Made by a program: the position numbers and the translations under genes
DNA from: Candidatus Roizmanbacteria bacterium RIFCSPHIGHO2_02_FULL_40_13b
Lineage (GTDB): Bacteria > Patescibacteriota > Microgenomatia > UBA1406 > HO2-37-13b
Direction of reading: 5' to 3'
DNA length: 64,000 nt
Assembly (NCBI GenBank): GCA_001789445.1
Contig: MFZQ01000003.1
Span: forward strand, 2,796-66,795
The notes under the pieces: generated by a model
The model's database searches: none
The model's input: the letters and a program-made list of their open reading frames with translations, nothing else
What the model was told of the DNA's origin: nothing
In this document: positions 1 to 64,000 of the stretch, piece after piece
Layout: every line of letters begins with the position of its first letter
Numbering within the stretch: position 1 is the stretch's first letter

Positions 1-533
1 TCGGTATGGTTTTTCAAAAACCAAATCCTTTTCCAAAAAGTATTTATGACAATGTCGCATGGGGCCGAAAGATTCATGGAATGAAAGGAGATATGGAAGG
101 AAATGTTGAAAAAGCCCTTCGACAAGCAGCTCTTTGGGACGAAGTAAAAGATAGATTAAATGAGAGTGGTTTATCATTGTCGGGAGGACAGCAACAACGA
201 CTTTGTATCGCTAGAGCTATCGCTGTTGAGCCAAGAGTAATACTTATGGACGAACCAACCTCAGCTCTTGACCCTATAGCAACATATGAAATAGAAGATT
301 TGATTGAAAGTCTCAGAGGATCTTACACAGTGGTTTTGGTTTCACACGATATGCATCAAGCTAGTCGCGTTAGTGAATATGCTGCCTTTATGGCGTCTAG
401 TGAAATTGGTCGTCAAGAACTCGGCGGAACGATTGTAGAATTTGGAACCAAAGATATGTTCTCCCGACCACAAAATCCAAGAACAGAAATGTATCTAAGT
501 GGAAAACGCGAAGCTGTAAAAAAGACTAAGTAG
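1..533 (+). CDS. pstB: Phosphate ABC transporter ATP-binding protein PstB, 5' end outside window
   Basis: ORF 6..533 has [16 protein letters not shown], the ABC signature [16 protein letters not shown] and Walker [12 protein letters not shown]. The frame is open to base 3, so the CDS is truncated. Confidence 0.9.
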
Positions 534-578
534 CTACTCGATTGTTTTTAGAACCCATATTCTGTATAATTCCCCATC

Positions 579-920
579 ATGACAGGTAGAAGTGAGATGG
601 GTCAAACAACCCAAACAGACGAAGAATTCTTTTTAGATCCAGAAGGTGATTTTATACGAATCGGAGCTCGTGCCAATGCCTTCAGAAGATCGAGTATGAG
701 GGTACAAACCGTTGATTCAGTCTATGATGAAGCAATGAGAAAAAGTATCACGGGTGATGTCGCTAATTTTGTACGATTACATGGAGTGGAAGTATTACAA
801 AAGACGTCTGAGGATTTTAGTAGCCGTGGTGGAAGAAAGGCAGAATTGTCCACTGCAGTAGAGCCATACATCGCTCTTGCTCAAGAAAGAATCCGTGCCG
901 CGGCAGAAGCTGGAGAGTGA
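579..920 (+). CDS. Hypothetical protein (113 aa)
   Basis: Intact ORF in the position where phoU would normally follow pstB, but I recognise no family motif. Confidence 0.4.
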   Translation: MTGRSEMGQTTQTDEEFFLDPEGDFIRIGARANAFRRSSMRVQTVDSVYDEAMRKSITGDVANFVRLHGVEVLQKTSEDFSSRGGRKAELSTAVEPYIALAQERIRAAAEAGE

Positions 921-993
921 TCTATGGAATAAAGTTTTAACATTTTGCCGATTGTAAATCGTCTAATTATCGTCTATAAAACGTCTAAAGATT

Positions 994-1881
994 ATGCAAA
1001 AGGAATTCAAGCGCATATTTGCCGTTTTGAAAAATGGCGCAATACCTGAAATAAAAGTAGCAAAACAAGAACTTGAAAAGCTTTTTAAGGGCGATAGAAA
1101 AAAATTCATACAGAATGCCCACTACGCTCTTGAACAATTGGAAGAATTTGATTCAATCCAAAATCCTGTAAACCAAGCGGCATTCGTTTCGAGCTTGAGT
1201 CTATTTTTCTTCGCCCTTTCTGATACGCATTTTAAGGAACTTAAAGATTTTGTATTAAAAGTGATTTGTCACTCTGATGGCCATGTTCGGGAACAAATGC
1301 GCAAAACTGCAGATTGGCTTTACATTTCAGTGTCATCAAGGGTACGTCCTTTCATGTACCCTAAGGGTAAAAAGTTATCAGAAAAGCAAATAGCAGATCG
1401 AGAAAAAGCAAAGAACGAATTTGCTGAATATCTTAATGATATAGAGTATTTGATGGAAAAATATGATGATGGAAGGTATGACGGGTTCGAATATATAGAT
1501 GACATGAAACCTTCTGTGTACAAAAGTTTGCAACTTCTTTGGAGCGATGTTACTCGTGGTGGTCTTCAGAATGATTTACATACTCCACCTCTGACAATAC
1601 TTGCAAAACGAGAAGAAATAGAAAACGAGTTATTAGAGTATATTAGAGAAATGAAAAGCGATATCACTCTTGAAGAAATTCAAGACGTTATCTATGAGGA
1701 AACTGAGGTTGATGACTTAAATGATGTTATCCGAATGTTTGATATGAGATCGCCATATGAGTTACAAAATGTTATCGAAACACTTAACGACGCATGGAAT
1801 TATTTCCCACATAAAATTCTAGACGGTCTTTGCCCAGCAGAAGTTTTTAGCCAAAACCAAAAAGCAAAAATTATTAATTAA
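994..1881 (+). CDS. Hypothetical protein (295 aa)
   Basis: Long non-overlapped ORF with coding-like composition and no recognisable motif. Confidence 0.5.
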   Translation: MQKEFKRIFAVLKNGAIPEIKVAKQELEKLFKGDRKKFIQNAHYALEQLEEFDSIQNPVNQAAFVSSLSLFFFALSDTHFKELKDFVLKVICHSDGHVREQMRKTADWLYISVSSRVRPFMYPKGKKLSEKQIADREKAKNEFAEYLNDIEYLMEKYDDGRYDGFEYIDDMKPSVYKSLQLLWSDVTRGGLQNDLHTPPLTILAKREEIENELLEYIREMKSDITLEEIQDVIYEETEVDDLNDVIRMFDMRSPYELQNVIETLNDAWNYFPHKILDGLCPAEVFSQNQKAKIIN

Positions 1882-1915
1882 CACATGTTCGTATTGGTTC
1901 GAAGTTTATATTTCG

Positions 1916-1933
1916 GCTGGGGAGCAAGGATTC
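1916..1933. repeat. 18/18 direct copy of the tRNA-Gln 3' end (att-like island boundary)
   Basis: gctggggagcaaggattc is identical to 5774-5791, the 3' acceptor/T-arm of the tRNA on the minus strand. It lies 3 nt from the HepT stop codon. Confidence 0.75.
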
Positions 1934-1936
1934 TAT

Positions 1937-2275
1937 TTAGAGTATATTTTCAAACTTTTTTATTTCCACTTCCAACTCAGGTAGACTTTCTGTAATTGTT
2001 TGCCAGACTATTTCCAGATCAACACCAAAATACTCATGAATAAGTTTGTTTCGCATAGCCTGCATAAATTTCCACGGTAAGTTTGGATATTTTTGTTTAA
2101 ATTCTTCTTCAAGTTGTGTTGATGCTTCTCCAATTGTTTCAAGTTGACGAATAACTGCATCATGAGTTTTATCATCTTCTATAAATTGCTCAAATGTAAG
2201 ACCACGTACATACTTTCCAATCTTATTTATAGCCTCTTGAATATGCTCAATGTAGATTTTAGGATCTTTGTCCAT
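1937..2275 (-). CDS. hepT: HepT-like (DUF86) toxin of a type VII HepT/MNT TA pair
   Basis: Translation contains the RNKLIHEYFGVD motif (Rx4HxY). It overlaps the end of the upstream MNT gene. Start moved to the MDKDPK methionine. Confidence 0.8.
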   Translation of the reverse strand: MDKDPKIYIEHIQEAINKIGKYVRGLTFEQFIEDDKTHDAVIRQLETIGEASTQLEEEFKQKYPNLPWKFMQAMRNKLIHEYFGVDLEIVWQTITESLPELEVEIKKFENIL

Positions 2276-2561
2276 AAATAGTCTGCAAATCTTTAATAAC
2301 AAAAGGTTGTATTCGGGGACTAAGTGCTTTTTTTGTGACTAGCTCTACTTTCCTATGTAATTCTTTACCTAGCTCCTCTTCGGCAGAAAGTAGCTTAAAA
2401 TACGTTACAGGATTCTTAAATTCGACTAATAGATCAACATCACTGTCTTTTTTTTCTTGGTGGCGGGCATATGAGCCAAATAAACCCAAAAACCGAATAT
2501 CGTGTCTCTGACAAAAATCAGCCACTGCTTGTGTATCATTTAGAAAAATAAGTGTATCCAT
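2259..2561 (-). CDS. mntA: MNT-type nucleotidyltransferase antitoxin
   Basis: GLFGSYARHQEKKDSDVDLLVEF matches the GSxxR...DxD minimal nucleotidyltransferase motif. It lies immediately upstream of the HepT gene. Confidence 0.85.
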   Translation of the reverse strand: MDTLIFLNDTQAVADFCQRHDIRFLGLFGSYARHQEKKDSDVDLLVEFKNPVTYFKLLSAEEELGKELHRKVELVTKKALSPRIQPFVIKDLQTIYGQRS

Positions 2562-2619
2562 ACTCTAATTATAGTACACATCCAAAAAGTTTCCGAAGAA
2601 GATGGTTTTATGGTTCAGA

Positions 2620-3117
2620 CTAGTTGTTCAATCTTTCAGTATTATCAGTAAATGATGAATACGTTTCAAATTTCCATCTATTCTTTTCGCTCATTTGCCC
2701 ATTTTCATCATCAGATAGCAAGAATGTTTCATTAATACTCATTACTATTGTTGCTTCACATCCTGTTCCGCAATTATAAGTTATTTTGATATTATTATCT
2801 GGCGTCCATTCCCAACCACTAGTTCTAAAATCCCCAGCATAAAATCTTCTCATTTCATTTGTTTTTAAATTCGTGATAAAAAGTTGGTAATAGTTATTCT
2901 TATCATCATAATTACCTCTTAGAGAGTCCATTCGATATAGTTTGCTAGGAGAAATTTCCGCATCCAAACGATAAAGTAGATGTTTTGCGTATTCTATTTC
3001 ATTCGGATTGTTCACATTAACTTGTTGCGTTGACTTAATGGGAATATTTTTTTCTTTCGCAGGGAACAGGCTTACACCAACAAGTAAAAGTAATAATAAA
3101 AGTAAATATTTTCTCAT
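2620..3117 (-). CDS. Secreted hypothetical protein
   Basis: N-terminal MRKYLLLLLLLLVGVSLF signal-like segment. Its start overlaps the stop of the upstream hydrolase gene by 4 nt (operon-like). Confidence 0.5.
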   Translation of the reverse strand: MRKYLLLLLLLLVGVSLFPAKEKNIPIKSTQQVNVNNPNEIEYAKHLLYRLDAEISPSKLYRMDSLRGNYDDKNNYYQLFITNLKTNEMRRFYAGDFRTSGWEWTPDNNIKITYNCGTGCEATIVMSINETFLLSDDENGQMSEKNRWKFETYSSFTDNTERLNN

Positions 3118-4325
3118 AGTTTATAAAATCGGGTATTGCCAATTTCAACGGTAAGCTTCTTTTGATCAACCCAATCGGGGAGATGGTTTAAGTCTTTTGA
3201 AAGGAAGTGATTTGCTCCCATTGTGGGATCTTTTACTTGATCTAGGATTATAGCTAACGCAGATTCGTAGCTATCTTGCCATGCATTATTTTCAAGAGAG
3301 TTATCTAGCGGTGGATTTGTAATCTTTTTGAAAACATCCTTATTTGGATCATTGAAAGGTTCATATTGTAATGGTTCAAGTATGACAGCATGAAATGTTT
3401 TACCCCACCTATTTTTACTATCTACAACTCTATTTCTAATTGCCCAGCCGACCCCAATTTTTGCTTCTTTTGATTCCCCTCCAGCTTCTCCGTAGATTGC
3501 TCTGGCTAAAATTATTACTTCGGTATCATCGTAAAAATTATTCGTCCATTTTGGATTCTCTATAGTTGGAATATCTTTTGGAAATGATAATTCCTTTCCA
3601 AAATCAAGAATAACTTTTTCTAGTGTTGGCATTCTATCTGCATCAACTTCAACGTAGTGCAATCCTTCTGACTGATTTATTGTGAATAATTGAGTTTCGG
3701 TTTTAGTAGGGGTAGATATAGATAAAAGAGATCCTACAAATCTCCAAAGAACGTGTTTTATTGTTGAGATAAGGCTTCCTTGAATTCTGTTATCTATTTT
3801 TATTTTCACGTCATCGCTATCTTTTTTACGTCGAGAGTATGTAAGACTAAGCGCAATAGATTTGAGAGGTAGATTATCTAAAACAAACGTTATCCATGGC
3901 CGACGGTCACCATCTTCTGCTTTTATTTTTGGATCAAATGTCAATCGTTCAACTGGGTTAAGAGTAAAAACTTGTAACCCATCAAAAGTTGCAATTCCAG
4001 GAGTTTTGTCTGTTTCTAAAAGAAGTGTATGGTTTTCGCCCTTCAAAAAAGTGAGAAAATAAACTGTTTTAGATAAATTATGTAACTTTCCTCCACTAAA
4101 AGCTGCTGGGGAATCGATAAGTGCACTTGATTGAAGTTTTGGAAATAATTTACCATCAATTTTTACTGTTAAATCCTCATCATCTGTCGTTTGATCTCCA
4201 AGTTGTTTTTCACTTTTTACTCGCGCTGTGATAATGATTAAATAGTAAGAAGAAAAACTATGAAATTTTATTTTTTCTTTCGTTTTTATTGCTCTGCTGT
4301 GTTCATCCTCAAAAACCAGTCGCAT
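3114..4325 (-). CDS. Protein with C-terminal SleB-type cell wall hydrolase domain
   Basis: The C-terminal block ILARAIYGEAGGESKEAKIGVGWAIRNRV...QYEPF resembles the Hydrolase_2/SleB family. The N-terminal 270 aa are unknown. Confidence 0.65.
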   Translation of the reverse strand: MRLVFEDEHSRAIKTKEKIKFHSFSSYYLIIITARVKSEKQLGDQTTDDEDLTVKIDGKLFPKLQSSALIDSPAAFSGGKLHNLSKTVYFLTFLKGENHTLLLETDKTPGIATFDGLQVFTLNPVERLTFDPKIKAEDGDRRPWITFVLDNLPLKSIALSLTYSRRKKDSDDVKIKIDNRIQGSLISTIKHVLWRFVGSLLSISTPTKTETQLFTINQSEGLHYVEVDADRMPTLEKVILDFGKELSFPKDIPTIENPKWTNNFYDDTEVIILARAIYGEAGGESKEAKIGVGWAIRNRVVDSKNRWGKTFHAVILEPLQYEPFNDPNKDVFKKITNPPLDNSLENNAWQDSYESALAIILDQVKDPTMGANHFLSKDLNHLPDWVDQKKLTVEIGNTRFYKL

Positions 4326-4431
4326 ACCTCAGTTTATCAAGATTCTATAAAAAAATCTAGTCAATATATAAATCGATCTTTGAGGTCGTAAAAGAGTGTA
4401 AAATATTTGTATGAGTTAGTCATTTGCAATT

Positions 4432-4611
4432 GTGAATAATAGACTTGCCGAAATTTATTTTGAAAAAAAGAAAGACGGGCCTGTTTTTATTGGTCATTGT
4501 TATGTAGAAAAATCAGAATATAAAACTAAGTATGAAAATACTTGGATTGAAGAGGACGTCTCAAGATATAAGTTCATTTATAGAAAAGGAGAATATAAAC
4601 TCAAAATTTAA
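4432..4611 (+). CDS. Possible small ORF (59 aa, GTG start)
   Basis: Only open frame in the otherwise empty 4326-4700 gap. No motif and below the ORF-track cutoff. Confidence 0.2.
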   Translation: MNNRLAEIYFEKKKDGPVFIGHCYVEKSEYKTKYENTWIEEDVSRYKFIYRKGEYKLKI

Positions 4612-4638
4612 TTTTAGAGGGAATTCTTCAATATTTTC

Positions 4639-4656
4639 GCTGGGGAGCTAGGATTC
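4639..4656. repeat. 17/18 direct copy of the tRNA-Gln 3' end
   Basis: gctggggagctaggattc differs from gctggggagcaaggattc at one base and has the same orientation. Confidence 0.65.
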
Positions 4657-4700
4657 CCTGCTAGTGACGGGTAAAGGAAGATTGGGAAAATTAGACCACC

Positions 4701-5360
4701 TTAGAATTTATTTGTATTTATAAACTTTTTCACTGTTTCTTCAAGAAACTTTTTTACTTCATCTGGCTCAATATTTCCTTCATTTTGATTAACAGGAATT
4801 ATTTCGAAGTTTGTGATATCACCAAAATAAGTAAGCTGTTCTAAAAATAACTTGGCATTAAAAAGCGATCCGTATGCTTTTTCCGCTTTTTCAATAATAT
4901 CCTCAAATATAATAACCTTCTTGTTTAGTAGACTATACAGATCAAAATAATCTCTATAAGCCCCTCTTCTACCTATAGTATAAGCTTTTTGTATTGCAAT
5001 GCTTTCAGAGAGATAATATGTTAATTTATCCTCATTGCCTGTTTTGAAATATTCACTAAATGGATAATATATAAACGAAATCTTTGCAGTATCGCTTGTA
5101 TATAAAGTAAGCTCATCAGATGTATCAACAGCTATGCTTTGAATAACAAGAATATTGCGTAGTTTTAAAGCAAAGTTCGGGGATATTTCTTCACTTGAAA
5201 AAAAATCAAAATCATATGATTTTCTATGATTTATTTGTAAAGCAAGAGCTGTCCCTCCAGCAAGAACAAAGTTGGAAATGTATGGCGTAAGTTTTGTCAA
5301 TACATCCAATCTTTTGTTATCCAATATATCGAGATGTAGTTTTGAGATATTTTGATGCAT
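4701..5360 (-). CDS. AbiEii/AbiGii-like nucleotidyltransferase toxin
   Basis: LAGGTALALQINHRKSYDFDFF resembles the AbiEii nucleotidyltransferase core. Confidence 0.65.
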   Translation of the reverse strand: MHQNISKLHLDILDNKRLDVLTKLTPYISNFVLAGGTALALQINHRKSYDFDFFSSEEISPNFALKLRNILVIQSIAVDTSDELTLYTSDTAKISFIYYPFSEYFKTGNEDKLTYYLSESIAIQKAYTIGRRGAYRDYFDLYSLLNKKVIIFEDIIEKAEKAYGSLFNAKLFLEQLTYFGDITNFEIIPVNQNEGNIEPDEVKKFLEETVKKFINTNKF

Positions 5361-5586
5361 CTATGGGATGCGGATAATTTAAAATAAATTTTGATATGAA
5401 ATTAAGCGTTGATGGCCGATATATTTTTAATGGTTTTTCTATAAAAATATTGGTAAGAAGCTCTTTCCCAATAGTTTTCTGGAGTTGAAAAATATCGTGA
5501 AGCGTCCCTAATGCAAGCGTGTTATGAACAAGATCTGGTGAGTCATTAGGAACATTTTTGCTATACCAAACATATGGTGATTGCAT
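5317..5586 (-). CDS. Small protein upstream of the AbiEii-like gene, possible cognate antitoxin
   Basis: Call rests on position only (its 3' end overlaps the toxin start). No motif recognised. Confidence 0.3.
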   Translation of the reverse strand: MQSPYVWYSKNVPNDSPDLVHNTLALGTLHDIFQLQKTIGKELLTNIFIEKPLKIYRPSTLNFISKFILNYPHPIDASKYLKTTSRYIG

Positions 5587-5660
5587 TTATATAGTATAAC
5601 ATAGATGCAGTTTGGTTTGCAGGGGTTCCTCCATTTTCAATATTTGTCTTTAATGACTGT

Positions 5661-5678
5661 GCTGAAGAGCTAGGATTC
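5661..5678. repeat. Degenerate (15/18) direct copy of the tRNA-Gln 3' end
   Basis: gctgaagagctaggattc in the same orientation, 96 nt downstream of the tRNA 3' end. Confidence 0.5.
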
Positions 5679-5774
5679 TCCGCCGGAGGCGGATCTCCTC
5701 CAAAGGCGGATCAGTCTCTGGCTGAAGCTTTTGGCTGAGAACCTATTCCTTCATTGCTAATCTTAACAATTGCG

Positions 5775-5847
5775 CTGGGGAGCAAGGATTCGAACCTTGA
5801 GTCGCGCTGCTCCAAAGGCAGGCGTGTTACCGTTACACCACTCCCCA
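5775..5847 (-). tRNA. tRNA-Gln (anticodon UUG)
   Basis: The reverse complement folds by hand. Acceptor TGGGGAG/CTCCCCA, D stem GTGT/ACAC, anticodon loop CTTTGGA, T arm CAAGG-TTCGAAT-CCTTG, discriminator G. U1:A72 with G73 is typical of Gln. One 27:43 mismatch; no encoded CCA. Confidence 0.85.
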
Positions 5848-6044
5848 GCGCAATTGTTAAACTTTACTGTCTAAAAACTTTCTACCTTGACCACTCACCA
5901 TTTTCCACCCCTATTCTACCAAAAATAGCCTGTAATTTGGCCTACAAAAAAGACGGCAAATGCATGCCGCCTATTTTTGCCCCTTTTATAGTAATTGTGC
6001 CCTTACACAATTAGCTCCACTTTACAATTTCTAACTCACCGTTT

Positions 6045-6467
6045 TCAATTTACTATCTTATGTATTCTTTTTTCCATTGATATATCTCGTATATACACCG
6101 CTTTTATTGCTGTCTGTTCATCATTTACCCAATTTCCAACAACATTCACTTTGTCACCCACTGTAATAAGTTCAGATACTGTTGATTGCGCACCAAACCG
6201 GCGCCTAAACATCGTTTCTCGAGTATCAATCTGATAGATTTTGTCGTCAACCATAACTGTAAGATTAGTTCCTAAAACCGTAGTAATAACACCAGTAATC
6301 TTTGCATTCCAATTCATATTTTTAAAGTTTTCCTTCATTGTAGAAATAAAGTCTGTATTCCCATCCCGCTGGCATGACCTCCCCATTGCAAAAGAGTTTT
6401 GGATCACGAGCGGAGAAAGAAAGAGCGCTGATACAAAAAATCCTGAAAAGATATATTTTCTCAACAT
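6045..6467 (-). CDS. Secreted hypothetical protein
   Basis: Signal-like N-terminus MLRKYIFSGFFVSALFLSPLVIQNSFA. Confidence 0.5.
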   Translation of the reverse strand: MLRKYIFSGFFVSALFLSPLVIQNSFAMGRSCQRDGNTDFISTMKENFKNMNWNAKITGVITTVLGTNLTVMVDDKIYQIDTRETMFRRRFGAQSTVSELITVGDKVNVVGNWVNDEQTAIKAVYIRDISMEKRIHKIVN

Positions 6468-6502
6468 ATACTTTTATATATGCGCAGGTTATGAAAAAAG
6501 TT

Positions 6503-6868
6503 TCACTTTTTATTTGTGAGAAAATAATGAATTCCCGATGTTATACGGCGAATAAACTTCTCTCGTTGTTTGTATAGATGAATCCATAGAATAGCAACGA
6601 TGAAAAAAATGAGTAATACAAAAATAATGAGAAGCTTTGGTGTCTCTTCGTAAATTGCCTGAAGAATGTACACGGGGTCTGATGAGATATTCGTAAAGAG
6701 GCCAAATGTTTCTTGTTCGACGAGACGTTCAAGAAGGGCAAGGGAGATAATGAAAAACGTCGTTATACTAATTAAGAAGATAACAATTTTTACTACCACA
6801 TCAAATACCGTCCGGCTTGTTTCATAGACATAAATTTTATTCAAAATTTTTTCTTCAACGTTTTTCAT
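6503..6868 (-). CDS. Membrane protein, possible anti-sigma partner
   Basis: Two hydrophobic spans. Its start overlaps the stop of the sigma-factor gene upstream. Functional call is positional only. Confidence 0.4.
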   Translation of the reverse strand: MKNVEEKILNKIYVYETSRTVFDVVVKIVIFLISITTFFIISLALLERLVEQETFGLFTNISSDPVYILQAIYEETPKLLIIFVLLIFFIVAILWIHLYKQREKFIRRITSGIHYFLTNKK

Positions 6869-7343
6869 TTTTCATTCGTAGACGGCGAATCGTCGTCTTA
6901 ATCGTATTTACCGATGCCTTCATTCGTTTCGCAATTTCTTCATAAGTATACCCCGCGTAGAGGAGTTTGAGGATGTTTTTTGGTTTTGACGGAAGACCCT
7001 CAATAAAGTTCCGTAGGTCAAATGCATCATGTTTATCAACTTTTCCGATAGTTTCTTTAAGTGAAATCACATTCTTTTTAGATCGAAAATACATTTTCAT
7101 TTCATTTTTTGCGATTTCGAGGAGGTAAGGACGAGCTTGCTTTTTCACATCAAAGGTATTGATGGCTTTATAAAATTTTACAAACGTATTTTGTACGATA
7201 TCATCAACAATGAATGAGTCTTTCAATCGAATTTTCACAAACGTTGTGACGCCTTTGATATGCCGATTCATGAGAAGAGAAAAGTCGTCAATATATCCGT
7301 TCTTAACCCGTTCAATAATTTGTGCGTCAGTCATTTTCTCCAT
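6855..7343 (-). CDS. ECF-type RNA polymerase sigma-70 family factor
   Basis: Region-2-like DDIVQNTFVKFYK and region-4 HTH LLYAGYTYEEIAKRMKASVNTIKTTIRR. Confidence 0.8.
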   Translation of the reverse strand: MEKMTDAQIIERVKNGYIDDFSLLMNRHIKGVTTFVKIRLKDSFIVDDIVQNTFVKFYKAINTFDVKKQARPYLLEIAKNEMKMYFRSKKNVISLKETIGKVDKHDAFDLRNFIEGLPSKPKNILKLLYAGYTYEEIAKRMKASVNTIKTTIRRLRMKNEKR

Positions 7344-7366
7344 CTACTTATGATATACTACTTTCT

Positions 7367-8227
7367 ATGAAATCAGGCACAGTTATGTTAATAGGACGCC
7401 CAAATGTGGGTAAGTCGACGCTCGTAAATAATATCATCGGACAAAAAGTAGCAATCACGTCACCCAAGCCCCAAACCACTCGTTTTGCAATCGAGGCTTT
7501 GTATGAAGATCCTCGTGGACAAATTATTTTTGTCGACACACCCGGGATTTTTAATAAAGCGACCGATGCACTTTCAAAAAAAATAAATAGCCAAACGCTT
7601 CAAACGCTTGGCGATAAAATCGACCTCGTCCTTTATATTGTGGATCCAACACGAAAACGAGATTTTGAGGAAGCTAAGGTTTTGGGAATTGTTCGAAAAA
7701 TTGACAAACCTAAAATTTTAGTTGTAAATAAAGAGGACGAGGAGCAAAAGTATTTACCACAGTATAAGTTCTTGGAAAGTGAATTCGACTCTGTTGTTTC
7801 TGTCTCTGCATTAAAGAGGAAAAATATTAAGACACTTCTCGATACTATTTTTGAAAAACTTCCCGAGGGGGAAGCACTCATCGATAAAAAAGATTATATT
7901 TATCCTGCACTCAATATGGACAGTACTGTTTTTATCGCAGAACTTATCCGTGAAAAATTATTTTTACAACTTCGTCGCGAAGTGCCCTATACTGCAACTG
8001 TTGTTGTTGATGAAATAAAAGAAAGAAATGATAGTTTGACATATATTAGAGCGCGAATTTTAACAACAACTGATGTGTATAAGAAAATGATTATTGGAGC
8101 AGGAGGGAAGCGTATAAAAGAGTTTGGAAGTATGGCACGAGTTGAGCTCGAAGGCGCAACGGGACGGAAAATTTATCTTGATATAACAGTTGAGGTGGAT
8201 AAACACTGGATGCAAACAATGGCATAA
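7367..8227 (+). CDS. era: GTPase Era
   Basis: GRPNVGKSTLVNNIIG (G1), DTPG (G3), NKED (G4-like) and a C-terminal KH region. Start moved to the ATG at 7367 (MKSGTVMLIG). Confidence 0.9.
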   Translation: MKSGTVMLIGRPNVGKSTLVNNIIGQKVAITSPKPQTTRFAIEALYEDPRGQIIFVDTPGIFNKATDALSKKINSQTLQTLGDKIDLVLYIVDPTRKRDFEEAKVLGIVRKIDKPKILVVNKEDEEQKYLPQYKFLESEFDSVVSVSALKRKNIKTLLDTIFEKLPEGEALIDKKDYIYPALNMDSTVFIAELIREKLFLQLRREVPYTATVVVDEIKERNDSLTYIRARILTTTDVYKKMIIGAGGKRIKEFGSMARVELEGATGRKIYLDITVEVDKHWMQTMA

Positions 8228-8269
8228 AATCCACTTGCTAATTACTATGCGTTTTGTTAAATTGTCCAC

Positions 8270-9043
8270 ATGAGTGAAAGTGACCGTCGTACCGCTCTTC
8301 TTATTTCAGGTGGAGGATCTACCGCACAAGCAGTTATTGAAGCGTGCCAAAGCGGAGAGCTCAGAGGAATAGTTCCTGTAGCTGTTATTGCTAGTTCGCC
8401 GACAGCTGGTGGCCTAGAAAAAGCGAGAGCTTTAGGAATCGAAACTCATGTTGTTGAAAGAGATCGAGCCTTGCCCAAAGAGGCTTTTGGTGATAAATTA
8501 CTAGAGCTCCTGCAAAAACTTGACGTTGATTTGATTTCACAAAATGGTTGGATGCCACTAACTCCCGATCCCATTGTCGAAGAGTATGCGGGACGTATCA
8601 TCAATCAACATCCTGGCCCGCTTGACCCTGGTAGAGGAATGGATTTTGGTGGTAAAGGTATGTATGGAGCAAGAGTTTTAGCAGCTCGACTAGCGTATGT
8701 TTGGGCTACTGGAACTGATGAGTCTTGGACTGAGGCCACAACTCATTTTGTAACCCCTCGATACGACGAAGGAGATCTTATTCGTGTTGCTCGACTAGAT
8801 ATTCCACAACTTGATAGACCAATGGCTATGGCTAGTATTGGTGTCGGGCTCTGGGGTCATTATACTAGTCTTCAACCACAACTTTTGCCTCTCGAACATG
8901 AAAATGTTATTGCCACACTAAACATGTTTGGATCAGGCGATGTTGAAGGCTACAGACGAGAAACCCCACTTGTACCAGCTGAGCATGAGATGACTTTAAA
9001 TGATGCAAAAGCATTAGCAATACAAATTTTTCCTAATGGATAA
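8270..9043 (+). CDS. Formyltransferase-family protein, PurN-like
   Basis: LISGGGSTAQAVIEA and INQHPGPL resemble GAR transformylase motifs. It is longer than canonical PurN. Confidence 0.6.
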   Translation: MSESDRRTALLISGGGSTAQAVIEACQSGELRGIVPVAVIASSPTAGGLEKARALGIETHVVERDRALPKEAFGDKLLELLQKLDVDLISQNGWMPLTPDPIVEEYAGRIINQHPGPLDPGRGMDFGGKGMYGARVLAARLAYVWATGTDESWTEATTHFVTPRYDEGDLIRVARLDIPQLDRPMAMASIGVGLWGHYTSLQPQLLPLEHENVIATLNMFGSGDVEGYRRETPLVPAEHEMTLNDAKALAIQIFPNG

Positions 9044-9046
9044 TCA

Positions 9047-10327
9047 ATGACATACATCGAAAATATTTTAGTTGTTGGAAAAGGCGGTAGGGAACATGCA
9101 CTTGGCGATAAGCTTGCTAAAGACAATCCTGGTACCAACCTTTTTTTTGCTCCGGGTAACGGCGGAACATCTGACATTGGTACTAATCTTGATATTGGGG
9201 TCGACGATTTTGATTCTATAACAGATTTCGCACGTGACAATGATGCATTTACTGTAGTGGGTCCAGACCAACCTATTGTTGACGGGCTTGGTGATGCATT
9301 ACGAGAAGCTCATGTTCCGGTTTTTGCACCTACGGCAGCTGCTGCACGGCTGGAAGGTAGTAAAGTGTTCGCTGCCGAATTTAATGAACGTCATGGGATT
9401 CAACAACCAAGATTCTTTGTTGCAAGATCACTTTCTCAAGCAATTCAATATGTTCAATCGCATGATGCTTCCTCATACGTCATTAAAGCAGATGGACTAG
9501 CACTCGGAAAAGGGGTACATCTTCCTTCAAGTACTGTAGAAGCAACGAATTCTGTATATGAGATGATGCATAAAAATGATCGAACCGCCCATAAACCACT
9601 TCTTTTCCAGGAACGCCTAACTGGACGAGAAGTATCCATGTTTGCTTTTACCGACGGAACACATATAGTCCCACTTCTTCCATCCCAAGATCATAAACGA
9701 GCATTCGATCATGACATAGGTCCCAATACCGGAGGAATGGGAGCATATGCACCTGCGCCATTTATGTCAGCTGAAGATATCGATACATTTACATCAACAA
9801 TTCTGCAAAAAACTGTTGATGGTATGAGAGAAGACGGGACACCATACAAAGGAGTTTTATATGTTGGCGGAATGATGACCGATCAGGGTCCACAGGTTTT
9901 GGAATATAATGCACGATTTGGAGATCCGGAAGCACAGCCATTACTTACACTCATGAGCTCAGAACTAGCTCCTGTAATGCTTGCGTGTATGGGCAATGGA
10001 CTACGGCGACAACAAGTAAGATTTCGAAATGGTGCGGCAGCGTGTGTTGTCTTAGCATCAGAAGGATATCCTGATACACCAGAAACTGGTCAAGTCATTT
10101 ATGGACTAGATCAAGTTGAAGATCCAAATATAACCGTTTTTCATGCAGGCACATCTAAAGTTGACGGAGATTATGTTGTAAGCGGTGGAAGGGTTTTAGG
10201 AATAAATGCATACGGTAGAACAGTGAAGGAGGCAATTCATCGCGCATATGCTGCTATTGGACCACGCGGAATTCACTTTGACGGAATGTTTTATCGCACA
10301 GACATTGGTCATCAGGTTGTTAGATAA
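9047..10327 (+). CDS. purD: Phosphoribosylamine-glycine ligase
   Basis: ILVVGKGGREHALGDKLA N-terminus, ATP-grasp core, EYNARFGDPE motif. Confidence 0.9.
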   Translation: MTYIENILVVGKGGREHALGDKLAKDNPGTNLFFAPGNGGTSDIGTNLDIGVDDFDSITDFARDNDAFTVVGPDQPIVDGLGDALREAHVPVFAPTAAAARLEGSKVFAAEFNERHGIQQPRFFVARSLSQAIQYVQSHDASSYVIKADGLALGKGVHLPSSTVEATNSVYEMMHKNDRTAHKPLLFQERLTGREVSMFAFTDGTHIVPLLPSQDHKRAFDHDIGPNTGGMGAYAPAPFMSAEDIDTFTSTILQKTVDGMREDGTPYKGVLYVGGMMTDQGPQVLEYNARFGDPEAQPLLTLMSSELAPVMLACMGNGLRRQQVRFRNGAAACVVLASEGYPDTPETGQVIYGLDQVEDPNITVFHAGTSKVDGDYVVSGGRVLGINAYGRTVKEAIHRAYAAIGPRGIHFDGMFYRTDIGHQVVR

Positions 10328-11720
10328 TCATTCTTAATCGGGAGAGGGTTTCTTCTTTCCCTAGAATCTCCATCGACTCATTTAATGGTGGAGAGATTTT
10401 TTTTCCCGTTATCGCTACTCTCATCGCCATAAAGTATTCGCTGTTTTTTATGCCCAGGTCAAGTGCTACTTTTTGCATTACTTCACCTATCTTTTCTGCT
10501 TTCCAATCAGAGACTTCAGTAAGAGCGCTTGATGTCTTCTCAAATAATTCTTTATATTTTGAGATTTCAATTTCGTATTCTTTTGGTGCTTCAAGAAAAA
10601 AATGAGCATATTCATCATATTCTTTTAATGTTTTTATTCGTTCTTGAATAAGCGGAAGTGTTCTCTCAATTAAATCTTCTGGATACTTGTCGCCAAAGAA
10701 TTTATATATTTCCTCTTTCAATTTCCCTTTTTCCATTTTCCGAATATATTCCCCGTTCATCCAAGTTAGCTTTACTACATCAAAAATTGGTGCTGATGGA
10801 TTAATGTCTTTCAAATCAAAAACCTGTATATATTCATCCAACGAGAAAATTTCTTTTTGATCCGGATGACTCCATGCCATAAGGGCCAGATAATTAAGTA
10901 TCGCTTCTTTCAAATACCCTTCCTCTAAATACCACGAAACCCACACAGCTCCTTTTCGTTTAGAAATTTTTCCTTTTTCGGGGGTACGAAGGAGAGGAAC
11001 ATGTGCAAAAACAGGCAGCTCCCACTTAAGAAAATCATACAAAAGTACATGTTTGGGAACCGACGCCATCCATTCTTCCGCACGAATCACGTGCGAGATT
11101 TCCATTAAATGATCATCCACCACAACCCCTAAATGGTACGTTGGAAATCCATCTGATTTTAAAAGTACCTGATCATCAAGTGTTTCATTTTCGATTGTAA
11201 TGGTTCCGCGAATAAGATCGGTATATGAAGTTTTCCCTTCAGGAATATGTAGTCGAATTACATGAGGAATTTTTTTTTCTAATTTCTCTGAAATTTCTTC
11301 TGCAGATAAATGTAAACAGTGTCGATCATATTTGGGCTGTTTTTTTTCTGTAATAGCAATTTGTCGAACTTCCTCCAGTCTCTCTTGTGTACAGAAACAA
11401 TAATACGCATCCCCTTGCGAAACGAGTTGCAGTGCATATTTTTTATACAACTCAAGTCGTTCTGATTGAATATACGGTCCATAGGGACCACCTTTTATCA
11501 TGTCTTCGTCTGGATCAAGTCCAAATGCATGAAGCGTTTTAAGAATCTGCTGCGCAGCTCCTTCTACCAATCTAGCTCTATCGGTATCTTCAATTCGGAC
11601 AATAAATTTTCCGTTATTTTTTTTAGCGTATGCCCAGTTAATAAGCGCCGTATATAAATTGCCAATATGTAGGTCATTTCCCGTTGGTGACGGGGGAATT
11701 CTCGTGCGTACCATAATCAA
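10320..11720 (-). CDS. gltX: Glutamyl-tRNA synthetase
   Basis: RIPPSPTGNDLHIGN (HIGH) with FIVRIEDTDRARL, and KISKRKG (KMSKS-like). Confidence 0.9.
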   Translation of the reverse strand: MIMVRTRIPPSPTGNDLHIGNLYTALINWAYAKKNNGKFIVRIEDTDRARLVEGAAQQILKTLHAFGLDPDEDMIKGGPYGPYIQSERLELYKKYALQLVSQGDAYYCFCTQERLEEVRQIAITEKKQPKYDRHCLHLSAEEISEKLEKKIPHVIRLHIPEGKTSYTDLIRGTITIENETLDDQVLLKSDGFPTYHLGVVVDDHLMEISHVIRAEEWMASVPKHVLLYDFLKWELPVFAHVPLLRTPEKGKISKRKGAVWVSWYLEEGYLKEAILNYLALMAWSHPDQKEIFSLDEYIQVFDLKDINPSAPIFDVVKLTWMNGEYIRKMEKGKLKEEIYKFFGDKYPEDLIERTLPLIQERIKTLKEYDEYAHFFLEAPKEYEIEISKYKELFEKTSSALTEVSDWKAEKIGEVMQKVALDLGIKNSEYFMAMRVAITGKKISPPLNESMEILGKEETLSRLRMII

Positions 11721-11772
11721 GTTGAATTATAACACGATTTTAGCGTAGACTGAAAGACGAAGGAGGAATAGA

Positions 11773-11796
11773 AAATTGCTAAATTGTTAAATTGTT
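11773..11796. repeat. Octamer tandem array (aaattgct aaattgtt aaattgtt)
   Basis: Three 8-nt units ending exactly at the ATG of ORF 11797. An AGGAGG box lies upstream of the array. Confidence 0.7.
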
Positions 11797-12840
11797 ATGA
11801 GTTTGTCACTTCTTTCATATTATTTTCGTAAAGTAGCTCCATTTGTTATTATCGGAGTTCTCATTTTTATTGGTATTTTTGGGATTACACGAGTATTTTT
11901 TTCGGTAAAGAAGACCGTGACGACTCCATCAACAATTAATAAACAGTTTGGTGCACTTGCACCTCCTATCTTCAACCATAAAATTGGGTATCCGGCGGGA
12001 GCTACATTTGCACTCGACAATATTGAGGGTAGGCCAACAACTGCAACAGATGAGGCGAAAGTCTATTTTATTCCCCCCATTGCGACAAAATTTGGATACG
12101 CACAAAAAATATATTCTATGGCTAAAAATGCAGGATTTAATACAAAAAACGTCTCATATTTTCTAGATGGAACACATGCAATATTTGAAGACTCCTTGCA
12201 AAAGATTACGATCGATATTTCTTACTTTAACTTTGAATATAAATATGCGTACGAAAATCACCCCGAACTTTTTTTACGTCCATCAGCAATCGACGAAACA
12301 ACAGTTAAAGAACGAGCCGCTGATTTTTTCCGACTCCTTGGAAAGTATCCAAATCAACTTTCACTGGGAACCCAAAATATCACGTATATGCATTACAACT
12401 CGGAAACAAAAGGACTTGACGTAGTGACAAATCCTAAATTGGCAAATGTTGTGGAAGTTGATTTTTTCCGAGCAGATATTCAAAACGGTGAACAAACGTA
12501 TCCAGTTGTGAGTCCAAAATATTATACATCTGAAAACTATGTGGTGATGACGCTTGACATAGTCTCTCCCAAGATAATAAAAGCACAAATGCATTTCTTT
12601 GAGACTGACGATACAAATACCGGTGTTTATCCGCTTAAAACTGGGGATGAAGCATGGGCGCAGTTTCTAGCCAACAAAGGTACAATTGTGACGCCTGGTG
12701 GAGGAAGCTATCCGATAACAATTAAGAAAATGTTTCTTGCATACTATGAAACCGATGTCTACGAATCATATTTACAACCACTGTATGTCTTTTTAGGAGA
12801 AAATAATTTCGTCGCTTATGTGTCGGCCGTTAAGAATTAA
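11797..12840 (+). CDS. Membrane-anchored hypothetical protein
   Basis: Single N-terminal hydrophobic span followed by a 300-aa soluble region with no motif. Confidence 0.5.
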   Translation: MSLSLLSYYFRKVAPFVIIGVLIFIGIFGITRVFFSVKKTVTTPSTINKQFGALAPPIFNHKIGYPAGATFALDNIEGRPTTATDEAKVYFIPPIATKFGYAQKIYSMAKNAGFNTKNVSYFLDGTHAIFEDSLQKITIDISYFNFEYKYAYENHPELFLRPSAIDETTVKERAADFFRLLGKYPNQLSLGTQNITYMHYNSETKGLDVVTNPKLANVVEVDFFRADIQNGEQTYPVVSPKYYTSENYVVMTLDIVSPKIIKAQMHFFETDDTNTGVYPLKTGDEAWAQFLANKGTIVTPGGGSYPITIKKMFLAYYETDVYESYLQPLYVFLGENNFVAYVSAVKN

Positions 12841-13793
12841 AGAGAGAGATATCCCACCGCCTGCGTAATCCAATTTACAATCATCTCCGTATCTGCAAAT
12901 CTATCAGCGCTTTTCATGATAACGATTAAGAATTCGTGACCATCATGTTTGTAAAAGGTGACGAGGTTTTCCCCCGCTTCTTCTGTATACCCCGTTTTGA
13001 GCCCTCCAATTCCAGCAATTTTACCAAGTAACTTATTTACATTTGTCAGATGATGAAAATGAATAAAGTCGACATCTGAAATCGTGATGTTCGGAGTTGA
13101 GACAATTGTTGAGAGAAGTTCGTTTTGCAAAAGTTTTCGACCAGCAAGTGATAAGTCAAACGGGGTAGTGTACTGGTTATTATTATCAAGCCCTGCTGAA
13201 TTTTCAAAATGTGTGTCTTTCATGCCTATTGCTTGAGCTTTTTCATTCATACGCGCTACAAATGCACTTCTTCCCCCAGAATAATTGTCTGCAATAACAA
13301 ATGCTACATCATTCCCGGAGTGAACAAGAAGTCCATACAAGAGCTCTTGCACACGAATCCGCTCGCCGGGAACAACTCCCACAACTTGGCCTTCCGTAAT
13401 GACATGACTAACCGTCAATACTTGTGTTGGTTTATACACATCAAGCGCAACAAGTGCGGTCATTATTTTTGCAGTTGAAGCCGGGAAAAAACGCACATGT
13501 TCATTCTTACTAAATACCGGAGTAGCTGAATCAGTATCGACGATATAGGCGCCTTGGGCTGTAATAATTGGTTTACTTCCTGCATTTTTTACAAATGGAA
13601 TTGGCGGCATTTTGAGCTTTGCAATTTTTTCTGTTGCGGCAAAAAGGCCTCGATTATAGCTAAAAAAATGAGAATAGTATCCATCTCCCATATAAAAAAA
13701 GAAGAGTGTTGCAAATAGAGCGATTAAGAAGATATGTCTGAAATAAATTTTTGTAGGAGTCTTACTACTTTTTTTCTTTTCTGCTGTGTCCAT
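12837..13793 (-). CDS. Serine-type D-Ala-D-Ala carboxypeptidase (S11 family)
   Basis: SxxK motif ASTAKIM, SxN motif HSGNDVA, KTG motif LKTGYT. Confidence 0.8.
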   Translation of the reverse strand: MDTAEKKKSSKTPTKIYFRHIFLIALFATLFFFYMGDGYYSHFFSYNRGLFAATEKIAKLKMPPIPFVKNAGSKPIITAQGAYIVDTDSATPVFSKNEHVRFFPASTAKIMTALVALDVYKPTQVLTVSHVITEGQVVGVVPGERIRVQELLYGLLVHSGNDVAFVIADNYSGGRSAFVARMNEKAQAIGMKDTHFENSAGLDNNNQYTTPFDLSLAGRKLLQNELLSTIVSTPNITISDVDFIHFHHLTNVNKLLGKIAGIGGLKTGYTEEAGENLVTFYKHDGHEFLIVIMKSADRFADTEMIVNWITQAVGYLSL

Positions 13794-15111
13794 GGTTAAA
13801 TGTCGGTAAATGTACGTCTACCCGTTCCATATCTCGAGGGAAAAGAGAGGCTTCTCGAACATTACTTAAATTGAGTAATTTCATTGTTATTCGTTCAAGC
13901 CCAAAAGAAAATCCACCATGTGGAGGCATTCCATATTTAAATGCTTGTAGATACATATGAAAATCGTCAGGATTCATTCCCTTCTTTTTAAGAATATCGA
14001 CAAGCTCTTGATAATCATCAATTCGTTGACTTCCACTTAGTATTTCTATTCCTCGGAAAAGTAAATCATAACTTAACGAGTATGTAGGATCTTTGGGATT
14101 TGGTTTTGAATAAAATGCTCGCTTTTCTGTAGGAAAGTGCGTAATGGTAACAAGGTCTGAAGCATGCGTCTCAAGTGCCCAAATTGAAATTTCTTTTTCA
14201 TCTTCAGGTTCAAGATCAGGCTCATGACGATTATCACGACCTGTTCGTTTAAAAATAATTTCTTGTGCTTCTCGTAGTGTAAGACGAGGTACTTTCGCAC
14301 TTAGTTTTGGAGGAACAACATTAAACTGTTCAAAGATTTCTGGATGCATTTTGGAAACATGTTCGAGCGTTTTCTTTCCTACTTCTTCAAGCGCATCTAA
14401 AAGTTCATCAAATTCAATAAATCCAAATTCACAATCAAGTTGTGTTGCTTCCGAAAGATGGCGAGTTGTCATTGAGGGTTCTGCTCGATATGCATGAGAA
14501 ATTAGATACACTCGTTCAAAAACAGGGACCATAATTTGTTTGTATAGTTGGGGACTTTGGATAAGAAATGCCTTGTAATCGTAATAATCTACATTAAATA
14601 CTTCAGCTCCACCTTCCGTTGAGGAAAAAGAGATTGTGGGAACAAATACTTCAACGCAACCAAGCTCTTGGGCGGCTTTGCGAAATCCAGCCATAACTGC
14701 TTCTTGGACGAGGAAAATTGAGCGAACTTTTGGATGGCGCAAGGTTAGCGCACGATAATCAAGTAAGACTGGCAACGTTACATCAAGCTCTTCTTTTCCA
14801 AAATCAAACGGAAGCGTTTGGGCTTTCGAGAGAACTTTATATTCGGCGCATTCTATCTCTATTTTTCCTGTTTTCACTTTCTCGTTGATCATATGCGCCG
14901 GTCGCTCTTTGACAACTCCGGTGATACATACAACGTCTTCGGGAGCAAGGGAGGAAAGTGAGGATTCACCAACGATCTGCACAATCCCACTTCGATCTCG
15001 AAGATCGACGAAGACTACTTTTTTATGATCCCGAATTGTATTGACCCAACCACAAACTTGCACCTCATCTCCAACTTTACTTACAATTTCTTCTATAAAA
15101 AGTTTTTTCAT
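13765..15111 (-). CDS. aspS: Aspartyl-tRNA synthetase, archaeal/type-2 form
   Basis: OB-fold N-terminus FVDLRDRSGIVQIV and class II motifs QSPQLYKQ, YRAEPS, GGFSFGLERITM. Confidence 0.9.
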   Translation of the reverse strand: MKKLFIEEIVSKVGDEVQVCGWVNTIRDHKKVVFVDLRDRSGIVQIVGESSLSSLAPEDVVCITGVVKERPAHMINEKVKTGKIEIECAEYKVLSKAQTLPFDFGKEELDVTLPVLLDYRALTLRHPKVRSIFLVQEAVMAGFRKAAQELGCVEVFVPTISFSSTEGGAEVFNVDYYDYKAFLIQSPQLYKQIMVPVFERVYLISHAYRAEPSMTTRHLSEATQLDCEFGFIEFDELLDALEEVGKKTLEHVSKMHPEIFEQFNVVPPKLSAKVPRLTLREAQEIIFKRTGRDNRHEPDLEPEDEKEISIWALETHASDLVTITHFPTEKRAFYSKPNPKDPTYSLSYDLLFRGIEILSGSQRIDDYQELVDILKKKGMNPDDFHMYLQAFKYGMPPHGGFSFGLERITMKLLNLSNVREASLFPRDMERVDVHLPTFNHGHSRKEKK

Positions 15112-15120
15112 GCGCCCTCA

Positions 15121-16788
15121 TTATACCAAAACTTTTCCCATTCCTTTCAGCTTCTCCCTCCCTCCCCACCGATCGATTTCAAGCTTGTACACAACCTCAA
15201 CCATATCTCCTTTTTTGAGATTTTCTTCCCGCGCGCCTTCTCCAAAAAAAACAAATTCTACCGGAAGACTTTTTTCACCGGTTAAATAGAGTTTGAGGTG
15301 ATCCTTGGTTTTTCCTATGCGTTGTACATCGAGTATTTGACCTTGCGTGAAAAAGGTCGGGGCAGGATTTCCAATTCCAAATGGCGCACATTTTTCAATT
15401 TCATGCGCAAGTGCGAGCGTGTTCGATTCGAATGGAATGGCGAGATCGACAATGGTTGTCTTGACAAGTTGTTCATCGGTGAGGAGTTGCGCTCCCCGAT
15501 CTTCGATGAGCGATTGTAGAGTTTTCACATTTTCACTCGGCATACTAAATCCAGCCGCCGCCGCATGTCCTCCAACACTTAAAAGTTGATCGGAGAATTC
15601 GCGCAGAAAAGTGGTGATGTTAAATCCGGAAATCGAGCGAGCAGAAGCTTTAGATTGTCCGTCAGAGATGGTAATGACGATTGCCGGCCGTGCAAACTTT
15701 TCTACCAATTTTGATGCAATAAGCCCAATTATTCCTTCATTCCAACTATGACTAGTTACTACTATAATTTTTTGTTTTGTATTAACAAGCTCTATCGCTT
15801 CCTCAACCGCGCCCTCCACCATTTGCTGACGGGTTCGATTCACCTCCCCAGATTTTTTGGCAAGAGCGGCCGCTCGGAGTTCTTGGGAAGTACATAGAAG
15901 TCGGAGCGCATCGACAGCTTGTTCTAGACGTCCAAATGCATTAATTCGAGGAGCAATTACGAAACCAACTTCATACGGACTGATTTCTTGTCCCGCAATT
16001 CCAGCATCTAGAAGTAAATGAGTGAGTCCAATTCGCTTAGTTTTTGAAAGTGCTTTCAGTCCATGAAAAACAACCGCGCGGGCGGGGCCCATAAGAGGTA
16101 CTAGATCTGCAATAATTCCAATTGTTGCGAATGCTAGATAATCACCGTCAAAATTAGTAGATAGTAGTTGGTAGTTAGTAGTTAGGGGCTTAAGATTCTC
16201 AAAAAGCTCTCGCGCGAAAAAATATGCTACTCCACTTCCGGAAAGCTTATCTGTATGAAAGATTGCAAGTGCGCTTTTTGGATCTTCATCGGCTTTTGAA
16301 TGATGATCAGTGATAATGACTGGAATTCCCAAACTTTTCGCATAGTCAATCTGCGTATGTCCCATAATCCCGTGGTCGACGCTGATAATTAGGCCGGGAT
16401 CATACTTTTCGCGAACAAGGTCGAGCCCAACTTTTGAAAACCCGTACCCTTCAGTACGCCGATCAGGAACGTGGGCTGTGGCATCAAATCCCAAAAGGTG
16501 AAGTGTTTCCCACAGAATTGCGCCACCTGTTATTCCATCAGCATCATAATCGCAATAAACGACGATTTTTTTATTTTGTTTTTTAACTTCTTCAAGTATT
16601 TTGAGTGATGTAGCGAGATTTTTCTTAAACTCACGTCTTTTGAAAAAGGAAGCAAACTCAATTGTTTTTGGATGAGGAGGTGAAAAGAAATCAACATCTG
16701 TATCAAGACCCCGGTCGGCAAGAATATACGAAATAATTTCTTTGGGTGTGAGTTTTTCAGTGATCGTACGCTTAATATCAAGCTTCAT
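15121..16788 (-). CDS. recJ: Single-stranded-DNA-specific exonuclease RecJ
   Basis: DHH-family motifs DYDADGITG and DHH. Start moved to MKLDIKRT because the upstream ATGACA belongs to a TGTCAT palindromic element. Confidence 0.88.
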   Translation of the reverse strand: MKLDIKRTITEKLTPKEIISYILADRGLDTDVDFFSPPHPKTIEFASFFKRREFKKNLATSLKILEEVKKQNKKIVVYCDYDADGITGGAILWETLHLLGFDATAHVPDRRTEGYGFSKVGLDLVREKYDPGLIISVDHGIMGHTQIDYAKSLGIPVIITDHHSKADEDPKSALAIFHTDKLSGSGVAYFFARELFENLKPLTTNYQLLSTNFDGDYLAFATIGIIADLVPLMGPARAVVFHGLKALSKTKRIGLTHLLLDAGIAGQEISPYEVGFVIAPRINAFGRLEQAVDALRLLCTSQELRAAALAKKSGEVNRTRQQMVEGAVEEAIELVNTKQKIIVVTSHSWNEGIIGLIASKLVEKFARPAIVITISDGQSKASARSISGFNITTFLREFSDQLLSVGGHAAAAGFSMPSENVKTLQSLIEDRGAQLLTDEQLVKTTIVDLAIPFESNTLALAHEIEKCAPFGIGNPAPTFFTQGQILDVQRIGKTKDHLKLYLTGEKSLPVEFVFFGEGAREENLKKGDMVEVVYKLEIDRWGGREKLKGMGKVLV

Positions 16789-16797
16789 ATTATTTAT

Positions 16798-16822
16798 TGT
16801 CATTCTCGCGAATGCGGGAATC
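16798..16822. repeat. Short TGTCAT-type palindromic element
   Basis: tgtcattctcgcgaatgcgggaatc forms the hairpin ttctcgc/gcgggaa. It shares termini with the elements at 37718 and 55751. Confidence 0.55.
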
Positions 16823-16843
16823 TATTATAGTACAATAATCCGT

Positions 16844-18181
16844 ATGAAATCACCACTTGTCTTACCAAAGATTGTTCAGGATTTTATTGAAACCTTTGAA
16901 AAAAACGGGTTCGAGGTGTACGTGGTTGGCGGGGCTGTACGAGATCTTATTTTAGGAAAAGAAATAACAAACTGGGATTTTACGACCAGTGCGGGCGTGG
17001 AAGAAATTCAAAAATTATTCCCTGATCATTTTTATAACAATGATTATGGAACAGTAACAGTAAAAAAAGAGAGTTTTCTTTTTGAAATTACACCTTATCG
17101 AAAAGAAAGCGATTATGCTGACCTTCGCCATCCGGGAAAAATTGAATGGGCAAAAACGATTGAGGAGGATCTGGCTCGGCGTGATTTTACGATCAATGCT
17201 ATTGCCTACGATAGGAAAAAAGTCATCGATCCATATGATGGACAGGGAGACATTGAGAAAAAGATTGTAAAAGCGGTCGGTGACGCTGATAAGCGATTTA
17301 ACGAAGATGCGCTTCGGCTCCTTCGCGCAGTCCGTATTGCTACTCAACTTGGATTTACTATTGAGGACGCGACAATGACTTCGATCAAAAAAAATGCTGA
17401 ACTAATACTTAAAATCTCGCAAGAACGAATTCGGGACGAACTTTTTAAAATTATTGCATCAACCCGCGGGTCAGACGGAATTTTTCTTTTGAGAGATACT
17501 GGACTCCTCAAACACGTCCTCCCCGAAGTTGAAGCATGTTTTGGTGTTGATCAGGTCAGCCCGGGCAGACATCATACCGTTGACGTTGGTACACATTTGG
17601 TGGAAGCGCTTCGACTTTGTCCATCAAGCGATACAATAACTCGTTTTGCAACACTTCTGCATGATATTGGAAAAACTCCCACATTTCGAAAAGATGAAAC
17701 AACTCAAATGATTACTTTTTACAATCATGAAATCGTTGGTGCAAAAATGGCGCGCGAAATCGCAGATCGTCTGCGTCTTTCCAAAAAAGATCGGGAAAAA
17801 TTAGTTACGCTTGTTCGGTTCCATATGTTCACGGTTTCTGAAAATCAAACAGATAGCGCGATTCGCCGGTTTATTCGAAATGTTGGAAAAGAATATATGT
17901 ACGACGCGCTTGATTTGCGCGTTGCAGACCGGTTGGGAAGCGGGGCAAAGTTAACGTCGTGGAGAACCGAGCTTTTCAAAAAACGACTTGAAGAGGTGCA
18001 ACACGAACCATTTTCGGTAAAAGACCTCAAAATTGACGGAAACGATGTGATGAAAACGCTCGGTCTCAAACCTAGCCCGAAAATCGGCGAAATTCTCCAG
18101 AAACTGTTTGATGAGGTTGTGGGTGAAGAGGTAAAGAATGAGAAAAAGGAACTTTTACAAAAGCTTTCCGAACTTAAATAA
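16844..18181 (+). CDS. cca: CCA-adding tRNA nucleotidyltransferase with HD domain
   Basis: VYVVGGAVRDLILGK, RDFTINA and an HD region HDIGK. Start moved to the ATG at 16844. Confidence 0.85.
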   Translation: MKSPLVLPKIVQDFIETFEKNGFEVYVVGGAVRDLILGKEITNWDFTTSAGVEEIQKLFPDHFYNNDYGTVTVKKESFLFEITPYRKESDYADLRHPGKIEWAKTIEEDLARRDFTINAIAYDRKKVIDPYDGQGDIEKKIVKAVGDADKRFNEDALRLLRAVRIATQLGFTIEDATMTSIKKNAELILKISQERIRDELFKIIASTRGSDGIFLLRDTGLLKHVLPEVEACFGVDQVSPGRHHTVDVGTHLVEALRLCPSSDTITRFATLLHDIGKTPTFRKDETTQMITFYNHEIVGAKMAREIADRLRLSKKDREKLVTLVRFHMFTVSENQTDSAIRRFIRNVGKEYMYDALDLRVADRLGSGAKLTSWRTELFKKRLEEVQHEPFSVKDLKIDGNDVMKTLGLKPSPKIGEILQKLFDEVVGEEVKNEKKELLQKLSELK

Positions 18182-18590
18182 CATCTCCTGGCTCTTTTCG
18201 GATGATTTTCAACTTATCAAATTCCTTATCGTACGAAATAATTGCCCATTCTTTTTTCTGAACCTGGGGAATTGAGGCAAGTAAGCAATCTACAAATTTG
18301 ATATTGTTGGTATTGTATAAATCTAAGGCCTCTATAGTTCCATAACCATCGATAACCTTAAGTCCATTAGTTGTTACCATGTCTCGAACAACTGTAACAA
18401 CTTCACTTTTATTGACTCTGTAAAATGACTCTAAAGTCCAAACAACTTCTGCAACAACCATTGTTGTTGTTATTGCATCAACTATTCCTGATTTTATTGC
18501 TTCTATTAGTTCTACACATTCCTTAAATGATTTTTCATTGTCTCTAGTTAGGATCCTTAGAAAGATATTGGTATCAATAAGATATTTCAT
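18174..18590 (-). CDS. vapC: PIN-domain toxin VapC
   Basis: MKYLIDTNIFLR PIN N-terminus. Its start overlaps the stop of the upstream AbrB-type gene by 4 nt. Confidence 0.8.
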   Translation of the reverse strand: MKYLIDTNIFLRILTRDNEKSFKECVELIEAIKSGIVDAITTTMVVAEVVWTLESFYRVNKSEVVTVVRDMVTTNGLKVIDGYGTIEALDLYNTNNIKFVDCLLASIPQVQKKEWAIISYDKEFDKLKIIRKEPGDVI

Positions 18591-18820
18591 ACCCGTTTAT
18601 ACCTTTTTTCGAATGCTTCACGAGCTTCTAGTACTGACTTACCTCTTGTTATGGGAAATTTACCAGCATATGAGAGAAAGTCTCCAACAGGACTAACCTT
18701 TAAATGATCCTTTTTTAAATCAAATTTAACCTTCCCATATTTTTTAATTCCTAATTTGTCTCTCAACGCTTGTGGTAGAGTTATCTGTCCTTTTTGAGTT
18801 ACTGTTGCTTGATATTGCAT
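18587..18820 (-). CDS. vapB: AbrB/SpoVT-type antitoxin VapB
   Basis: VTQKGQITLPQALRDKLGI swapped-hairpin motif. Confidence 0.75.
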   Translation of the reverse strand: MQYQATVTQKGQITLPQALRDKLGIKKYGKVKFDLKKDHLKVSPVGDFLSYAGKFPITRGKSVLEAREAFEKRYKRV

Positions 18821-18878
18821 ACGTATTATTTATTTGAAATTGGTAATACTTTCATTATAAGTATTACTTTTTCATTTG

Positions 18879-19826
18879 TCAATACCCTACTTTTTCCACC
18901 AACATCCAGTCAATCAAATTTTTCATACTTGTATCATTGTGCTTTGTAACCAATCCTCGATAGCTTCCACTGTTTTCCAAATTAAGATACGTTAGTATTC
19001 TTTTCCGTAGCCGTTTTTGCAATCTCCGCATATTCGGATATATATCACAGCCTAAAAAATGTAACCCACTTGCTACTGGAATAATCAAGCTATTTTTATT
19101 ATTTATCGTAAGTTTCAAAATATTATTGATAAAAAAAGTTATCAGAATCTCATATTCTTTAGCAATTTGACTATTCTCTGCCACCACTAAAAAATCGTCC
19201 CCATATCGAAGGTACCCTAAAGGTTTTACCGTATGTTCAACAAATCGATCTAGTTCGTTAAGATAAATATTGGCAAAAATCTGGCTGGTAAGATTACCGA
19301 TTGGCATCCCGGTACCTTTTTCCTTGACATAGTAACTATCAACAATCCTGTCTATTATTTTTAATGCACCGCGATCAAATACCTTTCTTCTTACTGTATT
19401 TTTCAGTATTTTATGATCTACTGTATCAAAAAATTTAGTTATATCAGACCTCCAAACATACCCGTATCGATATTTTCCTAATAAATATTGTGTTCGTTCA
19501 ATTGCTCTCAAAAGTCCTTTTCCTTTGCGACATGACCACACATCGTAGATAAAAGATTTATCAAAAAGAGCGGTCAAGTATTCGTTTACTAATCTATGAA
19601 CAATCCTGTCCAGAATTGGAGCTACTGAAATGGTTCTTTTTTTCTTATCAGTAACTTGAAATGTTCGATATAATCCATGTTTGTAGGTGCCTGTTACTAA
19701 ATCATGGTGTACTTGTGAAAGATTTTCCTCAAGATTATAAGTAAAAATATCCATTTCCGTAGTTCTTTTTTTCCCACGTTGAAATGCCTGCCAGGAAAGC
19801 CAAATCTGTGATAAACTTACGTCCAT
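18879..19826 (-). CDS. DGR-1 reverse transcriptase
   Basis: Carries the RT motifs, including MPIGNLTSQIFANIY (the [IL]GxxxSQ signature of DGR RTs) and the catalytic YGDDFLVV. It is adjacent to a TR/VR pair. Confidence 0.9.
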   Translation of the reverse strand: MDVSLSQIWLSWQAFQRGKKRTTEMDIFTYNLEENLSQVHHDLVTGTYKHGLYRTFQVTDKKKRTISVAPILDRIVHRLVNEYLTALFDKSFIYDVWSCRKGKGLLRAIERTQYLLGKYRYGYVWRSDITKFFDTVDHKILKNTVRRKVFDRGALKIIDRIVDSYYVKEKGTGMPIGNLTSQIFANIYLNELDRFVEHTVKPLGYLRYGDDFLVVAENSQIAKEYEILITFFINNILKLTINNKNSLIIPVASGLHFLGCDIYPNMRRLQKRLRKRILTYLNLENSGSYRGLVTKHNDTSMKNLIDWMLVEKVGY

Positions 19827-20175
19827 GGATGCAACAACTCTTCCAGTTATAATGCTGTTATTTGATGTCTATAAACAAGTTACTACAATCAGTGTAAAAT
19901 TACCTAAAAGATGGAATTATGGTCTGGGAATTAGTATTGAGAAAAGTGTTCTTGAATGTCTTGAATATCTCGTTATGGCTAAAAACGCCCCGAAGCAGTT
20001 AAAATCAGCGTATCTTATTAAAGCAAGTGCTCATTTGGAAATGATACGGTTCAAACTGCGCTTAATTCTCGAAAATAAACTTGCCAACGAAACCATAATT
20101 TTTCAAACACAGGCAAACATTGCCGAAGCTGGACGAATGCTTGGCGGGTGGCTCAAATCGACACAAAGTACCTAA
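19825..20175 (+). CDS. avd: DGR-1 Avd-like four-helix-bundle protein, opposite strand to the RT
   Basis: KLPKRWNYGLG...EAGRMLGGWLKS matches the four-helix-bundle (23S rRNA IVS / Avd) family pattern. Its ATG overlaps the RT ATG in a CATG palindrome. Confidence 0.75.
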   Translation: MDATTLPVIMLLFDVYKQVTTISVKLPKRWNYGLGISIEKSVLECLEYLVMAKNAPKQLKSAYLIKASAHLEMIRFKLRLILENKLANETIIFQTQANIAEAGRMLGGWLKSTQST

Positions 20176-20178
20176 ACC

Positions 20179-20289
20179 TCTCACCGTGGGGGCAGTACCC
20201 CAATTACCATTCTGGTTATCAGGATTGTCTGCATTCAACTTCAACTGCCTATTGTCACGATTCCAGTTACCATTCGGCACGTTGCCCGT
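20179..20289 (-). repeat. DGR-1 template repeat (TR1)
   Basis: 111-bp copy of 20519-20629. All 17 differences are A in this copy on the minus strand. AAY-rich. Confidence 0.9.
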
Positions 20290-20503
20290 AGTATGACCCA
20301 ATGCAATCTTTGTACATAAAAGGTCGCAACCTTTTCGACATGATCCCGCTTTGCGGGAAGGAAACACTGGGCTCATCGGTGAGAGGTTCTAGGATTTTGA
20401 CCTAAAGAACCATACGGTAGCCCTGCCAAAGGCAGAGATGCTATTCACCGTGGTATAAAGTATAGAAAAAAAACAAAGATAAAAAAAGAAGAAAAGAAAA
20501 AGA

Positions 20504-21568
20504 TCAAACACCAATGAGTCTCACCGTGGGGGCAGTACCCCAAAGACCAAACTGGCTACCAGGAGTGCCTGCATTCAACTCCAACTGCCTAATGCCACGA
20601 AACCAGTAACCATCCGGCACGAAGCCCGTTTGTGGATCAACATTACCTATAAGCCATACTGCGCTTTGCTGATTCCACTCATATGAGACTTGTCCTGTTT
20701 CATGAAGGTGAACAGCAAAATCGGTGAGAAAATCTTCGATTGTTCTGCCTGTTTCGCCTGCATACATCGGACCACTAAGTGTTGTGAGATAATCGCGTGG
20801 AGTTGCATTGGTTGCCAGTTGTGTTCTTCCTCCAACCGTTTGTGCTTGATGTGGTTGAGGTAATATAACTGTTGGTTCATCAAATCGAATACTCCAGCCA
20901 GGAACAGCACAAATTCTTGGATCAGTTAGTATTGTTTTTCTGGTTCGTCCACCATGATCGTCAGTAAAACGTTCGGGGAAATATCTCAAACCTTGCTTAG
21001 TAAGAACCCCACGAATTCCATCCCATATCCAGATAGGGTCGGTCGTGTTGACCGCGGCAGGGTGGTCGGCTTCATTTTCATCTCGTTTGGAGAGAAGTAG
21101 GGTGTTTGCCTTTGATCGTGCTATTATAACAATAGCTTCAGTCTTTTTGAGGAGATGTGTGGTTGGAGCGGCAAATGGGGTTAGATCAAGTCTTGAGAAT
21201 CCTTGAGCAGTTTTTCGTTCTGCTAACTCTTGATTTTGCTCGCTACGAAGTATGTTGACAAATTGCTCTCGGGTTGGAATTGGGTATCTTTTTACAAAAC
21301 TATGTTCAGTAATTCCAGTTTCTGCAAGAGATGCAACTCGGGTTTCAAATTGATGCACCAGCGCTTCTTCGCGTTGTTCGGGAGACAAGACAGGTTCTGT
21401 AGTTGAAACATACACAACCTGTTCTTCCCATGGAAGGTCTTTCACAAGACCCCCTTCTTTGGCAGCTAGAAAGGTTTTGAGCGTACCTTCAAGAAATTGT
21501 GCACCGATTTCATTACCATCCTCTCTATGCGCCTCAATCGCCCGCATATGTTCACGTTCCATTGCCAT
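20504..21568 (-). CDS. DGR-1 variable target protein (354 aa)
   Basis: The C-terminal 37 codons are VR1. No signal peptide. GC richer than the flanks. Confidence 0.85.
   Translation of the reverse strand: MAMEREHMRAIEAHREDGNEIGAQFLEGTLKTFLAAKEGGLVKDLPWEEQVVYVSTTEPVLSPEQREEALVHQFETRVASLAETGITEHSFVKRYPIPTREQFVNILRSEQNQELAERKTAQGFSRLDLTPFAAPTTHLLKKTEAIVIIARSKANTLLLSKRDENEADHPAAVNTTDPIWIWDGIRGVLTKQGLRYFPERFTDDHGGRTRKTILTDPRICAVPGWSIRFDEPTVILPQPHQAQTVGGRTQLATNATPRDYLTTLSGPMYAGETGRTIEDFLTDFAVHLHETGQVSYEWNQQSAVWLIGNVDPQTGFVPDGYWFRGIRQLELNAGTPGSQFGLWGTAPTVRLIGV
20519..20629 (-). repeat. DGR-1 variable repeat (VR1)
   Basis: See TR1. It ends 15 nt before the target stop codon. Confidence 0.9.
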
Positions 21569-21577
21569 ATTCTTCCT

Positions 21578-21605
21578 ATTATAACAGTCTTTTTTGGGTT
21601 GTCAA
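21578..21605 (-). promoter_or_regulatory. Consensus sigma70-like promoter of the DGR-1 target
   Basis: Minus strand reads TTGACA-N16-TATAAT, then AGGAAGAAT, then ATG. The promoter is embedded in the last codons of the upstream MBL-fold gene. Confidence 0.6.
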
Positions 21606-22211
21606 CTTAATTTTCCGCTCCTCCCCAATCATCGTCTCCGAACCATGTCCTGGATAGACTATTGTATCTTGCGGAAGTTTGAAAAGTGTTTGAAGTGATT
21701 GGAAAAGAAAATCTTTATCGCTGTACGAGTGATCGTATGCACCGATTCCATCTTTAAAGAGAGTATCTCCAGTAAAAACCGCGTTTTCTTCTGGAAAATA
21801 AAATGAGCAGGAGCCGGGGGTGTGGCCGGGAGTGGGGATCACACGTAACTCGAAACATGTAACATGTAACACGCCAGGATTTAGAAAGGAGATATTCTCT
21901 GGAGGAACAATTGGTGGAGTAAATCCCAGAAAATGTTTTGCTGTTTCACCCATTCTTTTAACCAAGAAAAGATCGTCTTTGTGCATCATGAGAGGAAGGT
22001 TGAAAGAAAGAGAAAGCTCACCTGCGGCCATAATGTGATCGAAGTGTCCATGTGTGGCTAGTATTCCAACTGGAGTGAGCGCTTCTCGAAGAATTATTTC
22101 AGAGATAAATTCTACACTATCTGCCGGATCAATGATCAGACATTCTTTGTCTTCAATTAAAAGATAACAATTTGTCTGCAACTCCCCGAGCGAATATCTC
22201 CGTATTTGCAT
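21579..22211 (-). CDS. MBL-fold metallo-hydrolase
   Basis: HGHFDH zinc motif with downstream TPGHTPGS and PGHG. Confidence 0.85.
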   Translation of the reverse strand: MQIRRYSLGELQTNCYLLIEDKECLIIDPADSVEFISEIILREALTPVGILATHGHFDHIMAAGELSLSFNLPLMMHKDDLFLVKRMGETAKHFLGFTPPIVPPENISFLNPGVLHVTCFELRVIPTPGHTPGSCSFYFPEENAVFTGDTLFKDGIGAYDHSYSDKDFLFQSLQTLFKLPQDTIVYPGHGSETMIGEERKIKLTTQKRLL

Positions 22212-22256
22212 CCTTTCATTCTATCATTCTCTCCCCATCTACTCCTCCCCTCCTCC

Positions 22257-22293
22257 CGCTCTCCCTATCCCCCCATCACCTCCTCTTCTCCTC
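22257..22293. repeat. 37-nt pyrimidine-rich repeat, copy 1
   Basis: cgctctccctatccccccatcacctcctcttctcctc matches 39568-39604 at 36/37 positions. Confidence 0.7.
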
Positions 22294-22366
22294 TCTATTT
22301 CGCCCCTTGCTTTCCCACAAAAGTAGTATCATAAAAGTATCTTAAGTATGAAGGGAGGTGATATAT

Positions 22367-22771
22367 ATGTATAATGTAAATTATCTTCATATCCTTGTAG
22401 CCGCAGTTGTCGCAATGATCGCTGGATATTTATGGTACTCTCCATACTTATTTGGGAACCAATGGGCAAAGCTTTCTGGTATGAAAATGGACGGCGGCTC
22501 AAAGCAAGATATGCAAAAGACGTATGGGATATCATATCTTTTAGCCGTTGTGACAGCATATATGATGAGCTACTTTATCGGCTATTTACAGGTAACGACA
22601 TTTATGGGGGCAGTACAGCTGGCATTTATGCTATGGCTTGGATTTGCAATGCCGCCTATGGCGACCAATTATCTATTTAAGAAAACTTCACAACAGTTGT
22701 TTTTTTTGGAAACCGGGCACGTTTTATTCGCAATGGTAGCAATCGCAGTAACGCTCGTTTTGTGGGTCTAG
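22367..22771 (+). CDS. DUF1761-like membrane protein
   Basis: AGYLWYSPYLFGNQW motif. GGGAGG lies 8 nt upstream of the ATG at 22367. Confidence 0.6.
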   Translation: MYNVNYLHILVAAVVAMIAGYLWYSPYLFGNQWAKLSGMKMDGGSKQDMQKTYGISYLLAVVTAYMMSYFIGYLQVTTFMGAVQLAFMLWLGFAMPPMATNYLFKKTSQQLFFLETGHVLFAMVAIAVTLVLWV

Positions 22772-22776
22772 AAGAT

Positions 22777-23433
22777 TTATTTCTCCACAATCTCGACCGT
22801 AGTAACAACGGTTGGGGTTGTTGGTGTTGATCCTTCCCCGTTTGGTCCGGCTTCAACTTTGGAATTCGCAATCTTATCTACAACAGCAAGTCCCGCAGAA
22901 ACTTTTCCGAAGATGACATAATTTTTTTGAATTTGATTTTTCTGATGCATGATGAAAAATTGACTTCCGTTTGTGTTTGGCCCTGCATTTGCCATCGCAA
23001 CCGTTCCTCGATCATACTCCCCATCAAACTTTTCATCGTCAAATTTGTATCCTGGTCCACCAGTGCCATCTCCTTTTGGATCCCCACCCTGAATCATAAA
23101 TCCTTTAATGACACGGTGAAAAATGGTTTTGTTATAGAATTTTTTGTTTGCAAGCGTGACAAAGTTATTAACAGTAATGGGAGTTTTGTCAGTAAACAGG
23201 TCAATAGTAATGGTTCCTGCTGATGTTTTCAGGATTGCCTGATATGTTTTTGTTTTGTCAATTGTCATAATTGGCGTTGGTTGTGATTCTAAAGGATTTG
23301 TTACCTCTCGTGTACTAGTTGGGCTTGTTATTCCAGATTGTTTCGTAGATGTTCCCGCTTTGGACAAAAACAGGTATCCTACGATAAAAATGATAATAAT
23401 TACCCCTATGATAACGGTTGATTCTTTCTGCAT
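22777..23433 (-). CDS. ppiB: Cyclophilin-type peptidyl-prolyl isomerase with N-terminal membrane anchor
   Basis: FHRVIKGFMIQGGDP and GTVAMANAGPNTNGSQFFI. Start is uncertain (23433 or 23490). Confidence 0.88.
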   Translation of the reverse strand: MQKESTVIIGVIIIIFIVGYLFLSKAGTSTKQSGITSPTSTREVTNPLESQPTPIMTIDKTKTYQAILKTSAGTITIDLFTDKTPITVNNFVTLANKKFYNKTIFHRVIKGFMIQGGDPKGDGTGGPGYKFDDEKFDGEYDRGTVAMANAGPNTNGSQFFIMHQKNQIQKNYVIFGKVSAGLAVVDKIANSKVEAGPNGEGSTPTTPTVVTTVEIVEK

Positions 23434-23521
23434 ATTCGTGCCTAACAAACGATATTTTATCACAAAATGATGCATATATGCACTAGACATTATTCAACGA
23501 GCTCTTTATAATGACCTGCAT

Positions 23522-23998
23522 ATGGAAAATTCAACACCGTGTCCCAAATGCGGGTCACCACTTTCGGAGGTTATTGAAACAAAAAGCGGCAAACAGCTAC
23601 GTCGCTGTACTGCAGGCTCGTGGAATGCGCAGACCAAAATGGTCGATGGGTGCGATTATGTTCTCTGGATTACCCCAGAACCCAAAGAACTAGATGAGAA
23701 ATGCCCTAAATGTGGGTCTCCACTTATATTAATGGTTACTCGATTCGGAAAAAAGATGAAAAAATGCTCGACAAACACGTGGGATCCCCAGACAAAAACG
23801 GCGTCAGGGTGCGACTATGTCGAATTCTTGGGAACGAAAGTTGAGGAACTTGATGAAGATTGCCCAGAATGTGGAGAGAAGCTCTTGCTTAAAACAGTTG
23901 CATCGGGCAAACAAATGAAAGTTTGTTCAACGAGTAAATGGGATCCAAAGACTAAAGAAACAAGTGGATGCACTTATATCGAATGGCAACCGAATTAG
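23522..23998 (+). CDS. Protein of three tandem topoisomerase-type C4 zinc ribbons
   Basis: Three ~50-aa repeats, each CP(K/E)CG...C(T/S)...W...GC(D/T)Y. Confidence 0.7.
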   Translation: MENSTPCPKCGSPLSEVIETKSGKQLRRCTAGSWNAQTKMVDGCDYVLWITPEPKELDEKCPKCGSPLILMVTRFGKKMKKCSTNTWDPQTKTASGCDYVEFLGTKVEELDEDCPECGEKLLLKTVASGKQMKVCSTSKWDPKTKETSGCTYIEWQPN

Positions 23999-25128
23999 AG
24001 AATTGAGCTCTGCTCATCCTCATCAGAGCTTTCCCCTGATTCAAGGGATAAGCTTTTGAGTTCGGGAAGCGAGGCTCCAACAATTCCTTGTAAATCGCCA
24101 TACATCCCGTGTGTGTGATCAAGTACTTTTCGTATCTCTTTTTCTTGTCTGCCCCATTTGGCCGCAAACCATCGCTTTTCTCGTTCCATTTCAGCCTGTA
24201 AATTGCTAAATGCTTCAACGATCGCCTCAACCCGGTGTTTAAATTCCGTTCCAATTAAATACTCATAGACAACCTCCATTTTCCCACTTTTTCCTTCTTT
24301 GGTTTGTTTTTCATGATGTAAACTAATCAAATTAAAACGCAATGCAAATGCAAGCGGAACTACAAACTGCCAACTTGTCACCCACACTCCTTCCCGATAC
24401 GTAAATGAGTCGAGCCATTCGGGTTTATTGATCGTCACAAGAACCGCAAGTTCAGACTTTGCCGTCCGTTGATCCCCTTTCAACTTGGAAATCCATCCTT
24501 GTTGCCACTGTGCATTTTTTGATTCCCACAAAATTACTCCACAACTACGTCCGAGTTTATCGATAATTTCGTGTGTCGTGTCAGCCCCCCGTTCTCCTTT
24601 TTTAACTTCATAAATTTTGTCACTTGGAAACTCATTTTTTAAAATCCGCTCAAGCTCAAGTTCCAGAACCTCTCCTTGTGTTTGTTGGGAGCCTTGTTGC
24701 ATTTTATTCTTTAATTCTTCTATTTGAATAAGCGCATCGGAAAGTTTTTTATTTTTTTCTAAATCTTTCAGTTCATGTTCTGCCTCTGTTTTTTTTCGAA
24801 TTTCAACCCGAATTTTTTCTTCCTCATTGAGCAATCTCTGCTTCATCTCAATTTCACGCTCTTCATCCTTTCTTCGAAGCGCGCGCATTTCTTCAAGAAG
24901 TTTGTCAAGTTTTTCTGTCAGACTCTTATTTCTTTCTTTTTCTTCAGCAATTTCAGCAGACAAACTCTTTGTTTGGGTTTCAAATTGGGCAGAAGCTTTC
25001 TTTTGCGCTTCCTCAAGTAGTGCGCTTCGAGTTTCCGAAACAATCTCTTCGCGCATTTGATGAGAAAGCGCTTCAGAAAGCTCTATTTCATGCTTGCAAT
25101 GTGGACAGGTGATGGTATTAGTGGACAT
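23995..25128 (-). CDS. DUF2130-like coiled-coil protein
   Basis: N-terminal CPHCKHEIEL zinc knuckle, a long charged coiled coil and a conserved C-terminal domain. Confidence 0.6.
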   Translation of the reverse strand: MSTNTITCPHCKHEIELSEALSHQMREEIVSETRSALLEEAQKKASAQFETQTKSLSAEIAEEKERNKSLTEKLDKLLEEMRALRRKDEEREIEMKQRLLNEEEKIRVEIRKKTEAEHELKDLEKNKKLSDALIQIEELKNKMQQGSQQTQGEVLELELERILKNEFPSDKIYEVKKGERGADTTHEIIDKLGRSCGVILWESKNAQWQQGWISKLKGDQRTAKSELAVLVTINKPEWLDSFTYREGVWVTSWQFVVPLAFALRFNLISLHHEKQTKEGKSGKMEVVYEYLIGTEFKHRVEAIVEAFSNLQAEMEREKRWFAAKWGRQEKEIRKVLDHTHGMYGDLQGIVGASLPELKSLSLESGESSDEDEQSSIL

Positions 25129-25245
25129 GAGTGGGATTATTATATAATACCAGTATGTCAGATGGAGACGAAGAACAATCTACACGTACATTTAGAGTCG
25201 ATGGCGACCATAGCAACCGCAAAACAAAATGATGGTTTTATGACT

Positions 25246-25305
25246 CGTCATGCTGAACTTGTTTCAGCATCCCAACAGTGAGATCTCGAAATAAATTTGG
25301 GATGA
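25246..25305. repeat. Inverted pair of 25-nt hairpin elements (type A family)
   Basis: gtcatgctgaacttgtttcagcatc (25246-25270) and gatctcgaaataaatttgggatgac (25281-25305). Same family as four copies inside ORF 62593..63912. Confidence 0.7.
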
Positions 25306-25441
25306 CAAATAAAACAATTTGAATTGCGCTAGCTATAGGTGCTAGTTAGAGTACGGGAAAACGGCCCAGACAGCCGTGTTTATTCGCCTAACTGTTGGTT
25401 AGACGCATGACCAGAATGTTATCAGATTGCATAGAAGAAAG

Positions 25442-25771
25442 TCAAGGAGTTTGCAATGCCACCTCCACGATACGAAGGGCAACCATTAGCGAGGGACCAA
25501 ACACAACAAGCGCAATGGCCAGCCACACCTGCATCAACGGATAGCGGCGCTTGACCAGACGGACAGCGATAGCTGATGCGACTAGATATGGTATGACGAA
25601 GCCCGCGAAGCATCCCGCATACCCCTTAATGCAGTCAGCTCGGAAGAAGTAGTAATAGACTCCGATAAGATATGATACCGGCAAAATAACGAGCTCCATC
25701 AAAAGTATAAATGCGTAAGGTAGAAGCCTTTGCAGACGACCGATGGGTAGTACTTGTGGGGGCTCGGTCAT
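25442..25771 (-). CDS. Small membrane protein in a GC-richer patch
   Basis: Three hydrophobic spans. Local GC is visibly higher than the neighbours. Confidence 0.4.
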   Translation of the reverse strand: MTEPPQVLPIGRLQRLLPYAFILLMELVILPVSYLIGVYYYFFRADCIKGYAGCFAGFVIPYLVASAIAVRLVKRRYPLMQVWLAIALVVFGPSLMVALRIVEVALQTP

Positions 25772-25878
25772 GCATTAGAGTGTACTCCTGGCAAGATTCG
25801 CTTGTCAACACAATTTTACACAGAGAATTTGTCTCTGTCGCATCTCAACCAATTACTACTCCAACTCCTTAAATAGTA

Positions 25879-25908
25879 ACACTTCGATTATTCGAATAAT
25901 CGAAGTGT
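25879..25908. terminator. Perfect 14-bp-stem hairpin directly after the hicA stop
   Basis: acacttcgattatt-cg-aataatcgaagtgt, with T-rich runs on both strands. Likely a bidirectional terminator. Confidence 0.55.
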
Positions 25909-25909
25909 C

Positions 25910-26152
25910 TTATTTTGCATTTACAAACTCACTCTCGTCGATTCCGGCTTGTTTAATGATATTTCGTAGTGTACCAGCTTTTACTTCTTTATGATGGGGA
26001 ACCACACATGTTTTTCTTGTTTGTTCGTTCCACCATATTTCATGACTTCCTCCGGTTGCCCTTCTGAATGCAAATCCAAGTTTACGAAGTTTTTTAATAA
26101 CGATCCGATACGGTAATGGTTTAACCGATGGCATATTGGTCAGAAGACACAA
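25910..26152 (-). CDS. hicA: HicA mRNA-interferase toxin
   Basis: LRKLGFAFRRATGGSHEIW...HHKEVKAGTLRNIIKQAGI. Confidence 0.85.
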   Translation of the reverse strand: MCLLTNMPSVKPLPYRIVIKKLRKLGFAFRRATGGSHEIWWNEQTRKTCVVPHHKEVKAGTLRNIIKQAGIDESEFVNAK

Positions 26153-26420
26153 TTAAGGGGAAGGTTAGTTTCAAGGCACGAGCTGATTTTTGAGAAGTCT
26201 TTTTTAACTTTAAAGGTATTTTCATTCCTTCTTCTTCATATAACTCTATGAGCGAAGATGCTACATATGAAACCTCATTTATTACTTCTTCTATCATATC
26301 TCCTTGGGCGTAGCAATCCTTCCATTGAGAACAATAGGCAGTAAAACCCCCGCCAGTCTCTTTCTGTATTACGATTGGAAGTTCATATTCTTTAATGGTG
26401 AGTGTTTTATTATTATTCAT
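26121..26420 (-). CDS. hicB: HicB antitoxin
   Basis: GGFTAYCSQWKDCYAQGDMIEEVINEV is a HicB-like N-domain. It is upstream of and overlapping hicA. Confidence 0.8.
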   Translation of the reverse strand: MNNNKTLTIKEYELPIVIQKETGGGFTAYCSQWKDCYAQGDMIEEVINEVSYVASSLIELYEEEGMKIPLKLKKTSQKSARALKLTFPLIVSSDQYAIG

Positions 26421-26431
26421 ATACGGGGAAA

Positions 26432-27166
26432 TTATACACCATTTTTTAATACTTCAATCTGTGTTTTTGTAAGGATACAATATTTTCCAGGCATGATGTG
26501 TAGTTCATCAAGCGAAAGCCCACCAATTTTGTGACGAATAAGTCGAATAACGGTAATTCCTACTTTTTGGAGAGTGCGACGAATTTGGCGCCGTTTTCCT
26601 TCAGAGATACCAATATGAAGTACCACTCGCCCTGGAGAAAAACTTAAAATCTTAATTTGCGCTTCTTGAGTTCTTCCTTCAGGTAGAAGAATCCCTTCTC
26701 GAACCCGGTCAAGTTTGTGTTCAAGTTGATACTTTTCTATAGTTCGTGCACATTCACCAATCACTTCGTATTCCTTCATGACGTGCGTTTTGGGATGGGT
26801 AAGTGAGTAGGCAAGGTCGCCATCGTTGGTGAGTAGTAATAACCCTTCAGAATCGGCGTCAAGGCGTCCAACGGGAAATACTCGAGGAGTAGGAGGAACA
26901 AGCGTGGTAACTACTTTTTTTGAGGTTGGGTCGGCGGCTGAAGAAATGTATCCTGCTGGCTTATTCAACGCATAAACAATTGTTTCTGTTGGCGTACTAA
27001 TTTTCTGCCATTTCCCATCATTAACTTCAACACTATCGGAGTTTGTGACCGTGTCACCAAGTTTCCCTGTTTTTCCATTTACTTTTACCTTTCCAGCAGT
27101 AATGAGCAAATCGGCGGCCCGGCGCGAGCAAATTCCACAAAGGGCTATGTATCGGTTCAAACGCAT
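26432..27166 (-). CDS. RsuA/RluB-family pseudouridine synthase
   Basis: S4 domain MRLNRYIALCGICSRRAADLLI and catalytic GRLDADSEGLLLLTNDG. Confidence 0.85.
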   Translation of the reverse strand: MRLNRYIALCGICSRRAADLLITAGKVKVNGKTGKLGDTVTNSDSVEVNDGKWQKISTPTETIVYALNKPAGYISSAADPTSKKVVTTLVPPTPRVFPVGRLDADSEGLLLLTNDGDLAYSLTHPKTHVMKEYEVIGECARTIEKYQLEHKLDRVREGILLPEGRTQEAQIKILSFSPGRVVLHIGISEGKRRQIRRTLQKVGITVIRLIRHKIGGLSLDELHIMPGKYCILTKTQIEVLKNGV

Positions 27167-27185
27167 GAGTTCAAGTATACCATTT

Positions 27186-28055
27186 TTACTTCACTTTTCG
27201 CCTCGATTCCAAAAACACTAAGAAAGGAGTTGCAACAAATGGGGATGAATACATGCCAGTTATGGTACCAATGAGGAGCGCTACCGCAAAAAAACGTATT
27301 GATGAACCTCCAAAGATCATAAGGGGAACGAGCATCAAAATGATGGTGAGCGAATTATTGACTGATCGCACTACCGTTTCAGTAAATGCCTTATTTGCCA
27401 TTATTGTAAGCGGAAGAGAGGAATATTTCTCATGTTCACGAATTTTGTCAAAAACGACAATGGTGTCATGCACCGAGAATGATAGTGTAGTAAGGAGGGC
27501 TGTAACAAAAAGCGTATCCATTTCCGCACCAAAAAAGTGGGAAATGATCGAATAACATCCCACAACAACCAAAAAGTCGTGAAACATTGCCACAACTGCC
27601 GCAACTCCATAATTCATTCGTTTGAAAGCAAATGTTAAATAAAGGAGAATACCAATAATCGCAACAAATGATGCGGCAAGCGTTTTGCGCATCACCTCTA
27701 CTCCCAAAGTCGGTCCAACCGTTTCAAAGCGCAGTAATTTGATCTTTACTCCCAATTTTTTTTCGAGATCTTTTCGAACTAAGGCTTCTTTTTCGTCGCT
27801 GATTAACTTTGTCCTAATGAGAATTCTCGTAGGTGACTGACGAGACTCATCAACAATTGACAATGAATTTTTCACTAATATATTTACTACTTCACCTTCC
27901 GAAACTGGTTTATTAAATGAATAGTCAAGGATTGCGCCTCCAGTAAAATCAATAGAAAGTTTAGGTCCATACATAAAAAGGGACGTCATACCCACAGAAA
28001 TAACTAGTATGGAAATGAATGCGTATAGTTTGGTGTATTTTAAAAAGTTAATCAT
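27186..28055 (-). CDS. secF: Protein translocase subunit SecF
   Basis: SecF-like topology and motifs (DFTGG, HDTIVVFDKIRE), downstream of secD. Confidence 0.9.
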   Translation of the reverse strand: MINFLKYTKLYAFISILVISVGMTSLFMYGPKLSIDFTGGAILDYSFNKPVSEGEVVNILVKNSLSIVDESRQSPTRILIRTKLISDEKEALVRKDLEKKLGVKIKLLRFETVGPTLGVEVMRKTLAASFVAIIGILLYLTFAFKRMNYGVAAVVAMFHDFLVVVGCYSIISHFFGAEMDTLFVTALLTTLSFSVHDTIVVFDKIREHEKYSSLPLTIMANKAFTETVVRSVNNSLTIILMLVPLMIFGGSSIRFFAVALLIGTITGMYSSPFVATPFLVFLESRRKVK

Positions 28056-28057
28056 AG

Positions 28058-29410
28058 TTATTTTCCTCTATAAAACATATCAATAAGCCGGCGGGTTATA
28101 AAAACTCCGGTAAACAAACTTGTCAATACTCCGATTCCAAGGGTCAATGCAAATCCACGGATAAGTCCAAATTGGGGAAAAAAGCTCCAATTCAACGGAT
28201 TGAATAATACAAATGCTACTAAAAGTGTAGTGAAATTTGCATCTTTTATGGCATGAATTGCCCGACCAAATCCCACATTTATTGCACTTTTCAGATCATT
28301 TCCTTTGCGTCGTTCTTCCTTTATGCGTTCAAAAATTAAGATATTTGAGTCGACAGCCATCCCAATGGAAAGGATAAATCCGGCAATTCCTGGAAGCGTT
28401 AAGGTAACTGGGATTGTACGGAACAAAGCAAAATTGATGAGTCCATAGATAATAAGTGCACAAACAGCAATAATTCCAAGTCGACCATAATAAAGAACCA
28501 TAAAGGCAACTACACCCAAAAGACCAATAATACCGGCAATCATACTTTTACGTATATGCTCTGCCCCCAGCGTGGGTCCTATATTTCGCTGTTCAATTAA
28601 ATTGATTGAGACAGGAAGCGCGCCAGAATTTATTGCAACTGAAAGTTTTTTAGCTTCATCAATAGTAAATTGTCCTGTTATTATTCCTTGTCCATCAAGA
28701 ATAGGCGTTTCAACAACTGGTGGACTTGTTATTGGATATCCATCTATGAAAATACCAATCTTATGTCCAACACTGCGCTGTGTTAAAGCCGCAAAAAGCT
28801 TTGTCCCTTCTGTATTAAATTCAAGCCCCACTGCTGGCTTCCCCGTATCATCATATTGAATAGTTGAACGCTTTATATGTTTTCCCGTAAGTCCAGTTTT
28901 TTTAGTAACTTTCATGAAATCTGGTGTTCCTGTCGCAAACTTTGTATCCGGTGGAAGTTCTTCGGTAAACTCAAGTCGTGCCGTTTGTCCAATAAGCGCA
29001 ATTGCTTGAGAAATATCCTCATTTCCAGGCAAATCAACAATTATGCGATAGTTATTTTCAGACTTTAGTGTTTGGACGCTTGGTTCAGAAACACCAAAAA
29101 AATTGACTCGTCGGTCGATAATATCGCGCGCTGATTCAAGTGCATCATTTCGATCAGCTTTTTTAATATCAGCCATATCTGCCTCAAAAACCAGATGACT
29201 CCCTCCCTTTAAATCAAGTCCCAAATGTGTCTTAAAGTCTTTGTTTATTGCTATCTTTCCAAGTGAAAAATGGATACTAAGTGGATTAATATGTGTAGTA
29301 ACTTTAATCGGACCATAGTTTATTTTAAGTGGCACATTTTCCGGGAGATCAATAGCGATTACAAGCGCCAACAAGAAAAACAGTAGGATGATAAAACGGA
29401 GATTTTTCAT
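28058..29410 (-). CDS. secD: Protein translocase subunit SecD
   Basis: LGLDLKGGSHLVFEA and GMAVDSNILIFERIKEE. Confidence 0.9.
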   Translation of the reverse strand: MKNLRFIILLFFLLALVIAIDLPENVPLKINYGPIKVTTHINPLSIHFSLGKIAINKDFKTHLGLDLKGGSHLVFEADMADIKKADRNDALESARDIIDRRVNFFGVSEPSVQTLKSENNYRIIVDLPGNEDISQAIALIGQTARLEFTEELPPDTKFATGTPDFMKVTKKTGLTGKHIKRSTIQYDDTGKPAVGLEFNTEGTKLFAALTQRSVGHKIGIFIDGYPITSPPVVETPILDGQGIITGQFTIDEAKKLSVAINSGALPVSINLIEQRNIGPTLGAEHIRKSMIAGIIGLLGVVAFMVLYYGRLGIIAVCALIIYGLINFALFRTIPVTLTLPGIAGFILSIGMAVDSNILIFERIKEERRKGNDLKSAINVGFGRAIHAIKDANFTTLLVAFVLFNPLNWSFFPQFGLIRGFALTLGIGVLTSLFTGVFITRRLIDMFYRGK

Positions 29411-29982
29411 ACGACAAGATCTGATTCATTTCCAATTAACATGATTTTTGGCTCTTTTAAGAATTGCCAAATAAATGGATCATTATTCTTTTTACGAAAT
29501 TTAAATTCCTCTTCTGTCATTGTTGAATAATTAATTTCAAAGCCTAACTCCTTTTCCTGAAAGGATATTATAGCATTAAGTTCGGCAACTACAACTATTC
29601 CGACCAGTAATAAATAAATTTCTCCTTCTTTCGGGGATATTCTGTGAGCAAATTTAGCTGAAAGTACGCAAAATTTAACCCTGCCAAGTTTCGAAACATT
29701 TTTTACAATTTCCTTTGCCAAACTTCCTTCTTTCGCGAAAATTCGCAGGAATTCATCGTAAAAAAGATATTTTGGATTGAGTGTATACATCACTTTATTT
29801 ACTCGTTTTTCTCTTTCTAAAACTCCTGCTTTTTCAAGAATATCAAGTTCCCGTTTAACTGCATTCACCTCCTCACCAACCTCTCGTCCAACTCGCCGTA
29901 AATGATATGTTTCTTGAGGTTTTTGAAAAAAAAGCGCAAGTATCTTGCGACGGGTTTGTGAAGGGATAATATATCGTAACAT
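29407..29982 (-). CDS. Possible winged-helix regulator
   Basis: The N-terminal 80 aa resemble an ArsR/MarR-like wHTH (RRVGREVGEEVNAVKRELDILEKAGVL). Weak call. Confidence 0.35.
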   Translation of the reverse strand: MLRYIIPSQTRRKILALFFQKPQETYHLRRVGREVGEEVNAVKRELDILEKAGVLEREKRVNKVMYTLNPKYLFYDEFLRIFAKEGSLAKEIVKNVSKLGRVKFCVLSAKFAHRISPKEGEIYLLLVGIVVVAELNAIISFQEKELGFEINYSTMTEEEFKFRKKNNDPFIWQFLKEPKIMLIGNESDLVV

Positions 29983-31133
29983 CAGTAGTGCACAGTGTTA
30001 CCCTGTGGAACAATTTCAACAAATATTTGACCACGATTAAACTTTATTTCGCTTCCTGATTTGTCAACAAAGCGTAACGTATCGGTGCGTTTTGCCTTTT
30101 CCCATTGTCCTTCAATTGCATTTCCGTCCATAAATACGATAGCTTTTCCTGCTCCGGTGGTTTTATACAGCAAATGTCCACCTTCATACCCATCATTTGC
30201 AGGCGACTCTTTCATGAATGCGATAGCTACATTACGAGATGTTAATTCTTTTTTTGTATTATTATCAAGGTGTGGTGCTCCGGCATTAAACCGTTTGTAA
30301 CTGTTTGTAGCTGTGTCATAGGCCCATTTTACCTCGTAGTTCCTACCACCATCCCAAAATCCGAACGAGATTGTTGCCACAGCTCCTTTTGAAGAACCGT
30401 CTTCTTTGAATTTCCATGGCTTGAATCCTTGTTCCCACGAGGTTCCTGATTTGTCTTTACCCGTTAAGCCTCTTTTGGAACTGGCAAACCCCCACAGTTT
30501 TTGAGTAGAAGAATACATTGTATGTTCAGTTGCAACATTTGGAAGTAGTTCGTAATCGCGATAGTAAACCGGGAATGGTACCGCAAATTGATTTAAATCG
30601 TTATATCCATCCCAACCAAGTGTGCTTATAGCTCCCAGTGCATCTGCAGGCCCATCTGTATTGGCCCCACCCACATGTGAGTAAAGTGGATAGCTTCCGT
30701 GTCCAGAAAGTAAATCAATAAAATATATTCTGGCGGATCGAACAGGTCCTACGCGAGGTGCATCTTCACAATAAAAAATTCCTAAAAATCGAGTTATTCC
30801 ACCTTCAGCAACCGCTTCATACACAACATCAGCGTTTGAAAGCCCCGATTGAGGACGAGAATCAATGTGATTTTCAATTGCAATTCCCAAAGGACGACGG
30901 TTTTCCCAAGCATTTTTATGAGATTTCGTCAGCATTTTTCCATTAATTGGGCAGCTTTCAGTTTTTGGTTCTTCACTACTTATGTCTAAAGTTGAGGTTT
31001 GATTTGAATTTGTTGTTCCGCTATAGTTACTTCCAGGACCACCAACACGAGCTGAGCTAAAATATGCGTATGAGAAATAGATTGATAAAATAAACAACAA
31101 AGCTCCTGTGGCGATAATTATTCTATTATTCAT
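29982..31133 (-). CDS. DUF3048-like secreted protein
   Basis: RRPLGIAIENHIDSRPQSGLSNADVVYEAVAEGGITRFLGIFY. Confidence 0.7.
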   Translation of the reverse strand: MNNRIIIATGALLFILSIYFSYAYFSSARVGGPGSNYSGTTNSNQTSTLDISSEEPKTESCPINGKMLTKSHKNAWENRRPLGIAIENHIDSRPQSGLSNADVVYEAVAEGGITRFLGIFYCEDAPRVGPVRSARIYFIDLLSGHGSYPLYSHVGGANTDGPADALGAISTLGWDGYNDLNQFAVPFPVYYRDYELLPNVATEHTMYSSTQKLWGFASSKRGLTGKDKSGTSWEQGFKPWKFKEDGSSKGAVATISFGFWDGGRNYEVKWAYDTATNSYKRFNAGAPHLDNNTKKELTSRNVAIAFMKESPANDGYEGGHLLYKTTGAGKAIVFMDGNAIEGQWEKAKRTDTLRFVDKSGSEIKFNRGQIFVEIVPQGNTVHY

Positions 31134-31155
31134 ATGTTATGATGCAATCTTTTTT

Positions 31156-31605
31156 TTACTGCGCTTTATTAATTGCCTCTTTTTCTTCTTTTGATAACTC
31201 GTGTCCATCAGCCTCCCCTTTCTTTATTTGTTTCAAATAAACTCGTACACCTTCTTTAGTATATAAAAAATTTAGAACAATTCCATCATTATTCCCGTCA
31301 AGAAGTGAAAGTATAAAACTTTGTTCTCCTCCCATCCGCTCAAATGGATTAAATCGTACATACCCAACCTTTTGATAATATGTTGTAGCTTTTGTAGTCA
31401 GCTGCAAAACATCCTGTCGCAGTGCTGAAATCTCTGTGGCGAACTGTTTATCTTGGGCAACAATTGAGTCAAGTATACCATCTAATGTTTTTTTTCTAGT
31501 AGATCCAATCAGTCCTCGGTAGTGTTTCTGCATCTTAATAAATAGCAGGCTCAATATAATAAGCCACACAAAACAAAACCCAATGAGTCCGGTCGTCAAG
31601 GTCAT
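31156..31605 (-). CDS. DUF4446-like membrane-anchored protein
   Basis: N-terminal TM span plus VGYVRFNPFERMGGEQSFILSLLD. Confidence 0.6.
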   Translation of the reverse strand: MTLTTGLIGFCFVWLIILSLLFIKMQKHYRGLIGSTRKKTLDGILDSIVAQDKQFATEISALRQDVLQLTTKATTYYQKVGYVRFNPFERMGGEQSFILSLLDGNNDGIVLNFLYTKEGVRVYLKQIKKGEADGHELSKEEKEAINKAQ

Positions 31606-31675
31606 TAAGCCATTTTAATGGCTTTACAAATAGGTGTCAATATGATAAAAACTATAGTTGAAAGTTTAACCACAT

Positions 31676-31885
31676 ATGGCAAGAAGCAGAAGAAGACGGA
31701 GCCGCATCTATACACAGGTGGCAGTGCCCACTCAAAAAACAACTATTATTGAGAAAAATCAGTACGATGAGTTACTGCGCCAAGACACGGTTTCAGACCT
31801 TCGCAAGACCATTGTTTTAATTTCATTGTTATTTGCGCTTGAATTCCTGGTTTTTTATGCTAATCTTATGGGTGTTAGTGCGTAA
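31676..31885 (+). CDS. Hypothetical small protein
   Basis: Arg-rich N-terminus and a C-terminal TM span. No motif. Confidence 0.3.
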   Translation: MARSRRRRSRIYTQVAVPTQKTTIIEKNQYDELLRQDTVSDLRKTIVLISLLFALEFLVFYANLMGVSA

Positions 31886-31905
31886 ATGGGGGGAGGTGAA
31901 ATCGT

Positions 31906-32052
31906 ATGACAATGATGTATTGTGTAAAATGTCGCGAAAAGCGAGAAGCAGAAAATGCTGAAAAAGTCACCATGAAAAATGGTCGACCAGCTATGAAAGG
32001 AAAGTGCCCAGTTTGCGGAACCGGAATGTATAAAATTGGAGCATCTGAATAA
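31906..32052 (+). CDS. Small zinc-ribbon protein (48 aa, DUF5679-like), absent from the ORF track
   Basis: GGGAGGTGA lies 6 nt upstream of the ATG. Translation is MTMMYCVKCREKREAENAEKVTMKNGRPAMKGKCPVCGTGMYKIGASE, with CxxC...CxxC. Confidence 0.6.
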   Translation: MTMMYCVKCREKREAENAEKVTMKNGRPAMKGKCPVCGTGMYKIGASE

Positions 32053-32085
32053 AAAAATATGATTGCGTACTAAGCAGGCGCCTGC

Positions 32086-32538
32086 TTATTCTTTGAGATA
32101 ACGTATTGCATTGGTAGATGATTTGTGTGTGATGCGTATTTTTGATGATATTATCTTGCCTCCGACAGCTTCTATTTGCGCTTTCTTCTGGCTAAAGTAT
32201 GGCTCATCGGTGCCAACGACTACAGTAGTTGGATTAATTGCTTCAAACATTTTCGGATATGTATCATACTTTTCTGGCAAAAGAACAACTACGTCCACAT
32301 ATCGTAATTCTTCCAAAATTTGTGCCCGTTCCAGCTGAGTATGAAATGGCTCTCTTTTTTTAACCTGTCTTATAAAGTCATCTCCCTCAAGTGCGATAAT
32401 TAACGTGTTTCCATAGTTTGATGCATCTTTTAAGAATGCAATATGCCCAATATGAAGCACATCAAAACATCCGCTCACCAAAACCTTTTTTTTTATCGAA
32501 GAAAGCCTCACACGGGCCTCCTCAAGCATTACTATCAT
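32086..32538 (-). CDS. Cytidylyltransferase-like nucleotidyltransferase
   Basis: VLVSGCFDVLHIGHIAFLKDA carries the HxGH motif. Start is uncertain (32538 or 32529). Confidence 0.7.
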   Translation of the reverse strand: MIVMLEEARVRLSSIKKKVLVSGCFDVLHIGHIAFLKDASNYGNTLIIALEGDDFIRQVKKREPFHTQLERAQILEELRYVDVVVLLPEKYDTYPKMFEAINPTTVVVGTDEPYFSQKKAQIEAVGGKIISSKIRITHKSSTNAIRYLKE

Positions 32539-32570
32539 ACCTACATAATACACTATAATTAGTTCTACGT

Positions 32571-34835
32571 ATGAGATACTATTCGCAGGAACTTGAACAA
32601 AATCAAAAGGCACTTTTTATTTTTAAAAAGAGAACTCCTATCGTTGATGAACTACTTGAGTCGTTACGCTCAAAATCATTAGAGATATTTGCCGCCCAAA
32701 AAGTCCCTACAAATTATCAACACTACTCGTACATTTTTTTCTTTGAGACTATCCCTTCCCAGGAATTTCTGAATAAAAAAGCATCAATACCTGTAGTGAT
32801 TTTATGGCAGCGGAAATTACCGGGAAGCGTTGAGCGTTTGCTGGAAAAAAATAGTGGGAACTTTAAAGTTATTTTGACTGGAATACACCTCAACGACCAA
32901 GATATAGAAGCAATACTCTGGTTCACTGTTTCAAATTCGAAAGAATCGTTTCTGAATATTTCTTCTTCTTTGAAGAAGCGAGTTCAGGACGATGAGGTAT
33001 CTAAGAAAGCTTTTCAAAACAGAAAACCGTTATCAAAAAAACAATTCTTTATACGAGGAATTATGCTTTTGGTTATTTTTGAAATTCTTTTTTTATTTCC
33101 ACTATTTGGCTCACTCTTCTTTATGTACCGAGGTATTTCCTACTTTAAAAAGGCAGATTTTGTACGAGCAGAAAAAAATCTCATATATTCCAAACCTTTC
33201 CTCAATTCGGCAAATGGCTTATATACAATGTCACGACCGATACTTTCTTTTTTTTCACTCGCCCTTCTGCCAGATACCATCATTTCACTTTCAACTGATA
33301 CATATAAATCAAGTCAAATAATAATCGATATCCATAAACGATTAAACCGAGATCTTTCATACATAGTTGGGACAGATTCGTCAACAACTATGAAATCACA
33401 AATAAAAACAGATCTTGCAATGATAAATAGGGATCTTGTTCTATTGAAAGCCACAACAACCACGATTGACAGGAATTTAGAAAGTCTTCCGTTTGATCTG
33501 CCCACACACATTACTTCACAAATTGATAACGCGCAAACGCTCCTTGCCCAAATACAAAAAATGTCGATTCACTTAGATACAATTCTAGGTGGGAAGGAGT
33601 TTAAGCGCTACGTCGTCTTTTTTTATAACAACATGGAAATTCGCCCCGGAGGAGGGTTTATTGGCTCATTTGCAACCATTGAGTTTAAAGACTATCGCAT
33701 GAGAAATCTTCAAGTGTATGACGTATATGATGCGGATGGACAACTGAAAGTCCATATCGAACCTCCAACTGCTATACGAGATTATTTGGGGCAACCAGAT
33801 TGGTTTTTGCGTGATTCCAATTTTGCGCCCGACTTTCCTGAAAATGTAAAAACAGCAGAGTCATTTCTAAAAAGAGAGATGGGATTTGAAAATTTTGATG
33901 GTGCAGTTGGAATCACTACTACCGCAATCGAGTCAATTCTTTCACAGTTTGGGACACTGTATCTCCCCGATTATAAAGAAAACATTGATAAAAATAATTT
34001 TTATATCAAAACACAAATTCATGCTGAACGGGATTTTTTTCCCGGATCAACCAAAAAGAAAAACTTCCTTTCAACACTTCTAAATACCATGCTTTTGCGA
34101 ATTGAGAATGTAAATAAAATCGGTCTTCTTAGGAATATTTCGGACCAATTTGATAGTCGACAAATCGTTGCATACTTTGTCGATAAATCAATCGAAAAAA
34201 CAATTGAAGAAGCGCAGTGGGATGGTCGAATGCTTGTTCCTGAATGCATTAATAAAAAAAATCACTGCATAGTCAATTCGCTGTTCCCCGTTGAGGCAAA
34301 TCTCGGTGTTAATAAAGCTAATTTTTTTGTAAGTCGTACTATGGAGATTCAAACGACTATTAATGAAGATGGCACGATTAACAATATATTTACAGTAAAT
34401 CTTAAAAATGATTCACCAAGTAACTCTTTTCCCGGAGGCATGTATAAGAACTTCTTCAGGCTGTACCTGCCAAGAAACAGCACTATAAAACACGTTATTT
34501 ATAACGGACGTGAGCAAACAAATTTTCAAGAACTGGGAACCAGCCATTTTAAGATTGTTGCATTTCTTATGGAAACTGGACTTCAAACAAAAGACACGTT
34601 TTCAGTTGCGTATGAATTAAATACTAAAATTAAACTCGGGCAAAATACATTACAGCTCACGCTTCAAAAACAAATTGGGTCTTCTGATCCCGATATACAT
34701 GTGCAGTTTGTTGTACCAAAAAATATTTCTGTTTTACATAAAAATTTTCCTGCGGTTGCAAATAGCGGCACAATATCATACAATACAACCTTGTCAGGAA
34801 ACAAAATCTTTATTATTAATCTTTTCAAGAAATAA
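32571..34835 (+). CDS. DUF4012-like large membrane-anchored protein
   Basis: YVVFFYNNMEIRPGGGFIGSFATIEF block. Confidence 0.65.
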   Translation: MRYYSQELEQNQKALFIFKKRTPIVDELLESLRSKSLEIFAAQKVPTNYQHYSYIFFFETIPSQEFLNKKASIPVVILWQRKLPGSVERLLEKNSGNFKVILTGIHLNDQDIEAILWFTVSNSKESFLNISSSLKKRVQDDEVSKKAFQNRKPLSKKQFFIRGIMLLVIFEILFLFPLFGSLFFMYRGISYFKKADFVRAEKNLIYSKPFLNSANGLYTMSRPILSFFSLALLPDTIISLSTDTYKSSQIIIDIHKRLNRDLSYIVGTDSSTTMKSQIKTDLAMINRDLVLLKATTTTIDRNLESLPFDLPTHITSQIDNAQTLLAQIQKMSIHLDTILGGKEFKRYVVFFYNNMEIRPGGGFIGSFATIEFKDYRMRNLQVYDVYDADGQLKVHIEPPTAIRDYLGQPDWFLRDSNFAPDFPENVKTAESFLKREMGFENFDGAVGITTTAIESILSQFGTLYLPDYKENIDKNNFYIKTQIHAERDFFPGSTKKKNFLSTLLNTMLLRIENVNKIGLLRNISDQFDSRQIVAYFVDKSIEKTIEEAQWDGRMLVPECINKKNHCIVNSLFPVEANLGVNKANFFVSRTMEIQTTINEDGTINNIFTVNLKNDSPSNSFPGGMYKNFFRLYLPRNSTIKHVIYNGREQTNFQELGTSHFKIVAFLMETGLQTKDTFSVAYELNTKIKLGQNTLQLTLQKQIGSSDPDIHVQFVVPKNISVLHKNFPAVANSGTISYNTTLSGNKIFIINLFKK

Positions 34836-34836
34836 T

Positions 34837-35577
34837 ATGCCAAAAACGACAAAACCAGAAAAATTTGAGCTTGCTGTTGAAAAACGCGACATTATTGGAA
34901 AAAAAGTTAAAAAATTGCGCCGTGAAGGTAAAACTCCTGGAAACATTTATGGAGAAGATTTCAAATCGCAAGCAGTATCTGTCGAAACTATACCATTCAC
35001 GAAGGTTTTTAAACACGCACATGAAACACATGTTATTAATCTTATGTATGATGGTAAAAACATCCCCGTACTCATTCAAAACACTCAAAAACATCCTCTT
35101 ACTGGCATGATTCTCCATATTGATTTTAGAAAAGTCAATTTGAGTAAAAAGATTGAAACTGCAGTTCCATTGCAGTTTACTGGAGAATCGGAAGCTGTTG
35201 CTAAAAAAGGTGGCGATCTTATCACGCAACTTAATGAACTAACGGTAGAAGCACTTCCAGATGCACTTCCAGATCACATCGAGATTGATCTTACTAAACT
35301 TGTAGAGATTGGTGATGAAATCAAAGTATCTGATCTTGTAAAATCTGAAAGATTCGAGATCAAAGATGAGCCTGAAAAAGTCATCGTTCGAGTCAATGAA
35401 CATAAAGAAGAATCGGTAGAACCTGAACTTGAATCTGCTACGCCAGAACAAATTGGTGAAGAAGGCGAAACAGCAGAGGGTGAAGAGGCTCCAGCAGAAG
35501 GTGGCGAGGCGCCGGAAGCTCCAGCCGATGGCGCAGAAACTCCCCAAACAACTCCTGAAGAGAATAAAGAAGGATAA
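34837..35577 (+). CDS. rplY: Ribosomal protein L25/Ctc with acidic C-terminal tail
   Basis: KVKKLRREGKTPGNIYG. Start moved to the ATG at 34837. Confidence 0.85.
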   Translation: MPKTTKPEKFELAVEKRDIIGKKVKKLRREGKTPGNIYGEDFKSQAVSVETIPFTKVFKHAHETHVINLMYDGKNIPVLIQNTQKHPLTGMILHIDFRKVNLSKKIETAVPLQFTGESEAVAKKGGDLITQLNELTVEALPDALPDHIEIDLTKLVEIGDEIKVSDLVKSERFEIKDEPEKVIVRVNEHKEESVEPELESATPEQIGEEGETAEGEEAPAEGGEAPEAPADGAETPQTTPEENKEG

Positions 35578-35612
35578 TTGCTTTTTCTTCAATCTTTTTG
35601 TACTCTTAATTC

Positions 35613-36632
35613 ATGCGTAAGATTGCAGTTGGGTTAAATGGATTTGGGAGAATTGGAAGAGCGTTTACACGAATTGCACTGAACAATCCCGATATTGAAA
35701 TTCGAGCGATTAATACTGCGCATTCAAACACAGAGATCCTCGCCCATCTCCTTAAGTATGACTCTATCTACCGAACATTTGATAAGGATGTTAGTGCAAA
35801 AGGAGATAAGATTATCGTTGGATCCCGCGAGATTGTCTGTTATAACCACAAAAACCCTGAAGAGATTCCATGGGACCACCATAATATTGATGTCGTCATT
35901 GACTGTACCGGCGCATTTAAGACACGTGATGATTTGAGCAAGCATCTACGCGCTACCGTGCAGAAAGTTATCGTCACCGCACCTGTTTCAGATGAAACAA
36001 TTCCTCATATTGTTTTGGGGTCAAATAGTGATGGGTTTGATTTTAAAGCTAAAAATGCCGATATTATCTCGAATGCATCATGTACCACCAACTGTGCATC
36101 AATTATGACAAAAGTTCTCGATGATAATTTCAAAATAAAATCAGCATTTTTAACAACCGTACATGCATATACCAGTAGTCAAGAACTTCTTGACAACGCA
36201 TCTAAAAATGAAACACGTTCTCGTGGGGCGCCACTTTCGATTATTCCGACAACCACTGGGGCTGCGGATGCAGTATGCAAAACAACCGCGTGTGAAGCTG
36301 GAAGCTTAGGAGCTATCGCATTTCGGGTTCCCGTACCCGTCGGATCAATCTCTGATATGACGTGTCTCCTCGAAAAATCAACAACGGTTGAAGAAATTAA
36401 TGAGGTATTTAGAAAAGAGTCGGAAGGAAAACTTAAGGGAATTTTAGGATATGAAAAAACCCCGCTTGTTTCTTCTGACTATATCGGCTCGCCATTTTCC
36501 TGTACATTTGATCCTAATTACACGCAGGTTTTGAATGGAAACTTCGTCAAAATCTTCGGGTGGTACGATAATGAGTGGGGATACTCAAACCGCCTGGTTG
36601 ATTTGATAGAAAAATTATCGAAATATATTTAA
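35613..36632 (+). CDS. gap: Glyceraldehyde-3-phosphate dehydrogenase
   Basis: GLNGFGRIGR, the active site ASCTTNC, and WYDNEWGYS. Confidence 0.92.
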   Translation: MRKIAVGLNGFGRIGRAFTRIALNNPDIEIRAINTAHSNTEILAHLLKYDSIYRTFDKDVSAKGDKIIVGSREIVCYNHKNPEEIPWDHHNIDVVIDCTGAFKTRDDLSKHLRATVQKVIVTAPVSDETIPHIVLGSNSDGFDFKAKNADIISNASCTTNCASIMTKVLDDNFKIKSAFLTTVHAYTSSQELLDNASKNETRSRGAPLSIIPTTTGAADAVCKTTACEAGSLGAIAFRVPVPVGSISDMTCLLEKSTTVEEINEVFRKESEGKLKGILGYEKTPLVSSDYIGSPFSCTFDPNYTQVLNGNFVKIFGWYDNEWGYSNRLVDLIEKLSKYI

Positions 36633-37708
36633 CTCCAAAACCATACATTGTTTTGCAATTCTTTTGATAAACGGTATGTATTCGCATGGCTCAAATATCC
36701 AATATACGACTGGAGCGACTGATCGAATGTTTTTGTATCAATTTTCTCTTTTAACTTAGAAAATACTCTTCTCTTTGTCTTTGTCCGCGGCAGGCGATAG
36801 TGAGGTAAAACAATGTATCCCAAAAAATCTATTCCCCATTCAAGTCTCCGGATAATTATTTTATTTTCATGAAGTGAAAGTTTTAGGTGATTACTTAGAA
36901 AATCTCTTATTTGTTCAATTACTTGAGATATCCGGCTTTGATTTTTGAATAATATAACAAAATCGTCAGCATACCGAATATAGTGGTGGATCTTCAACCC
37001 ATGTTTGACATACTGATCAAGTTCGTTCATGTAAATATTAGCAAACACTTGGCTTGTGAGATTACCAAGAGGGATACCACGTGGAGATTCTATCGTCCCG
37101 CCTGCGACGGGACTCCAGAATGACACATTTCTTGTCATCCTGGACCGGAGGCCGAAGGCCGTAGGGATAGGATCCCAATTCACCTCAAAACTATCAATAA
37201 CCTCTGAAAGAAGTCGAATACTATTTTCATCTTGTATCTTCTTTGCAAGTAACTTTTTAAGAATCTCATGATCAACACTGGCAAAGAATTTATTGATGTC
37301 TAAATGAAGCGCCCAGCAATCTTGCGTATAGTTCTTGGAAACTTTACGGGTAAAAACTTCCAGTCGAGAAACTGCTTTATGAGTTCCTTTATTTAATCTG
37401 CATGAATAAGAGTCTGTGATAAATATTTTGTCAAAAAGTTGGTACAAATATGTGTACAACAAATGATGTACTACCCGATCCTGGACACTCGCTTTATGGA
37501 TATGTCTGCGCTTTGGATCATTAACATAGAATGATTCATATGAACCGTGTCTATATTTTTTAGTAACAAGATCTTGATATAGAGCAAAAAGATTGTCTTC
37601 AAGGTACCGCTCAAAAAGCTGGACATCTTTTTTACCACCCTTTCCCTTCCTAAATTCACCCCATGCACGAAAAACACTGTCCAGACTGACTAATGTGTTA
37701 TAATCCAT
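36629..37708 (-). CDS. DGR-2 reverse transcriptase carrying a ~28-codon repeat-element insertion
   Basis: IPLGNLTSQVFANIY and RYADDFVILF. It aligns with RT1 except for the extra NWDPIPTAFGLRSRMTRNVSFWSPVAGGTIESP. Start moved to MDYNTL because the upstream ATGACA is an element terminus. Confidence 0.85.
   Translation of the reverse strand: MDYNTLVSLDSVFRAWGEFRKGKGGKKDVQLFERYLEDNLFALYQDLVTKKYRHGSYESFYVNDPKRRHIHKASVQDRVVHHLLYTYLYQLFDKIFITDSYSCRLNKGTHKAVSRLEVFTRKVSKNYTQDCWALHLDINKFFASVDHEILKKLLAKKIQDENSIRLLSEVIDSFEVNWDPIPTAFGLRSRMTRNVSFWSPVAGGTIESPRGIPLGNLTSQVFANIYMNELDQYVKHGLKIHHYIRYADDFVILFKNQSRISQVIEQIRDFLSNHLKLSLHENKIIIRRLEWGIDFLGYIVLPHYRLPRTKTKRRVFSKLKEKIDTKTFDQSLQSYIGYLSHANTYRLSKELQNNVWFWS
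37100..37176. mobile_element. Palindromic repeat-element insertion inside RT2
   Basis: tccagaatgaca/tgtcatcctgga 12-bp inverted repeat plus a ggccgaaggcc core shared with the elements at 37718 and 55751. Absent from RT1 at the aligned position. Confidence 0.65.
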
Positions 37709-37717
37709 ATCTAAATT

Positions 37718-37763
37718 TGTCATTCCCGCGAAGGCCGAAGGTCCTCGTAAGGGGACGGGAATC
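37718..37763. mobile_element. TGTCAT/GGCCGAAGG MITE-like element between RT2 and avd2
   Basis: tgtcattcccgcgaaggccgaaggtcctcgtaaggggacgggaatc. Same termini and core as 55751-55826. Confidence 0.65.
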
Positions 37764-37795
37764 TATATAACATATGTCGAACAGTAACGAAGGTT

Positions 37796-37820
37796 CACAC
37801 ACACACACACACACACACAC
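37796..37820. repeat. (CA)12 dinucleotide microsatellite
   Basis: A 25-nt run of cacac...c read directly, between an ATG (37774) and the avd2 reading frame. Confidence 0.95.
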
Positions 37821-38179
37821 TGCGTGAGTTTGGCTTAGATATTCCCATATTCGGTGTATTATACGAGTTTTATAAATTGTTGTATCAATATACCAAGTTT
37901 TTCCCAAAAAAAGATCGGTACTCTCTCGGAAAAAAGATTGATACACTCGCACTTAGCCTAATTGAATTAGTCATTTTCGCAGGTAGCACGTCAAAAGAAA
38001 AGAAGCTTCCATATATCCAAAAGGCCATAGTTTCAGTTGACCTTATAAAAATTTTGCTTCGAGTTGCCAAAGATATTGATGCTCTTGAAGGCAAAAAATA
38101 CATCGTTCTTCAGCAAAACCTGCAGGAAATAGGAAGGCAGCTGGGAGGATGGAAAAAATCCATCCCCCCGCTTCTATAA
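37820..38179 (+). CDS. avd: DGR-2 Avd-like four-helix-bundle protein, start unresolved
   Basis: FFPKKDRYSLG...EIGRQLGGWKKS. Gap-free alignment with Avd1 extends 13 codons upstream of the first canonical start (TTG 37877), as far as the codons just downstream of the CA tract. The 37820 start (CTG) is nominal. Confidence 0.65.
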   Translation: MREFGLDIPIFGVLYEFYKLLYQYTKFFPKKDRYSLGKKIDTLALSLIELVIFAGSTSKEKKLPYIQKAIVSVDLIKILLRVAKDIDALEGKKYIVLQQNLQEIGRQLGGWKKSIPPLL

Positions 38180-38192
38180 AACAAGAAACTAT

Positions 38193-38313
38193 CTCGGAAC
38201 GACCACCTACATTCGGATTGTGATTGCCAGGATTCCAATTCGTATTGACATTCAGGTTACCGTCGGTATTGCGATTCGCATTCACGACGCGGTCCTCATT
38301 TCGCGAACCAGGC
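38193..38313 (-). repeat. DGR-2 template repeat (TR2)
   Basis: 121-bp copy of 38629-38749 encoding the Asn-rich RVVNANRNTDGNLNVNTNWNPGNHNPNVGGRSE. 26 of 34 mismatches fall at TR adenines. Confidence 0.85.
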
Positions 38314-38616
38314 GCCCATTCCAGTACCAAACGCCGTAGACACTCACCATCCTTCGATTGCTCCCCGGATTGTATTTTATTTGTCCCCCACCAGCTGGCG
38401 GGGAATCAAGCATCTGGCACGGAGTGTCTTGTTTTTCTCGTGTACGCTCAGGTACCGTCTGGTACCTAACTCTGACACGTTGTTTGAAAAACAACAATTT
38501 CGGTGTCCCTCCACCCACGGGCAGATGGAACCATTGACCTACTTTCAAAAGGTATTTTAACAGAAAAAAGGAAGTTCAAAGGAGAAAAGAAGCACAAAGG
38601 GAACCAAGTTATAAGC

Positions 38617-39399
38617 TCATTTTACTCCCTCGGAACGACCACCCATCGTCGGATAGCGATCGGCAGGCGCCCAAGCCGCATCGACGCACAGGCGACCGCC
38701 AGTAAGGCGACGCGCATCCACGACACGACCCCCACCCCGCGAACCAGGCAGACGGCTCCAGGTATTTATGTCAGGGTATACTCCTGTACGATCATGAAGT
38801 TCTTCACCAAAAACAATATATGTGTCTACTGTCATGCCATGCACACCCTGTTCTTGAATAGCCTGTATAAGTTGTGCTTCAGTAGTATCAAGATGTGGGG
38901 AATCAGCGCTGTCTTTTACCACTAGCCAACCAGTGCGTTCTTGTTCATTTTTGAGCGTATTACCGGGTTCCACCGTCCAGCTTTGCAAGTGTGGGTGAAT
39001 GACACCAAGATGTTCCCGTGTGACACCCTCTGGACGATAGATAAGCGCCCATCCGTCCTCGTGTAGTTGTTGTAGCTCTTCTTGGGAATAGTTACAAGGA
39101 GCAATCTCTACTGTAAGCTCGGCTCGGGGAGCAAGAATATTCCATCGGTTTGTCCAGTATGCTGTATACCTTTCAGGGGTTTTGACTCCTTCAGCACTGA
39201 ATTCTGTAGCAAGTGCAACGAGAGGATCAACTACAACTGCTTCTGGCGTCACATCTGATCGAGATAGTTCCTCAATTTGTCGGGCAAGAGCATTATGAGC
39301 TTGGGCTATATGAAGAAGTCCTTCAACAGCCAAGCGTTGACTATCGTTTTCAGGTAGCTCCGCAAGATTTTGTAATAGGTCCTGTTCTGCACGAAACAT
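38617..39399 (-). CDS. DGR-2 variable target protein (260 aa)
   Basis: The C-terminal ~40 codons are VR2. No signal peptide. GC-rich relative to the flanks. Confidence 0.8.
   Translation of the reverse strand: MFRAEQDLLQNLAELPENDSQRLAVEGLLHIAQAHNALARQIEELSRSDVTPEAVVVDPLVALATEFSAEGVKTPERYTAYWTNRWNILAPRAELTVEIAPCNYSQEELQQLHEDGWALIYRPEGVTREHLGVIHPHLQSWTVEPGNTLKNEQERTGWLVVKDSADSPHLDTTEAQLIQAIQEQGVHGMTVDTYIVFGEELHDRTGVYPDINTWSRLPGSRGGGRVVDARRLTGGRLCVDAAWAPADRYPTMGGRSEGVK
38629..38749 (-). repeat. DGR-2 variable repeat (VR2)
   Basis: See TR2. It ends 9 nt before the TGA stop. Confidence 0.85.
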
Positions 39400-39408
39400 A
39401 TTCTTCCT

Positions 39409-39436
39409 ATTATAACAGCCTTTTTCGACTTGTCAA
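39409..39436 (-). promoter_or_regulatory. Consensus sigma70-like promoter of the DGR-2 target
   Basis: Minus strand reads TTGACA-N16-TATAAT-AGGAAGAAT-ATG. The -10 box, leader and start are identical to those of the DGR-1 target. Confidence 0.6.
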
Positions 39437-39567
39437 ATACAGTATTTCTTATTGGAGGCGAGGAGGAGGAGATAGGGAGATGGGGTGGGGCGGAGGAGAT
39501 GAGGAGTAGAGATATACAGAGAGGAAGACTTTCTGCTTATCTCCCATCCTCTATTCTCCACTCCTCT

Positions 39568-39604
39568 CGCTCTCCCTATCCCCCTATCACCTCCTCTTCT
39601 CCTC
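39568..39604. repeat. 37-nt pyrimidine-rich repeat, copy 2
   Basis: cgctctccctatccccctatcacctcctcttctcctc. An imperfect purine-rich inverted partner lies at about 39455-39515. Confidence 0.7.
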
Positions 39605-39613
39605 CCAGTCAGG

Positions 39614-39619
39614 TATAAT
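39614..39619 (+). promoter_or_regulatory. TATAAT box 7 nt upstream of the glmS ATG
   Basis: The sequence is aggTATAATattctccATG. No SD sequence or recognisable -35 box. Confidence 0.35.
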
Positions 39620-39626
39620 ATTCTCC

Positions 39627-41387
39627 ATGTGCGGAATTTACGGTATTGCAGATAAAAATAAATTTGGGGCGCAGGATATTGTTAATGGGCTAAAACAGCT
39701 TGAGTATCGAGGATATGATAGTTGGGGAATTGCAGTGACGACCGACTCGCTTGTTAAGATTGATAAGCATACTGGAAAAATAGGAGAGGCCCGAAGTATC
39801 TTGCCAGATTCAACAACCGCAATCGGACATACTCGGTGGGCAACGCATGGTGGTGTAACTGACGAAAACGCCCATCCGCATACGGATTGCAAAAAAGATT
39901 TAGCAATAGTTCACAATGGAATTGTTGAAAACTATGAAGATCTTCGCCAAACACTCTTAAAAAAGAATCACGCTTTTACTTCTCAAACTGATACCGAGGT
40001 AGTTGTGCATTTAATTGAAGAGTATATGAAGAGCGAAAGCTTTGAGTTAGCTTGTCAAAAAGCCTTTAATGAACTCATCGGCTCAAATGCAATAGTGGTG
40101 ATGGATAATGGCTCAAAAAGCATCTTTGCCGCACGTTTGGGCTCTCCACTCGTTATCGGAAAAGGCACAGATAAATACTTTATTGCTTCTGATATAACCC
40201 CATTTTTGGACCAGACTCGAACCATATATTTTCTCGACGAGGGAGAAGCTGTGTTGATCAAAAACGACAAGTGCATTTTCTATAAAACTAAAACAGGAAA
40301 AATATTTACCCCTTTATTTGCTCAAACAACGATTACAAAAGATGCCGTCAGTAAAGGAGAATTTCCCCATTTTTTTATCAAAGAAATTTATGAACAAGTC
40401 ACTACAATTCCAAAAACAACTAAAATCGATAGAAAAGATCTTGAGAGTGTAGTTTCTGAAATAAAAAAAGCAAAAAAAATAATACTGTTAGGCTGTGGAA
40501 CTGCGTATTATTGTGCAGTCGGATCCAAATATTATTTTGCTAAGTATGGAGTTGATGTGTCGGCATACCAGGCTTCTGAATTCACCCCATTTTTAGAGAC
40601 AATAGACGAAAATTCACTCGTAATCGCTATTTCTCAAAGTGGAGAGACAGCAGAAACGCTTGAGACAGTGAAGTATTCACTTGAAAAAGGAGCTACTGTC
40701 ATTGGAGTTGTTAACGCACGAGGGTCAAGCTTAGAGCGAATCGCAACGATGGTTATTCCCGTAGGTTCTGGCCCGGAAATTGCCGTTGTTTCAACGAAAG
40801 CATTTAGCGCCCAACTCGCCGTTTTGTACCAAATCGCACGCGCATGTAACGGAGAGCTTGAGAACGGTCGGAAAGATATTGAAGAGTACGGAAAAAAACT
40901 AGGGGCGTGGCTCAATGAGCGTACTTTGGATTCGATTAAAGAGCTTGCACAGAAATTAATAAAAACTCCGCATGTATTTGTAATTGGACGTGGAGTCGAA
41001 TACCCATTTTGTTTGGAGTTTGCACTAAAAATAAAAGAAGCGTCCTATATTCATGCAGAAGGATTTGCGGCAGGAGAACTCAAACATGGAGTAATTGCGC
41101 TTATTGAAAAAGGAACTCCATGTATTGTGCTTTGTTCTCACGATGAGGAATATCCACCAATCTTATCAACTGCGGCGGAGTTGAAAAGCCGGGGAGCGTG
41201 GATTATTGGAGTTGGACCGAAAAAAGCAAAAGAATTTGATACTTATATACAAACATTTGGCGCAGGTTCTTTAACTGGACTCACTGCAGTTGTTGCGGGG
41301 CAACTTTTGGGCTATTATATGGCACTCTTTCAAGATCTTGATCCCGATAAACCACGAAATTTAGCAAAATCAGTGACGGTAAAATAA
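39627..41387 (+). CDS. glmS: Glutamine-fructose-6-phosphate aminotransferase
   Basis: MCGIYGI N-terminal nucleophile, two SIS domains, C-terminal KPRNLAKSVTVK. Confidence 0.95.
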   Translation: MCGIYGIADKNKFGAQDIVNGLKQLEYRGYDSWGIAVTTDSLVKIDKHTGKIGEARSILPDSTTAIGHTRWATHGGVTDENAHPHTDCKKDLAIVHNGIVENYEDLRQTLLKKNHAFTSQTDTEVVVHLIEEYMKSESFELACQKAFNELIGSNAIVVMDNGSKSIFAARLGSPLVIGKGTDKYFIASDITPFLDQTRTIYFLDEGEAVLIKNDKCIFYKTKTGKIFTPLFAQTTITKDAVSKGEFPHFFIKEIYEQVTTIPKTTKIDRKDLESVVSEIKKAKKIILLGCGTAYYCAVGSKYYFAKYGVDVSAYQASEFTPFLETIDENSLVIAISQSGETAETLETVKYSLEKGATVIGVVNARGSSLERIATMVIPVGSGPEIAVVSTKAFSAQLAVLYQIARACNGELENGRKDIEEYGKKLGAWLNERTLDSIKELAQKLIKTPHVFVIGRGVEYPFCLEFALKIKEASYIHAEGFAAGELKHGVIALIEKGTPCIVLCSHDEEYPPILSTAAELKSRGAWIIGVGPKKAKEFDTYIQTFGAGSLTGLTAVVAGQLLGYYMALFQDLDPDKPRNLAKSVTVK

Positions 41388-41391
41388 TATA

Positions 41392-43137
41392 TTAAAGACC
41401 AACCGAATAGAGTTTATTTCCAGAAAGTAGAATTATCTTATTCTCAAACACTACGAAATTCGTCGCTTTAACAAAAATTTGTGATTCGATTTGTTTTTCA
41501 TACGTTCCGTCTTTTGAAACTACAATTATTTTTCCATGTCTTGAATCAAGTAGATACACCCTGTCAACTTTATCATTCGTAAAAAATCGAGTAAATGAAA
41601 CATCGGCGCTATCGGGTAACGTTATACGGAAATCTGTTTTTTCACCCGATGTATATTTCAAAACAGAATCGCTTTGTAAAATATACACTGATGAATCGAT
41701 TGCAATTCCAAGCGCGCCTTTTATGAGCCCTCCTTGGCCCGACCCAAAATAGCTCGTCTTTTTTGAATATCCATCTTCGGCAACTAAATATTTATGTACA
41801 TCGCCCGCCCCACTATCTAAAACATAGATGTTTCCATTGAAAATTGTGTAATCACGCGGATTATTCCATCCTTCTTTATCAATAACTTTTTTCACTTTTC
41901 CTTCAGAATCAACGGTAATAATTCCCTTTGAAGGAATAAGCGCAGAATATACATCGTTGTAAAATGAGCCTGCAGTTGCTCCAACTAGATCAGATTTTTT
42001 TAATACTTCATTTGATTTTTTTGGAAGTGAAAGAGTGTATATTTTACCGGATTTACTATTTATTAAGACTAAATTGTCATCAATAAGCGCCATATTTTGG
42101 GCTTGTCCATTTTTTTCAATAAGAGAGAGATCATAAAACTCTTCATATTTTTTATCTTGCCGATTTGTTATTTTATTCTGTACAGTACTTATTTTTGTAG
42201 AAAGTGCGTCAGTTTCACTTTTATGTGAGTCTCCCAATTCTTTTTTCAAGGCATCAAGTGTTTCTTTTGCTTCTCCGGCGAGAATCGTTGCACGCGACAA
42301 ATTAAGTGGTGCTACATTTTGTGCTTCGTCGATCTTGGCACTTATTGTCTCTGAAGCAATCTGAATCTTTTTTTTCGCCGCTTCATCATTTCTTCTTTTC
42401 ACTCCAAAACCAACACTCCAAATAAGAACCAGGGATAAAATGAAGACAACCACAAACGTCAATTTCTTCTTGCTTGAATAGTTTTCTCCCCGTATTTTTA
42501 TCTTCTCAATAAAAGATGGGCCCGTTACAACCGTACGAGAGACTTCTTCGGTCATGGGTAAAGACTGCACAACTGCTTCCTCTTGTCCGTGTAAGAAAAG
42601 TGTAAATAATCCGACTGCACCAGCACTTTTTTCTTCGTTAAGCTTTTCATGCAATTCATCCACAGAAGAGATTGCCTGTTCACTCCCAATATAGGTCGTC
42701 AGATCAATCTCTTTGGAAATCTCTAAGAAGTTTTTTGAAAGAAATAGAAATGTATCGTGTGGATGAATTTTCCCAGAAGCCGTAGTATTCCCTTCAATAA
42801 TCGGTCCAACTACTCCATCACGACCTGCCATTACTTTTCCTCCCCCAGAAACAACAAGATATAAAATTTCTCCGACAACAAGTCCTGCGGCATATGAGAT
42901 ATCATCGTCTGACCCAAGAGATGATAACTCACGATCCAAAAGCTGTTTGAAATCAATCAACGTTTTTGGAGGGGTCACCTTGAAAAGTTCTTTGAAAGAT
43001 TCTACTGCAGTATTTACTTTCTCCTTAGAGATACCACTGGCATCAAGTGCAATCATTATATCGGTATCGCTCACGAGGGCAGATGAGACTGTTTCTGAAT
43101 CGCTTCCGCGAAATACACCAAATTCTACTTTAAACAT
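41392..43137 (-). CDS. Large hypothetical membrane protein
   Basis: One mid-protein TM span (LTFVVVFILSLVLIWSVGF). The C-terminal half looks beta-rich and repeat-like. No firm family. Confidence 0.5.
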   Translation of the reverse strand: MFKVEFGVFRGSDSETVSSALVSDTDIMIALDASGISKEKVNTAVESFKELFKVTPPKTLIDFKQLLDRELSSLGSDDDISYAAGLVVGEILYLVVSGGGKVMAGRDGVVGPIIEGNTTASGKIHPHDTFLFLSKNFLEISKEIDLTTYIGSEQAISSVDELHEKLNEEKSAGAVGLFTLFLHGQEEAVVQSLPMTEEVSRTVVTGPSFIEKIKIRGENYSSKKKLTFVVVFILSLVLIWSVGFGVKRRNDEAAKKKIQIASETISAKIDEAQNVAPLNLSRATILAGEAKETLDALKKELGDSHKSETDALSTKISTVQNKITNRQDKKYEEFYDLSLIEKNGQAQNMALIDDNLVLINSKSGKIYTLSLPKKSNEVLKKSDLVGATAGSFYNDVYSALIPSKGIITVDSEGKVKKVIDKEGWNNPRDYTIFNGNIYVLDSGAGDVHKYLVAEDGYSKKTSYFGSGQGGLIKGALGIAIDSSVYILQSDSVLKYTSGEKTDFRITLPDSADVSFTRFFTNDKVDRVYLLDSRHGKIIVVSKDGTYEKQIESQIFVKATNFVVFENKIILLSGNKLYSVGL

Positions 43138-43139
43138 AG

Positions 43140-43376
43140 TTATAAAATAATGATACTGTAGATGAAAAGAATTATGGCGAATATAAGTTGTATTTTCCCC
43201 AAAAGATCAAGAAGACCATTGTCATGTACCTCTATACTCACTCGTAGTTGTGAAATTTGTCTTATTATGACGAGACTAAATAAAATATAAAGCATGCTAA
43301 GCGTAATACCAAATAGCTTAATAAATACACTTAACAGATTTGGATAATGTAAATATGCAAGAATAAAACCTATCAT
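43140..43376 (-). CDS. Small integral membrane protein
   Basis: Two hydrophobic spans. Its start overlaps the stop of the upstream gene by 4 nt. Confidence 0.4.
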   Translation of the reverse strand: MIGFILAYLHYPNLLSVFIKLFGITLSMLYILFSLVIIRQISQLRVSIEVHDNGLLDLLGKIQLIFAIILFIYSIIIL

Positions 43377-43972
43377 ATGATTCTATCCTCCATTAATTGA
43401 TTAACAATCGCAACTACCTCTGATGGTCGTGGGGTTTGAAGAAATTCAATGTTTTGGTTTGTTCCAGGAGTTTGTATATTTACGTCTCCGTAATTGAATA
43501 TTGATGGGAGAAATCCAGATGACGAACCGGTGACATCAACGATTTCCTGCATCGTTGTTGCCGCTACTTCACGACTAATAATAATATTGTAATTAATATC
43601 TATTACTCTACGATTTGTGATAATTCCCACATTAAACGTCCAATCAATTATGTTTAGCAGTACATAGGAAAAAATGGATGCATACCAAAAAAAGTTGACG
43701 AATAAAGATTCTGAAATTTGTAAAAGTGGTGCCGTAAAAAGATTAACAAATAGAGGGACAAAAAGAAGAAGGACTGCAGTTACCACCCATGAGATTTGGG
43801 TTACTGGATGAGCCCGAAGTACAAGAATAACATCTTCTCCAACCTGTTGTTCTTCAAAACGAACCTTAGGCCGGTAACAAAAAGAGTGAAGCGCTTTGTG
43901 CTTCTGTGCAGTTTTGGCATCAAATACCGTTGGCATGGAACTTAGTATATACAAAAAAAGCCCTGGCGACAA
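43373..43972 (-). CDS. bPH_2/YdbS-like membrane protein
   Basis: Two TM spans followed by ITNRRVIDINYN, a PH-like segment. Confidence 0.5.
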   Translation of the reverse strand: MSPGLFLYILSSMPTVFDAKTAQKHKALHSFCYRPKVRFEEQQVGEDVILVLRAHPVTQISWVVTAVLLLFVPLFVNLFTAPLLQISESLFVNFFWYASIFSYVLLNIIDWTFNVGIITNRRVIDINYNIIISREVAATTMQEIVDVTGSSSGFLPSIFNYGDVNIQTPGTNQNIEFLQTPRPSEVVAIVNQLMEDRII

Positions 43973-44135
43973 CCCATTTTCCCTTCAGCATAAAGCTGTA
44001 AGTATCGTAGGTGCATTTCTGTTTCATGACTCTGTTCGAGATGGGAAGAGATGGTTCCAAAAATGCCAGGAATCACCAAGGCAATACGTATTATACAAAA
44101 GAGGCGCCGTTTTGTCTAGCGTAAAAAGAGAGTTG

Positions 44136-45278
44136 TTAGCGGTATACAATAGGCTTTTCGTGGGGAAGGAGGATGAGGCTCATGCGGCGTTGGGCAACAT
44201 CTGTTTTTTCAACATATACTTTGATTTTTTCACCAATTGGAAGTTCTGCTCCATCACCAATTTTTGAGATATGAATGAGCCCCTCAATTCCTGGTTCAAG
44301 TCGCACAATGTACCCATATTTTTCTCGGCGAATAAGTTCTCCGGTAAATTCTTTGTCTTTTGGATACTTTTCCCCAACTTCACTCCATGGATCTTTAGAA
44401 AGTCGTTTAATGGAGAGGTTAAGTTTGGAGTTTTCAAGATTTTTCTCGACAACGACAACATCAATTTCATCCCCTTCTTTCAAAGAAGCTCGTGGATCGC
44501 TAATTTTTCTCCACGAGATTTCTGAAATATGAATAAGTCCTTCAATGTTTCCAACCTCACAAAACACCCCAAATTCGGTAAAACCGATAATTCGAGCTTT
44601 GTATGTTTTCCCTACCTCAATATTATCAAATTCTTTGCGAATATCTTTGTATGAGATGCCCAGTGCTGATGCTTTTTGAGAAACAACAAGCCTATTTTTG
44701 GTTCGATCAACTTCCAAAACCTTAACCTTTATTTTTTGGTTGCGAAGTTTATCGGGCGTATTGATGAAATCTTTAGAAAGTTGTATTTTTGGAATAACTC
44801 CCCGAATACCCATGAAGTCGATAAATATGCCACCTTTTCCATAATCGCCACAGAGAACGTCAATCTCTTCTTCATTTTTTTGCTTATTTTCCAAAATGTC
44901 CCATTTACCTTTTTCAAAGAATTTACGCATTGAAACCACTGGATAGCCCTCTTTGGATTCTTCAACGACAATTCGAACTTTAACCGTGTCTCCTTCTTTG
45001 AAAAATGGAAGATAGGTGGACAAATCAGCTGCTTCAAGTTGCCCCAAAACCGCATATGATTTCCATCCAACATCAAAAAGAATTCCTTTTTTGGTAATAG
45101 CGATGATTTTTGCATCAACTTCCCGTCCTTTTTTGGGAGGAGTAAACGAATTATTTTTCAAAAGATCAGCCATAGAACCAGCCGCTTGTGGTGCACTTTT
45201 TTTGGGGGAAGCGGTTACTTTTTGAGCTGTAGCTGTGGGTTTGATTGTTTTTTTAGCAAGTGCTTTCTTTGTCGCCAT
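44136..45278 (-). CDS. rpsA: S1 RNA-binding repeat protein (ribosomal protein S1-like)
   Basis: Four S1 repeats, e.g. GFTEFGVFCEVGNIEGLIHISEIS and KYGYIVRLEPGIEGLIHISKI. Confidence 0.85.
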   Translation of the reverse strand: MATKKALAKKTIKPTATAQKVTASPKKSAPQAAGSMADLLKNNSFTPPKKGREVDAKIIAITKKGILFDVGWKSYAVLGQLEAADLSTYLPFFKEGDTVKVRIVVEESKEGYPVVSMRKFFEKGKWDILENKQKNEEEIDVLCGDYGKGGIFIDFMGIRGVIPKIQLSKDFINTPDKLRNQKIKVKVLEVDRTKNRLVVSQKASALGISYKDIRKEFDNIEVGKTYKARIIGFTEFGVFCEVGNIEGLIHISEISWRKISDPRASLKEGDEIDVVVVEKNLENSKLNLSIKRLSKDPWSEVGEKYPKDKEFTGELIRREKYGYIVRLEPGIEGLIHISKIGDGAELPIGEKIKVYVEKTDVAQRRMSLILLPHEKPIVYR

Positions 45279-45462
45279 CTGGTAGTAATTCCTCCTTGAT
45301 CACCGTTGATCAACGTGTAGTATAGCAAAAAGGTTGCAAAAAAACAACCCAACTTGTAATTGTGCCTAAAACGTGCTATACTATGGGTTAGGTTTTATGC
45401 GAAAAGTCGGAGTTTTGTCGTTTGCATGACAAAAACAAACGATTTTTCACGCACTTTTAAAT

Positions 45463-45475
45463 ATTGGTTTTAGGA
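45463..45475. repeat. Left arm of the 13-bp inverted repeat flanking the high-GC cassette
   Basis: attggttttagga is the exact reverse complement of 46561-46573. Confidence 0.6.
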
Positions 45476-45581
45476 ACTGTATATCCGGGACTGATTATTT
45501 GTCATCTCGATATGATGAATAGCCAGTCCTGGATATGCACACTCGGTGCAGATCTATATAAACGGACAGAAAGGTTACACC

Positions 45582-46538
45582 ATGAACGTGCGCTTTTTTC
45601 GCGCGATCTCGGTCGTTGTCCTTGCCGGGTTTCTTGCGCTTGTCGCAACTGGCTTTGGTACCGCTACCGCGTACGCGCAGTCCTCCCCACAGTGCCCGCG
45701 CGTCGAGCATCGATCCGACCCGTTCAGCCCGCTAAAAACAACTAGCGGATGCACTATCGTCGGCGTACTCAATTCGATCTCAGCGCATAGCGTGTACCAT
45801 CCACCGGACCGTGCAACGCACCTTGTCGTTCAAGAACACTCAGGTATTTGGAGATTGCTTGCTCCCGTGCATCTACGCACGGTCGACTTCTCTCGAGGGT
45901 TTCTGAACTGGGGAGACAAAGGAGTCGAGGTTCTAGCGCTCAACTGTGCAACTGGTCCACAATTCGACCGCGATTTTACCTTACGTTTTGTGGGCAGCAG
46001 CGACCTTTGGGTCGATGCAGAGCAGGAGCCACACGGCTTAAATCGTAATACCGGTCCTGCCAACGGGAATATAGTCGTAAGTCCCAACTGCGTCAGCGTA
46101 GGAGATGCGGTGTCGCCCAATTTGACGCCCGTACCTACCCCCACGCCACCGGACCTCGACCACTTCAAAGGCGAACTGCTACTTATTTACAGCCCCGCCT
46201 GCGTAATGTGCAGATGTCCTGTACAAGTGGCTGTCGTCAGGAATCCGCCGATTGCACTCCGGTTCGGCTCGAACATTGAGATCCACGGTGGATACACTTG
46301 TCCGGATAGTGTACTAGCGGAAGCAGCCTGGCTCGTTCGGAATGGCGCCTACCCGGTTGCTCCGGAGATGTTGGTGAGGTTCTTGCCAACCTACACACCC
46401 GCTCCTAGCACCACGACGACCGCAACAAGTACACGAACACCAACTCGGGCGCCAACCCAAACGTCCACCAGAACATCAACACCGGCGCCGACAACGCAGC
46501 TGTTAAAGCACATCTTCCTACCACAGCTAGACGACTAG
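45582..46538 (+). CDS. High-GC secreted protein with Thr/Pro-rich tail
   Basis: Signal peptide MNVRFFRAISVVVLAGFLALVATGFGTATAYA. About 58 % GC in a counted 60-nt sample versus about 38 % in the flanks. C-terminal TTTTATSTRTPTRAPTQTSTRTSTPAPT. Confidence 0.6.
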   Translation: MNVRFFRAISVVVLAGFLALVATGFGTATAYAQSSPQCPRVEHRSDPFSPLKTTSGCTIVGVLNSISAHSVYHPPDRATHLVVQEHSGIWRLLAPVHLRTVDFSRGFLNWGDKGVEVLALNCATGPQFDRDFTLRFVGSSDLWVDAEQEPHGLNRNTGPANGNIVVSPNCVSVGDAVSPNLTPVPTPTPPDLDHFKGELLLIYSPACVMCRCPVQVAVVRNPPIALRFGSNIEIHGGYTCPDSVLAEAAWLVRNGAYPVAPEMLVRFLPTYTPAPSTTTTATSTRTPTRAPTQTSTRTSTPAPTTQLLKHIFLPQLDD

Positions 46539-46560
46539 CACCTGCCGCCGAGCGCACCAA

Positions 46561-46573
46561 TCCTAAAACCAAT
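46561..46573. repeat. Right arm of the 13-bp inverted repeat flanking the high-GC cassette
   Basis: tcctaaaaccaat. Confidence 0.6.
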
Positions 46574-46598
46574 CAAAACCCCGAGACCGGGATACAAT

Positions 46599-46644
46599 GG
46601 CTGAAGAAGGTCTCGATCGAACCCATCGATCAAATTCTTCAGCC
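46599..46644. terminator. 10-bp-stem hairpin between convergent genes
   Basis: ggctgaagaa ... ttcttcagcc with a 26-nt loop, between ORF 45582..46538 (+) and 46658..46972 (-). Confidence 0.4.
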
Positions 46645-46657
46645 GCAGTACCTATTC

Positions 46658-46972
46658 TTATGAATTCTTTACAAAGCGAATTTGGAGTGTAGTATCAAGT
46701 GCTTGCGCAAACTTTTTCAAAAAATTAAGAGAAGGATTTGCATTACCTGACTCTAGACGCGAAATTACAGACTGTTTTGTCCCAATCTTTTCAGCAAGAT
46801 TTTTTTGGGTAATTTTCTTTTTAGAACGAGCCTCAATCATTGCTTGGATTACTGCAAATTCAGGTTGTTGTCTGTCAAACTCTGCTTTGAAAGCTGGGTT
46901 TTTAAGCTTCTCTTTTAAATATTCATCAAAGTCAAGATGATGCCTATCTTTTGGTAAAATATATTTATTCAT
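46658..46972 (-). CDS. higA: XRE-family HTH antitoxin (HigA-like)
   Basis: ITQKNLAEKIGTKQSVISRLESGNANPSL HTH, downstream of a RelE/Gp49-like gene. Confidence 0.8.
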   Translation of the reverse strand: MNKYILPKDRHHLDFDEYLKEKLKNPAFKAEFDRQQPEFAVIQAMIEARSKKKITQKNLAEKIGTKQSVISRLESGNANPSLNFLKKFAQALDTTLQIRFVKNS

Positions 46973-46984
46973 ATAACATATATG

Positions 46985-47317
46985 TTATATAATTTGTTTT
47001 AATCTTTCAAGCCCTATTTTTATTTCTTTTAGGGGAGTTTTCTGAGTTTTCTTCTTGAAGGCATGAATTACATAAAACGTATTTGCTACGTTAGTGTAGA
47101 AAACTCTGACGGACTCCTTTCCGAGAACACGGAGTTCAAATATATTTGATGTTATTTTCTTTGCATAAGGCATCCGAAGATATGGACCCCTTACTTTTAG
47201 AGCTGTAATTAGATGAAGGATTTTGGAAGTTGTTTTCATATTTTGTTTGTCAATAAAATCTTGTACTGGATAATCTCCCCTTTTATTTTGAAAAAATTTA
47301 ATAGGATAGTAATCCAT
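46985..47317 (-). CDS. higB: RelE/HigB (Gp49-like) toxin
   Basis: IFELRVLGKESVRVFYTNVANTFYVIHAFKKKTQKTP. Start moved to MDYYPIKF. Confidence 0.75.
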   Translation of the reverse strand: MDYYPIKFFQNKRGDYPVQDFIDKQNMKTTSKILHLITALKVRGPYLRMPYAKKITSNIFELRVLGKESVRVFYTNVANTFYVIHAFKKKTQKTPLKEIKIGLERLKQII

Positions 47318-47318
47318 A

Positions 47319-48839
47319 CTATTCTTCTTTCGCCCTGTATTGGAGCGCTTCAGAAACATGCGCAACACTTACGGAGTTACTTTTTTCCAAATCCGCAATC
47401 GTTTGTGAAATTTTGATGATTTTGAAGTATGATCGGGCAGAGAGGGAGAGGCGCGAGATCGCTTGTTTGAGGAGTGCCTGTGCATCAGGATCTATCATAC
47501 AAAACTCCCTAATTTGGGAAGCTGTCATTTCACTATTTGTTCTAATTTTTGCTTCACTAAATCTCTCCTCTTGGCGCGCACGCGCTTCATGTACTTTGAT
47601 TCGAATAGACTCGCTCGTTTCTGCATTTGCAGCATTTGTAAGTGCCTCTTCATCAACCGGGTCAACGGTAACATGAATATCGATTCTGTCAAGAATTGGC
47701 CCAGACACTTTTTTCTTATACAGAGAAATTTGCGCATAACTACAATGGCACGCCCGTTTCGGATGACCTAGGTATCCGCATGGGCACGGGTTTGATGCGG
47801 CAAGAAGTAAGAATCTGGACGGAAAAATAATTGATCCAGAAACCCGGGCAACAGAGATAATTCCATCCTCCAGAGGTTGCCGAAGCGCCTCAATTACATG
47901 GCGGGGAAATTCTGGAAATTCATCTAGAAAGAGAGCTCCGCGGTGGGCAAGGGATATTTCACCTGGAGTAAGCTTGGTTCCACCCCCGATGAGAGCGGCT
48001 CTTGAAATAGTGTGATGCGGGGCTCGAAATGGTCGCGTCAAACAAACTCCAGCGCTTGTCGTAATCCCAGCAATAGAATATATTTTTGAAACTTCAATAA
48101 TTTCTTCTGTATCCATTGACGGTAATATTGAAGGAAATGCCCGAGCAAGGAGCGTTTTCCCCGCACCTGGTGGACCTTTGAGATGGACATTGTGGAAACC
48201 TGCGGCCGCAATGAGAAGGGCCCGTTTTGCATAGTCTTGCCCGTATACGGTACTAAAATCAAAATCATATATGATGTCTGGAACTAGTTTTTCTACTGAA
48301 ATATGAGAAAGTGGTTCAATCGATTTGACTTGATTTATATGTAAAATTAAGTCAGTCAACTTTTCAACAGGATATACCGTAACTCCTAAAACCATCGCCG
48401 CTTCTTGCGCATTTTTAGTTGGAACGAAAATATTCTTTACTTTTTGGTTTCTGGCAAGAATTGTAATAGGGAGAATCCCCGGCACTGGTTGGATTTTACC
48501 ATCAAGCGAAAGTTCGCCAACAAATAAACTGTTTTCAACAAACGTATTGTCAATTATTTTAGATGAGGCAAGAATTCCAACCGCAATAGGTAAGTCAAAA
48601 AGAGAACCTTCTTTTGGAATATCAGCTGGCGCCAGGTTTACAACTATCCGAGATTCTGGCATATCGTATCCAGAGTTATGAATTGCAGTTTTTACTCGCT
48701 CTTTTGACTCGTCAATTGCTTTACTTGGAAGGCCAACAATATTAAATGTTGGAAGTCCCCTCGAGGCCACATCAACCTCAACTTTTATACACACCCCATC
48801 GAGTCCAACCGTTGTTGCTGATAGTATGGTGGTTAACAT
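47319..48839 (-). CDS. comM: YifB/ComM Mg-chelatase-like AAA ATPase
   Basis: Lon-like N-domain, Walker A GPPGAGKT, and the C-terminal ChlI region. Confidence 0.9.
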   Translation of the reverse strand: MLTTILSATTVGLDGVCIKVEVDVASRGLPTFNIVGLPSKAIDESKERVKTAIHNSGYDMPESRIVVNLAPADIPKEGSLFDLPIAVGILASSKIIDNTFVENSLFVGELSLDGKIQPVPGILPITILARNQKVKNIFVPTKNAQEAAMVLGVTVYPVEKLTDLILHINQVKSIEPLSHISVEKLVPDIIYDFDFSTVYGQDYAKRALLIAAAGFHNVHLKGPPGAGKTLLARAFPSILPSMDTEEIIEVSKIYSIAGITTSAGVCLTRPFRAPHHTISRAALIGGGTKLTPGEISLAHRGALFLDEFPEFPRHVIEALRQPLEDGIISVARVSGSIIFPSRFLLLAASNPCPCGYLGHPKRACHCSYAQISLYKKKVSGPILDRIDIHVTVDPVDEEALTNAANAETSESIRIKVHEARARQEERFSEAKIRTNSEMTASQIREFCMIDPDAQALLKQAISRLSLSARSYFKIIKISQTIADLEKSNSVSVAHVSEALQYRAKEE

Positions 48840-48840
48840 C

Positions 48841-51018
48841 TTAATTGGTATGTTTGGATCGAGGAATCATTCTGATTGAATCACTGCCCTCAAAACTCAT
48901 GCCATCTTTCATTTTTCCTGTTAATGTTCCTTTATTAGAGGAACACTGGAGCCGAATATCTTTCATTAGAAAAAAGAAGACAGCATCTGACTTGCCGTCT
49001 TTATTCACGTCTTGTGTTAGATGGTATGGCTGTTTTGTTAGTGGGTTTCTCAAAAATGTTTTACCTCCCTCAAATAAAACCGTTGTATCATTAACCTGTG
49101 TTGCGTCAAATGTAATTGATGAAAGTAGTGCCACAGGCACCATTGATATTTGACTCTTACAAAAACCAATATTTAGATTTGCATATGGATCTATATCTAC
49201 ATGTGCTCCAATCTTTAGCTGGTCAACAGATGGATTTGGATCATAGATAAATGAATAACTAGTCGTTATTTTTTTTTGGTTTTTATTCTGTGTTTCATAC
49301 AATTTAAACTTAAGACCACCTTCTTTATTTGATGCATACACCGCAAATGGAATTGCAGAATTCGAGGATGTAATTGTAACTTTATATGTACCGCTCATTG
49401 GGGTTCCAACGGTAATCTTGTTAGAGCCAGTAGGAGTCTGTGCATTTGATACATATGCATTGGGAATTTCATCTGTTTTTCTACCAATTGGATCGATAAT
49501 AGTTATGGTACTTGGAGATTTTGTTACAAACTCTAGAAGACTGAAGTCACTTGAGGTTTTCTTAAACCGGCGTACAGCATAGGACACATTGGTATAAGGA
49601 GGCGTGTTAAGTCTATCGATATTTAGTAAAGGATCATTAATTACAAATGTATCCTGGTCGGTACCTGTGGCGATAGCCCAATGTTCATTCTGTTTAACTT
49701 TGAGAATGACTGGATTATTATTCTTAATATCATCTGTTACCTCCTCGGGACTCCATTGAGTATCTTGTGCAGAGTTAAGTGACACTATTTTTTGTGTCCC
49801 AAAAACTCTATTTACTTCAGCTGAATATCGATCAGCGGCTGACCATACCACATCACCGAAAGAATATCCCTGACTAATACAACCTGATGAGACGCATTGT
49901 GTATTTTTATTGAAGTAATTATTTAATGTTGCTGGGGATGTTGCGTTGCCTTCTGGATCTTTTGTTATTCCATGATAATTGAGCATCATGGCAAGTGATG
50001 TTACTGCACATCCACATTCTCCAATTGTTTTGCCACATGCCAGTTGTTGACTTTTGGCATGGTCATATTCAGTATTCGCCCACCTCACATCAGTTTGTTT
50101 TAAAAGTGGGACATGTAGTGTAAAAGGTGGCGGAATATCCGGTTTAAAAACCACAATACGGTTATTGCGTGTGTCGGCTACATATACTGATCCGTCTAAG
50201 CTTACCCCTGTTCCGTGCGGAGTATTAAGGATTCCTTCTCCGAATGTTGTAATTAATTGTCCATCTTTGGTATATTTTTCAACACGCCCCTTGTTTGTAT
50301 TCGTAACAAAAACATCATCTCGGTGATCAATAAATATATCCTGGGCCCAAGTAAATTCTCCCCATTGGGCAACTCGAACGCCTTGTGGGGAGAATTTAAC
50401 AACGTGGTCATCCGCAATTACATAGATGTATCCTGCCGAGTCAACCCGAACCGCTTCAAGTGTTCCTCCTATATTAAGTATTCCGTTATCCCCCCATGCT
50501 ATAACTGGTCTACCATCAGGATAGAATTTGTATAAATTATTTACTGCATGCACTGCATATACAAAATTATCGGGACCAACCGCAATTCCAATACCACGAG
50601 GCAGTAATGAGTTATCCCCCCAAGAAGTGATAAATTCTCCGTCTTTAGTAAGTTTTACAATCCTAAATTTATTTGTATCTGCAATATAGATATTATTGAA
50701 ACTATCTTGTGCAATTTTTTCGGGGGCAGTAAATCCACCCCATGTGGCCAAATGAACTCCTTGTTTTGTAAATACTTGGATTCTATTGTTCACGTTTTCT
50801 GCAACCAAAACTCTTCCTAGGTGATCAACGAATGCATCAACCGGGTAGTTCAATTGTCCGTCAGCATCTCCAAGCGTTCCCCAGGAATCTGTCATTGAAT
50901 AGGAGGTATACGATGCGGCAAGTACTCGGCCTGAGTTTACAAAGATAAAAAGAGCAAATAACACGGAAATAATTGTTATGGAAACATTAAATAATCTATT
51001 CATGGGGGCATGATACAT
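48841..51018 (-). CDS. Secreted NHL-repeat protein with papain/C39-like Cys domain
   Basis: Signal peptide, repeated NNRI/NKFRIVK NHL-like blades, and CGCAVTSLAMMLNYHG. Confidence 0.6.
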   Translation of the reverse strand: MYHAPMNRLFNVSITIISVLFALFIFVNSGRVLAASYTSYSMTDSWGTLGDADGQLNYPVDAFVDHLGRVLVAENVNNRIQVFTKQGVHLATWGGFTAPEKIAQDSFNNIYIADTNKFRIVKLTKDGEFITSWGDNSLLPRGIGIAVGPDNFVYAVHAVNNLYKFYPDGRPVIAWGDNGILNIGGTLEAVRVDSAGYIYVIADDHVVKFSPQGVRVAQWGEFTWAQDIFIDHRDDVFVTNTNKGRVEKYTKDGQLITTFGEGILNTPHGTGVSLDGSVYVADTRNNRIVVFKPDIPPPFTLHVPLLKQTDVRWANTEYDHAKSQQLACGKTIGECGCAVTSLAMMLNYHGITKDPEGNATSPATLNNYFNKNTQCVSSGCISQGYSFGDVVWSAADRYSAEVNRVFGTQKIVSLNSAQDTQWSPEEVTDDIKNNNPVILKVKQNEHWAIATGTDQDTFVINDPLLNIDRLNTPPYTNVSYAVRRFKKTSSDFSLLEFVTKSPSTITIIDPIGRKTDEIPNAYVSNAQTPTGSNKITVGTPMSGTYKVTITSSNSAIPFAVYASNKEGGLKFKLYETQNKNQKKITTSYSFIYDPNPSVDQLKIGAHVDIDPYANLNIGFCKSQISMVPVALLSSITFDATQVNDTTVLFEGGKTFLRNPLTKQPYHLTQDVNKDGKSDAVFFFLMKDIRLQCSSNKGTLTGKMKDGMSFEGSDSIRMIPRSKHTN

Positions 51019-51084
51019 CCCCCATTTAGTTTCGTACAGGGTATATAGTCAACAGAAGACCTCTTTTAGACTATCATAACAGCA

Positions 51085-51330
51085 TTATTTCTTTCTTGTC
51101 TTAGTTATTTTTCTAGCCTTTGTTTTTCTACCAGTTTTTTTTGTTTTTGATGCCTTCATCATTTTTTTCTCCATCGCAACTGCTTGCTTTTTCATTCTTG
51201 AAACTGCTCGAATAGTTTTTGTACGATTAGATTTTTTACTGAAAAATGATGCCGTTATAACCGCGGCGGTTCCCGCAAGTGTTGCCATAACAATTCCTAA
51301 AAGTCCACCTTTTTTTGACGCCATAATCAC
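51085..51330 (-). CDS. Small basic membrane-anchored protein
   Basis: One TM span plus a Lys/Arg-rich tail. Confidence 0.4.
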   Translation of the reverse strand: MIMASKKGGLLGIVMATLAGTAAVITASFFSKKSNRTKTIRAVSRMKKQAVAMEKKMMKASKTKKTGRKTKARKITKTRKK

Positions 51331-51352
51331 TTACACCTCCTTTTATGTAACT

Positions 51353-51406
51353 TTAAATTGCTAAATTGCTTTTCAACAATTTAATAATTTAACAGTTTAA
51401 CAATTG
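51353..51406. repeat. Octamer array, two forward and four inverted units
   Basis: ttaaattg ctaaattg cttttc aacaattt aataattt aacagttt aacaattg. Confidence 0.7.
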
Positions 51407-51422
51407 GTCCTCTATAATTATC

Positions 51423-52148
51423 TTACACATAAACCCTCGCAATAGTCAATGCACAAACTTTTTTTGCACCATTTTGTTTTAACAAGAGAGTTATTTCTTT
51501 TATTGTCGATCCCGTTGTCCATACATCATCACAAATAATAAAACTGCGATCTTTCACATTCTCCGATATTTCAAACGCGCCTTTTACATTTTCCATTCGC
51601 GCACGCGGAGATTTCATATGAGCCTGTGGATCGGTATGTTTCGTTCTCATAACAAGATTATTTTTTATTTCGATGCCGAGTTTTTGTGCGATTATCGAAA
51701 AAATATATTCTGATTGATTAAAACCACGCATTGCTTTTCTTTTTTCATGAAGTGGAACAGGAATCAAAATTACTCCTGGAAAAAGATTGCAAAAATCTGT
51801 TATTTTTTTGAATGATTCTATATTTATTGTTGCCACAAGATCGTCAATCGATTCTGAAACTAATTGATATTTTATTTTAGTAATTATTTTCTTTGCAAGT
51901 CCTTCATATACAAAAAAACTTTTCAGTCCGTCAATGGAATACCTTTTTTTACAATTGTTATGGGTAAGTCCGAAGTAACTTGCTTTTTCACAAATTGCAC
52001 AAATGTCGCGGTCAATTATCTGAAGTTTACTCGTACATTCAGGACACAAGTATGTTCCAACGCGACCACATCCAAAACAGAATTTTGGGAAAAAAACATT
52101 CTTTAAGAATTCAGTAAAATTTACTTTCTTACTTTTATTAGTCGCCAT
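51423..52148 (-). CDS. comF: ComF-family phosphoribosyltransferase protein
   Basis: N-terminal CxxC...CxxC zinc finger and the C-terminal PRTase motif FIICDDVWTTGST. Confidence 0.8.
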   Translation of the reverse strand: MATNKSKKVNFTEFLKNVFFPKFCFGCGRVGTYLCPECTSKLQIIDRDICAICEKASYFGLTHNNCKKRYSIDGLKSFFVYEGLAKKIITKIKYQLVSESIDDLVATINIESFKKITDFCNLFPGVILIPVPLHEKRKAMRGFNQSEYIFSIIAQKLGIEIKNNLVMRTKHTDPQAHMKSPRARMENVKGAFEISENVKDRSFIICDDVWTTGSTIKEITLLLKQNGAKKVCALTIARVYV

Positions 52149-53548
52149 ATACCGTAGAATGCAAAAAGTGTGGGAAGAGACAAAACAGCCGCATATTTTA
52201 TGCCATCACGACCACTGTCTGAAAGCTGTTTGAGCGGATGTACTACGAGTTCACGAGTTCGAATTCCAGAAAGTGCGCCACCCAGTGCATATTCATTAAT
52301 CACATTAATTAAAAAATTAACATTATTACTATTTTTTGTAATAAATTGTTCTCGTACAAAACGAGATGTTGGAATTACCATGATTTTTGTGCCATTTGTA
52401 AATTGTTTTTCTACAATTAATGTTTGAGCTTCTTGTTCACTTTTTTTGGGAATTGGAATTTCATTTGGCGCTAAAAAAAACGTGTCTTTTTGAATCCATG
52501 ACGAATCTTGTGATTGGACAAGTACTTCTCCACCTTCTGTTGAGGATGCCCACGGAAAAACAAGTGATCCAATAGTAGCAAAGAGTGGGTCTTTTTTATT
52601 AAAATTTGTTGTTTTTACCCAGAGAGGATACGGGGCAAAAAATGACGTTGCGTTTGTAGAAAAATTTGCAACATCAGAAACAGTCGATACGACTAAATCT
52701 TTATGTAGCGTTATTCCATATTTTGAAAGTAAGTCGAAAAGGCCGTGGCGTGCGCCTGTAGAGCTTAATTTTTCTCCGATATCCACCCCATCAATCATAA
52801 AAATAATTGACTTCCCGGCAAGCAAATAATTTTCTATTGTTTCTTTTGTCCGATCAGAAACCTTGGCAGTATTCCCAAAAAAAATGAGAGTGTTAATATT
52901 ATTTCGAATAAGATCTGGAGCACCAACCTCATTCATATTTGGATATGCTATGTCTGTTTGTTTGGAAAGTGTCGACCGGATAGAATACACATCATCTGCG
53001 CGTGGATCGACTTTTGCATCAACTCCAATAAATGCAATTTTGCCAGCATCTTTTTGAGTTAGTTTATATATTGAGGAGGTAAGATCATACTCAAGACTTG
53101 CAATTGTGGTTGCTTGGGGAAGTACTTGTTTTTTTCCTCCCGATTCAACTTCTATTCCAAAATATGCGCCGCTTAGGGCATACTTATCCTTCTCAACTTG
53201 TTGAAATTGAAGTTCTGGAATTCCCGCGGTTTGTGCTTTCTTTTTAGACTTCGCATCTTTTTTTGGGTCCAAAAATTCTACTTTTATTTTTCGTCCACTA
53301 ATCCCTCGATATTCATTAACTAAATCCTTCACGTCATTTTTGAGCGGAATGAGCCGCGGTGGAATGTCTGAAGAAATAAAAACAGAAATTATTACTTTTG
53401 TATCAATTTGCTTAATAATTTTTTTACTCGCACTCGATAACGTTTGTGATTGATTTGGGGAAAGGTCAAGTCGAATTGGAAAAAACCACAAGATGAAAGC
53501 GGCGAGAATAAGAGCATGTTTAATTGTAATCTTGTTAAATTGTTTCAT
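52121..53548 (-). CDS. GldG-like auxiliary component of an ABC-2 transporter
   Basis: N- and C-terminal TM anchors. Last gene of an ABC ATPase/permease operon. Confidence 0.6.
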   Translation of the reverse strand: MKQFNKITIKHALILAAFILWFFPIRLDLSPNQSQTLSSASKKIIKQIDTKVIISVFISSDIPPRLIPLKNDVKDLVNEYRGISGRKIKVEFLDPKKDAKSKKKAQTAGIPELQFQQVEKDKYALSGAYFGIEVESGGKKQVLPQATTIASLEYDLTSSIYKLTQKDAGKIAFIGVDAKVDPRADDVYSIRSTLSKQTDIAYPNMNEVGAPDLIRNNINTLIFFGNTAKVSDRTKETIENYLLAGKSIIFMIDGVDIGEKLSSTGARHGLFDLLSKYGITLHKDLVVSTVSDVANFSTNATSFFAPYPLWVKTTNFNKKDPLFATIGSLVFPWASSTEGGEVLVQSQDSSWIQKDTFFLAPNEIPIPKKSEQEAQTLIVEKQFTNGTKIMVIPTSRFVREQFITKNSNNVNFLINVINEYALGGALSGIRTRELVVHPLKQLSDSGRDGIKYAAVLSLPTLFAFYGIWRLIKVRK

Positions 53549-54222
53549 AGTCTCTTTAACTTTTTAATTGCAGCCACTTGTAAAAGAGTTGTAAGAACAG
53601 TGAAGTATATCAATGCTCGAGTATCTAGGAGCCCCCGTTGAAATTGTTCATAATAGTAAATGGGGGAAATAATAAATAAGGAATCGTTAAGAATAGTTGG
53701 AATAAATAATAAAAAAATAACAACTACTGAAATTAAAAAAACGACAACTTGATTTTTGCTAAAAAGGGAAAAAAATTGGGTAATAGATAAAAATAGTATC
53801 GTTAAGAAAAAGGCGCCGAGATACTGACAAAGTAACAGACCAACGGTTACTTTCCCTAAAAAGAATAGACTTATTGGAACAGAGAGTGTTAATAAAAATG
53901 CAATCGTAAAACAAATTGAAACTGCAATAAATTTTGCTAAAACGATGATTTCTTCTTTTACTGGCAAACTTAAAAGCGTTTCGAGCGTTCCTGCTTTTTG
54001 TTCTTCAGAAAACACTCGCATCGCAAGTGCTGGCACAAAAAATAACAGTAGAAAAGGAATCATATCAAAAAAAGGTCGCATAGATGTATCATCGCGTAAA
54101 AAAACATCTTTCATAAAAAGAAAGTTTGCGATGATTGCAAACAAACATACGACTATATATCCGAGCGGGTTTTTAAAATAAAACGAGAGTTCTTTTTTTA
54201 TTAAATTGTTAAGTTGGTTCAT
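53545..54222 (-). CDS. ABC-2 type permease
   Basis: Six hydrophobic spans with SEEQKAGTLETLLSLP. Confidence 0.7.
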   Translation of the reverse strand: MNQLNNLIKKELSFYFKNPLGYIVVCLFAIIANFLFMKDVFLRDDTSMRPFFDMIPFLLLFFVPALAMRVFSEEQKAGTLETLLSLPVKEEIIVLAKFIAVSICFTIAFLLTLSVPISLFFLGKVTVGLLLCQYLGAFFLTILFLSITQFFSLFSKNQVVVFLISVVVIFLLFIPTILNDSLFIISPIYYYEQFQRGLLDTRALIYFTVLTTLLQVAAIKKLKRL

Positions 54223-54250
54223 TGTTAAATTGTTAAATTGTTAAATTGCT
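54221..54250. repeat. Octamer array in the 18-nt gap between the ABC ATPase and permease genes
   Basis: attgttaaattgttaaattgttaaattgct spans the ATPase stop codon and the permease start codon. Confidence 0.7.
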
Positions 54251-54921
54251 ATATGTTTCTTAAATAGTGCTTCGACCGCGCCTTTTTCCTTGGGTGTTTT
54301 TCCGTCGTAGACGAGCTTTCCGTGATCTATCATGAGAAGTCTCGTCGAAATATGTTCTACTTCAGAAAGGATATGTGTTGAGAGAAGAATGGTTGTATTA
54401 TGCGCTCGATTAAGAATTAGTTGTTGAATTTTTTCTTGTTCGATAGGATCAAGTCCACTTGTTGGTTCATCAAGAATAAGTAGTTTTGGATTACCGATAA
54501 GTGCGGCCGCAAGTCCTACTCGTTGTTTTATTCCGCGTGAGAGTTCTTCAATTCGAGTGTTTAAAACAGATTCGATGTTTACTTGTGAAAATAAGTCAGG
54601 GGGTAGATCTGCATTTTTCATACACGATACAAATTGTAAATACTCGAGCACTCTCATTTCTGGATACAGCGGATTATTTTCAGCCAAATAGCCAATTTGT
54701 GAAAGAGTTTCAATCCTGTCGGTTTTTGGATTTTTATAAAAAATAGAAACAGTTCCAGAAGTTGGAGATAGGTGACCAATCAAGAGACGCATTGTTGTTG
54801 TCTTTCCGGCACCATTTGGTCCGAGTAATCCAATAACTCCGTTTTCTTTTATCGAGAATGTAAGATCATCGACGGCACGTTTTGCGCCAAATTGAATAGT
54901 TACGTGATCGCATGTAATCAT
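54241..54921 (-). CDS. ABC transporter ATP-binding protein
   Basis: Walker A GPNGAGKTT, signature LSRGIKQRVGLA, Walker B LILDEPTSGLD. Confidence 0.9.
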   Translation of the reverse strand: MITCDHVTIQFGAKRAVDDLTFSIKENGVIGLLGPNGAGKTTTMRLLIGHLSPTSGTVSIFYKNPKTDRIETLSQIGYLAENNPLYPEMRVLEYLQFVSCMKNADLPPDLFSQVNIESVLNTRIEELSRGIKQRVGLAAALIGNPKLLILDEPTSGLDPIEQEKIQQLILNRAHNTTILLSTHILSEVEHISTRLLMIDHGKLVYDGKTPKEKGAVEALFKKHIAI

Positions 54922-54941
54922 GACCAGATACTATACACCAA

Positions 54942-55694
54942 TTAGACCGTATTGACAAGTAGATCGGGGCGGCGCGCTTTGGTTATTTCAAACGCTTTGG
55001 TAATTCTCCAGGCACGAATTTGTGCATGGTTCCCCGAAAGAAGTATTTCTGGAACCTTTTTTCCATCAAATTCTTCTGGCCGAGTGAAATGTGGATACTC
55101 AAGAAGTTGAACGGAGACTGTCCCTTCATTTTTTAAGCGAACAAGTTCTTCGTCGTTAGGAACTGCGTTCATGAGCTCATCGAGTTGGACTTCAAAAAAA
55201 CTTTCTTCTTCTGTCGCTTCTTCTTTTTTCAGAACGTTTGGGATAAGTCGAACTACCGAGTCGATGATTGCACACGCGGCAATTTCCCCACCCGTCATCA
55301 CAAAATCTCCAATCGAGATTTCTTCATCGATGTAATCCAGAACCCGTTCATCAACTCCTTCATAATGCCCAGCAATTATCGTGAGTGATGGGAGCTGTGA
55401 GAATTCAACTGCTTTTTTTTGAGAATATATTGCCCCTTTAGCAGAAGTTAGTAAAATTTTACCGGGTAAAGGAATACTTTTTATTGCATCGGTGAGGCAA
55501 TCGACCCGAAGTACCATTCCCGCTCCTCCTCCGTATGGTCGATCATCAACGGAGCCATACTCATTATTTGAAAAGTCACGAAGATTGACTACTTCGAGCT
55601 CTATTTGCTTATTTTTCACTGCACGAGCAATGATACTTTCGCCAAGAAGCGCGTTGATCATATCTGGAAAGAGCGTTATGACGGTGATTTTCAT
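54942..55694 (-). CDS. trmD: tRNA (guanine37-N1)-methyltransferase
   Basis: DDRPYGGGAGMVL and GHYEGVDERV. Confidence 0.9.
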   Translation of the reverse strand: MKITVITLFPDMINALLGESIIARAVKNKQIELEVVNLRDFSNNEYGSVDDRPYGGGAGMVLRVDCLTDAIKSIPLPGKILLTSAKGAIYSQKKAVEFSQLPSLTIIAGHYEGVDERVLDYIDEEISIGDFVMTGGEIAACAIIDSVVRLIPNVLKKEEATEEESFFEVQLDELMNAVPNDEELVRLKNEGTVSVQLLEYPHFTRPEEFDGKKVPEILLSGNHAQIRAWRITKAFEITKARRPDLLVNTV

Positions 55695-55710
55695 GATAGT
55701 ATTATAATGG

Positions 55711-55740
55711 TTAAATTGTTAAATTGCTAAATTGTTAAAT
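55711..55740. repeat. Octamer array upstream of trmD
   Basis: ttaaattg ttaaattg ctaaattg ttaaat, abutting the MITE-like element at 55751. Confidence 0.7.
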
Positions 55741-55750
55741 AATATATACT

Positions 55751-55826
55751 TGTCATCCCCGACTCGATCGGGAATCCATGGATTCCCGCCCCCTGAAGGG
55801 GACCTTCGGCCTTCGCGGGAATGACA
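55751..55826. mobile_element. 76-nt MITE-like element with TGTCATYCCCG terminal inverted repeats
   Basis: tgtcatccccga...tcgcgggaatgaca. The internal ccttcggcc core is the reverse of the ggccgaagg seen at 37148 and 37733. Confidence 0.7.
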
Positions 55827-55838
55827 ATTTTAAGCAAT

Positions 55839-56072
55839 ATGAAAAAACCTGTCTTATTTGCAATAAAAGTCTATCAACGATTTCATATTTTCGATAATCC
55901 GATCTCTCGAATGTTTTTTGGTGCAAATGTCTGTCGCTTTACTCCAAAATGTTCTGATTACTCGTATCAAGCGATTGAGAAATATGGAGTAATCAAAGGA
56001 GGAAAAATTGCACTGATTCGAATTGCGAGATGCAATCCTAGATCTCCCGGAGGCCCCGACCCTGTGATATAA
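55839..56072 (+). CDS. yidD: Membrane protein insertion efficiency factor YidD
   Basis: [19 protein letters not shown] and RCNP. Start moved to MKKPV because the upstream ATGACA is an element terminus. Confidence 0.8.
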
Positions 56073-56088
56073 TATTCATTCAATTCGT

Positions 56089-57147
56089 ATGTTGAAAGAT
56101 ATAGAAAGAGTAGATCGTATAGTTGGTACAACAGTTGTTAAAAGAATGGCCACACCGCCAAATACATTACTTGGATTAGCAGTTCCATTTTCACAAGACG
56201 CTACCTTGGCTGACTTGACAGTTACTTATTTTAATGACGAAACTAATCGCCCAATTATCATCCCTTCCTTAAGAGAGGGACTTGGAGATAGGATTATACA
56301 ATTGCGACATACTGCAGGACTTGCTCGGCATTTTCCACATAAGACGTTTGTGTTTTGGCAAGATGAGTTACGCGGGATAGAAAATTCACCCTACTTTAGT
56401 CTGCCTGAAAATGTACATCCTGAACCAGCATCAAGTGGAGGATCAATTACGCTGCACTTATACTCGCCTGACATTGCACTACAACCATTTCTCTCTTCTT
56501 ACAATTCGAGACTAAAAAATCGTCCATACAATTCACGAGACGTAGATGTGCTGATCAAAATTGCTAGAAATGAAGGTAGGATCAATTATAATCTTTTTTA
56601 TGAACCCATATTTAAAATATCCCCAGATCAAGTAGAAAACCACCCAGTACAATCAGATGTCCTTTGTTTACCAGATGCAATAGCTCTACCGGGTCAAAAA
56701 AGATCAAGAAAGTCTCTTTCACCAGAAACATGGGGAAAGGTTTTTTCACAAATGGACCCCTCCCAAAGACTCGCAATTGTAATTGGAACTGCAAATCCAG
56801 CATATTGCCATGAAGTAGTTCGTGTAGCTCACGAGGTAGGAATGGAGCATGTTGATGAGATTGAAGGCGATATTCATGTTGTCATTGATGCAATTCTTTC
56901 AACGAGAAAGTTTGTTGGAATGGATAGTGGGACCACGCATCTTGCTGCCGAAGTAATTAAAGCAGCAAGAGCAGCAGGGAGAACTATTAACTTTAGAGAA
57001 TTGTTTTTAGATAGTGTTTTTCCATTTACAGACTATGGAATTCCAGATGTTGATGGTTTATTCAAAACACTCGTGCATTACTCAGGTCCATCCGGAGATC
57101 TAGACAGAATCGATCCAGTCGCTGTTGCAGCATTTATCAGCTCATAA
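56089..57147 (+). CDS. Hypothetical protein with GT9-like C-terminal motif
   Basis: The only hint is GMDSGTTHLAAE, which resembles the heptosyltransferase DSGxxHLAA motif. Confidence 0.4.
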   Translation: MLKDIERVDRIVGTTVVKRMATPPNTLLGLAVPFSQDATLADLTVTYFNDETNRPIIIPSLREGLGDRIIQLRHTAGLARHFPHKTFVFWQDELRGIENSPYFSLPENVHPEPASSGGSITLHLYSPDIALQPFLSSYNSRLKNRPYNSRDVDVLIKIARNEGRINYNLFYEPIFKISPDQVENHPVQSDVLCLPDAIALPGQKRSRKSLSPETWGKVFSQMDPSQRLAIVIGTANPAYCHEVVRVAHEVGMEHVDEIEGDIHVVIDAILSTRKFVGMDSGTTHLAAEVIKAARAAGRTINFRELFLDSVFPFTDYGIPDVDGLFKTLVHYSGPSGDLDRIDPVAVAAFISS

Positions 57148-57168
57148 AATAGGAGTATACTAATTCGT

Positions 57169-57675
57169 ATGGAAGCAATTTTGATTGTAGTTATCCGCTC
57201 TGTAATTGTATATTTATTTATCATTGGCGCGATTCGGCTTTTTGGAAAAAAGGAACTTTCGCAACTTTCAGTTATTGACCTCGTATTTGTACTTTTAATC
57301 TCAAACTCCGTTCAAAATGCGATGGTTGGGCCAGACACAACGCTTCTAGGAGGACTCATTGCCGCACTTACACTCTTTCTCGTAAATGCATTTTTAAAGG
57401 ACCTTGTTTTCAAGAATAAAAAATTTGGAGCTTTACTACAAGGCGACCCATTGATGCTTGTGTATAAAGGGAAAATATTTGAAAACCATCTGAAAAAAGC
57501 GAAAATTACAGACGACGAACTTAAAGCAGCAGTTCGAGAGCATGGAGTCAAATCAACAAAAGACGTTGATTTGGCAATTTTGGAGGTTGATGGAAATATA
57601 AGCGTTCTTTCGCATGATTTCACGAAGAAGACGAGAAAAAGGAGAGTCCACAAATCACTTTCGTTTGGGAATTAA
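57169..57675 (+). CDS. DUF421/YetF-like membrane protein
   Basis: RLFGKKELSQLSVIDLVFVLLISN block. Confidence 0.7.
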   Translation: MEAILIVVIRSVIVYLFIIGAIRLFGKKELSQLSVIDLVFVLLISNSVQNAMVGPDTTLLGGLIAALTLFLVNAFLKDLVFKNKKFGALLQGDPLMLVYKGKIFENHLKKAKITDDELKAAVREHGVKSTKDVDLAILEVDGNISVLSHDFTKKTRKRRVHKSLSFGN

Positions 57676-57677
57676 AT

Positions 57678-57917
57678 CTATCTGTTTTTATATGCTATTC
57701 CGAGCTTTGGAGCAAAGATCGACTTAATGACTTTTTTAGGAACTTGGGCAAATATTTGAGGTAAAAATTTCGAGGCATCAAGTATTTCAATTAGAACCAT
57801 TTCTCTTTCTGGTGAAAAATGAACGATAAGACCACCCGTCTGTTCGGCATAATCGATTTTTTTATCATTCAAATCTATCATCAAAACGTCGTCTTCACTG
57901 TTGTAGTTAACTTTCAT
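57678..57917 (-). CDS. DUF2283-like small protein (putative antitoxin)
   Basis: YNSEDDVLMIDL...IEILDAS pattern. Separated by 1 nt from the upstream DUF4258-like gene. Confidence 0.65.
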   Translation of the reverse strand: MKVNYNSEDDVLMIDLNDKKIDYAEQTGGLIVHFSPEREMVLIEILDASKFLPQIFAQVPKKVIKSIFAPKLGIAYKNR

Positions 57918-57918
57918 A

Positions 57919-58176
57919 TTAATAATATCTTCCTTTTTCTGCAGGATATATTGTAATAACTTTTATTATATCACCTTCGAATTTGTATACAACACGTAAA
58001 ACATGGTTTTTATCGAGTTTTTTTGACACGATAATATTAGGCAAATCCGAAATTGAATCAATATGGTCCGGATTTCCAATTATTCTTTTGATCCGTTGTT
58101 CAGAAATTATGATTCCTATCTCTCGTAGTCTAGGAATCTTTTTATCGATAACATGTTTCGTGAATACAAATTTCAT
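57919..58176 (-). CDS. DUF4258-like small protein (putative toxin)
   Basis: FTKHVIDKKIPRLREIGI...LRVVYKFEGDIIKVITIY. Start moved to MKFVF. Confidence 0.6.
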   Translation of the reverse strand: MKFVFTKHVIDKKIPRLREIGIIISEQRIKRIIGNPDHIDSISDLPNIIVSKKLDKNHVLRVVYKFEGDIIKVITIYPAEKGRYY

Positions 58177-58358
58177 ACGGGCCCCCATTCGTCGCAGAAA
58201 ATGTATCAGACAAGTATTGAACTGTCCACGGACTATATGCCGCAAAAAGGTGGTTTTAGATTGATAGAAGAGCTTATTTACTCTGTTATGGCAAACAGTG
58301 GTCATGACGACTAATTTATTTCTAATTGCCTATTACCAGGCTCTGTTATAATAACATC

Positions 58359-59000
58359 GTGAAACCAATAAAGTTATTTATAAGTTATTCTTCAGAAGAT
58401 AACGAAGTAGCAGGCTTAATCAAACAATATGCCGAGTGTTATTTCGGCTTCATTGTTTTTATAGCTCATTCAGATATCAGTGGGTCAATGGAATAGGAAG
58501 GTGAAATAAGAAAAAACCTCGAAGACTCCGATTTTTTTATCCCATTGTTGTCAGATCATTTTCGCTTATCTTTATTCACAGATCAAGAAACTGGAATCGC
58601 AATTGCTTTGAACAAAAAAATTATTCCGATTAAAATAAGTATGAATCCGTATGGATTTATCCACAAACTCCAAGCACTGAAGTGTAGAGGAAAAGAGACT
58701 AGTGATATCTTACATACAATAACATCTATTTTTTACTTATCTATAAATGAAAGCGACTTCATCCAATATCAAAGAAGGGCTATAAATAGTGTTATTTCAG
58801 CATTACAAAAGAGTGGTTCATTTAAGAACACTCGTATCATAGTAAGAACTGTTATGAATATTAAAAACCTTAGTTTAGAAAACTTGGAGAGCATTAAATT
58901 TGCCGTTGAAAAGAATTCTCAGGTTAGAAATGAAGTTTACGCCATCCCAGATTTATTAAAATTCCTTTCTGAGGAATATGCTTATAAAATTACAATTTGA
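58359..59000 (+). pseudogene. TIR-like domain protein interrupted by an in-frame TAG at 58494
   Basis: The frame from GTG 58359 reads KLFISYSSEDNEVAGLIKQY...HSDISGSME-stop-EGEIRKNLEDSDFFIPLLSDHF...TDQETGIAIAL and runs straight into ORF 58545..59000. Confidence 0.6.
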
Positions 59001-59279
59001 AATAGTTAATAATAATGTGTAAACTATGTTTATGAAACATAAGAATAAAACTAGCCATAGTGAAGAGCAAGAATACAAAGAAATAATTAAGTTAATAGAT
59101 GGAGCTTATGAAGATGTAAGAAAATATATTAAATATAATTCTCATAAGGAATCTTCGTATAAAAAGTATACCCAACTTTAATAAACGCACCCGTAGAAAT
59201 GCTTTTTTGTGTGTTAGCCTTTCAAACGAAGAATCATTACTTCCACAAGAACTAAGTCATTGATATAATAAATCTATTC

Positions 59280-59486
59280 ATGAAGAAAGATTTTGATCGG
59301 GCGCTTGCGGATGTTGGAAATATTAATGAAGTAGAGATCGCTGTACTCACACTTCTTGGCAATACGAGAAATCATAAGGGACAGACCAAAGTTTTTTGCA
59401 TTTTGGAAAAAAGTCGTAGAATGTGGCCACATAACCGATATCTTTATGATGCCGCGATGGGAAAAGTCAGAAGGGGCTACGTTTGA
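59280..59486 (+). CDS. Hypothetical small protein
   Basis: ORF only; no motif. Confidence 0.3.
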   Translation: MKKDFDRALADVGNINEVEIAVLTLLGNTRNHKGQTKVFCILEKSRRMWPHNRYLYDAAMGKVRRGYV

Positions 59487-59583
59487 GCATGATAATGCGA
59501 AAAAACGAGGGATGGGTGTGCATTTTATTGAAATAGATGAGGAGATTTCTCGGTTATAAGGACCCCAGAGATTCTATCGCTCG

Positions 59584-59605
59584 CTTCACTCGCTCCAGAA
59601 TGACA
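59584..59605. repeat. CTTCRCTCG...CCAGAATGACA short repeat
   Basis: cttcactcgctccagaatgaca resembles 63267-63289, and its 3' end matches 37113-37125. Confidence 0.5.
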
Positions 59606-59640
59606 CCCTTATTCTTTGATACAATATGCTCATAATTCAT

Positions 59641-60087
59641 ATGAGAATTTACAATAAAAAAGCAACGCGGGATTATACAGTAATCGAAACCTATGAAGCG
59701 GGTATTGCGTTGCATGGGGCAGAAGTGAAGGCTGTGCGTGCGGGAAATATGAAACTTGAGGGTGCACATGTACGATTTATCGATAATGAGCTGTTTCTCG
59801 TAAATTCCGAAGTCTCGATCTACAAATTTGCTCGTCCTGAAGATTACAATCCTACACGCACAAGAAAACTACTCTTACACAAGGGGGAGATTTTACGCTT
59901 GAGAACAAAAATGAAGACGGCAAACAATTTGACTGTTATACCTATAGCATGTTATAATAAGAAGAGCTTATTAAAGCTTGAAATCGCGCTTGTTAAGAGT
60001 AAAAAGAATTGGGAAAAGAAGCGAGTAGAACAGCGTAAAGATGAAGAAAGAAAGATTGAGAAAGAAATGAAGGAATATAGGGGATGA
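59641..60087 (+). CDS. smpB: SsrA-binding protein SmpB
   Basis: NKKATRDYTVIETYEAGIALHGAEVKAVRAG and the basic C-terminal tail. Confidence 0.9.
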   Translation: MRIYNKKATRDYTVIETYEAGIALHGAEVKAVRAGNMKLEGAHVRFIDNELFLVNSEVSIYKFARPEDYNPTRTRKLLLHKGEILRLRTKMKTANNLTVIPIACYNKKSLLKLEIALVKSKKNWEKKRVEQRKDEERKIEKEMKEYRG

Positions 60088-60470
60088 ATGGTATCGACGT
60101 AGAGATCAGCACATTAAAAAATCGCCAGGCCGGACCTATCCGTTAAATAGAAAACTCTAAATGCAGAAGATAATTCTGTAGGTTACGGCTACCAATATGC
60201 ACTTGCTGCATAATCAGTAGTTAGTAACCCGTTTTCTTCACCGTTTTACTCTGTGTTCAACACGAAGAAAGCGAAAACCAATACAGAGTGCGTAGTTTCT
60301 GGATTTTATAGCTAGTTTGCCAGATTCTGCAAAGGCCCCTCGGGGTATACAAACAATTGCTTCCACCGAAAATTGATGATTATATCGGCGGAATACTAAA
60401 TCATCTATGCCTGGCTACACGATTTGCAATGTGCCTTTACGGACCCGGGTTCAACTCCCGGCATCTCCAC
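60080..60470 (+). ncRNA. ssrA: tmRNA (SsrA)
   Basis: 5' GGGGATGAATGGTATCGACG. Tag reading frame 60163-60213 is GCA GAA ... = AEDNSVGYGYQYALAA-stop. 3' T arm CGGGTTCAACTCCCG, and acceptor CATCTCC pairing with the 5' end. Confidence 0.85.
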
Positions 60471-60598
60471 ACTTCGCCCCGTCGGATTGGCGGGGCTTCG
60501 CGTGGCAAGCCACCATTTAAGAAAAAGTTGGGGTCGAGAATAATGGCGAAGTGTGTCCCGCGTAGCTCGAGCGTACGCGAGAAGCGAAGTGGGATTAT

Positions 60599-60835
60599 AT
60601 GTATTACGTATATATTCTTAAACTTTCAGACGATTCATACTATATTGGTTATTCTACTGATCTCAAAAGTCGAATTAAAACTCACAATGGCGGAAGTGTC
60701 CCTTCTACAAAAAACTTTCGACCAATCAAATTAATTTATTATTCAGCGTTCCTTATCCAAAAAAAGGCAACAGATTTTGAAAAATATTTGAAGTCCTCCT
60801 CTGGTTTTGCATTTAGAAATAAACGACTAGTCTAG
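60599..60835 (+). CDS. GIY-YIG nuclease-family small protein
   Basis: MYYVYILKLSDDSYYIGYSTDLKSRIKTHN. Confidence 0.8.
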   Translation: MYYVYILKLSDDSYYIGYSTDLKSRIKTHNGGSVPSTKNFRPIKLIYYSAFLIQKKATDFEKYLKSSSGFAFRNKRLV

Positions 60836-61714
60836 GATTTTATTCATTCCATAGGCGCTGAAAATGATAAGCGCTCCACCCATTAATTCTTTGAGAGTTG
60901 GTAATTCCTTATAAAACAAGAGTCCAAGAGTAATTGCAAATAAAGGAGAGATTATAAGTAAGTTATTTGCAAGTACTGCCTCTATCTTCTGAAAGCCGTA
61001 ATTTGATAGGAATAAGTACGCAACATTAGCGATACCTGCCCCTATAACCGTAGTAATAATGAGAGTTGACCAGGTTGTGATCGATGGTAGCTCTTCATGC
61101 AACATAAATGACGTTGCTATGAGTAATGTGGTACTGATAAAAAACATAAGAGTCGACATTTCATAATTATTAAGAAGATTACCGTGCTTTCTGCGGAGTA
61201 CAAAGCCAAGCGATAAGAAAATACTCGATATAAGTGCCAGTATTTCTCCTGTGCCCCAACTAAAAATGTTTGAATAATCCTGTACAGATATAAGAAGTAC
61301 TCCAGCAAGCCCGACAATGAGATAAATGAGTTTTTGAGCTGTTAGTTTTTCCTTCAGTATGAGAACTCCAAGCAATGCAACGATTGGAAGCGCTCCAATA
61401 AATGAAATCGTACTAATTTTTGCCATACCCACTGATATTGAAAACAGGGTGACACCTAGAAGATATGTTGCAGCAGATCTAACTACAAGTAAAGCCCATT
61501 CATTCATTGAAACTCTCTTTAGTTTCCCAAAATCAAGATTCTTATAAAATAAAACTATACTTAAAATAAAAGCCGCGCCAATTCTAAGATATACCTGTTG
61601 AAGTGGAGTAAACTTCGTGCCAAGGACTCGAGCAAAAAGTCCCATTGAAGCTATAACAGCAGAAAGCACTATTACTGCGATAATCCCTTTCTCTCTTTCG
61701 GATTTTCCTTGCAT
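60827..61714 (-). CDS. EamA/DMT-family transporter
   Basis: Ten hydrophobic spans arranged as two EamA-like halves. Confidence 0.75.
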   Translation of the reverse strand: MQGKSEREKGIIAVIVLSAVIASMGLFARVLGTKFTPLQQVYLRIGAAFILSIVLFYKNLDFGKLKRVSMNEWALLVVRSAATYLLGVTLFSISVGMAKISTISFIGALPIVALLGVLILKEKLTAQKLIYLIVGLAGVLLISVQDYSNIFSWGTGEILALISSIFLSLGFVLRRKHGNLLNNYEMSTLMFFISTTLLIATSFMLHEELPSITTWSTLIITTVIGAGIANVAYLFLSNYGFQKIEAVLANNLLIISPLFAITLGLLFYKELPTLKELMGGALIIFSAYGMNKILD

Positions 61715-61882
61715 ATGGTTGATTATATCACCAGTTCACATCCCTCCATGTGATAAGAGAGAGGAGGTTTATATCGTGCCTACCTGCACATATTGCAATC
61801 GATTACTCCAGTGTATAATGTAGTCGTAAACCTGGTTCCAATTATTTGATACAATGTCCACACCAATAATAAAATCTTGAAC

Positions 61883-62272
61883 CTATTTGACCAATTTTAA
61901 GACATTCTTGTCAAATGTAGCGAAATAGTTGAGTTTATACTGATTAAAAAAAGCAATATTATACGAATCTTCCAAATCAAGCGAGGATTTTCCGAAAATA
62001 GTACATGCCTCTTGTAAAATTTCTCTATTTTCAACATCAAGAAAATTCATCTTCAGAATATTTTGTAAATGATGTACGCACGAAGATTTATTCCTTTTAT
62101 AAAAACTTGATAAAACCCAGTATATTTCAAAAAATACTATTACCGATGTGTATATTTTTACCTGTTCGTTAATTGCTTGCTCGAATAATGTGTATACTTT
62201 TTGGAATTGCGCTTCATTATCTTTTAATAGTAACCGCAGAAAATAATTGGTGTCAATAAAATAAGACTTCAT
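61883..62272 (-). CDS. vapC: PIN-domain toxin VapC (second copy)
   Basis: MKSYFIDTNYFLRLLLKDN. Its start overlaps the stop of the upstream AbrB-type gene by 4 nt. Confidence 0.75.
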   Translation of the reverse strand: MKSYFIDTNYFLRLLLKDNEAQFQKVYTLFEQAINEQVKIYTSVIVFFEIYWVLSSFYKRNKSSCVHHLQNILKMNFLDVENREILQEACTIFGKSSLDLEDSYNIAFFNQYKLNYFATFDKNVLKLVK

Positions 62273-62520
62273 ACTGTACCTTGAAAATATACTTGTTTTG
62301 ACTTTTTAATAATATAATTGAGGGATTTTTTTTTATACTTTCTAGGAAGTTGTACTGATCCAGCAACCGTATCCAGTAATAGTTGCGCCTTACTTAGTGT
62401 AAGTGTATTATTTTTTACCTCAACAACTAGTTTGTCTCCTTGCGACAATCCTAGTAATGAATAAACGGCCGCCGGAATAGTGACTTGGCGTTTACTTGAT
62501 ATCCTTACACTAGTATACAT
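62269..62520 (-). CDS. vapB: AbrB/SpoVT-type antitoxin VapB (second copy)
   Basis: RISSKRQVTIPAAVYSLLGLSQGDKLVVEV. Start moved to MYTSVRI. Confidence 0.7.
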   Translation of the reverse strand: MYTSVRISSKRQVTIPAAVYSLLGLSQGDKLVVEVKNNTLTLSKAQLLLDTVAGSVQLPRKYKKKSLNYIIKKSKQVYFQGTV

Positions 62521-62592
62521 CGTAAGGAAAATATAGCATGGTAAGGAGACGATGTCAAGGGGTATTTTATAAGTTCTTGGTACAATAATCAC

Positions 62593-63912
62593 ATGGCTTC
62601 TCGCATAAATAGTATTCTGGTCTTCCTACTTCTTCTTTTCCTCCCAACCCAACTCGGAAAACACTTCTTCATGGATTTTTCGTTCATAAACGGAGTACGC
62701 ATCGATTATCTTGCTCCAACGTTCTATTTGGTAGACATACTCGCTCTTTTACTCATCGCTTTTAACTGGAAAGTAATATGGAGGAAAATTGTTAAATTGT
62801 TAAATTGTTATATTGCTACATCGTTAAATTGTTTGATTGGTCTTCTGTTACTGGTTGGGATAAATGTGATAGGTGCAAAGGAACCCATGATGGGGCTATA
62901 TGTGGTGGGGAGGTTGGTGGAGATGTATGCGTTGTTTGTGGTGTTTAGTGGGAGATCCCGAAACGAGTTCGGGATGACGAAGGGGTCGTTTGGGATGACA
63001 GTTTTAGTGCCACTCTTTATTGGATCAGTCGTTGAGCTCTTTTTATCGCTTTCCCAGCTTATCACCCAGCATTCTTTGCAAGGAATCTTCTATTTTTTGG
63101 GAGAACGAGCGTTTAGTGTGAGTACTCCGGGAATTGCGACAATATCTATGTTTGGAAACCAGGTTTTGCGGGCATATGGCACATTTTCGCATCCGAATAG
63201 TATGGGAGGATTCTATTTGCTCCTCTACGTATTTGTGTTGTTCACACCGAGATTCTTCTCCCTCGACTTCGCTCGGGATCAGAATGACAAGGAGGTGGGA
63301 TCCCGAAACAAGTTTGGGATGACGACTTTACTTCGTTTTGGAATATTGGTGATATCGAGCTGTCTTATTCTGATTTCTTTTTCCAAGGTCGCGATTGTGT
63401 GTTTTGTACTCGTTAATGCGTATTCTTCACTGAAAGAGCTGAAGCTTGACTGCCGGTTTTGTAAGTTTGCGAGGGTATTTATTTTAGGAGTAGTTTCTCT
63501 CATATTCTTAAGTGGACAATCTGACATTTTGTCATGGGATAAACGAGTATTGTTGATAAAACAATCATTTGAATTAATAGCACAACATCCTTTATTTGGT
63601 GTAGGTCTGGGAAATTCCCTATATTACCAATCGGGGCTTTTGAGCAAGCTTCCGTACTCATTTATACAACCAGTCCACAATATTTTCCTTCTTTTTGTAA
63701 CAGAAGTTGGAATAGTTATTACCGGAGCAATCGTTTATCGGATGTGGAGATCCCGAAACAAGTTCGGGATGACTAGTATGAGAATAGTATTGCTCGTTAT
63801 CGTCATAACGGGATTTTTCGACCATTACTGGCTAACACTCATTCAAAACCAGATACTGATAGGAGTTATTCTCGGAATGTGTATGAGGTATCCCGAAACA
63901 AGTTCGGGATGA
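62593..63912 (+). CDS. O-antigen ligase (Wzy_C)-like polytopic membrane protein riddled with repeat elements
   Basis: Many TM spans, GTFSHPNSMGG and QPVHNIFLLFVTEVG ligase-like motifs. The frame stays open across three type A hairpin elements, one CAGAATGACA element and an octamer array. A fourth type A copy supplies the TGA stop codon. Confidence 0.65.
   Translation: MASRINSILVFLLLLFLPTQLGKHFFMDFSFINGVRIDYLAPTFYLVDILALLLIAFNWKVIWRKIVKLLNCYIATSLNCLIGLLLLVGINVIGAKEPMMGLYVVGRLVEMYALFVVFSGRSRNEFGMTKGSFGMTVLVPLFIGSVVELFLSLSQLITQHSLQGIFYFLGERAFSVSTPGIATISMFGNQVLRAYGTFSHPNSMGGFYLLLYVFVLFTPRFFSLDFARDQNDKEVGSRNKFGMTTLLRFGILVISSCLILISFSKVAIVCFVLVNAYSSLKELKLDCRFCKFARVFILGVVSLIFLSGQSDILSWDKRVLLIKQSFELIAQHPLFGVGLGNSLYYQSGLLSKLPYSFIQPVHNIFLLFVTEVGIVITGAIVYRMWRSRNKFGMTSMRIVLLVIVITGFFDHYWLTLIQNQILIGVILGMCMRYPETSSG
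62787..62840. repeat. Octamer array inside the ligase-like ORF
   Basis: aaaattgt taaattgt taaattgt tatattgc tacatcgt taaattgt ttgattgg, translated as KIVKLLNCYIATSLNCLIG. Confidence 0.7.
62954..62999 (+). mobile_element. Type A hairpin element plus a half copy, in frame
   Basis: gatcccgaaacgagttcgggatgac followed by gaaggggtcgtttgggatgac, translated as RSRNEFGMTKGSFGMT. Confidence 0.7.
63267..63323 (+). mobile_element. CAGAATGACA-type repeat followed by a type A hairpin element, in frame
   Basis: cttcgctcgggatcagaatgaca, then gatcccgaaacaagtttgggatgac, translated as GSRNKFGMT. Confidence 0.7.
63749..63773 (+). mobile_element. Type A hairpin element, in frame
   Basis: gatcccgaaacaagttcgggatgac, translated as RSRNKFGMT. 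Confidence 0.7.
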
Positions 63913-63913
63913 C
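63889..63913 (+). mobile_element. Type A hairpin element supplying the stop codon
   Basis: tatcccgaaacaagttcgggatgac is read in a different frame (YPETSSG-stop). The TGA at 63910 lies inside the element. Confidence 0.7.
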
Positions 63914-64000
63914 GTAAGAAGTAGTCGCGACGATAGATGACACAAATAGGGTGGAGATTACCACCCCATTGTGAAATCAGCTTCAAAACTTACTTGATCA

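Follow-up and report, generated by a model that had tools for sequence, protein, structure and literature searches.

The second DGR (DGR-2) of the window, the whole 64-kb stretch of Roizmanbacteria DNA analysed here, is probably an intact CPR-type DGR gated by a simple-sequence-repeat phase switch rather than a decaying element, a reading to which we assign a probability of roughly 0.75. A (CA)n tract sets the reading frame between the start codon and the core of its accessory gene avd2, the tract varies naturally in length among near-identical genomes, and one of these carries an in-frame allele. The same arrangement is conserved over 49 related loci with four different repeat units. If the reading is true, targeted hypermutation would be under heritable, stochastic on/off control, by which a minority of cells diversifies and a good variant is then locked in. 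Such a repeat switch in avd appears to have been undescribed so far: the literature searched, of limited coverage such that an earlier description may exist, linked neither DGRs nor Avd to simple repeats or phase switching.

On the minus strand the locus is ordered target2-VR2, TR2, inverted avd2 and RT2 (Table 1). This is the TR-(avd)-RT (B3) architecture, a known CPR type, and intact ORFs were found for RT2, target2 and the avd2 core. The avd2 core matched the profiles PF22296 (bAvd, E = 5e-18) and NF033474 (E = 6e-20), and RT2 matched RVT_1 (E = 2e-22) with both the GIPLGNLTSQ and YADD motifs. The NCBI annotation starts RT2 from M6 (359 aa), as against our 364-aa reading, whose ATG is provided by the CAT of the intergenic TGTCAT hairpin. 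No match to target2 was obtained in Pfam or NCBIfam; five homologues of 33–37% identity share the C-terminal scaffold PGS...GGRSEGVK. Judging from its sequence, the promoter is likely the start of a target2-VR2-TR2-(antisense avd2)-RT2 transcript. RNA folding of the VR2-TR2 spacer gave a z-score of −2.1, weakly above background. The original prediction that this DGR is not a simple recent duplicate of DGR-1 was borne out, as RT1 and RT2 are 36% identical and neither TR is a close copy of the other.

Table 1. Features of DGR-2 and their positions in the window.
Feature	Position	Strand	Description
target2 promoter	39409–39436	−	Perfect sigma-70-type, TTGACA-16-TATAAT with TG; 12/12 consensus matches
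target2	38617–39399	−	260-aa ORF, function uncharacterised; VR2 at C-terminus
VR2 variable repeat	38629–38749	−	Repeat reaches 38624
VR2-TR2 spacer	38314–38616	−	Several GC-rich hairpins
TR2 template repeat	38193–38313	−	33 coding-strand adenines; 12 AAT codons, 1 AAC codon
avd2 core	37820–38179	+	Four-helix-bundle Avd; intact open frame, strand opposite RT2/TR2
(CA)12 simple sequence repeat	37796–37819	+	Proposed frame switch
avd2 start codon and leader (MSNSNEG.)	37774–37795	+	Homologous to leaders of related DGRs
TGTCAT hairpin between RT2 and avd2 start codons	37718–37764	+	Inserted element
RT2, DGR-type reverse transcriptase	36629–37723	−	364 aa
RT2 in-frame insert	37091–37177	−	29 codons (aa 183–211)

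It had been stated that avd2 has no in-frame ATG and that a TGTCAT element and a (CA)12 tract separate it from RT2. Both statements were reproduced, and the Avd-core frame was found to lack GTG and TTG as well as ATG upstream of TTG 37877. The tract lies between the core and a conserved ATG at 37774, which is in frame with the core at (CA)10, 13 and 16 and out of frame at 11, 12 and 14, so that avd2 is OFF in the window (n = 12). The original wording, "switched off or decaying", is thus literally right in its first half, because the start codon of avd2 does not share the frame of the core; its second half was contradicted by the polymorphic tract, the VR2 diversity and the conserved arrangement described below. 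In 15 near-identical Roizmanbacteria sequences separated by 0–2 SNPs per 10 kb, the copy number taken from the assembly consensus was 10 (one sequence), 11 (three), 12 (eight) or 14 (three), with avd2 OFF in consensus phase in 14 of the 15. Length differed even within one VR2 allele (12 and 14 with allele A; 10, 11 and 12 with allele B), and the window contains no non-A/T simple repeat other than (CA)12. In the (CA)10 contig, the gene caller gave an in-frame 133-aa bAvd. This sole ON allele of the species may itself be impaired, since its Avd has an F>S change in the conserved DIPIF motif.

Slipped-strand mispairing during replication would change the tract by 2-nt steps, where n mod 3 = 1 (10, 13, 16) would lead to full-length Avd and any other n would end translation after about 17–22 residues. 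In the Bordetella system, the DGR reverse transcriptase cannot do without Avd as its partner. If, by analogy, RT2 also depends on Avd, OFF cells should freeze their VR2 allele, and we infer that it is ON cells that diversify VR2, rewriting it through mutagenic homing directed at adenines. If transcription or translation slipped on the tract, some Avd could be made at every tract length.

Recounting TR2 against VR2 (offset 436) reproduced the predicted 34 mismatches, 26 of them at + strand T (A on the − coding strand) and eight at the same non-A positions and bases, namely 38210 C/T, 38211 A/C, 38227 C/G, 38232 A/C, 38250 A/G, 38265 G/A, 38289 G/A and 38292 G/A. Identity falls away outside 38188–38313 and 38624–38749, in agreement with the homology collapse previously described. 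The eight non-A mismatches had been taken as a sign of decay, but they fall inside the published range, since up to 11 were reported for one target gene and several non-A-to-N substitutions are common in CPR DGRs (Wu et al. 2018, PMC5758913). VR2 occurred in six distinct sequences, comprising at least four major alleles, among the near-identical contigs, and 27 of its 32 variable sites fell on the 33 TR adenines (Fisher p = 2e-16). VR2 has therefore undergone A-directed diversification among near-clonal genomes, the very observation that the original prediction had named as speaking against its view of an element switched off or decaying. In favour of the original view, every allele shares six of the eight non-A differences, and the consensus phase of nearly all sequences is OFF.

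Together with three adenine positions, these six make nine TR2-VR2 differences fixed identically in all six VR2 sequences, 8/9 being transitions; at the remaining adenine sites, alleles A, B and C/D seem to have been drawn independently. Because the six non-A differences are identical in every allele, the present TR2 is not the exact template of the VR2 alleles; canonical full-length homing from today's TR2 would erase the fixed differences, so that the link from TR2/RT2 to VR2 is incomplete. It is accordingly conceivable, though unlikely, that the adjacent TR2 in its present form did not give rise to the alleles. They could have come from a second template (T*) acting in trans from elsewhere in the genome; the TR2-avd2-RT2 module could have been altered or brought in at a later time than the alleles and have spread through recombination; or the RT could jump from the TR RNA to the copy of VR carried by the same transcript. 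At codon 20-22 (GGT/GGC), outgroup TRs hold states like those of VR; at position 87 they carry A and at position 104 either T or A, which suggests that several of the fixed changes occurred on the TR2 side. Against such an origin, the closest RT paralogue among 5.8 billion proteins is only 65% identical, no close paralogue of target2 was found, the repeat has no third copy within the 64-kb window, and TR2 is identical in 12/12 contigs covering it. A pattern scan of a genome contig collection, apparently without this species, returned no match.

The switch arrangement was not confined to this species. In 49 distinct related DGRs of candidate-phyla bacteria, a repeat was located 8–20 nt upstream of the conserved "LDIPIF" core at the avd 5′ end, made up of (CA)5–14, poly-C of 8–13, (ACAG)9 or (ACAGG)7, and of the 88 non-A/T simple repeats that related loci totalling 924 kb contained, 60 fell on this spot. 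A leader ATG at most 50 nt upstream with a frame open to the tract was present in 49/49 loci (null rate 0.39), and the leader peptides were homologous whatever the frame (e.g., MSNHLKDT, MSNTNRDQ, MNHNNPG and MHTSKDI). In a more distant clade, Avd begins directly at M[ND][ED][FL]DIPIF, mostly without a repeat. Fifteen loci were ON and 34 OFF. All tabulated cores were intact, every OFF locus among them retaining a full-length ORF, and Avd core dN/dS was about 0.16–0.21 for OFF-OFF, ON-ON and ON-OFF pairs; the cores of OFF lineages are thus intact and under purifying selection. Poly-C length was the sole difference between L076 and L079; L080 and L131 had three differences, among them poly-C length and a 110-nt indel. 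TR/VR mismatches were A-only in OFF loci such as L011, L023, L026, L043, L046 and L050. The claim that the tract is a lesion did not survive this recurrence and the length polymorphism within the species.

The tract might act not as a binary switch but as a throttle: if RNA polymerase or ribosomes slip on (CA)n or poly-C, a small in-frame Avd fraction would arise at any DNA length. Alternatively, the G/U-rich tract in the RT-sense RNA, situated a short way ahead of the RT start in many relatives, might act mainly on RT expression or the DGR RNA. This is consistent with the ON share of about one third of lineages, which matches unconstrained frame drift with no ON preference seen, and with tracts ending 6–11 nt ahead of the RT start codon in several relatives. 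Lineages OFF in both samples of the same species also had A-directed VR differences (20/20 at TR adenines for L023/L096; 17/20 for L047/L048). We nevertheless consider it improbable, more so than another template. There would be no reason to expect a homologous leader ATG with an open frame unless the tract were translated, and all four repeat units are free of stops in any frame on the avd strand. "Locked-ON" degenerate tracts in L013 MTTKDIHTHSHT and L044 also speak for the switch. To our knowledge, there is little good documentation of slippage at dinucleotide repeats.

The palindromic insert of about 28 codons that had been described near the [IL]GxxxSQ motif of RT2 was confirmed as a 29-residue insertion relative to RT1, ending 5 residues ahead of GIPLGNLTSQ. 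It is built from a head-to-head pair of GC-rich TGTCAT hairpin elements (37087–37125, −; 37133–37175, +), and the window holds at least 11 copies of such elements with a common YGTCAT...ATC frame, for which no associated transposase was identified. The insert is present in all near-identical genomes of the species, including every genome with VR2 variation, and is absent from the closest relatives. Independent palindromic inserts occur in the same RT loop of more than 10 relatives, including those with clean A-only TR/VR pairs (e.g., L023 and L026). In an AlphaFold model of RT2 (pLDDT 84, pTM 0.79), residues 187–210 form the only segment below pLDDT 50, so that the insert looks tolerated, its loop alone being disordered and the rest of the fold predicted with confidence. 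The insert and the intergenic hairpin would hence be dispersed copies in tolerant sites (an RT surface loop and a head-to-head gap), not the inactivating lesions originally assumed. That DGR-2 is dying, with the avd2 start lost, RT2 broken by a mobile-element insertion and TR2/VR2 drifting by ordinary mutation, could draw on the OFF majority, the F>S in the invariant motif of the only in-frame allele, the fixed and mostly transitional differences and the changes on the TR2 side, but it is very improbable and largely refuted by the population data, given the A-directed VR2 variation in genomes that all carry the insert, the intact ORFs, the conserved repeat and leader with cores under purifying selection, the recurrent insertions into the same RT loop in relatives with A-only TR/VR pairs and the confident RT2 fold.

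DGR-2 as a repeat-switched element can be compared with several known systems. Its palindromic elements resemble Rickettsia palindromic elements and the REP/BIME/REPIN doublets of enterobacteria and pseudomonads, a likeness of form: all are short, GC-rich, dispersed hairpins, often in inverted doublets, that can sit in frame in genes without destroying them. The YGTCAT...ATC frame and the repeated use of one RT loop across lineages set the DGR-2 elements apart. The prototype DGR of Bordetella phage BPP-1 (mtd-avd-TR-brt) shares with DGR-2 an RT with [IL]GxxxSQ, a four-helix-bundle Avd partner, a 3′ repeat block with no TR/VR differences and adenine-specific TR-to-VR flow, the last known for DGR-2 from sequence. 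In BPP-1, however, all genes lie on one strand, avd is constitutively in frame, and the target is a phage tail-fibre C-type lectin instead of a cellular protein. The CPR DGRs of the B3 type have their genes in the same order as DGR-2, avd likewise running against the others (Wu et al. 2018, NAR, PMC5758913). They also have a single adjacent target with a C-terminal VR and an AAY-rich TR, and DGR-1 in the same window is laid out as DGR-2 is. DGR-2 differs by the palindromic insert in RT2 and by the frame-setting simple repeat inside the avd 5′ end, which was unmentioned in the literature searched; the main paper on CPR DGRs is reportedly that of Paul et al. (2017). The tract itself is most akin to simple-sequence-repeat contingency loci, such as Haemophilus lic1 (CAAT)n, Neisseria opa (CTCTT)n, pilC poly-G and the phase-variable mod "phasevarions". 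As in these loci, it lies shortly after the start codon, its copy number is polymorphic in near-identical genomes and is predicted to toggle avd2 between full-length and truncated products, and the repeat unit at the one site differs across lineages. The contingency loci belong to host-adapted pathogens and avd2 to environmental CPR bacteria, and the switched gene is here an accessory factor of targeted hypermutation rather than a surface antigen or methyltransferase, so that one mutational switch would control another.

The reverse transcriptase RT2 (RVT_1, E = 2e-22) was confirmed to be of the DGR type; it contains GIPLGNLTSQ and YADD, and the residues of DGR motif 4 ([IL]GxxxSQ) and of YxDD exhibited no variation across 43 homologues. 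The avd2 core was assigned to bAvd (PF22296, E = 5e-18; NF033474, E = 6e-20), and the final ~40 codons of target2, which adjoins the cassette, make up VR2. DGR-1 and DGR-2 of this Candidatus Roizmanbacteria host, a Microgenomates-group CPR bacterium, share the minus-strand order target-VR, TR, opposite-strand avd, and RT. DGR-2 thereby shows architecture B3, TR-(avd)-RT with a reverse-strand avd, which was reported for 90% of CPR DGRs (Wu et al. 2018, PMC5758913). By scanning with RT2, 160 related loci were obtained from metagenomes and named genomes, and a divergent avd lies immediately upstream of RT in 148 of them. The reversed orientation of avd2 is simply this standard CPR architecture, and DGR-2 belongs to an already known CPR DGR group. 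Flanking inverted repeats that could serve a DNA-inversion switch for avd2 were also sought, and no convincing pair was found.

Between a leader ATG and the conserved Avd core motif of avd2 lies a (CA)12 tract, which leaves the ATG out of frame with the core. As originally predicted, the core frame contains no in-frame ATG, and no GTG or TTG occurs until a TTG further downstream. Simulation of 8–16 CA copies placed the ATG in frame at 10, 13, and 16 copies, giving an Avd of 133–137 aa; these phases are denoted ON and the others OFF. Exact-protein look-ups added 14 sequences of the locus, taken from various metagenome assemblies. With VR2 and a few divergent contig ends set aside, they differ from the window by 0–2 SNPs per 10 kb. 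Those ends, the last few hundred bases of the contigs L003, L005, and L008, are ~15–20% divergent from the window and resemble joins made during assembly to a related strain or species in the same sample. The tract lengths of the 15 sequences including the window, read from assembly consensus and not from reads, were (CA)10 in one, (CA)11 in three, (CA)12 in eight, and (CA)14 in three. The length differs even inside one VR2 allele, with 12 and 14 copies seen for allele A and 10, 11, and 12 for allele B. No other non-A/T simple repeat exists in the 64-kb window. The (CA)10 contig, for which the gene call gives a 133-aa bAvd, is the only ON sequence of this species (1/15), and its avd2 carries an F>S replacement in the conserved DIPIF motif, which may be a coincidence or a hint that ON is costly.

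The same arrangement was observed across related DGRs. Among relatives whose RT is ~51–65% identical to RT2, almost all avd genes carry a repeat 8–20 nt upstream of the ‘LDIPIF’ core, which is mostly (CA)5–14 and otherwise poly-C of 8–13 nt, with (ACAG)9 and (ACAGG)7 each confined to a single lineage. A leader ATG located within 50 nt upstream, with the frame open to the tract, was present in all 49 distinct repeat-bearing loci, against a proportion of 0.39 at random positions in the same loci. Homologous leader peptides (MHTSKDI, MHTNKDI, MDQDKDI, MSNHLKDT, MSNTNRDQ, and MNHNNPG; MSNSNEG in DGR-2) occur both in and out of frame. The spot at the avd 5′ end holds 60 of the 88 non-A/T repeats in 924 kb of related loci. 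Fifteen of the 49 loci are ON and 34 are OFF, and this ON share of ~1/3 across lineages is what unconstrained frame drift gives. In two other species, a 1-nt change of the poly-C length (11 vs. 12) is the sole difference (L076/L079) or one of only three differences, together with a 110-nt indel (L080/L131). Degenerate in-frame tracts that are locked ON were found in two lineages, represented by the loci L013 (MTTKDIHTHSHT) and L044. Named hosts of these DGRs include Daviesbacteria, Curtissbacteria, Levyibacteriota, and one Microgenomates genome with three of them, while the poly-C versions occur in Magasanikbacteria and Komeilibacteria. In distant relatives (43–50% RT identity), avd mostly opens with M[ND][ED][FL]DIPIF and no repeat. 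Tetranucleotide repeats, (GATG)6–8 or (GGTT)12, are located ~100 bp downstream of the RT gene in such repeat-free relatives; they were set aside as an avd switch because they lie outside avd. RT1 and avd1 of DGR-1, encoded on opposite strands, face each other with overlapping start codons (CATG); a repeat tract is missing from avd1, which makes DGR-1 the unswitched type. The tract, originally listed among the lesions of DGR-2, is best read as a frame switch, as judged from the frame logic, the length polymorphism, and the clade-wide conservation.

A full-length Avd core ORF is kept in every OFF locus tabulated. The dN/dS of the core was ~0.16–0.21 and alike for OFF–OFF, ON–ON, and ON–OFF pairs, which is a rough estimate as dS is saturated. 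In many OFF loci, every TR/VR mismatch is at a TR adenine (e.g., L011, L026, L046, and L050, 16/16 each; L023 and L043, 17/17 each). Two loci were sampled twice from the same species and are OFF in both samples; each pair exhibited 20 VR differences, which fall at TR adenines in 20/20 for L023/L096 and in 17/20 for L047/L048. An out-of-frame avd therefore does not mean a dead one. The number of non-A TR/VR mismatches averaged 1.8 in the repeat-gated clade vs. 0.6 in the repeat-free clade, a non-significant difference (p = 0.18), and did not differ between ON and OFF loci, so no claim is made from these counts.

The TR2/VR2 pair was reproduced as a gapless alignment with an offset of 436 and 34 mismatches, 26 of which are at plus-strand T (A on the coding minus strand), and the remaining eight are exactly the non-A ones first listed. 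The repeat reaches 5 nt further than first drawn, and identity collapses beyond these limits. Six distinct VR2 sequences occur among the near-identical contigs, namely the four major alleles A–D, a mosaic of A and B, and a variant that departs from A at a single site; TR2 is invariant in all contigs that cover it. VR2 varies at 32 sites, 27 of which fall at the 33 adenines of TR2 among 121 positions (Fisher p = 2e-16), and three of the five other sites are at the T of AAT codons. Mutagenic homing into VR2 is thus ongoing or recent, as judged from the assembled contigs. All contigs carry the RT2 insert, so that, by parsimony, the diversification is later than the insertion. The original prediction had read DGR-2 as switched off or decaying. 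The first part stands insofar as avd2 is out of frame with its ATG at (CA)12, while decay is contradicted by the A-directed variation of VR2 at the assembly level, the very signal that the prediction had set against itself.

The non-A positions of VR2 are nevertheless not all faithful copies of TR2, given the eight non-A mismatches in the window. Nine TR2–VR2 differences, of which eight are transitions, are common to all six VR2 sequences. This fixed set includes six of the eight non-A mismatches (coding positions 22, 25, 49, 64, 87, and 104), and the other two (82 and 103) vary by allele. CPR DGRs often carry non-A substitutions, which number as many as 11 in one target (Wu et al. 2018, PMC5758913); the count of eight is inside this published range. 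At the other adenines, alleles A, B, and C/D resemble independent draws, so canonical full-length homing from the present TR2 should have erased the six non-A differences. VR-like states were found in outgroup TRs, namely GGT/GGC at codon 20–22, A at 87, and T or A at 104. From these comparisons, the VR2 alleles seem to derive from a template that was not identical to the TR2 of today. A possible origin of the fixed differences is a TR2 module that was changed or imported and spread by recombination. They may also stem from template switching of RT from one repeat copy (TR or VR) to the other within a single transcript, or from an error that RT makes reproducibly in reading the template. A second template at another genomic site could be supposed as well, but no third repeat copy exists within the window, no RT paralogue above 65% identity was found, a close target2 paralogue was not found, and a degenerate 121-nt pattern gave no match in a genome collection that apparently lacks this species.

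The predicted insertion in RT2 was verified by comparison with RT1 as 29 in-frame residues ending 5 residues before GIPLGNLTSQ. It consists of two GC-rich ‘YGTCAT-hairpin-ATC’ elements arranged head to head, and a third TGTCAT element was confirmed between the start codons of RT2 and avd2. The window contains at least 11 copies of this family, including at least eight besides these three, and their hairpins have predicted folding energies from −5 to −20 kcal/mol. The family is GC-rich and dispersed in an AT-rich genome, with frequent REPIN/BIME-like inverted doublets; neither a transposase nor a named family was identified for it, and Rfam gave no match in the region. The insert is absent from the closest RT relatives. 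Its description as a lesion is not supported, since the same loop, located between the ...DSF... helix and GIPLGNLTSQ, holds independent inserts of 14–32 residues in more than ten relatives. TGTCAT...ATGACA doublets account for four of these inserts and strong palindromes of other kinds for the remainder. The loop either is a hot spot for insertion or tolerates inserts unusually well. An AlphaFold2 model of RT2 based on 43 sequences (pLDDT 84, pTM 0.79) gave values below 50 only for residues 187–210. Taken together, these data make a tolerated surface-loop passenger the best reading of the insert.

A sigma-70-type promoter with a perfect match precedes target2, and one transcript may carry target2, VR2, TR2, antisense avd2, and RT2. 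TR2 and VR2 share an identical 20-nt block at their 3′ end and diverge directly after it. In relatives, TR is followed by a conserved ATAGTTTCT motif. Directly 3′ of TR, the conserved motif (G/A)TAGTTTCT(A/G)G was observed in the window and in most of the related loci L011–L051. Its site corresponds to the short interval ahead of the stop codon of avd, and the motif may be a recognition element of the DGR RNA. The fold of the VR–TR spacer RNA was slightly better than that of shuffled sequence (z = −2.1); the value being no stronger, no structured RNA is claimed. Rfam returned nothing for 36400–39700 but noise-level, miRNA-like matches on an imperfect purine/pyrimidine palindrome of ~160 bp (GAGGAGG.../...CCTCCTC, with arms of 44 nt) that lies between glmS and the promoter of target2. 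An 8-bp tandem repeat (ATTGTTAA or a variant of it) was also seen in clusters at several intergenic sites. The structure model of target2, made from seven sequences only (pLDDT 55, VR region below 50), was too poor for a fold search for a C-type lectin or other fold.

Coordinates of features in the window and in DGR loci on other contigs (L numbers)
Feature	Position	Strand	Detail
RT2	36629-37723	-	
RT2 insert	37091-37177		aa 183-211, 87 nt
Insert element	37087-37125	-	
Insert element	37133-37175	+	
Third TGTCAT element	37718-37764		
Other elements	11673-11699, 16799-16821, 55752-55775, 55782-55826, 62955-62999, 63252-63288, 63300-63323, 63890-63913		
avd2 leader ATG	37774		22 nt before tract
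(CA)12	37796-37819		18 nt before core motif
F>S in avd2 of L008 (L008:2821-3222)	37851		T>C, window equivalent
First TTG in core frame	37877		
Motif 3′ of TR2	38180-38192		
TR2	38193-38313		repeat extends to 38188
VR2	38629-38749		repeat extends to 38624
Fixed TR2-VR2 differences	21, 22, 25, 32, 49, 64, 80, 87, 104		coding strand: A>G, C>T, C>T, A>G, C>T, T>C, A>G, G>C, G>A
target2	38617-39399		
target2 promoter	39436-39409	-	
Palindrome	39450-39610		
RT1/avd1 start overlap	19824-19827		
Divergent end, L003	41204-41430		window positions
Divergent end, L005	39638-40111		window positions
Divergent end, L008	36060-36137		window positions
8-bp repeat clusters	11767-11808, 53515-53548, 54189-54262, 55699-55748, 62780-62845		
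tRNA gene	5775-5847	-	Rfam, gathering threshold
5S rRNA	43961-44080	-	Rfam, gathering threshold
tmRNA	60080-60472	+	Rfam, gathering threshold
RT loop inserts	e.g. L080:4511-4594, L026:4520-4609		L022, L023, L026-L028, L032, L039, L047/L048, L058, L076/L079, L080
Tetranucleotide repeats	L062:5111-5134, L069:3221-3252, L073:3076-3107, L083:5090-5137		

We propose, with a probability of roughly 0.7, that in a large clade of CPR (Patescibacteria/Microgenomates) DGRs avd is under a hypermutable repeat switch, which makes targeted hypermutation phase-variable, so that a minority of cells diversifies and variants are locked in by the OFF state. The toggle would be stochastic and heritable; the ON minority would diversify the target protein, and successful variants would be retained by switching OFF. 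Such a two-tier contingency system would have one mutational switch governing another. Transcriptional or translational slippage could make the switch leaky. DGRs are usually classed as “active” or “inactive”, and how a cell retains a useful variant is, to our knowledge, an open question. A conserved avd repeat switch, if true, would provide a simple genetic answer to it. CPR bacteria are uncultured; existing metagenomes give tract length and VR diversity from the same samples, which makes the question testable. Surveys that drop DGRs whose avd is “frameshifted”, or that call an Avd truncated to 100 aa, probably mislabel switchable elements as broken. The RT loop that tolerates ~30 extra residues may in turn serve the engineering of DGR RTs. 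No description of a repeat-controlled avd was found in the papers covered on DGR/Avd phase variation or repeats, Paul et al. 2017 excepted, and such a switch is unmentioned in Wu et al. 2018 (PMC5758913) and Roux et al. 2021.

With respect to known systems, the need of RT2 for Avd is carried over by analogy from the Bordetella system. The RT2 insert is comparable to the Rickettsia palindromic elements in lying in frame within a gene, a likeness of arrangement. The traits of SSR loci found at avd2 are a tract in the 5′ coding region, length polymorphism, and a toggle between full-length and truncated products. If the proposed switch is true, the range of simple-sequence contingency loci would widen beyond host-adapted pathogens and take in uncultured CPR bacteria of groundwater.

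Follow-up and report, generated by a model that had tools for sequence, protein, structure and literature searches.

Genes that are switched by repeats within their coding regions are well known in host-adapted bacteria. Such SSR contingency loci include lic1A of Haemophilus influenzae, with a (CAAT)n repeat, the mod genes, with (AGCC/AGTC)n repeats ('phasevarions'), and the homopolymer tracts of Neisseria and Campylobacter. A different use of a repeat is found between hifA and hifB of H. influenzae, where (TA)n lies between divergent promoters and sets the spacing of their -35 and -10 elements. Intragenic SSR contingency loci have been the subject of several surveys (PMC5084427, PMC3315296, PMC4965091).

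DGRs are also mutational systems. Of those in CPR bacteria surveyed by Wu et al. 2018 (PMC5758913), 90% have architecture B3, TR-(avd)-RT. According to the same paper, Avd is essential to the DGR of the Bordetella phage, where retrohoming requires that it associate with the reverse transcriptase (RT) (PMC5758913). The locus described here, avd2, is the accessory gene of a B3-type DGR and carries a perfect dinucleotide repeat, a candidate slipped-strand switch, a few codons after its predicted start.

DGR cassettes in the analyzed region

The window, by which we mean the whole 64 kb stretch of DNA analyzed, belongs to a CPR bacterium and contains two DGR cassettes with a common layout (Table 1). 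DGR2 has architecture B3, in which avd (of the bAvd type) separates TR from RT and is encoded on the reverse strand. Avd2 matched the bAvd profile PF22296 with E=3.5e-18, residues 15-114 corresponding to profile positions 8-106 of 107. The avd1 gene of DGR1 starts with a normal ATG and has no hypermutable leader.

Table 1. Coordinates of the DGR features and of the avd2 leader in the window
Feature	Position	Strand	Remarks
RT1 (DGR1)	18879-19826		
avd1 (DGR1)	19825-20175		
TR1 (DGR1)	about 20176-20290		
VR1 (DGR1)	about 20518-20630		
DGR2 reverse transcriptase RT2	36629-37723	-	divergent from avd2; Pfam RVT_1, E=2.1e-22; 36% identical to RT1
GC-rich inverted repeat (TCCCG...CGGGA)	37731-37765		between RT2 start and avd2 ATG; no Rfam match
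Predicted avd2 start codon ATG and 8-codon leader MSNSNEGS	37774-37797	+	last leader codon TCA enters the repeat
(CA)12+C microsatellite, candidate slipped-strand switch	37796-37820	+	encodes (His-Thr)n when in frame; Tandem Repeats Finder
avd2 body, Avd frame, intact (LREFGLDIPIF... to TAA)	37820-38179	+	Pfam bAvd PF22296; predicted four-helix model
TGA ending the leader ORF in the 12-unit (out-of-frame) allele	37825-37827	+	
TTG, first canonical in-frame start in the out-of-frame allele	37877-37879	+	corresponds to residue 34 of full-length Avd2, within helix 1
Template repeat TR2	38188-38313	-	sense on minus strand
DGR2 target gene, 260 aa, no Pfam match	38617-39399	-	VR2 in last 130 nt of ORF
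Variable repeat VR2	38624-38749	-	3' end of target gene

Within the 120-nt core, 26 of the 34 differences between TR2 and VR2 were at TR adenines and the other eight were not. Read on the plus strand, TR/VR differences were overwhelmingly T-to-N, which corresponds to adenine mutagenesis of a minus-strand template. Four VR2 alleles were found among sister contigs (described below); the first three of them differ at 31 sites, 27 of which are TR adenines. TR2 showed no differences among the contigs in which it was readable (in one, L007, this region is a run of N). The occurrence of four VR alleles in a clone suggests that DGR2 has been active recently. The eight non-adenine differences are common to all four alleles, and a fresh copy of this TR should erase them. 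A second TR copy that might explain them was not found in the window.

The avd2 leader and its reading frames

Tandem Repeats Finder reported the tract with period 2, 12.5 copies and 100% matches. It is the sole dinucleotide array in the 64 kb, and an SSR census of the same 64 kb found no other non-homopolymer repeat of at least 14 nt. An initial sequence-only reading had described it as (CA)12; its position and the 12 units stood, with the minor correction that the tract is (CA)12 plus C.

The ORF beginning with ATG 37774 is MSNSNEGSHTHTHTHTA*, and translation agreed with the initial reading of it as MSNSNEGS(HT)n ending at TGA 37825. The repeat begins 22 nt past this ATG, inside the ORF, and its unit is not a multiple of 3. 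The avd2 frame itself is open from 37751, between TAA 37748 and TAA 38177-38179, and its upstream stretch reads ...HTHTHTHTLREFGLDIPIFGVLYEFYK-L(TTG 37877).... It had been claimed that this frame offers no ATG, GTG or TTG 5' of TTG 37877, and frame reading found none. The distance between ATG 37774 and TTG 37877 is 103 nt, or 1 mod 3; addition of one CA unit or removal of two fuses the two frames with no intervening stop. Ten units give a protein of 133 aa, 12 units give 16 codons and a stop, 11 units give 20 codons and a stop, and by arithmetic 14 units are out of frame as well. The N-terminus would be MSNSNEGSHTHT... if ATG 37774 is used and (M)LREFGLD... if CTG 37820 is used.

In public annotation, avd2 appears as a 100-aa protein from TTG 37877 or as a 99-aa protein from the next codon (37880), which is listed at NCBI as OGK27961.1 from a Candidatus Roizmanbacteria MAG, and elsewhere this avd is not called at all. 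We modeled the protein with AlphaFold2 from the family alignment (mean pLDDT 85.7). In the model, residues 1-19 are disordered and helices span residues 23-39, 44-70, 73-99 and 105-128, so the leader and the His-Thr run are predicted to form a floppy tail that can tolerate changes in length. The product of TTG 37877 would lose 11 of the 17 residues of helix 1. Judged by this model, it is implausible as a working Avd.

Tract-length alleles in sister contigs

To retrieve sister contigs of this Roizmanbacteria lineage, we looked for exact matches to four protein sequences: RT2, a 359-aa variant call of RT2, the neighboring GAPDH and the 100-aa Avd call. The metagenome contigs obtained came from ENA, JGI and Logan assemblies, and the tract lengths given here are those of assembly consensus sequences. 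With the tract and VR set aside, these contigs are 99.7-100% identical to the window. One of them, L004, also diverges over ~470 nt at the 5' end of glmS.

The tract is spanned by 17 distinct records, some of which may be re-assemblies of the same samples. It has 12 CA units in ten records (the window included), 11 units in three and 14 units in three, all out of frame, and 10 units in a single record (L007), which is in frame. Thus, 16 of the 17 contigs, counting the window allele, are out of frame. In L007, the gene caller gave a 133-aa Avd, MSNSNEGSHTHTHTLREFGLDIPI..., from the ATG. The sequence-only reading had predicted that an in-frame allele would be found and that one more CA unit or two fewer would join this ATG to the Avd frame, and the natural 10-unit allele, with its uninterrupted 133-aa ORF called from the predicted start, is such a case. 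Its expectation of 10, 12 and 13 units was correct in the assemblies for the first two; 13 units were not seen in the sister contigs, and 11 and 14 were found instead.

Tract lengths were not tied to VR alleles. VR allele 1 was found next to tracts of 12 and of 14 units, VR allele 3 next to tracts of 10, 11 and 12, and the 14-unit tract was accompanied by either VR allele 1 or VR allele 4. This shuffling suggests that both sites are hypervariable on a clonal background.

Changes of exactly one unit were seen in contig pairs of two other lineages. L095 and L096 (14 and 13 units) align over 2717 nt with no mismatches and one gap, a single CA unit, which toggles the frame; the same is true of L031 and L130 (8 and 9 units) over 4354 nt. 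In a pair of contigs with (CA)6.5 the tract was invariant. As a control we used a repeat-free lineage, P0056, from the same samples: its avd 5' region was invariant in six of seven contigs and the seventh differed solely upstream of a run of N. Two candidates for further polymorphism were rejected, P0056 itself, as it is repeat-free with an essentially invariant 5' region, and the pair L097/L104, as its members are just about 91% identical and do not represent variation within a lineage.

Repeats in the avd leaders of other lineages

A search with the in-frame form of Avd2 against 5.8 billion proteins yielded 73 homologues. Many of these (roughly 50-76% identity) begin M-x(3-8)-HTHT(HT)-LPEFGLDIPIF. 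All of them, and Avd1 (MDATTLPVIM...), align through the stretch upstream of TTG 37877, and the ungapped alignment of Avd2 with Avd1 reported at the outset was reproduced. The leader MSNSNEGS resembles MTNSKEES of the closest homologue (P0001), and in-frame repeat-bearing relatives start with an M-x-HTHT leader as well. The same site is occupied by (GQDRT)3-4 in proteins of Daviesbacteria and by (TDRQ)n in one protein. Reading the DNA of three relatives directly, we found (GGACA)9 in L011, (CA)10 in L012 and (ACAG)7 in L013, with about 22-27 nt between the ATG and the beginning of each repeat. The start codons of RT and avd, on opposite strands, adjoin each other in L011 and L013, and in these two the GC-rich inverted repeat that lies between the two genes in the window is absent.

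We then scanned sequence collections twice with patterns from the avd body, leaving out the leader, and obtained 160 loci, 139 of which were distinct and had sufficient upstream sequence. Since the patterns were taken from the body and not from the leader, the scans were not biased toward repeats. An SSR was present in the 130 nt before the DIPIF motif in 62 of the 139 loci, which represent 56 lineages (95% nucleotide identity or more). The repeats were of several types: (CA)6-14, poly-C of 8-13, (ACAG)n, (ACAGA)n, (ACAGG)n, (AATC)19 and (GA)17. Their units were 2 nt (32 cases), 1 nt (12), 5 nt (8) or 4 nt (4) long, and units of 3 or 6 nt did not occur at the leader site in any of the 62 repeat-bearing loci. 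Across the 139 loci, non-triplet SSRs of at least 14 nt had a density of 2.66/kb in the 130 nt before DIPIF versus 0.065/kb elsewhere. Given this 41-fold enrichment, chance is not an explanation for the tract. With non-triplet repeats at the homologous site in 56 lineages, the finding generalizes, as far as sequences can tell, beyond the single gene for which it was first proposed.

Eighteen of the 62 repeat-bearing loci were in frame and 44 were out of frame. A change of exactly one unit would bring each of the 44 out-of-frame alleles into frame; this change is a loss for 23 of them and a gain for 21. The in-frame share (18 of 61 alleles) equals the one third expected if frame is irrelevant (p=0.59). 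This proportion fits fast neutral switching, and it equally fits a leader whose frame does not matter. The avd body was intact in 43 of the 44 out-of-frame alleles, and its median length of 111 codons equals that of in-frame and repeat-free genes, which indicates that the out-of-frame alleles are not decaying pseudogenes. In addition, the segment that links the repeat to DIPIF varies among out-of-frame alleles mostly at third codon positions (L023, L099, L128), suggesting that this linker is under selection at the protein level, though no canonical start reaches it there.

A leader ATG (at most 35 nt upstream and open into the repeat) was present in 60 of the 62 repeat-bearing loci versus 31% of control positions, and the leader peptides (e.g., ...K[DE][IS]) are similar between in-frame and out-of-frame alleles. 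Where records were named, the repeat-free relatives belonged mostly to Parcubacteria-type groups. It had been considered that orthologues lacking the tract might have an equally short Avd. This was not so: in 75 of the 77 repeat-free relatives there is an in-frame ATG within 60 nt, ahead of helix 1. These sequence comparisons make ATG 37774 a well supported candidate for the true start of avd2.

Proposed mechanism

We regard it as probable that avd2 is a slipped-strand phase-variable (contingency) gene whose tract would switch Avd and thereby the activity of DGR2. The sequence-only reading had already proposed a phase-variable DGR switch, and the length alleles, the in-frame 10-unit allele, the homologous leaders and the repeats across the family all lend it support. 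According to this model, translation from ATG 37774 would enter (CA)n eight codons on. When n is 1 mod 3 (10, 13, ...), the ribosome would read through into the four-helix Avd body and generate a protein of the 133-aa class carrying a disordered Met-x7-(His-Thr)n tail. When n is 12 (as in the window), 11 or 14, it would stop after 16-20 codons, and no full-length Avd would be made. At best, an out-of-frame cell would contain the TTG 37877 product, minus two thirds of helix 1, or a trace of protein initiated at a near-cognate codon. Slipped-strand mispairing at replication would alter n by single units, reversibly and heritably, so that in most cells of a population the variable region would be frozen, and only a minority would be diversifying it. 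The window allele would represent the OFF frame, one added unit from ON.

Because Avd-RT association is needed for mutagenic retrohoming in the DGR in which it was studied, the tract would set DGR2 ON or OFF. We infer that out-of-frame alleles lack functional Avd and, by analogy, that this CPR DGR requires it; the rate of switching and the selection of the arrangement are parts of the model of the same kind. It should be noted that, with a weak CUG start or with re-initiation once the short leader ORF has ended, the switch could be one between high and low rather than between on and off.

A broader form of the model also seems to us somewhat favored. In Microgenomates-type CPR DGRs, a hypermutable non-triplet repeat after the avd start may have been selected as a stochastic, heritable ON/OFF control on hypermutation. 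About two thirds of consensus genotypes would then be OFF, one slip from ON, and rare ON cells would diversify. As RT and avd start right next to each other on opposite strands, it is possible that the same tract co-sets RT expression.

Alternative explanations

It is possible, but in our judgment unlikely, that Avd2 is made at any tract length, by initiation at CTG 37820 or another near-cognate codon, by re-initiation, or by slippage of RNA polymerase or the ribosome. The repeat would then be an unstructured 5' leader or enhancer, and its length would at most tune the level of the protein. The chance-level fraction of in-frame alleles agrees with this possibility. A CTG occurs right after (CA)n in 14 of the 16 cases with a CTN codon there, compared with 10% of CTN codons genomically (p about 1e-12), and it sits where the repeat-free relatives place their ATG (about -18 from DIPIF); from this excess, a weak CUG start could give Avd independently of frame. 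Re-initiation would have a route too, as the TGA of the leader ORF lies 5 nt past CTG 37820. Moreover, in about a third of the long genes in the window, a TATAAT-like box precedes the start codon by 5-15 nt and no Shine-Dalgarno sequence is visible, and the rules of initiation in this organism may therefore be unusual. However, a Leu/CTG codon follows the repeat in only about 16-20 of the 62 repeat-bearing loci; after poly-C, ACAG, ACAGA, ACAGG, AATC and GA repeats, and in many CA loci, there are other codons. CTG 37820 was therefore rejected as a general start, since most other repeat types have no CTG after them, and this explanation was retained for the (CA)n-CTG subset. It also leaves unexplained why the upstream ATG and the leader peptide are conserved and why unit lengths avoid 3 and 6. 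CUG is a poor initiator in bacteria, and we know of no established case of slippage on heteropolymeric repeats of 2-5 nt.

A second alternative, to which we assign a low probability, is that the repeat serves the opposite strand. There it would be read as (UG)n and would precede the RT start by 25-100 nt, either within the promoter or 5' UTR of RT or as part of the long transcript running from TR through antisense avd to RT. Its length would tune RT expression or the function of the DGR RNA, and the frameshift in avd would be incidental or an additional effect. The geometry of the locus is compatible with such a role, since a divergent RT adjoins avd in 60 of the 62 repeat-bearing loci, the start codons are back to back in L011 and L013, and architecture B3 places antisense avd between TR and RT (PMC5758913). 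The bias of most units toward C and A (CA, C, ACAG, ACAGA, ACAGG) would fit a sequence-specific role as well, as opposed to repetitiveness alone. On the other hand, 75 of the 77 repeat-free relatives have the same divergent arrangement, which indicates that RT needs no repeat, and L012 keeps its (CA)10 with no RT upstream. A scan for sigma-70 promoters and terminators in 37500-38700 found no promoter-like site, and thus no support for a spacer-type switch: hexamers of this kind do not flank the tract, and tracts of 13-79 nt far exceed a promoter spacer. Nor did RNA analyses point to a function on this strand. The minus-strand fold of 37700-37880 showed no significant global structure (z=0.02), the GC hairpin being merely local, and an Rfam scan of 36500-39500 (E<=1) found no family, its best hit of 15 bits against a gathering score of 65 being a chance match.

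It appears very improbable that the DGR is decaying, with avd2 as a frameshifted pseudogene and with the tract as a microsatellite that evolves neutrally. The window allele and its sister contigs are out of frame in 16 of 17 cases, and the eight non-adenine TR/VR differences could be taken as signs of decay. However, the avd body is intact here and in nearly all out-of-frame alleles of other lineages, the non-triplet repeats recur at the same codon position across lineages with strong enrichment, four adenine-patterned VR alleles exist on a clonal background, and an in-frame allele was found. Finally, we consider it hardly credible that the length differences are sequencing or assembly artefacts, even though the contigs are short-read assemblies and PCR stutter often affects dinucleotide and poly-C tracts, because independent assemblers and different samples repeatedly yielded the same lengths (12 units in the ten records, 14 units in three from three pipelines), which argues against assembly noise, because short, easily sequenced tracts such as (CA)6.5-8, (CAGA)4.5 and (ACAGA)5 are also out of frame, and because the flanks of the contig pairs that differ by one unit are free of errors.

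Implications of the proposed phase variation of avd

Phase variation of avd would bear on how DGR activity is controlled in nature and on why many DGRs look inactive in metagenomes. If avd2 is indeed phase-variable, tract length, which can be read from sequencing reads, would be a genotype that predicts which lineage diversifies its target protein, and this could be tested in existing time-series metagenomes of uncultured CPR bacteria. The avd2 arrangement would be one mutational switch controlling another mutational system. If so, it would amount to a two-tier device for evolvability, in which a cheap and reversible mutational switch would keep down what a powerful targeted mutator costs the cell. 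Engineered DGR systems might borrow such a tunable stochastic gate. Independent of this, automated annotation truncates or misses avd genes of this kind, and DGR surveys therefore probably count too few of them or score them wrongly.

Repeat switches within genes are a classical subject, and good descriptions of DGRs exist; the new element is their connection, of which we found no published description. The main survey of CPR DGRs is reportedly that of Paul et al. 2017. In the parts of the literature that were accessible, DGR surveys among them, we found no link of DGRs or avd to repeat-mediated phase variation, and an earlier mention in Paul et al. 2017 is possible.

Comparison with known systems

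The avd2 locus shares with hifA/hifB a dinucleotide repeat between or within two divergent genes. It differs in that the avd tract lies in a coding leader, has no flanking hexamers and, at 13-79 nt across the family, has a length incompatible with a promoter spacer.

The DGR of Bordetella phage BPP-1 (mtd-avd-TR-brt) has a four-helix Avd, as modeled here for Avd2, and retrohoming in BPP-1 depends on association of Avd with RT (PMC5758913). By analogy, a state devoid of Avd would be expected to be OFF in DGR2. In BPP-1, unlike in the avd2 cassette, the genes all share a strand, and neither a repeat nor a stochastic switch is known to us from it.

With the B3 cassettes of CPR bacteria (PMC5758913), DGR2 has in common the RT, an Avd of the bAvd type, adenine-specific TR/VR differences, a target gene whose 3' end holds the VR, and an avd inverted between TR and RT. 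In that survey we found no avd repeat and no switch on the cassette described (PMC5758913), whereas avd2 has a hypermutable leader, which avd1 does not.

The closest resemblance in the leader itself is to the SSR contingency loci. As in those, a perfect non-triplet repeat is located a few codons past the predicted start, gain or loss of units toggles between full-length and truncated products, length varies among near-identical strains, and out-of-frame states are one step from in frame. In contrast to those loci, the gene that would be gated encodes an accessory protein of hypermutation and not a surface or modification enzyme, and the hosts are uncultured CPR (Microgenomates-type) bacteria of groundwater and not host-adapted pathogens. 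A further difference is that in avd the type of unit turns over between lineages (1, 2, 4 and 5 nt) while the position of the repeat is fixed.

A second cassette, with a repeat-free avd, in the genome of DGR2

Two diversity-generating retroelements (DGRs) are present in the window, and both have the B3 layout (TR-(avd)-RT, with avd on the reverse strand). In DGR1, avd1 lacks a repeat, and RT1 and avd1 share a CATG at 19824-19827 in which their start codons overlap. This one genome thus appears to contain a constitutive DGR (DGR1) and a repeat-gated DGR (DGR2).

Features of the window
Feature	Position	Remark
DGR1	18879-21568	second DGR, B3 layout
RT2	36629-37723	insertion at residues about 181-209
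TR2	38188-38313	template repeat of DGR2
VR2	38624-38749	variable repeat of DGR2
8-nt-unit arrays	11773-11797, 51375-51405, 54201-54248, 55706-55740, 62786-62850	
330-aa ORF	45546-46538	inside GC-rich island; N-terminus signal-peptide-like, tail Thr/Pro-rich

Template and variable repeats of DGR2

TR2 was invariant across every contig in which the TR was readable, and differences among the VR2 alleles of sister contigs were nearly confined to adenine sites. All four VR2 alleles (from the window and the near-identical contigs L001-L009, L181 and L182) shared an identical set of eight non-adenine differences from TR2, for example GGACCGCG in TR versus GGGTCGTG in VR. Fresh copying of TR2 should erase such differences. 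No second TR copy was found in the window.

RT2 and the region ahead of avd2

Compared with RT1, RT2 has 29 extra residues (NWDPIPTAFGLRSRMTRNVSFWSPVAGGT...), which immediately precede the conserved G(I/M)P(L/I)GNLTSQ motif. A GC-rich inverted repeat (TCCCGCGAAGG...GGGGACGGGA, 37731-37765) without a match in Rfam lies directly upstream of the RT2 ATG; it is 9 nt ahead of the avd2 ATG. In the relatives examined (L011 and L013), the RT and avd start codons abut, with no inverted-repeat insert.

Start-codon context and other features

A TATAAT-like box precedes the start codon by only 5-15 nt in about 8 of the 23 long ORFs in the window (including 13765-15111, 20504-21568 and 39627-41387), and these ORFs have no visible Shine-Dalgarno sequence. 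This combination suggests that many mRNAs of the organism have a short leader or are leaderless, which would bear on the mode of avd2 initiation. An 8-nt unit (AAATTGTT / TTAAATTG and its complement) occurs at five places in tandem arrays of 3-6 copies, at least one of which (11773-11797) stands immediately ahead of a long ORF's start codon. Separately, a GC-rich island at 45500-46500 (54-58% GC versus about 38% in the surroundings) may represent foreign DNA or a mis-join.

Long avd repeats in other lineages

Two other lineages have unusually long, out-of-frame repeats at the avd 5' end, (AATC)19.8 in L101 (Ga0209514_10000029) and (GA)17.5 in L131 (Ga0209515_10000006). Both are positioned about 60-90 nt ahead of the DIPIF motif, which stands early in the Avd body, and their units are not of the C/A type, in contrast to most other avd repeats.
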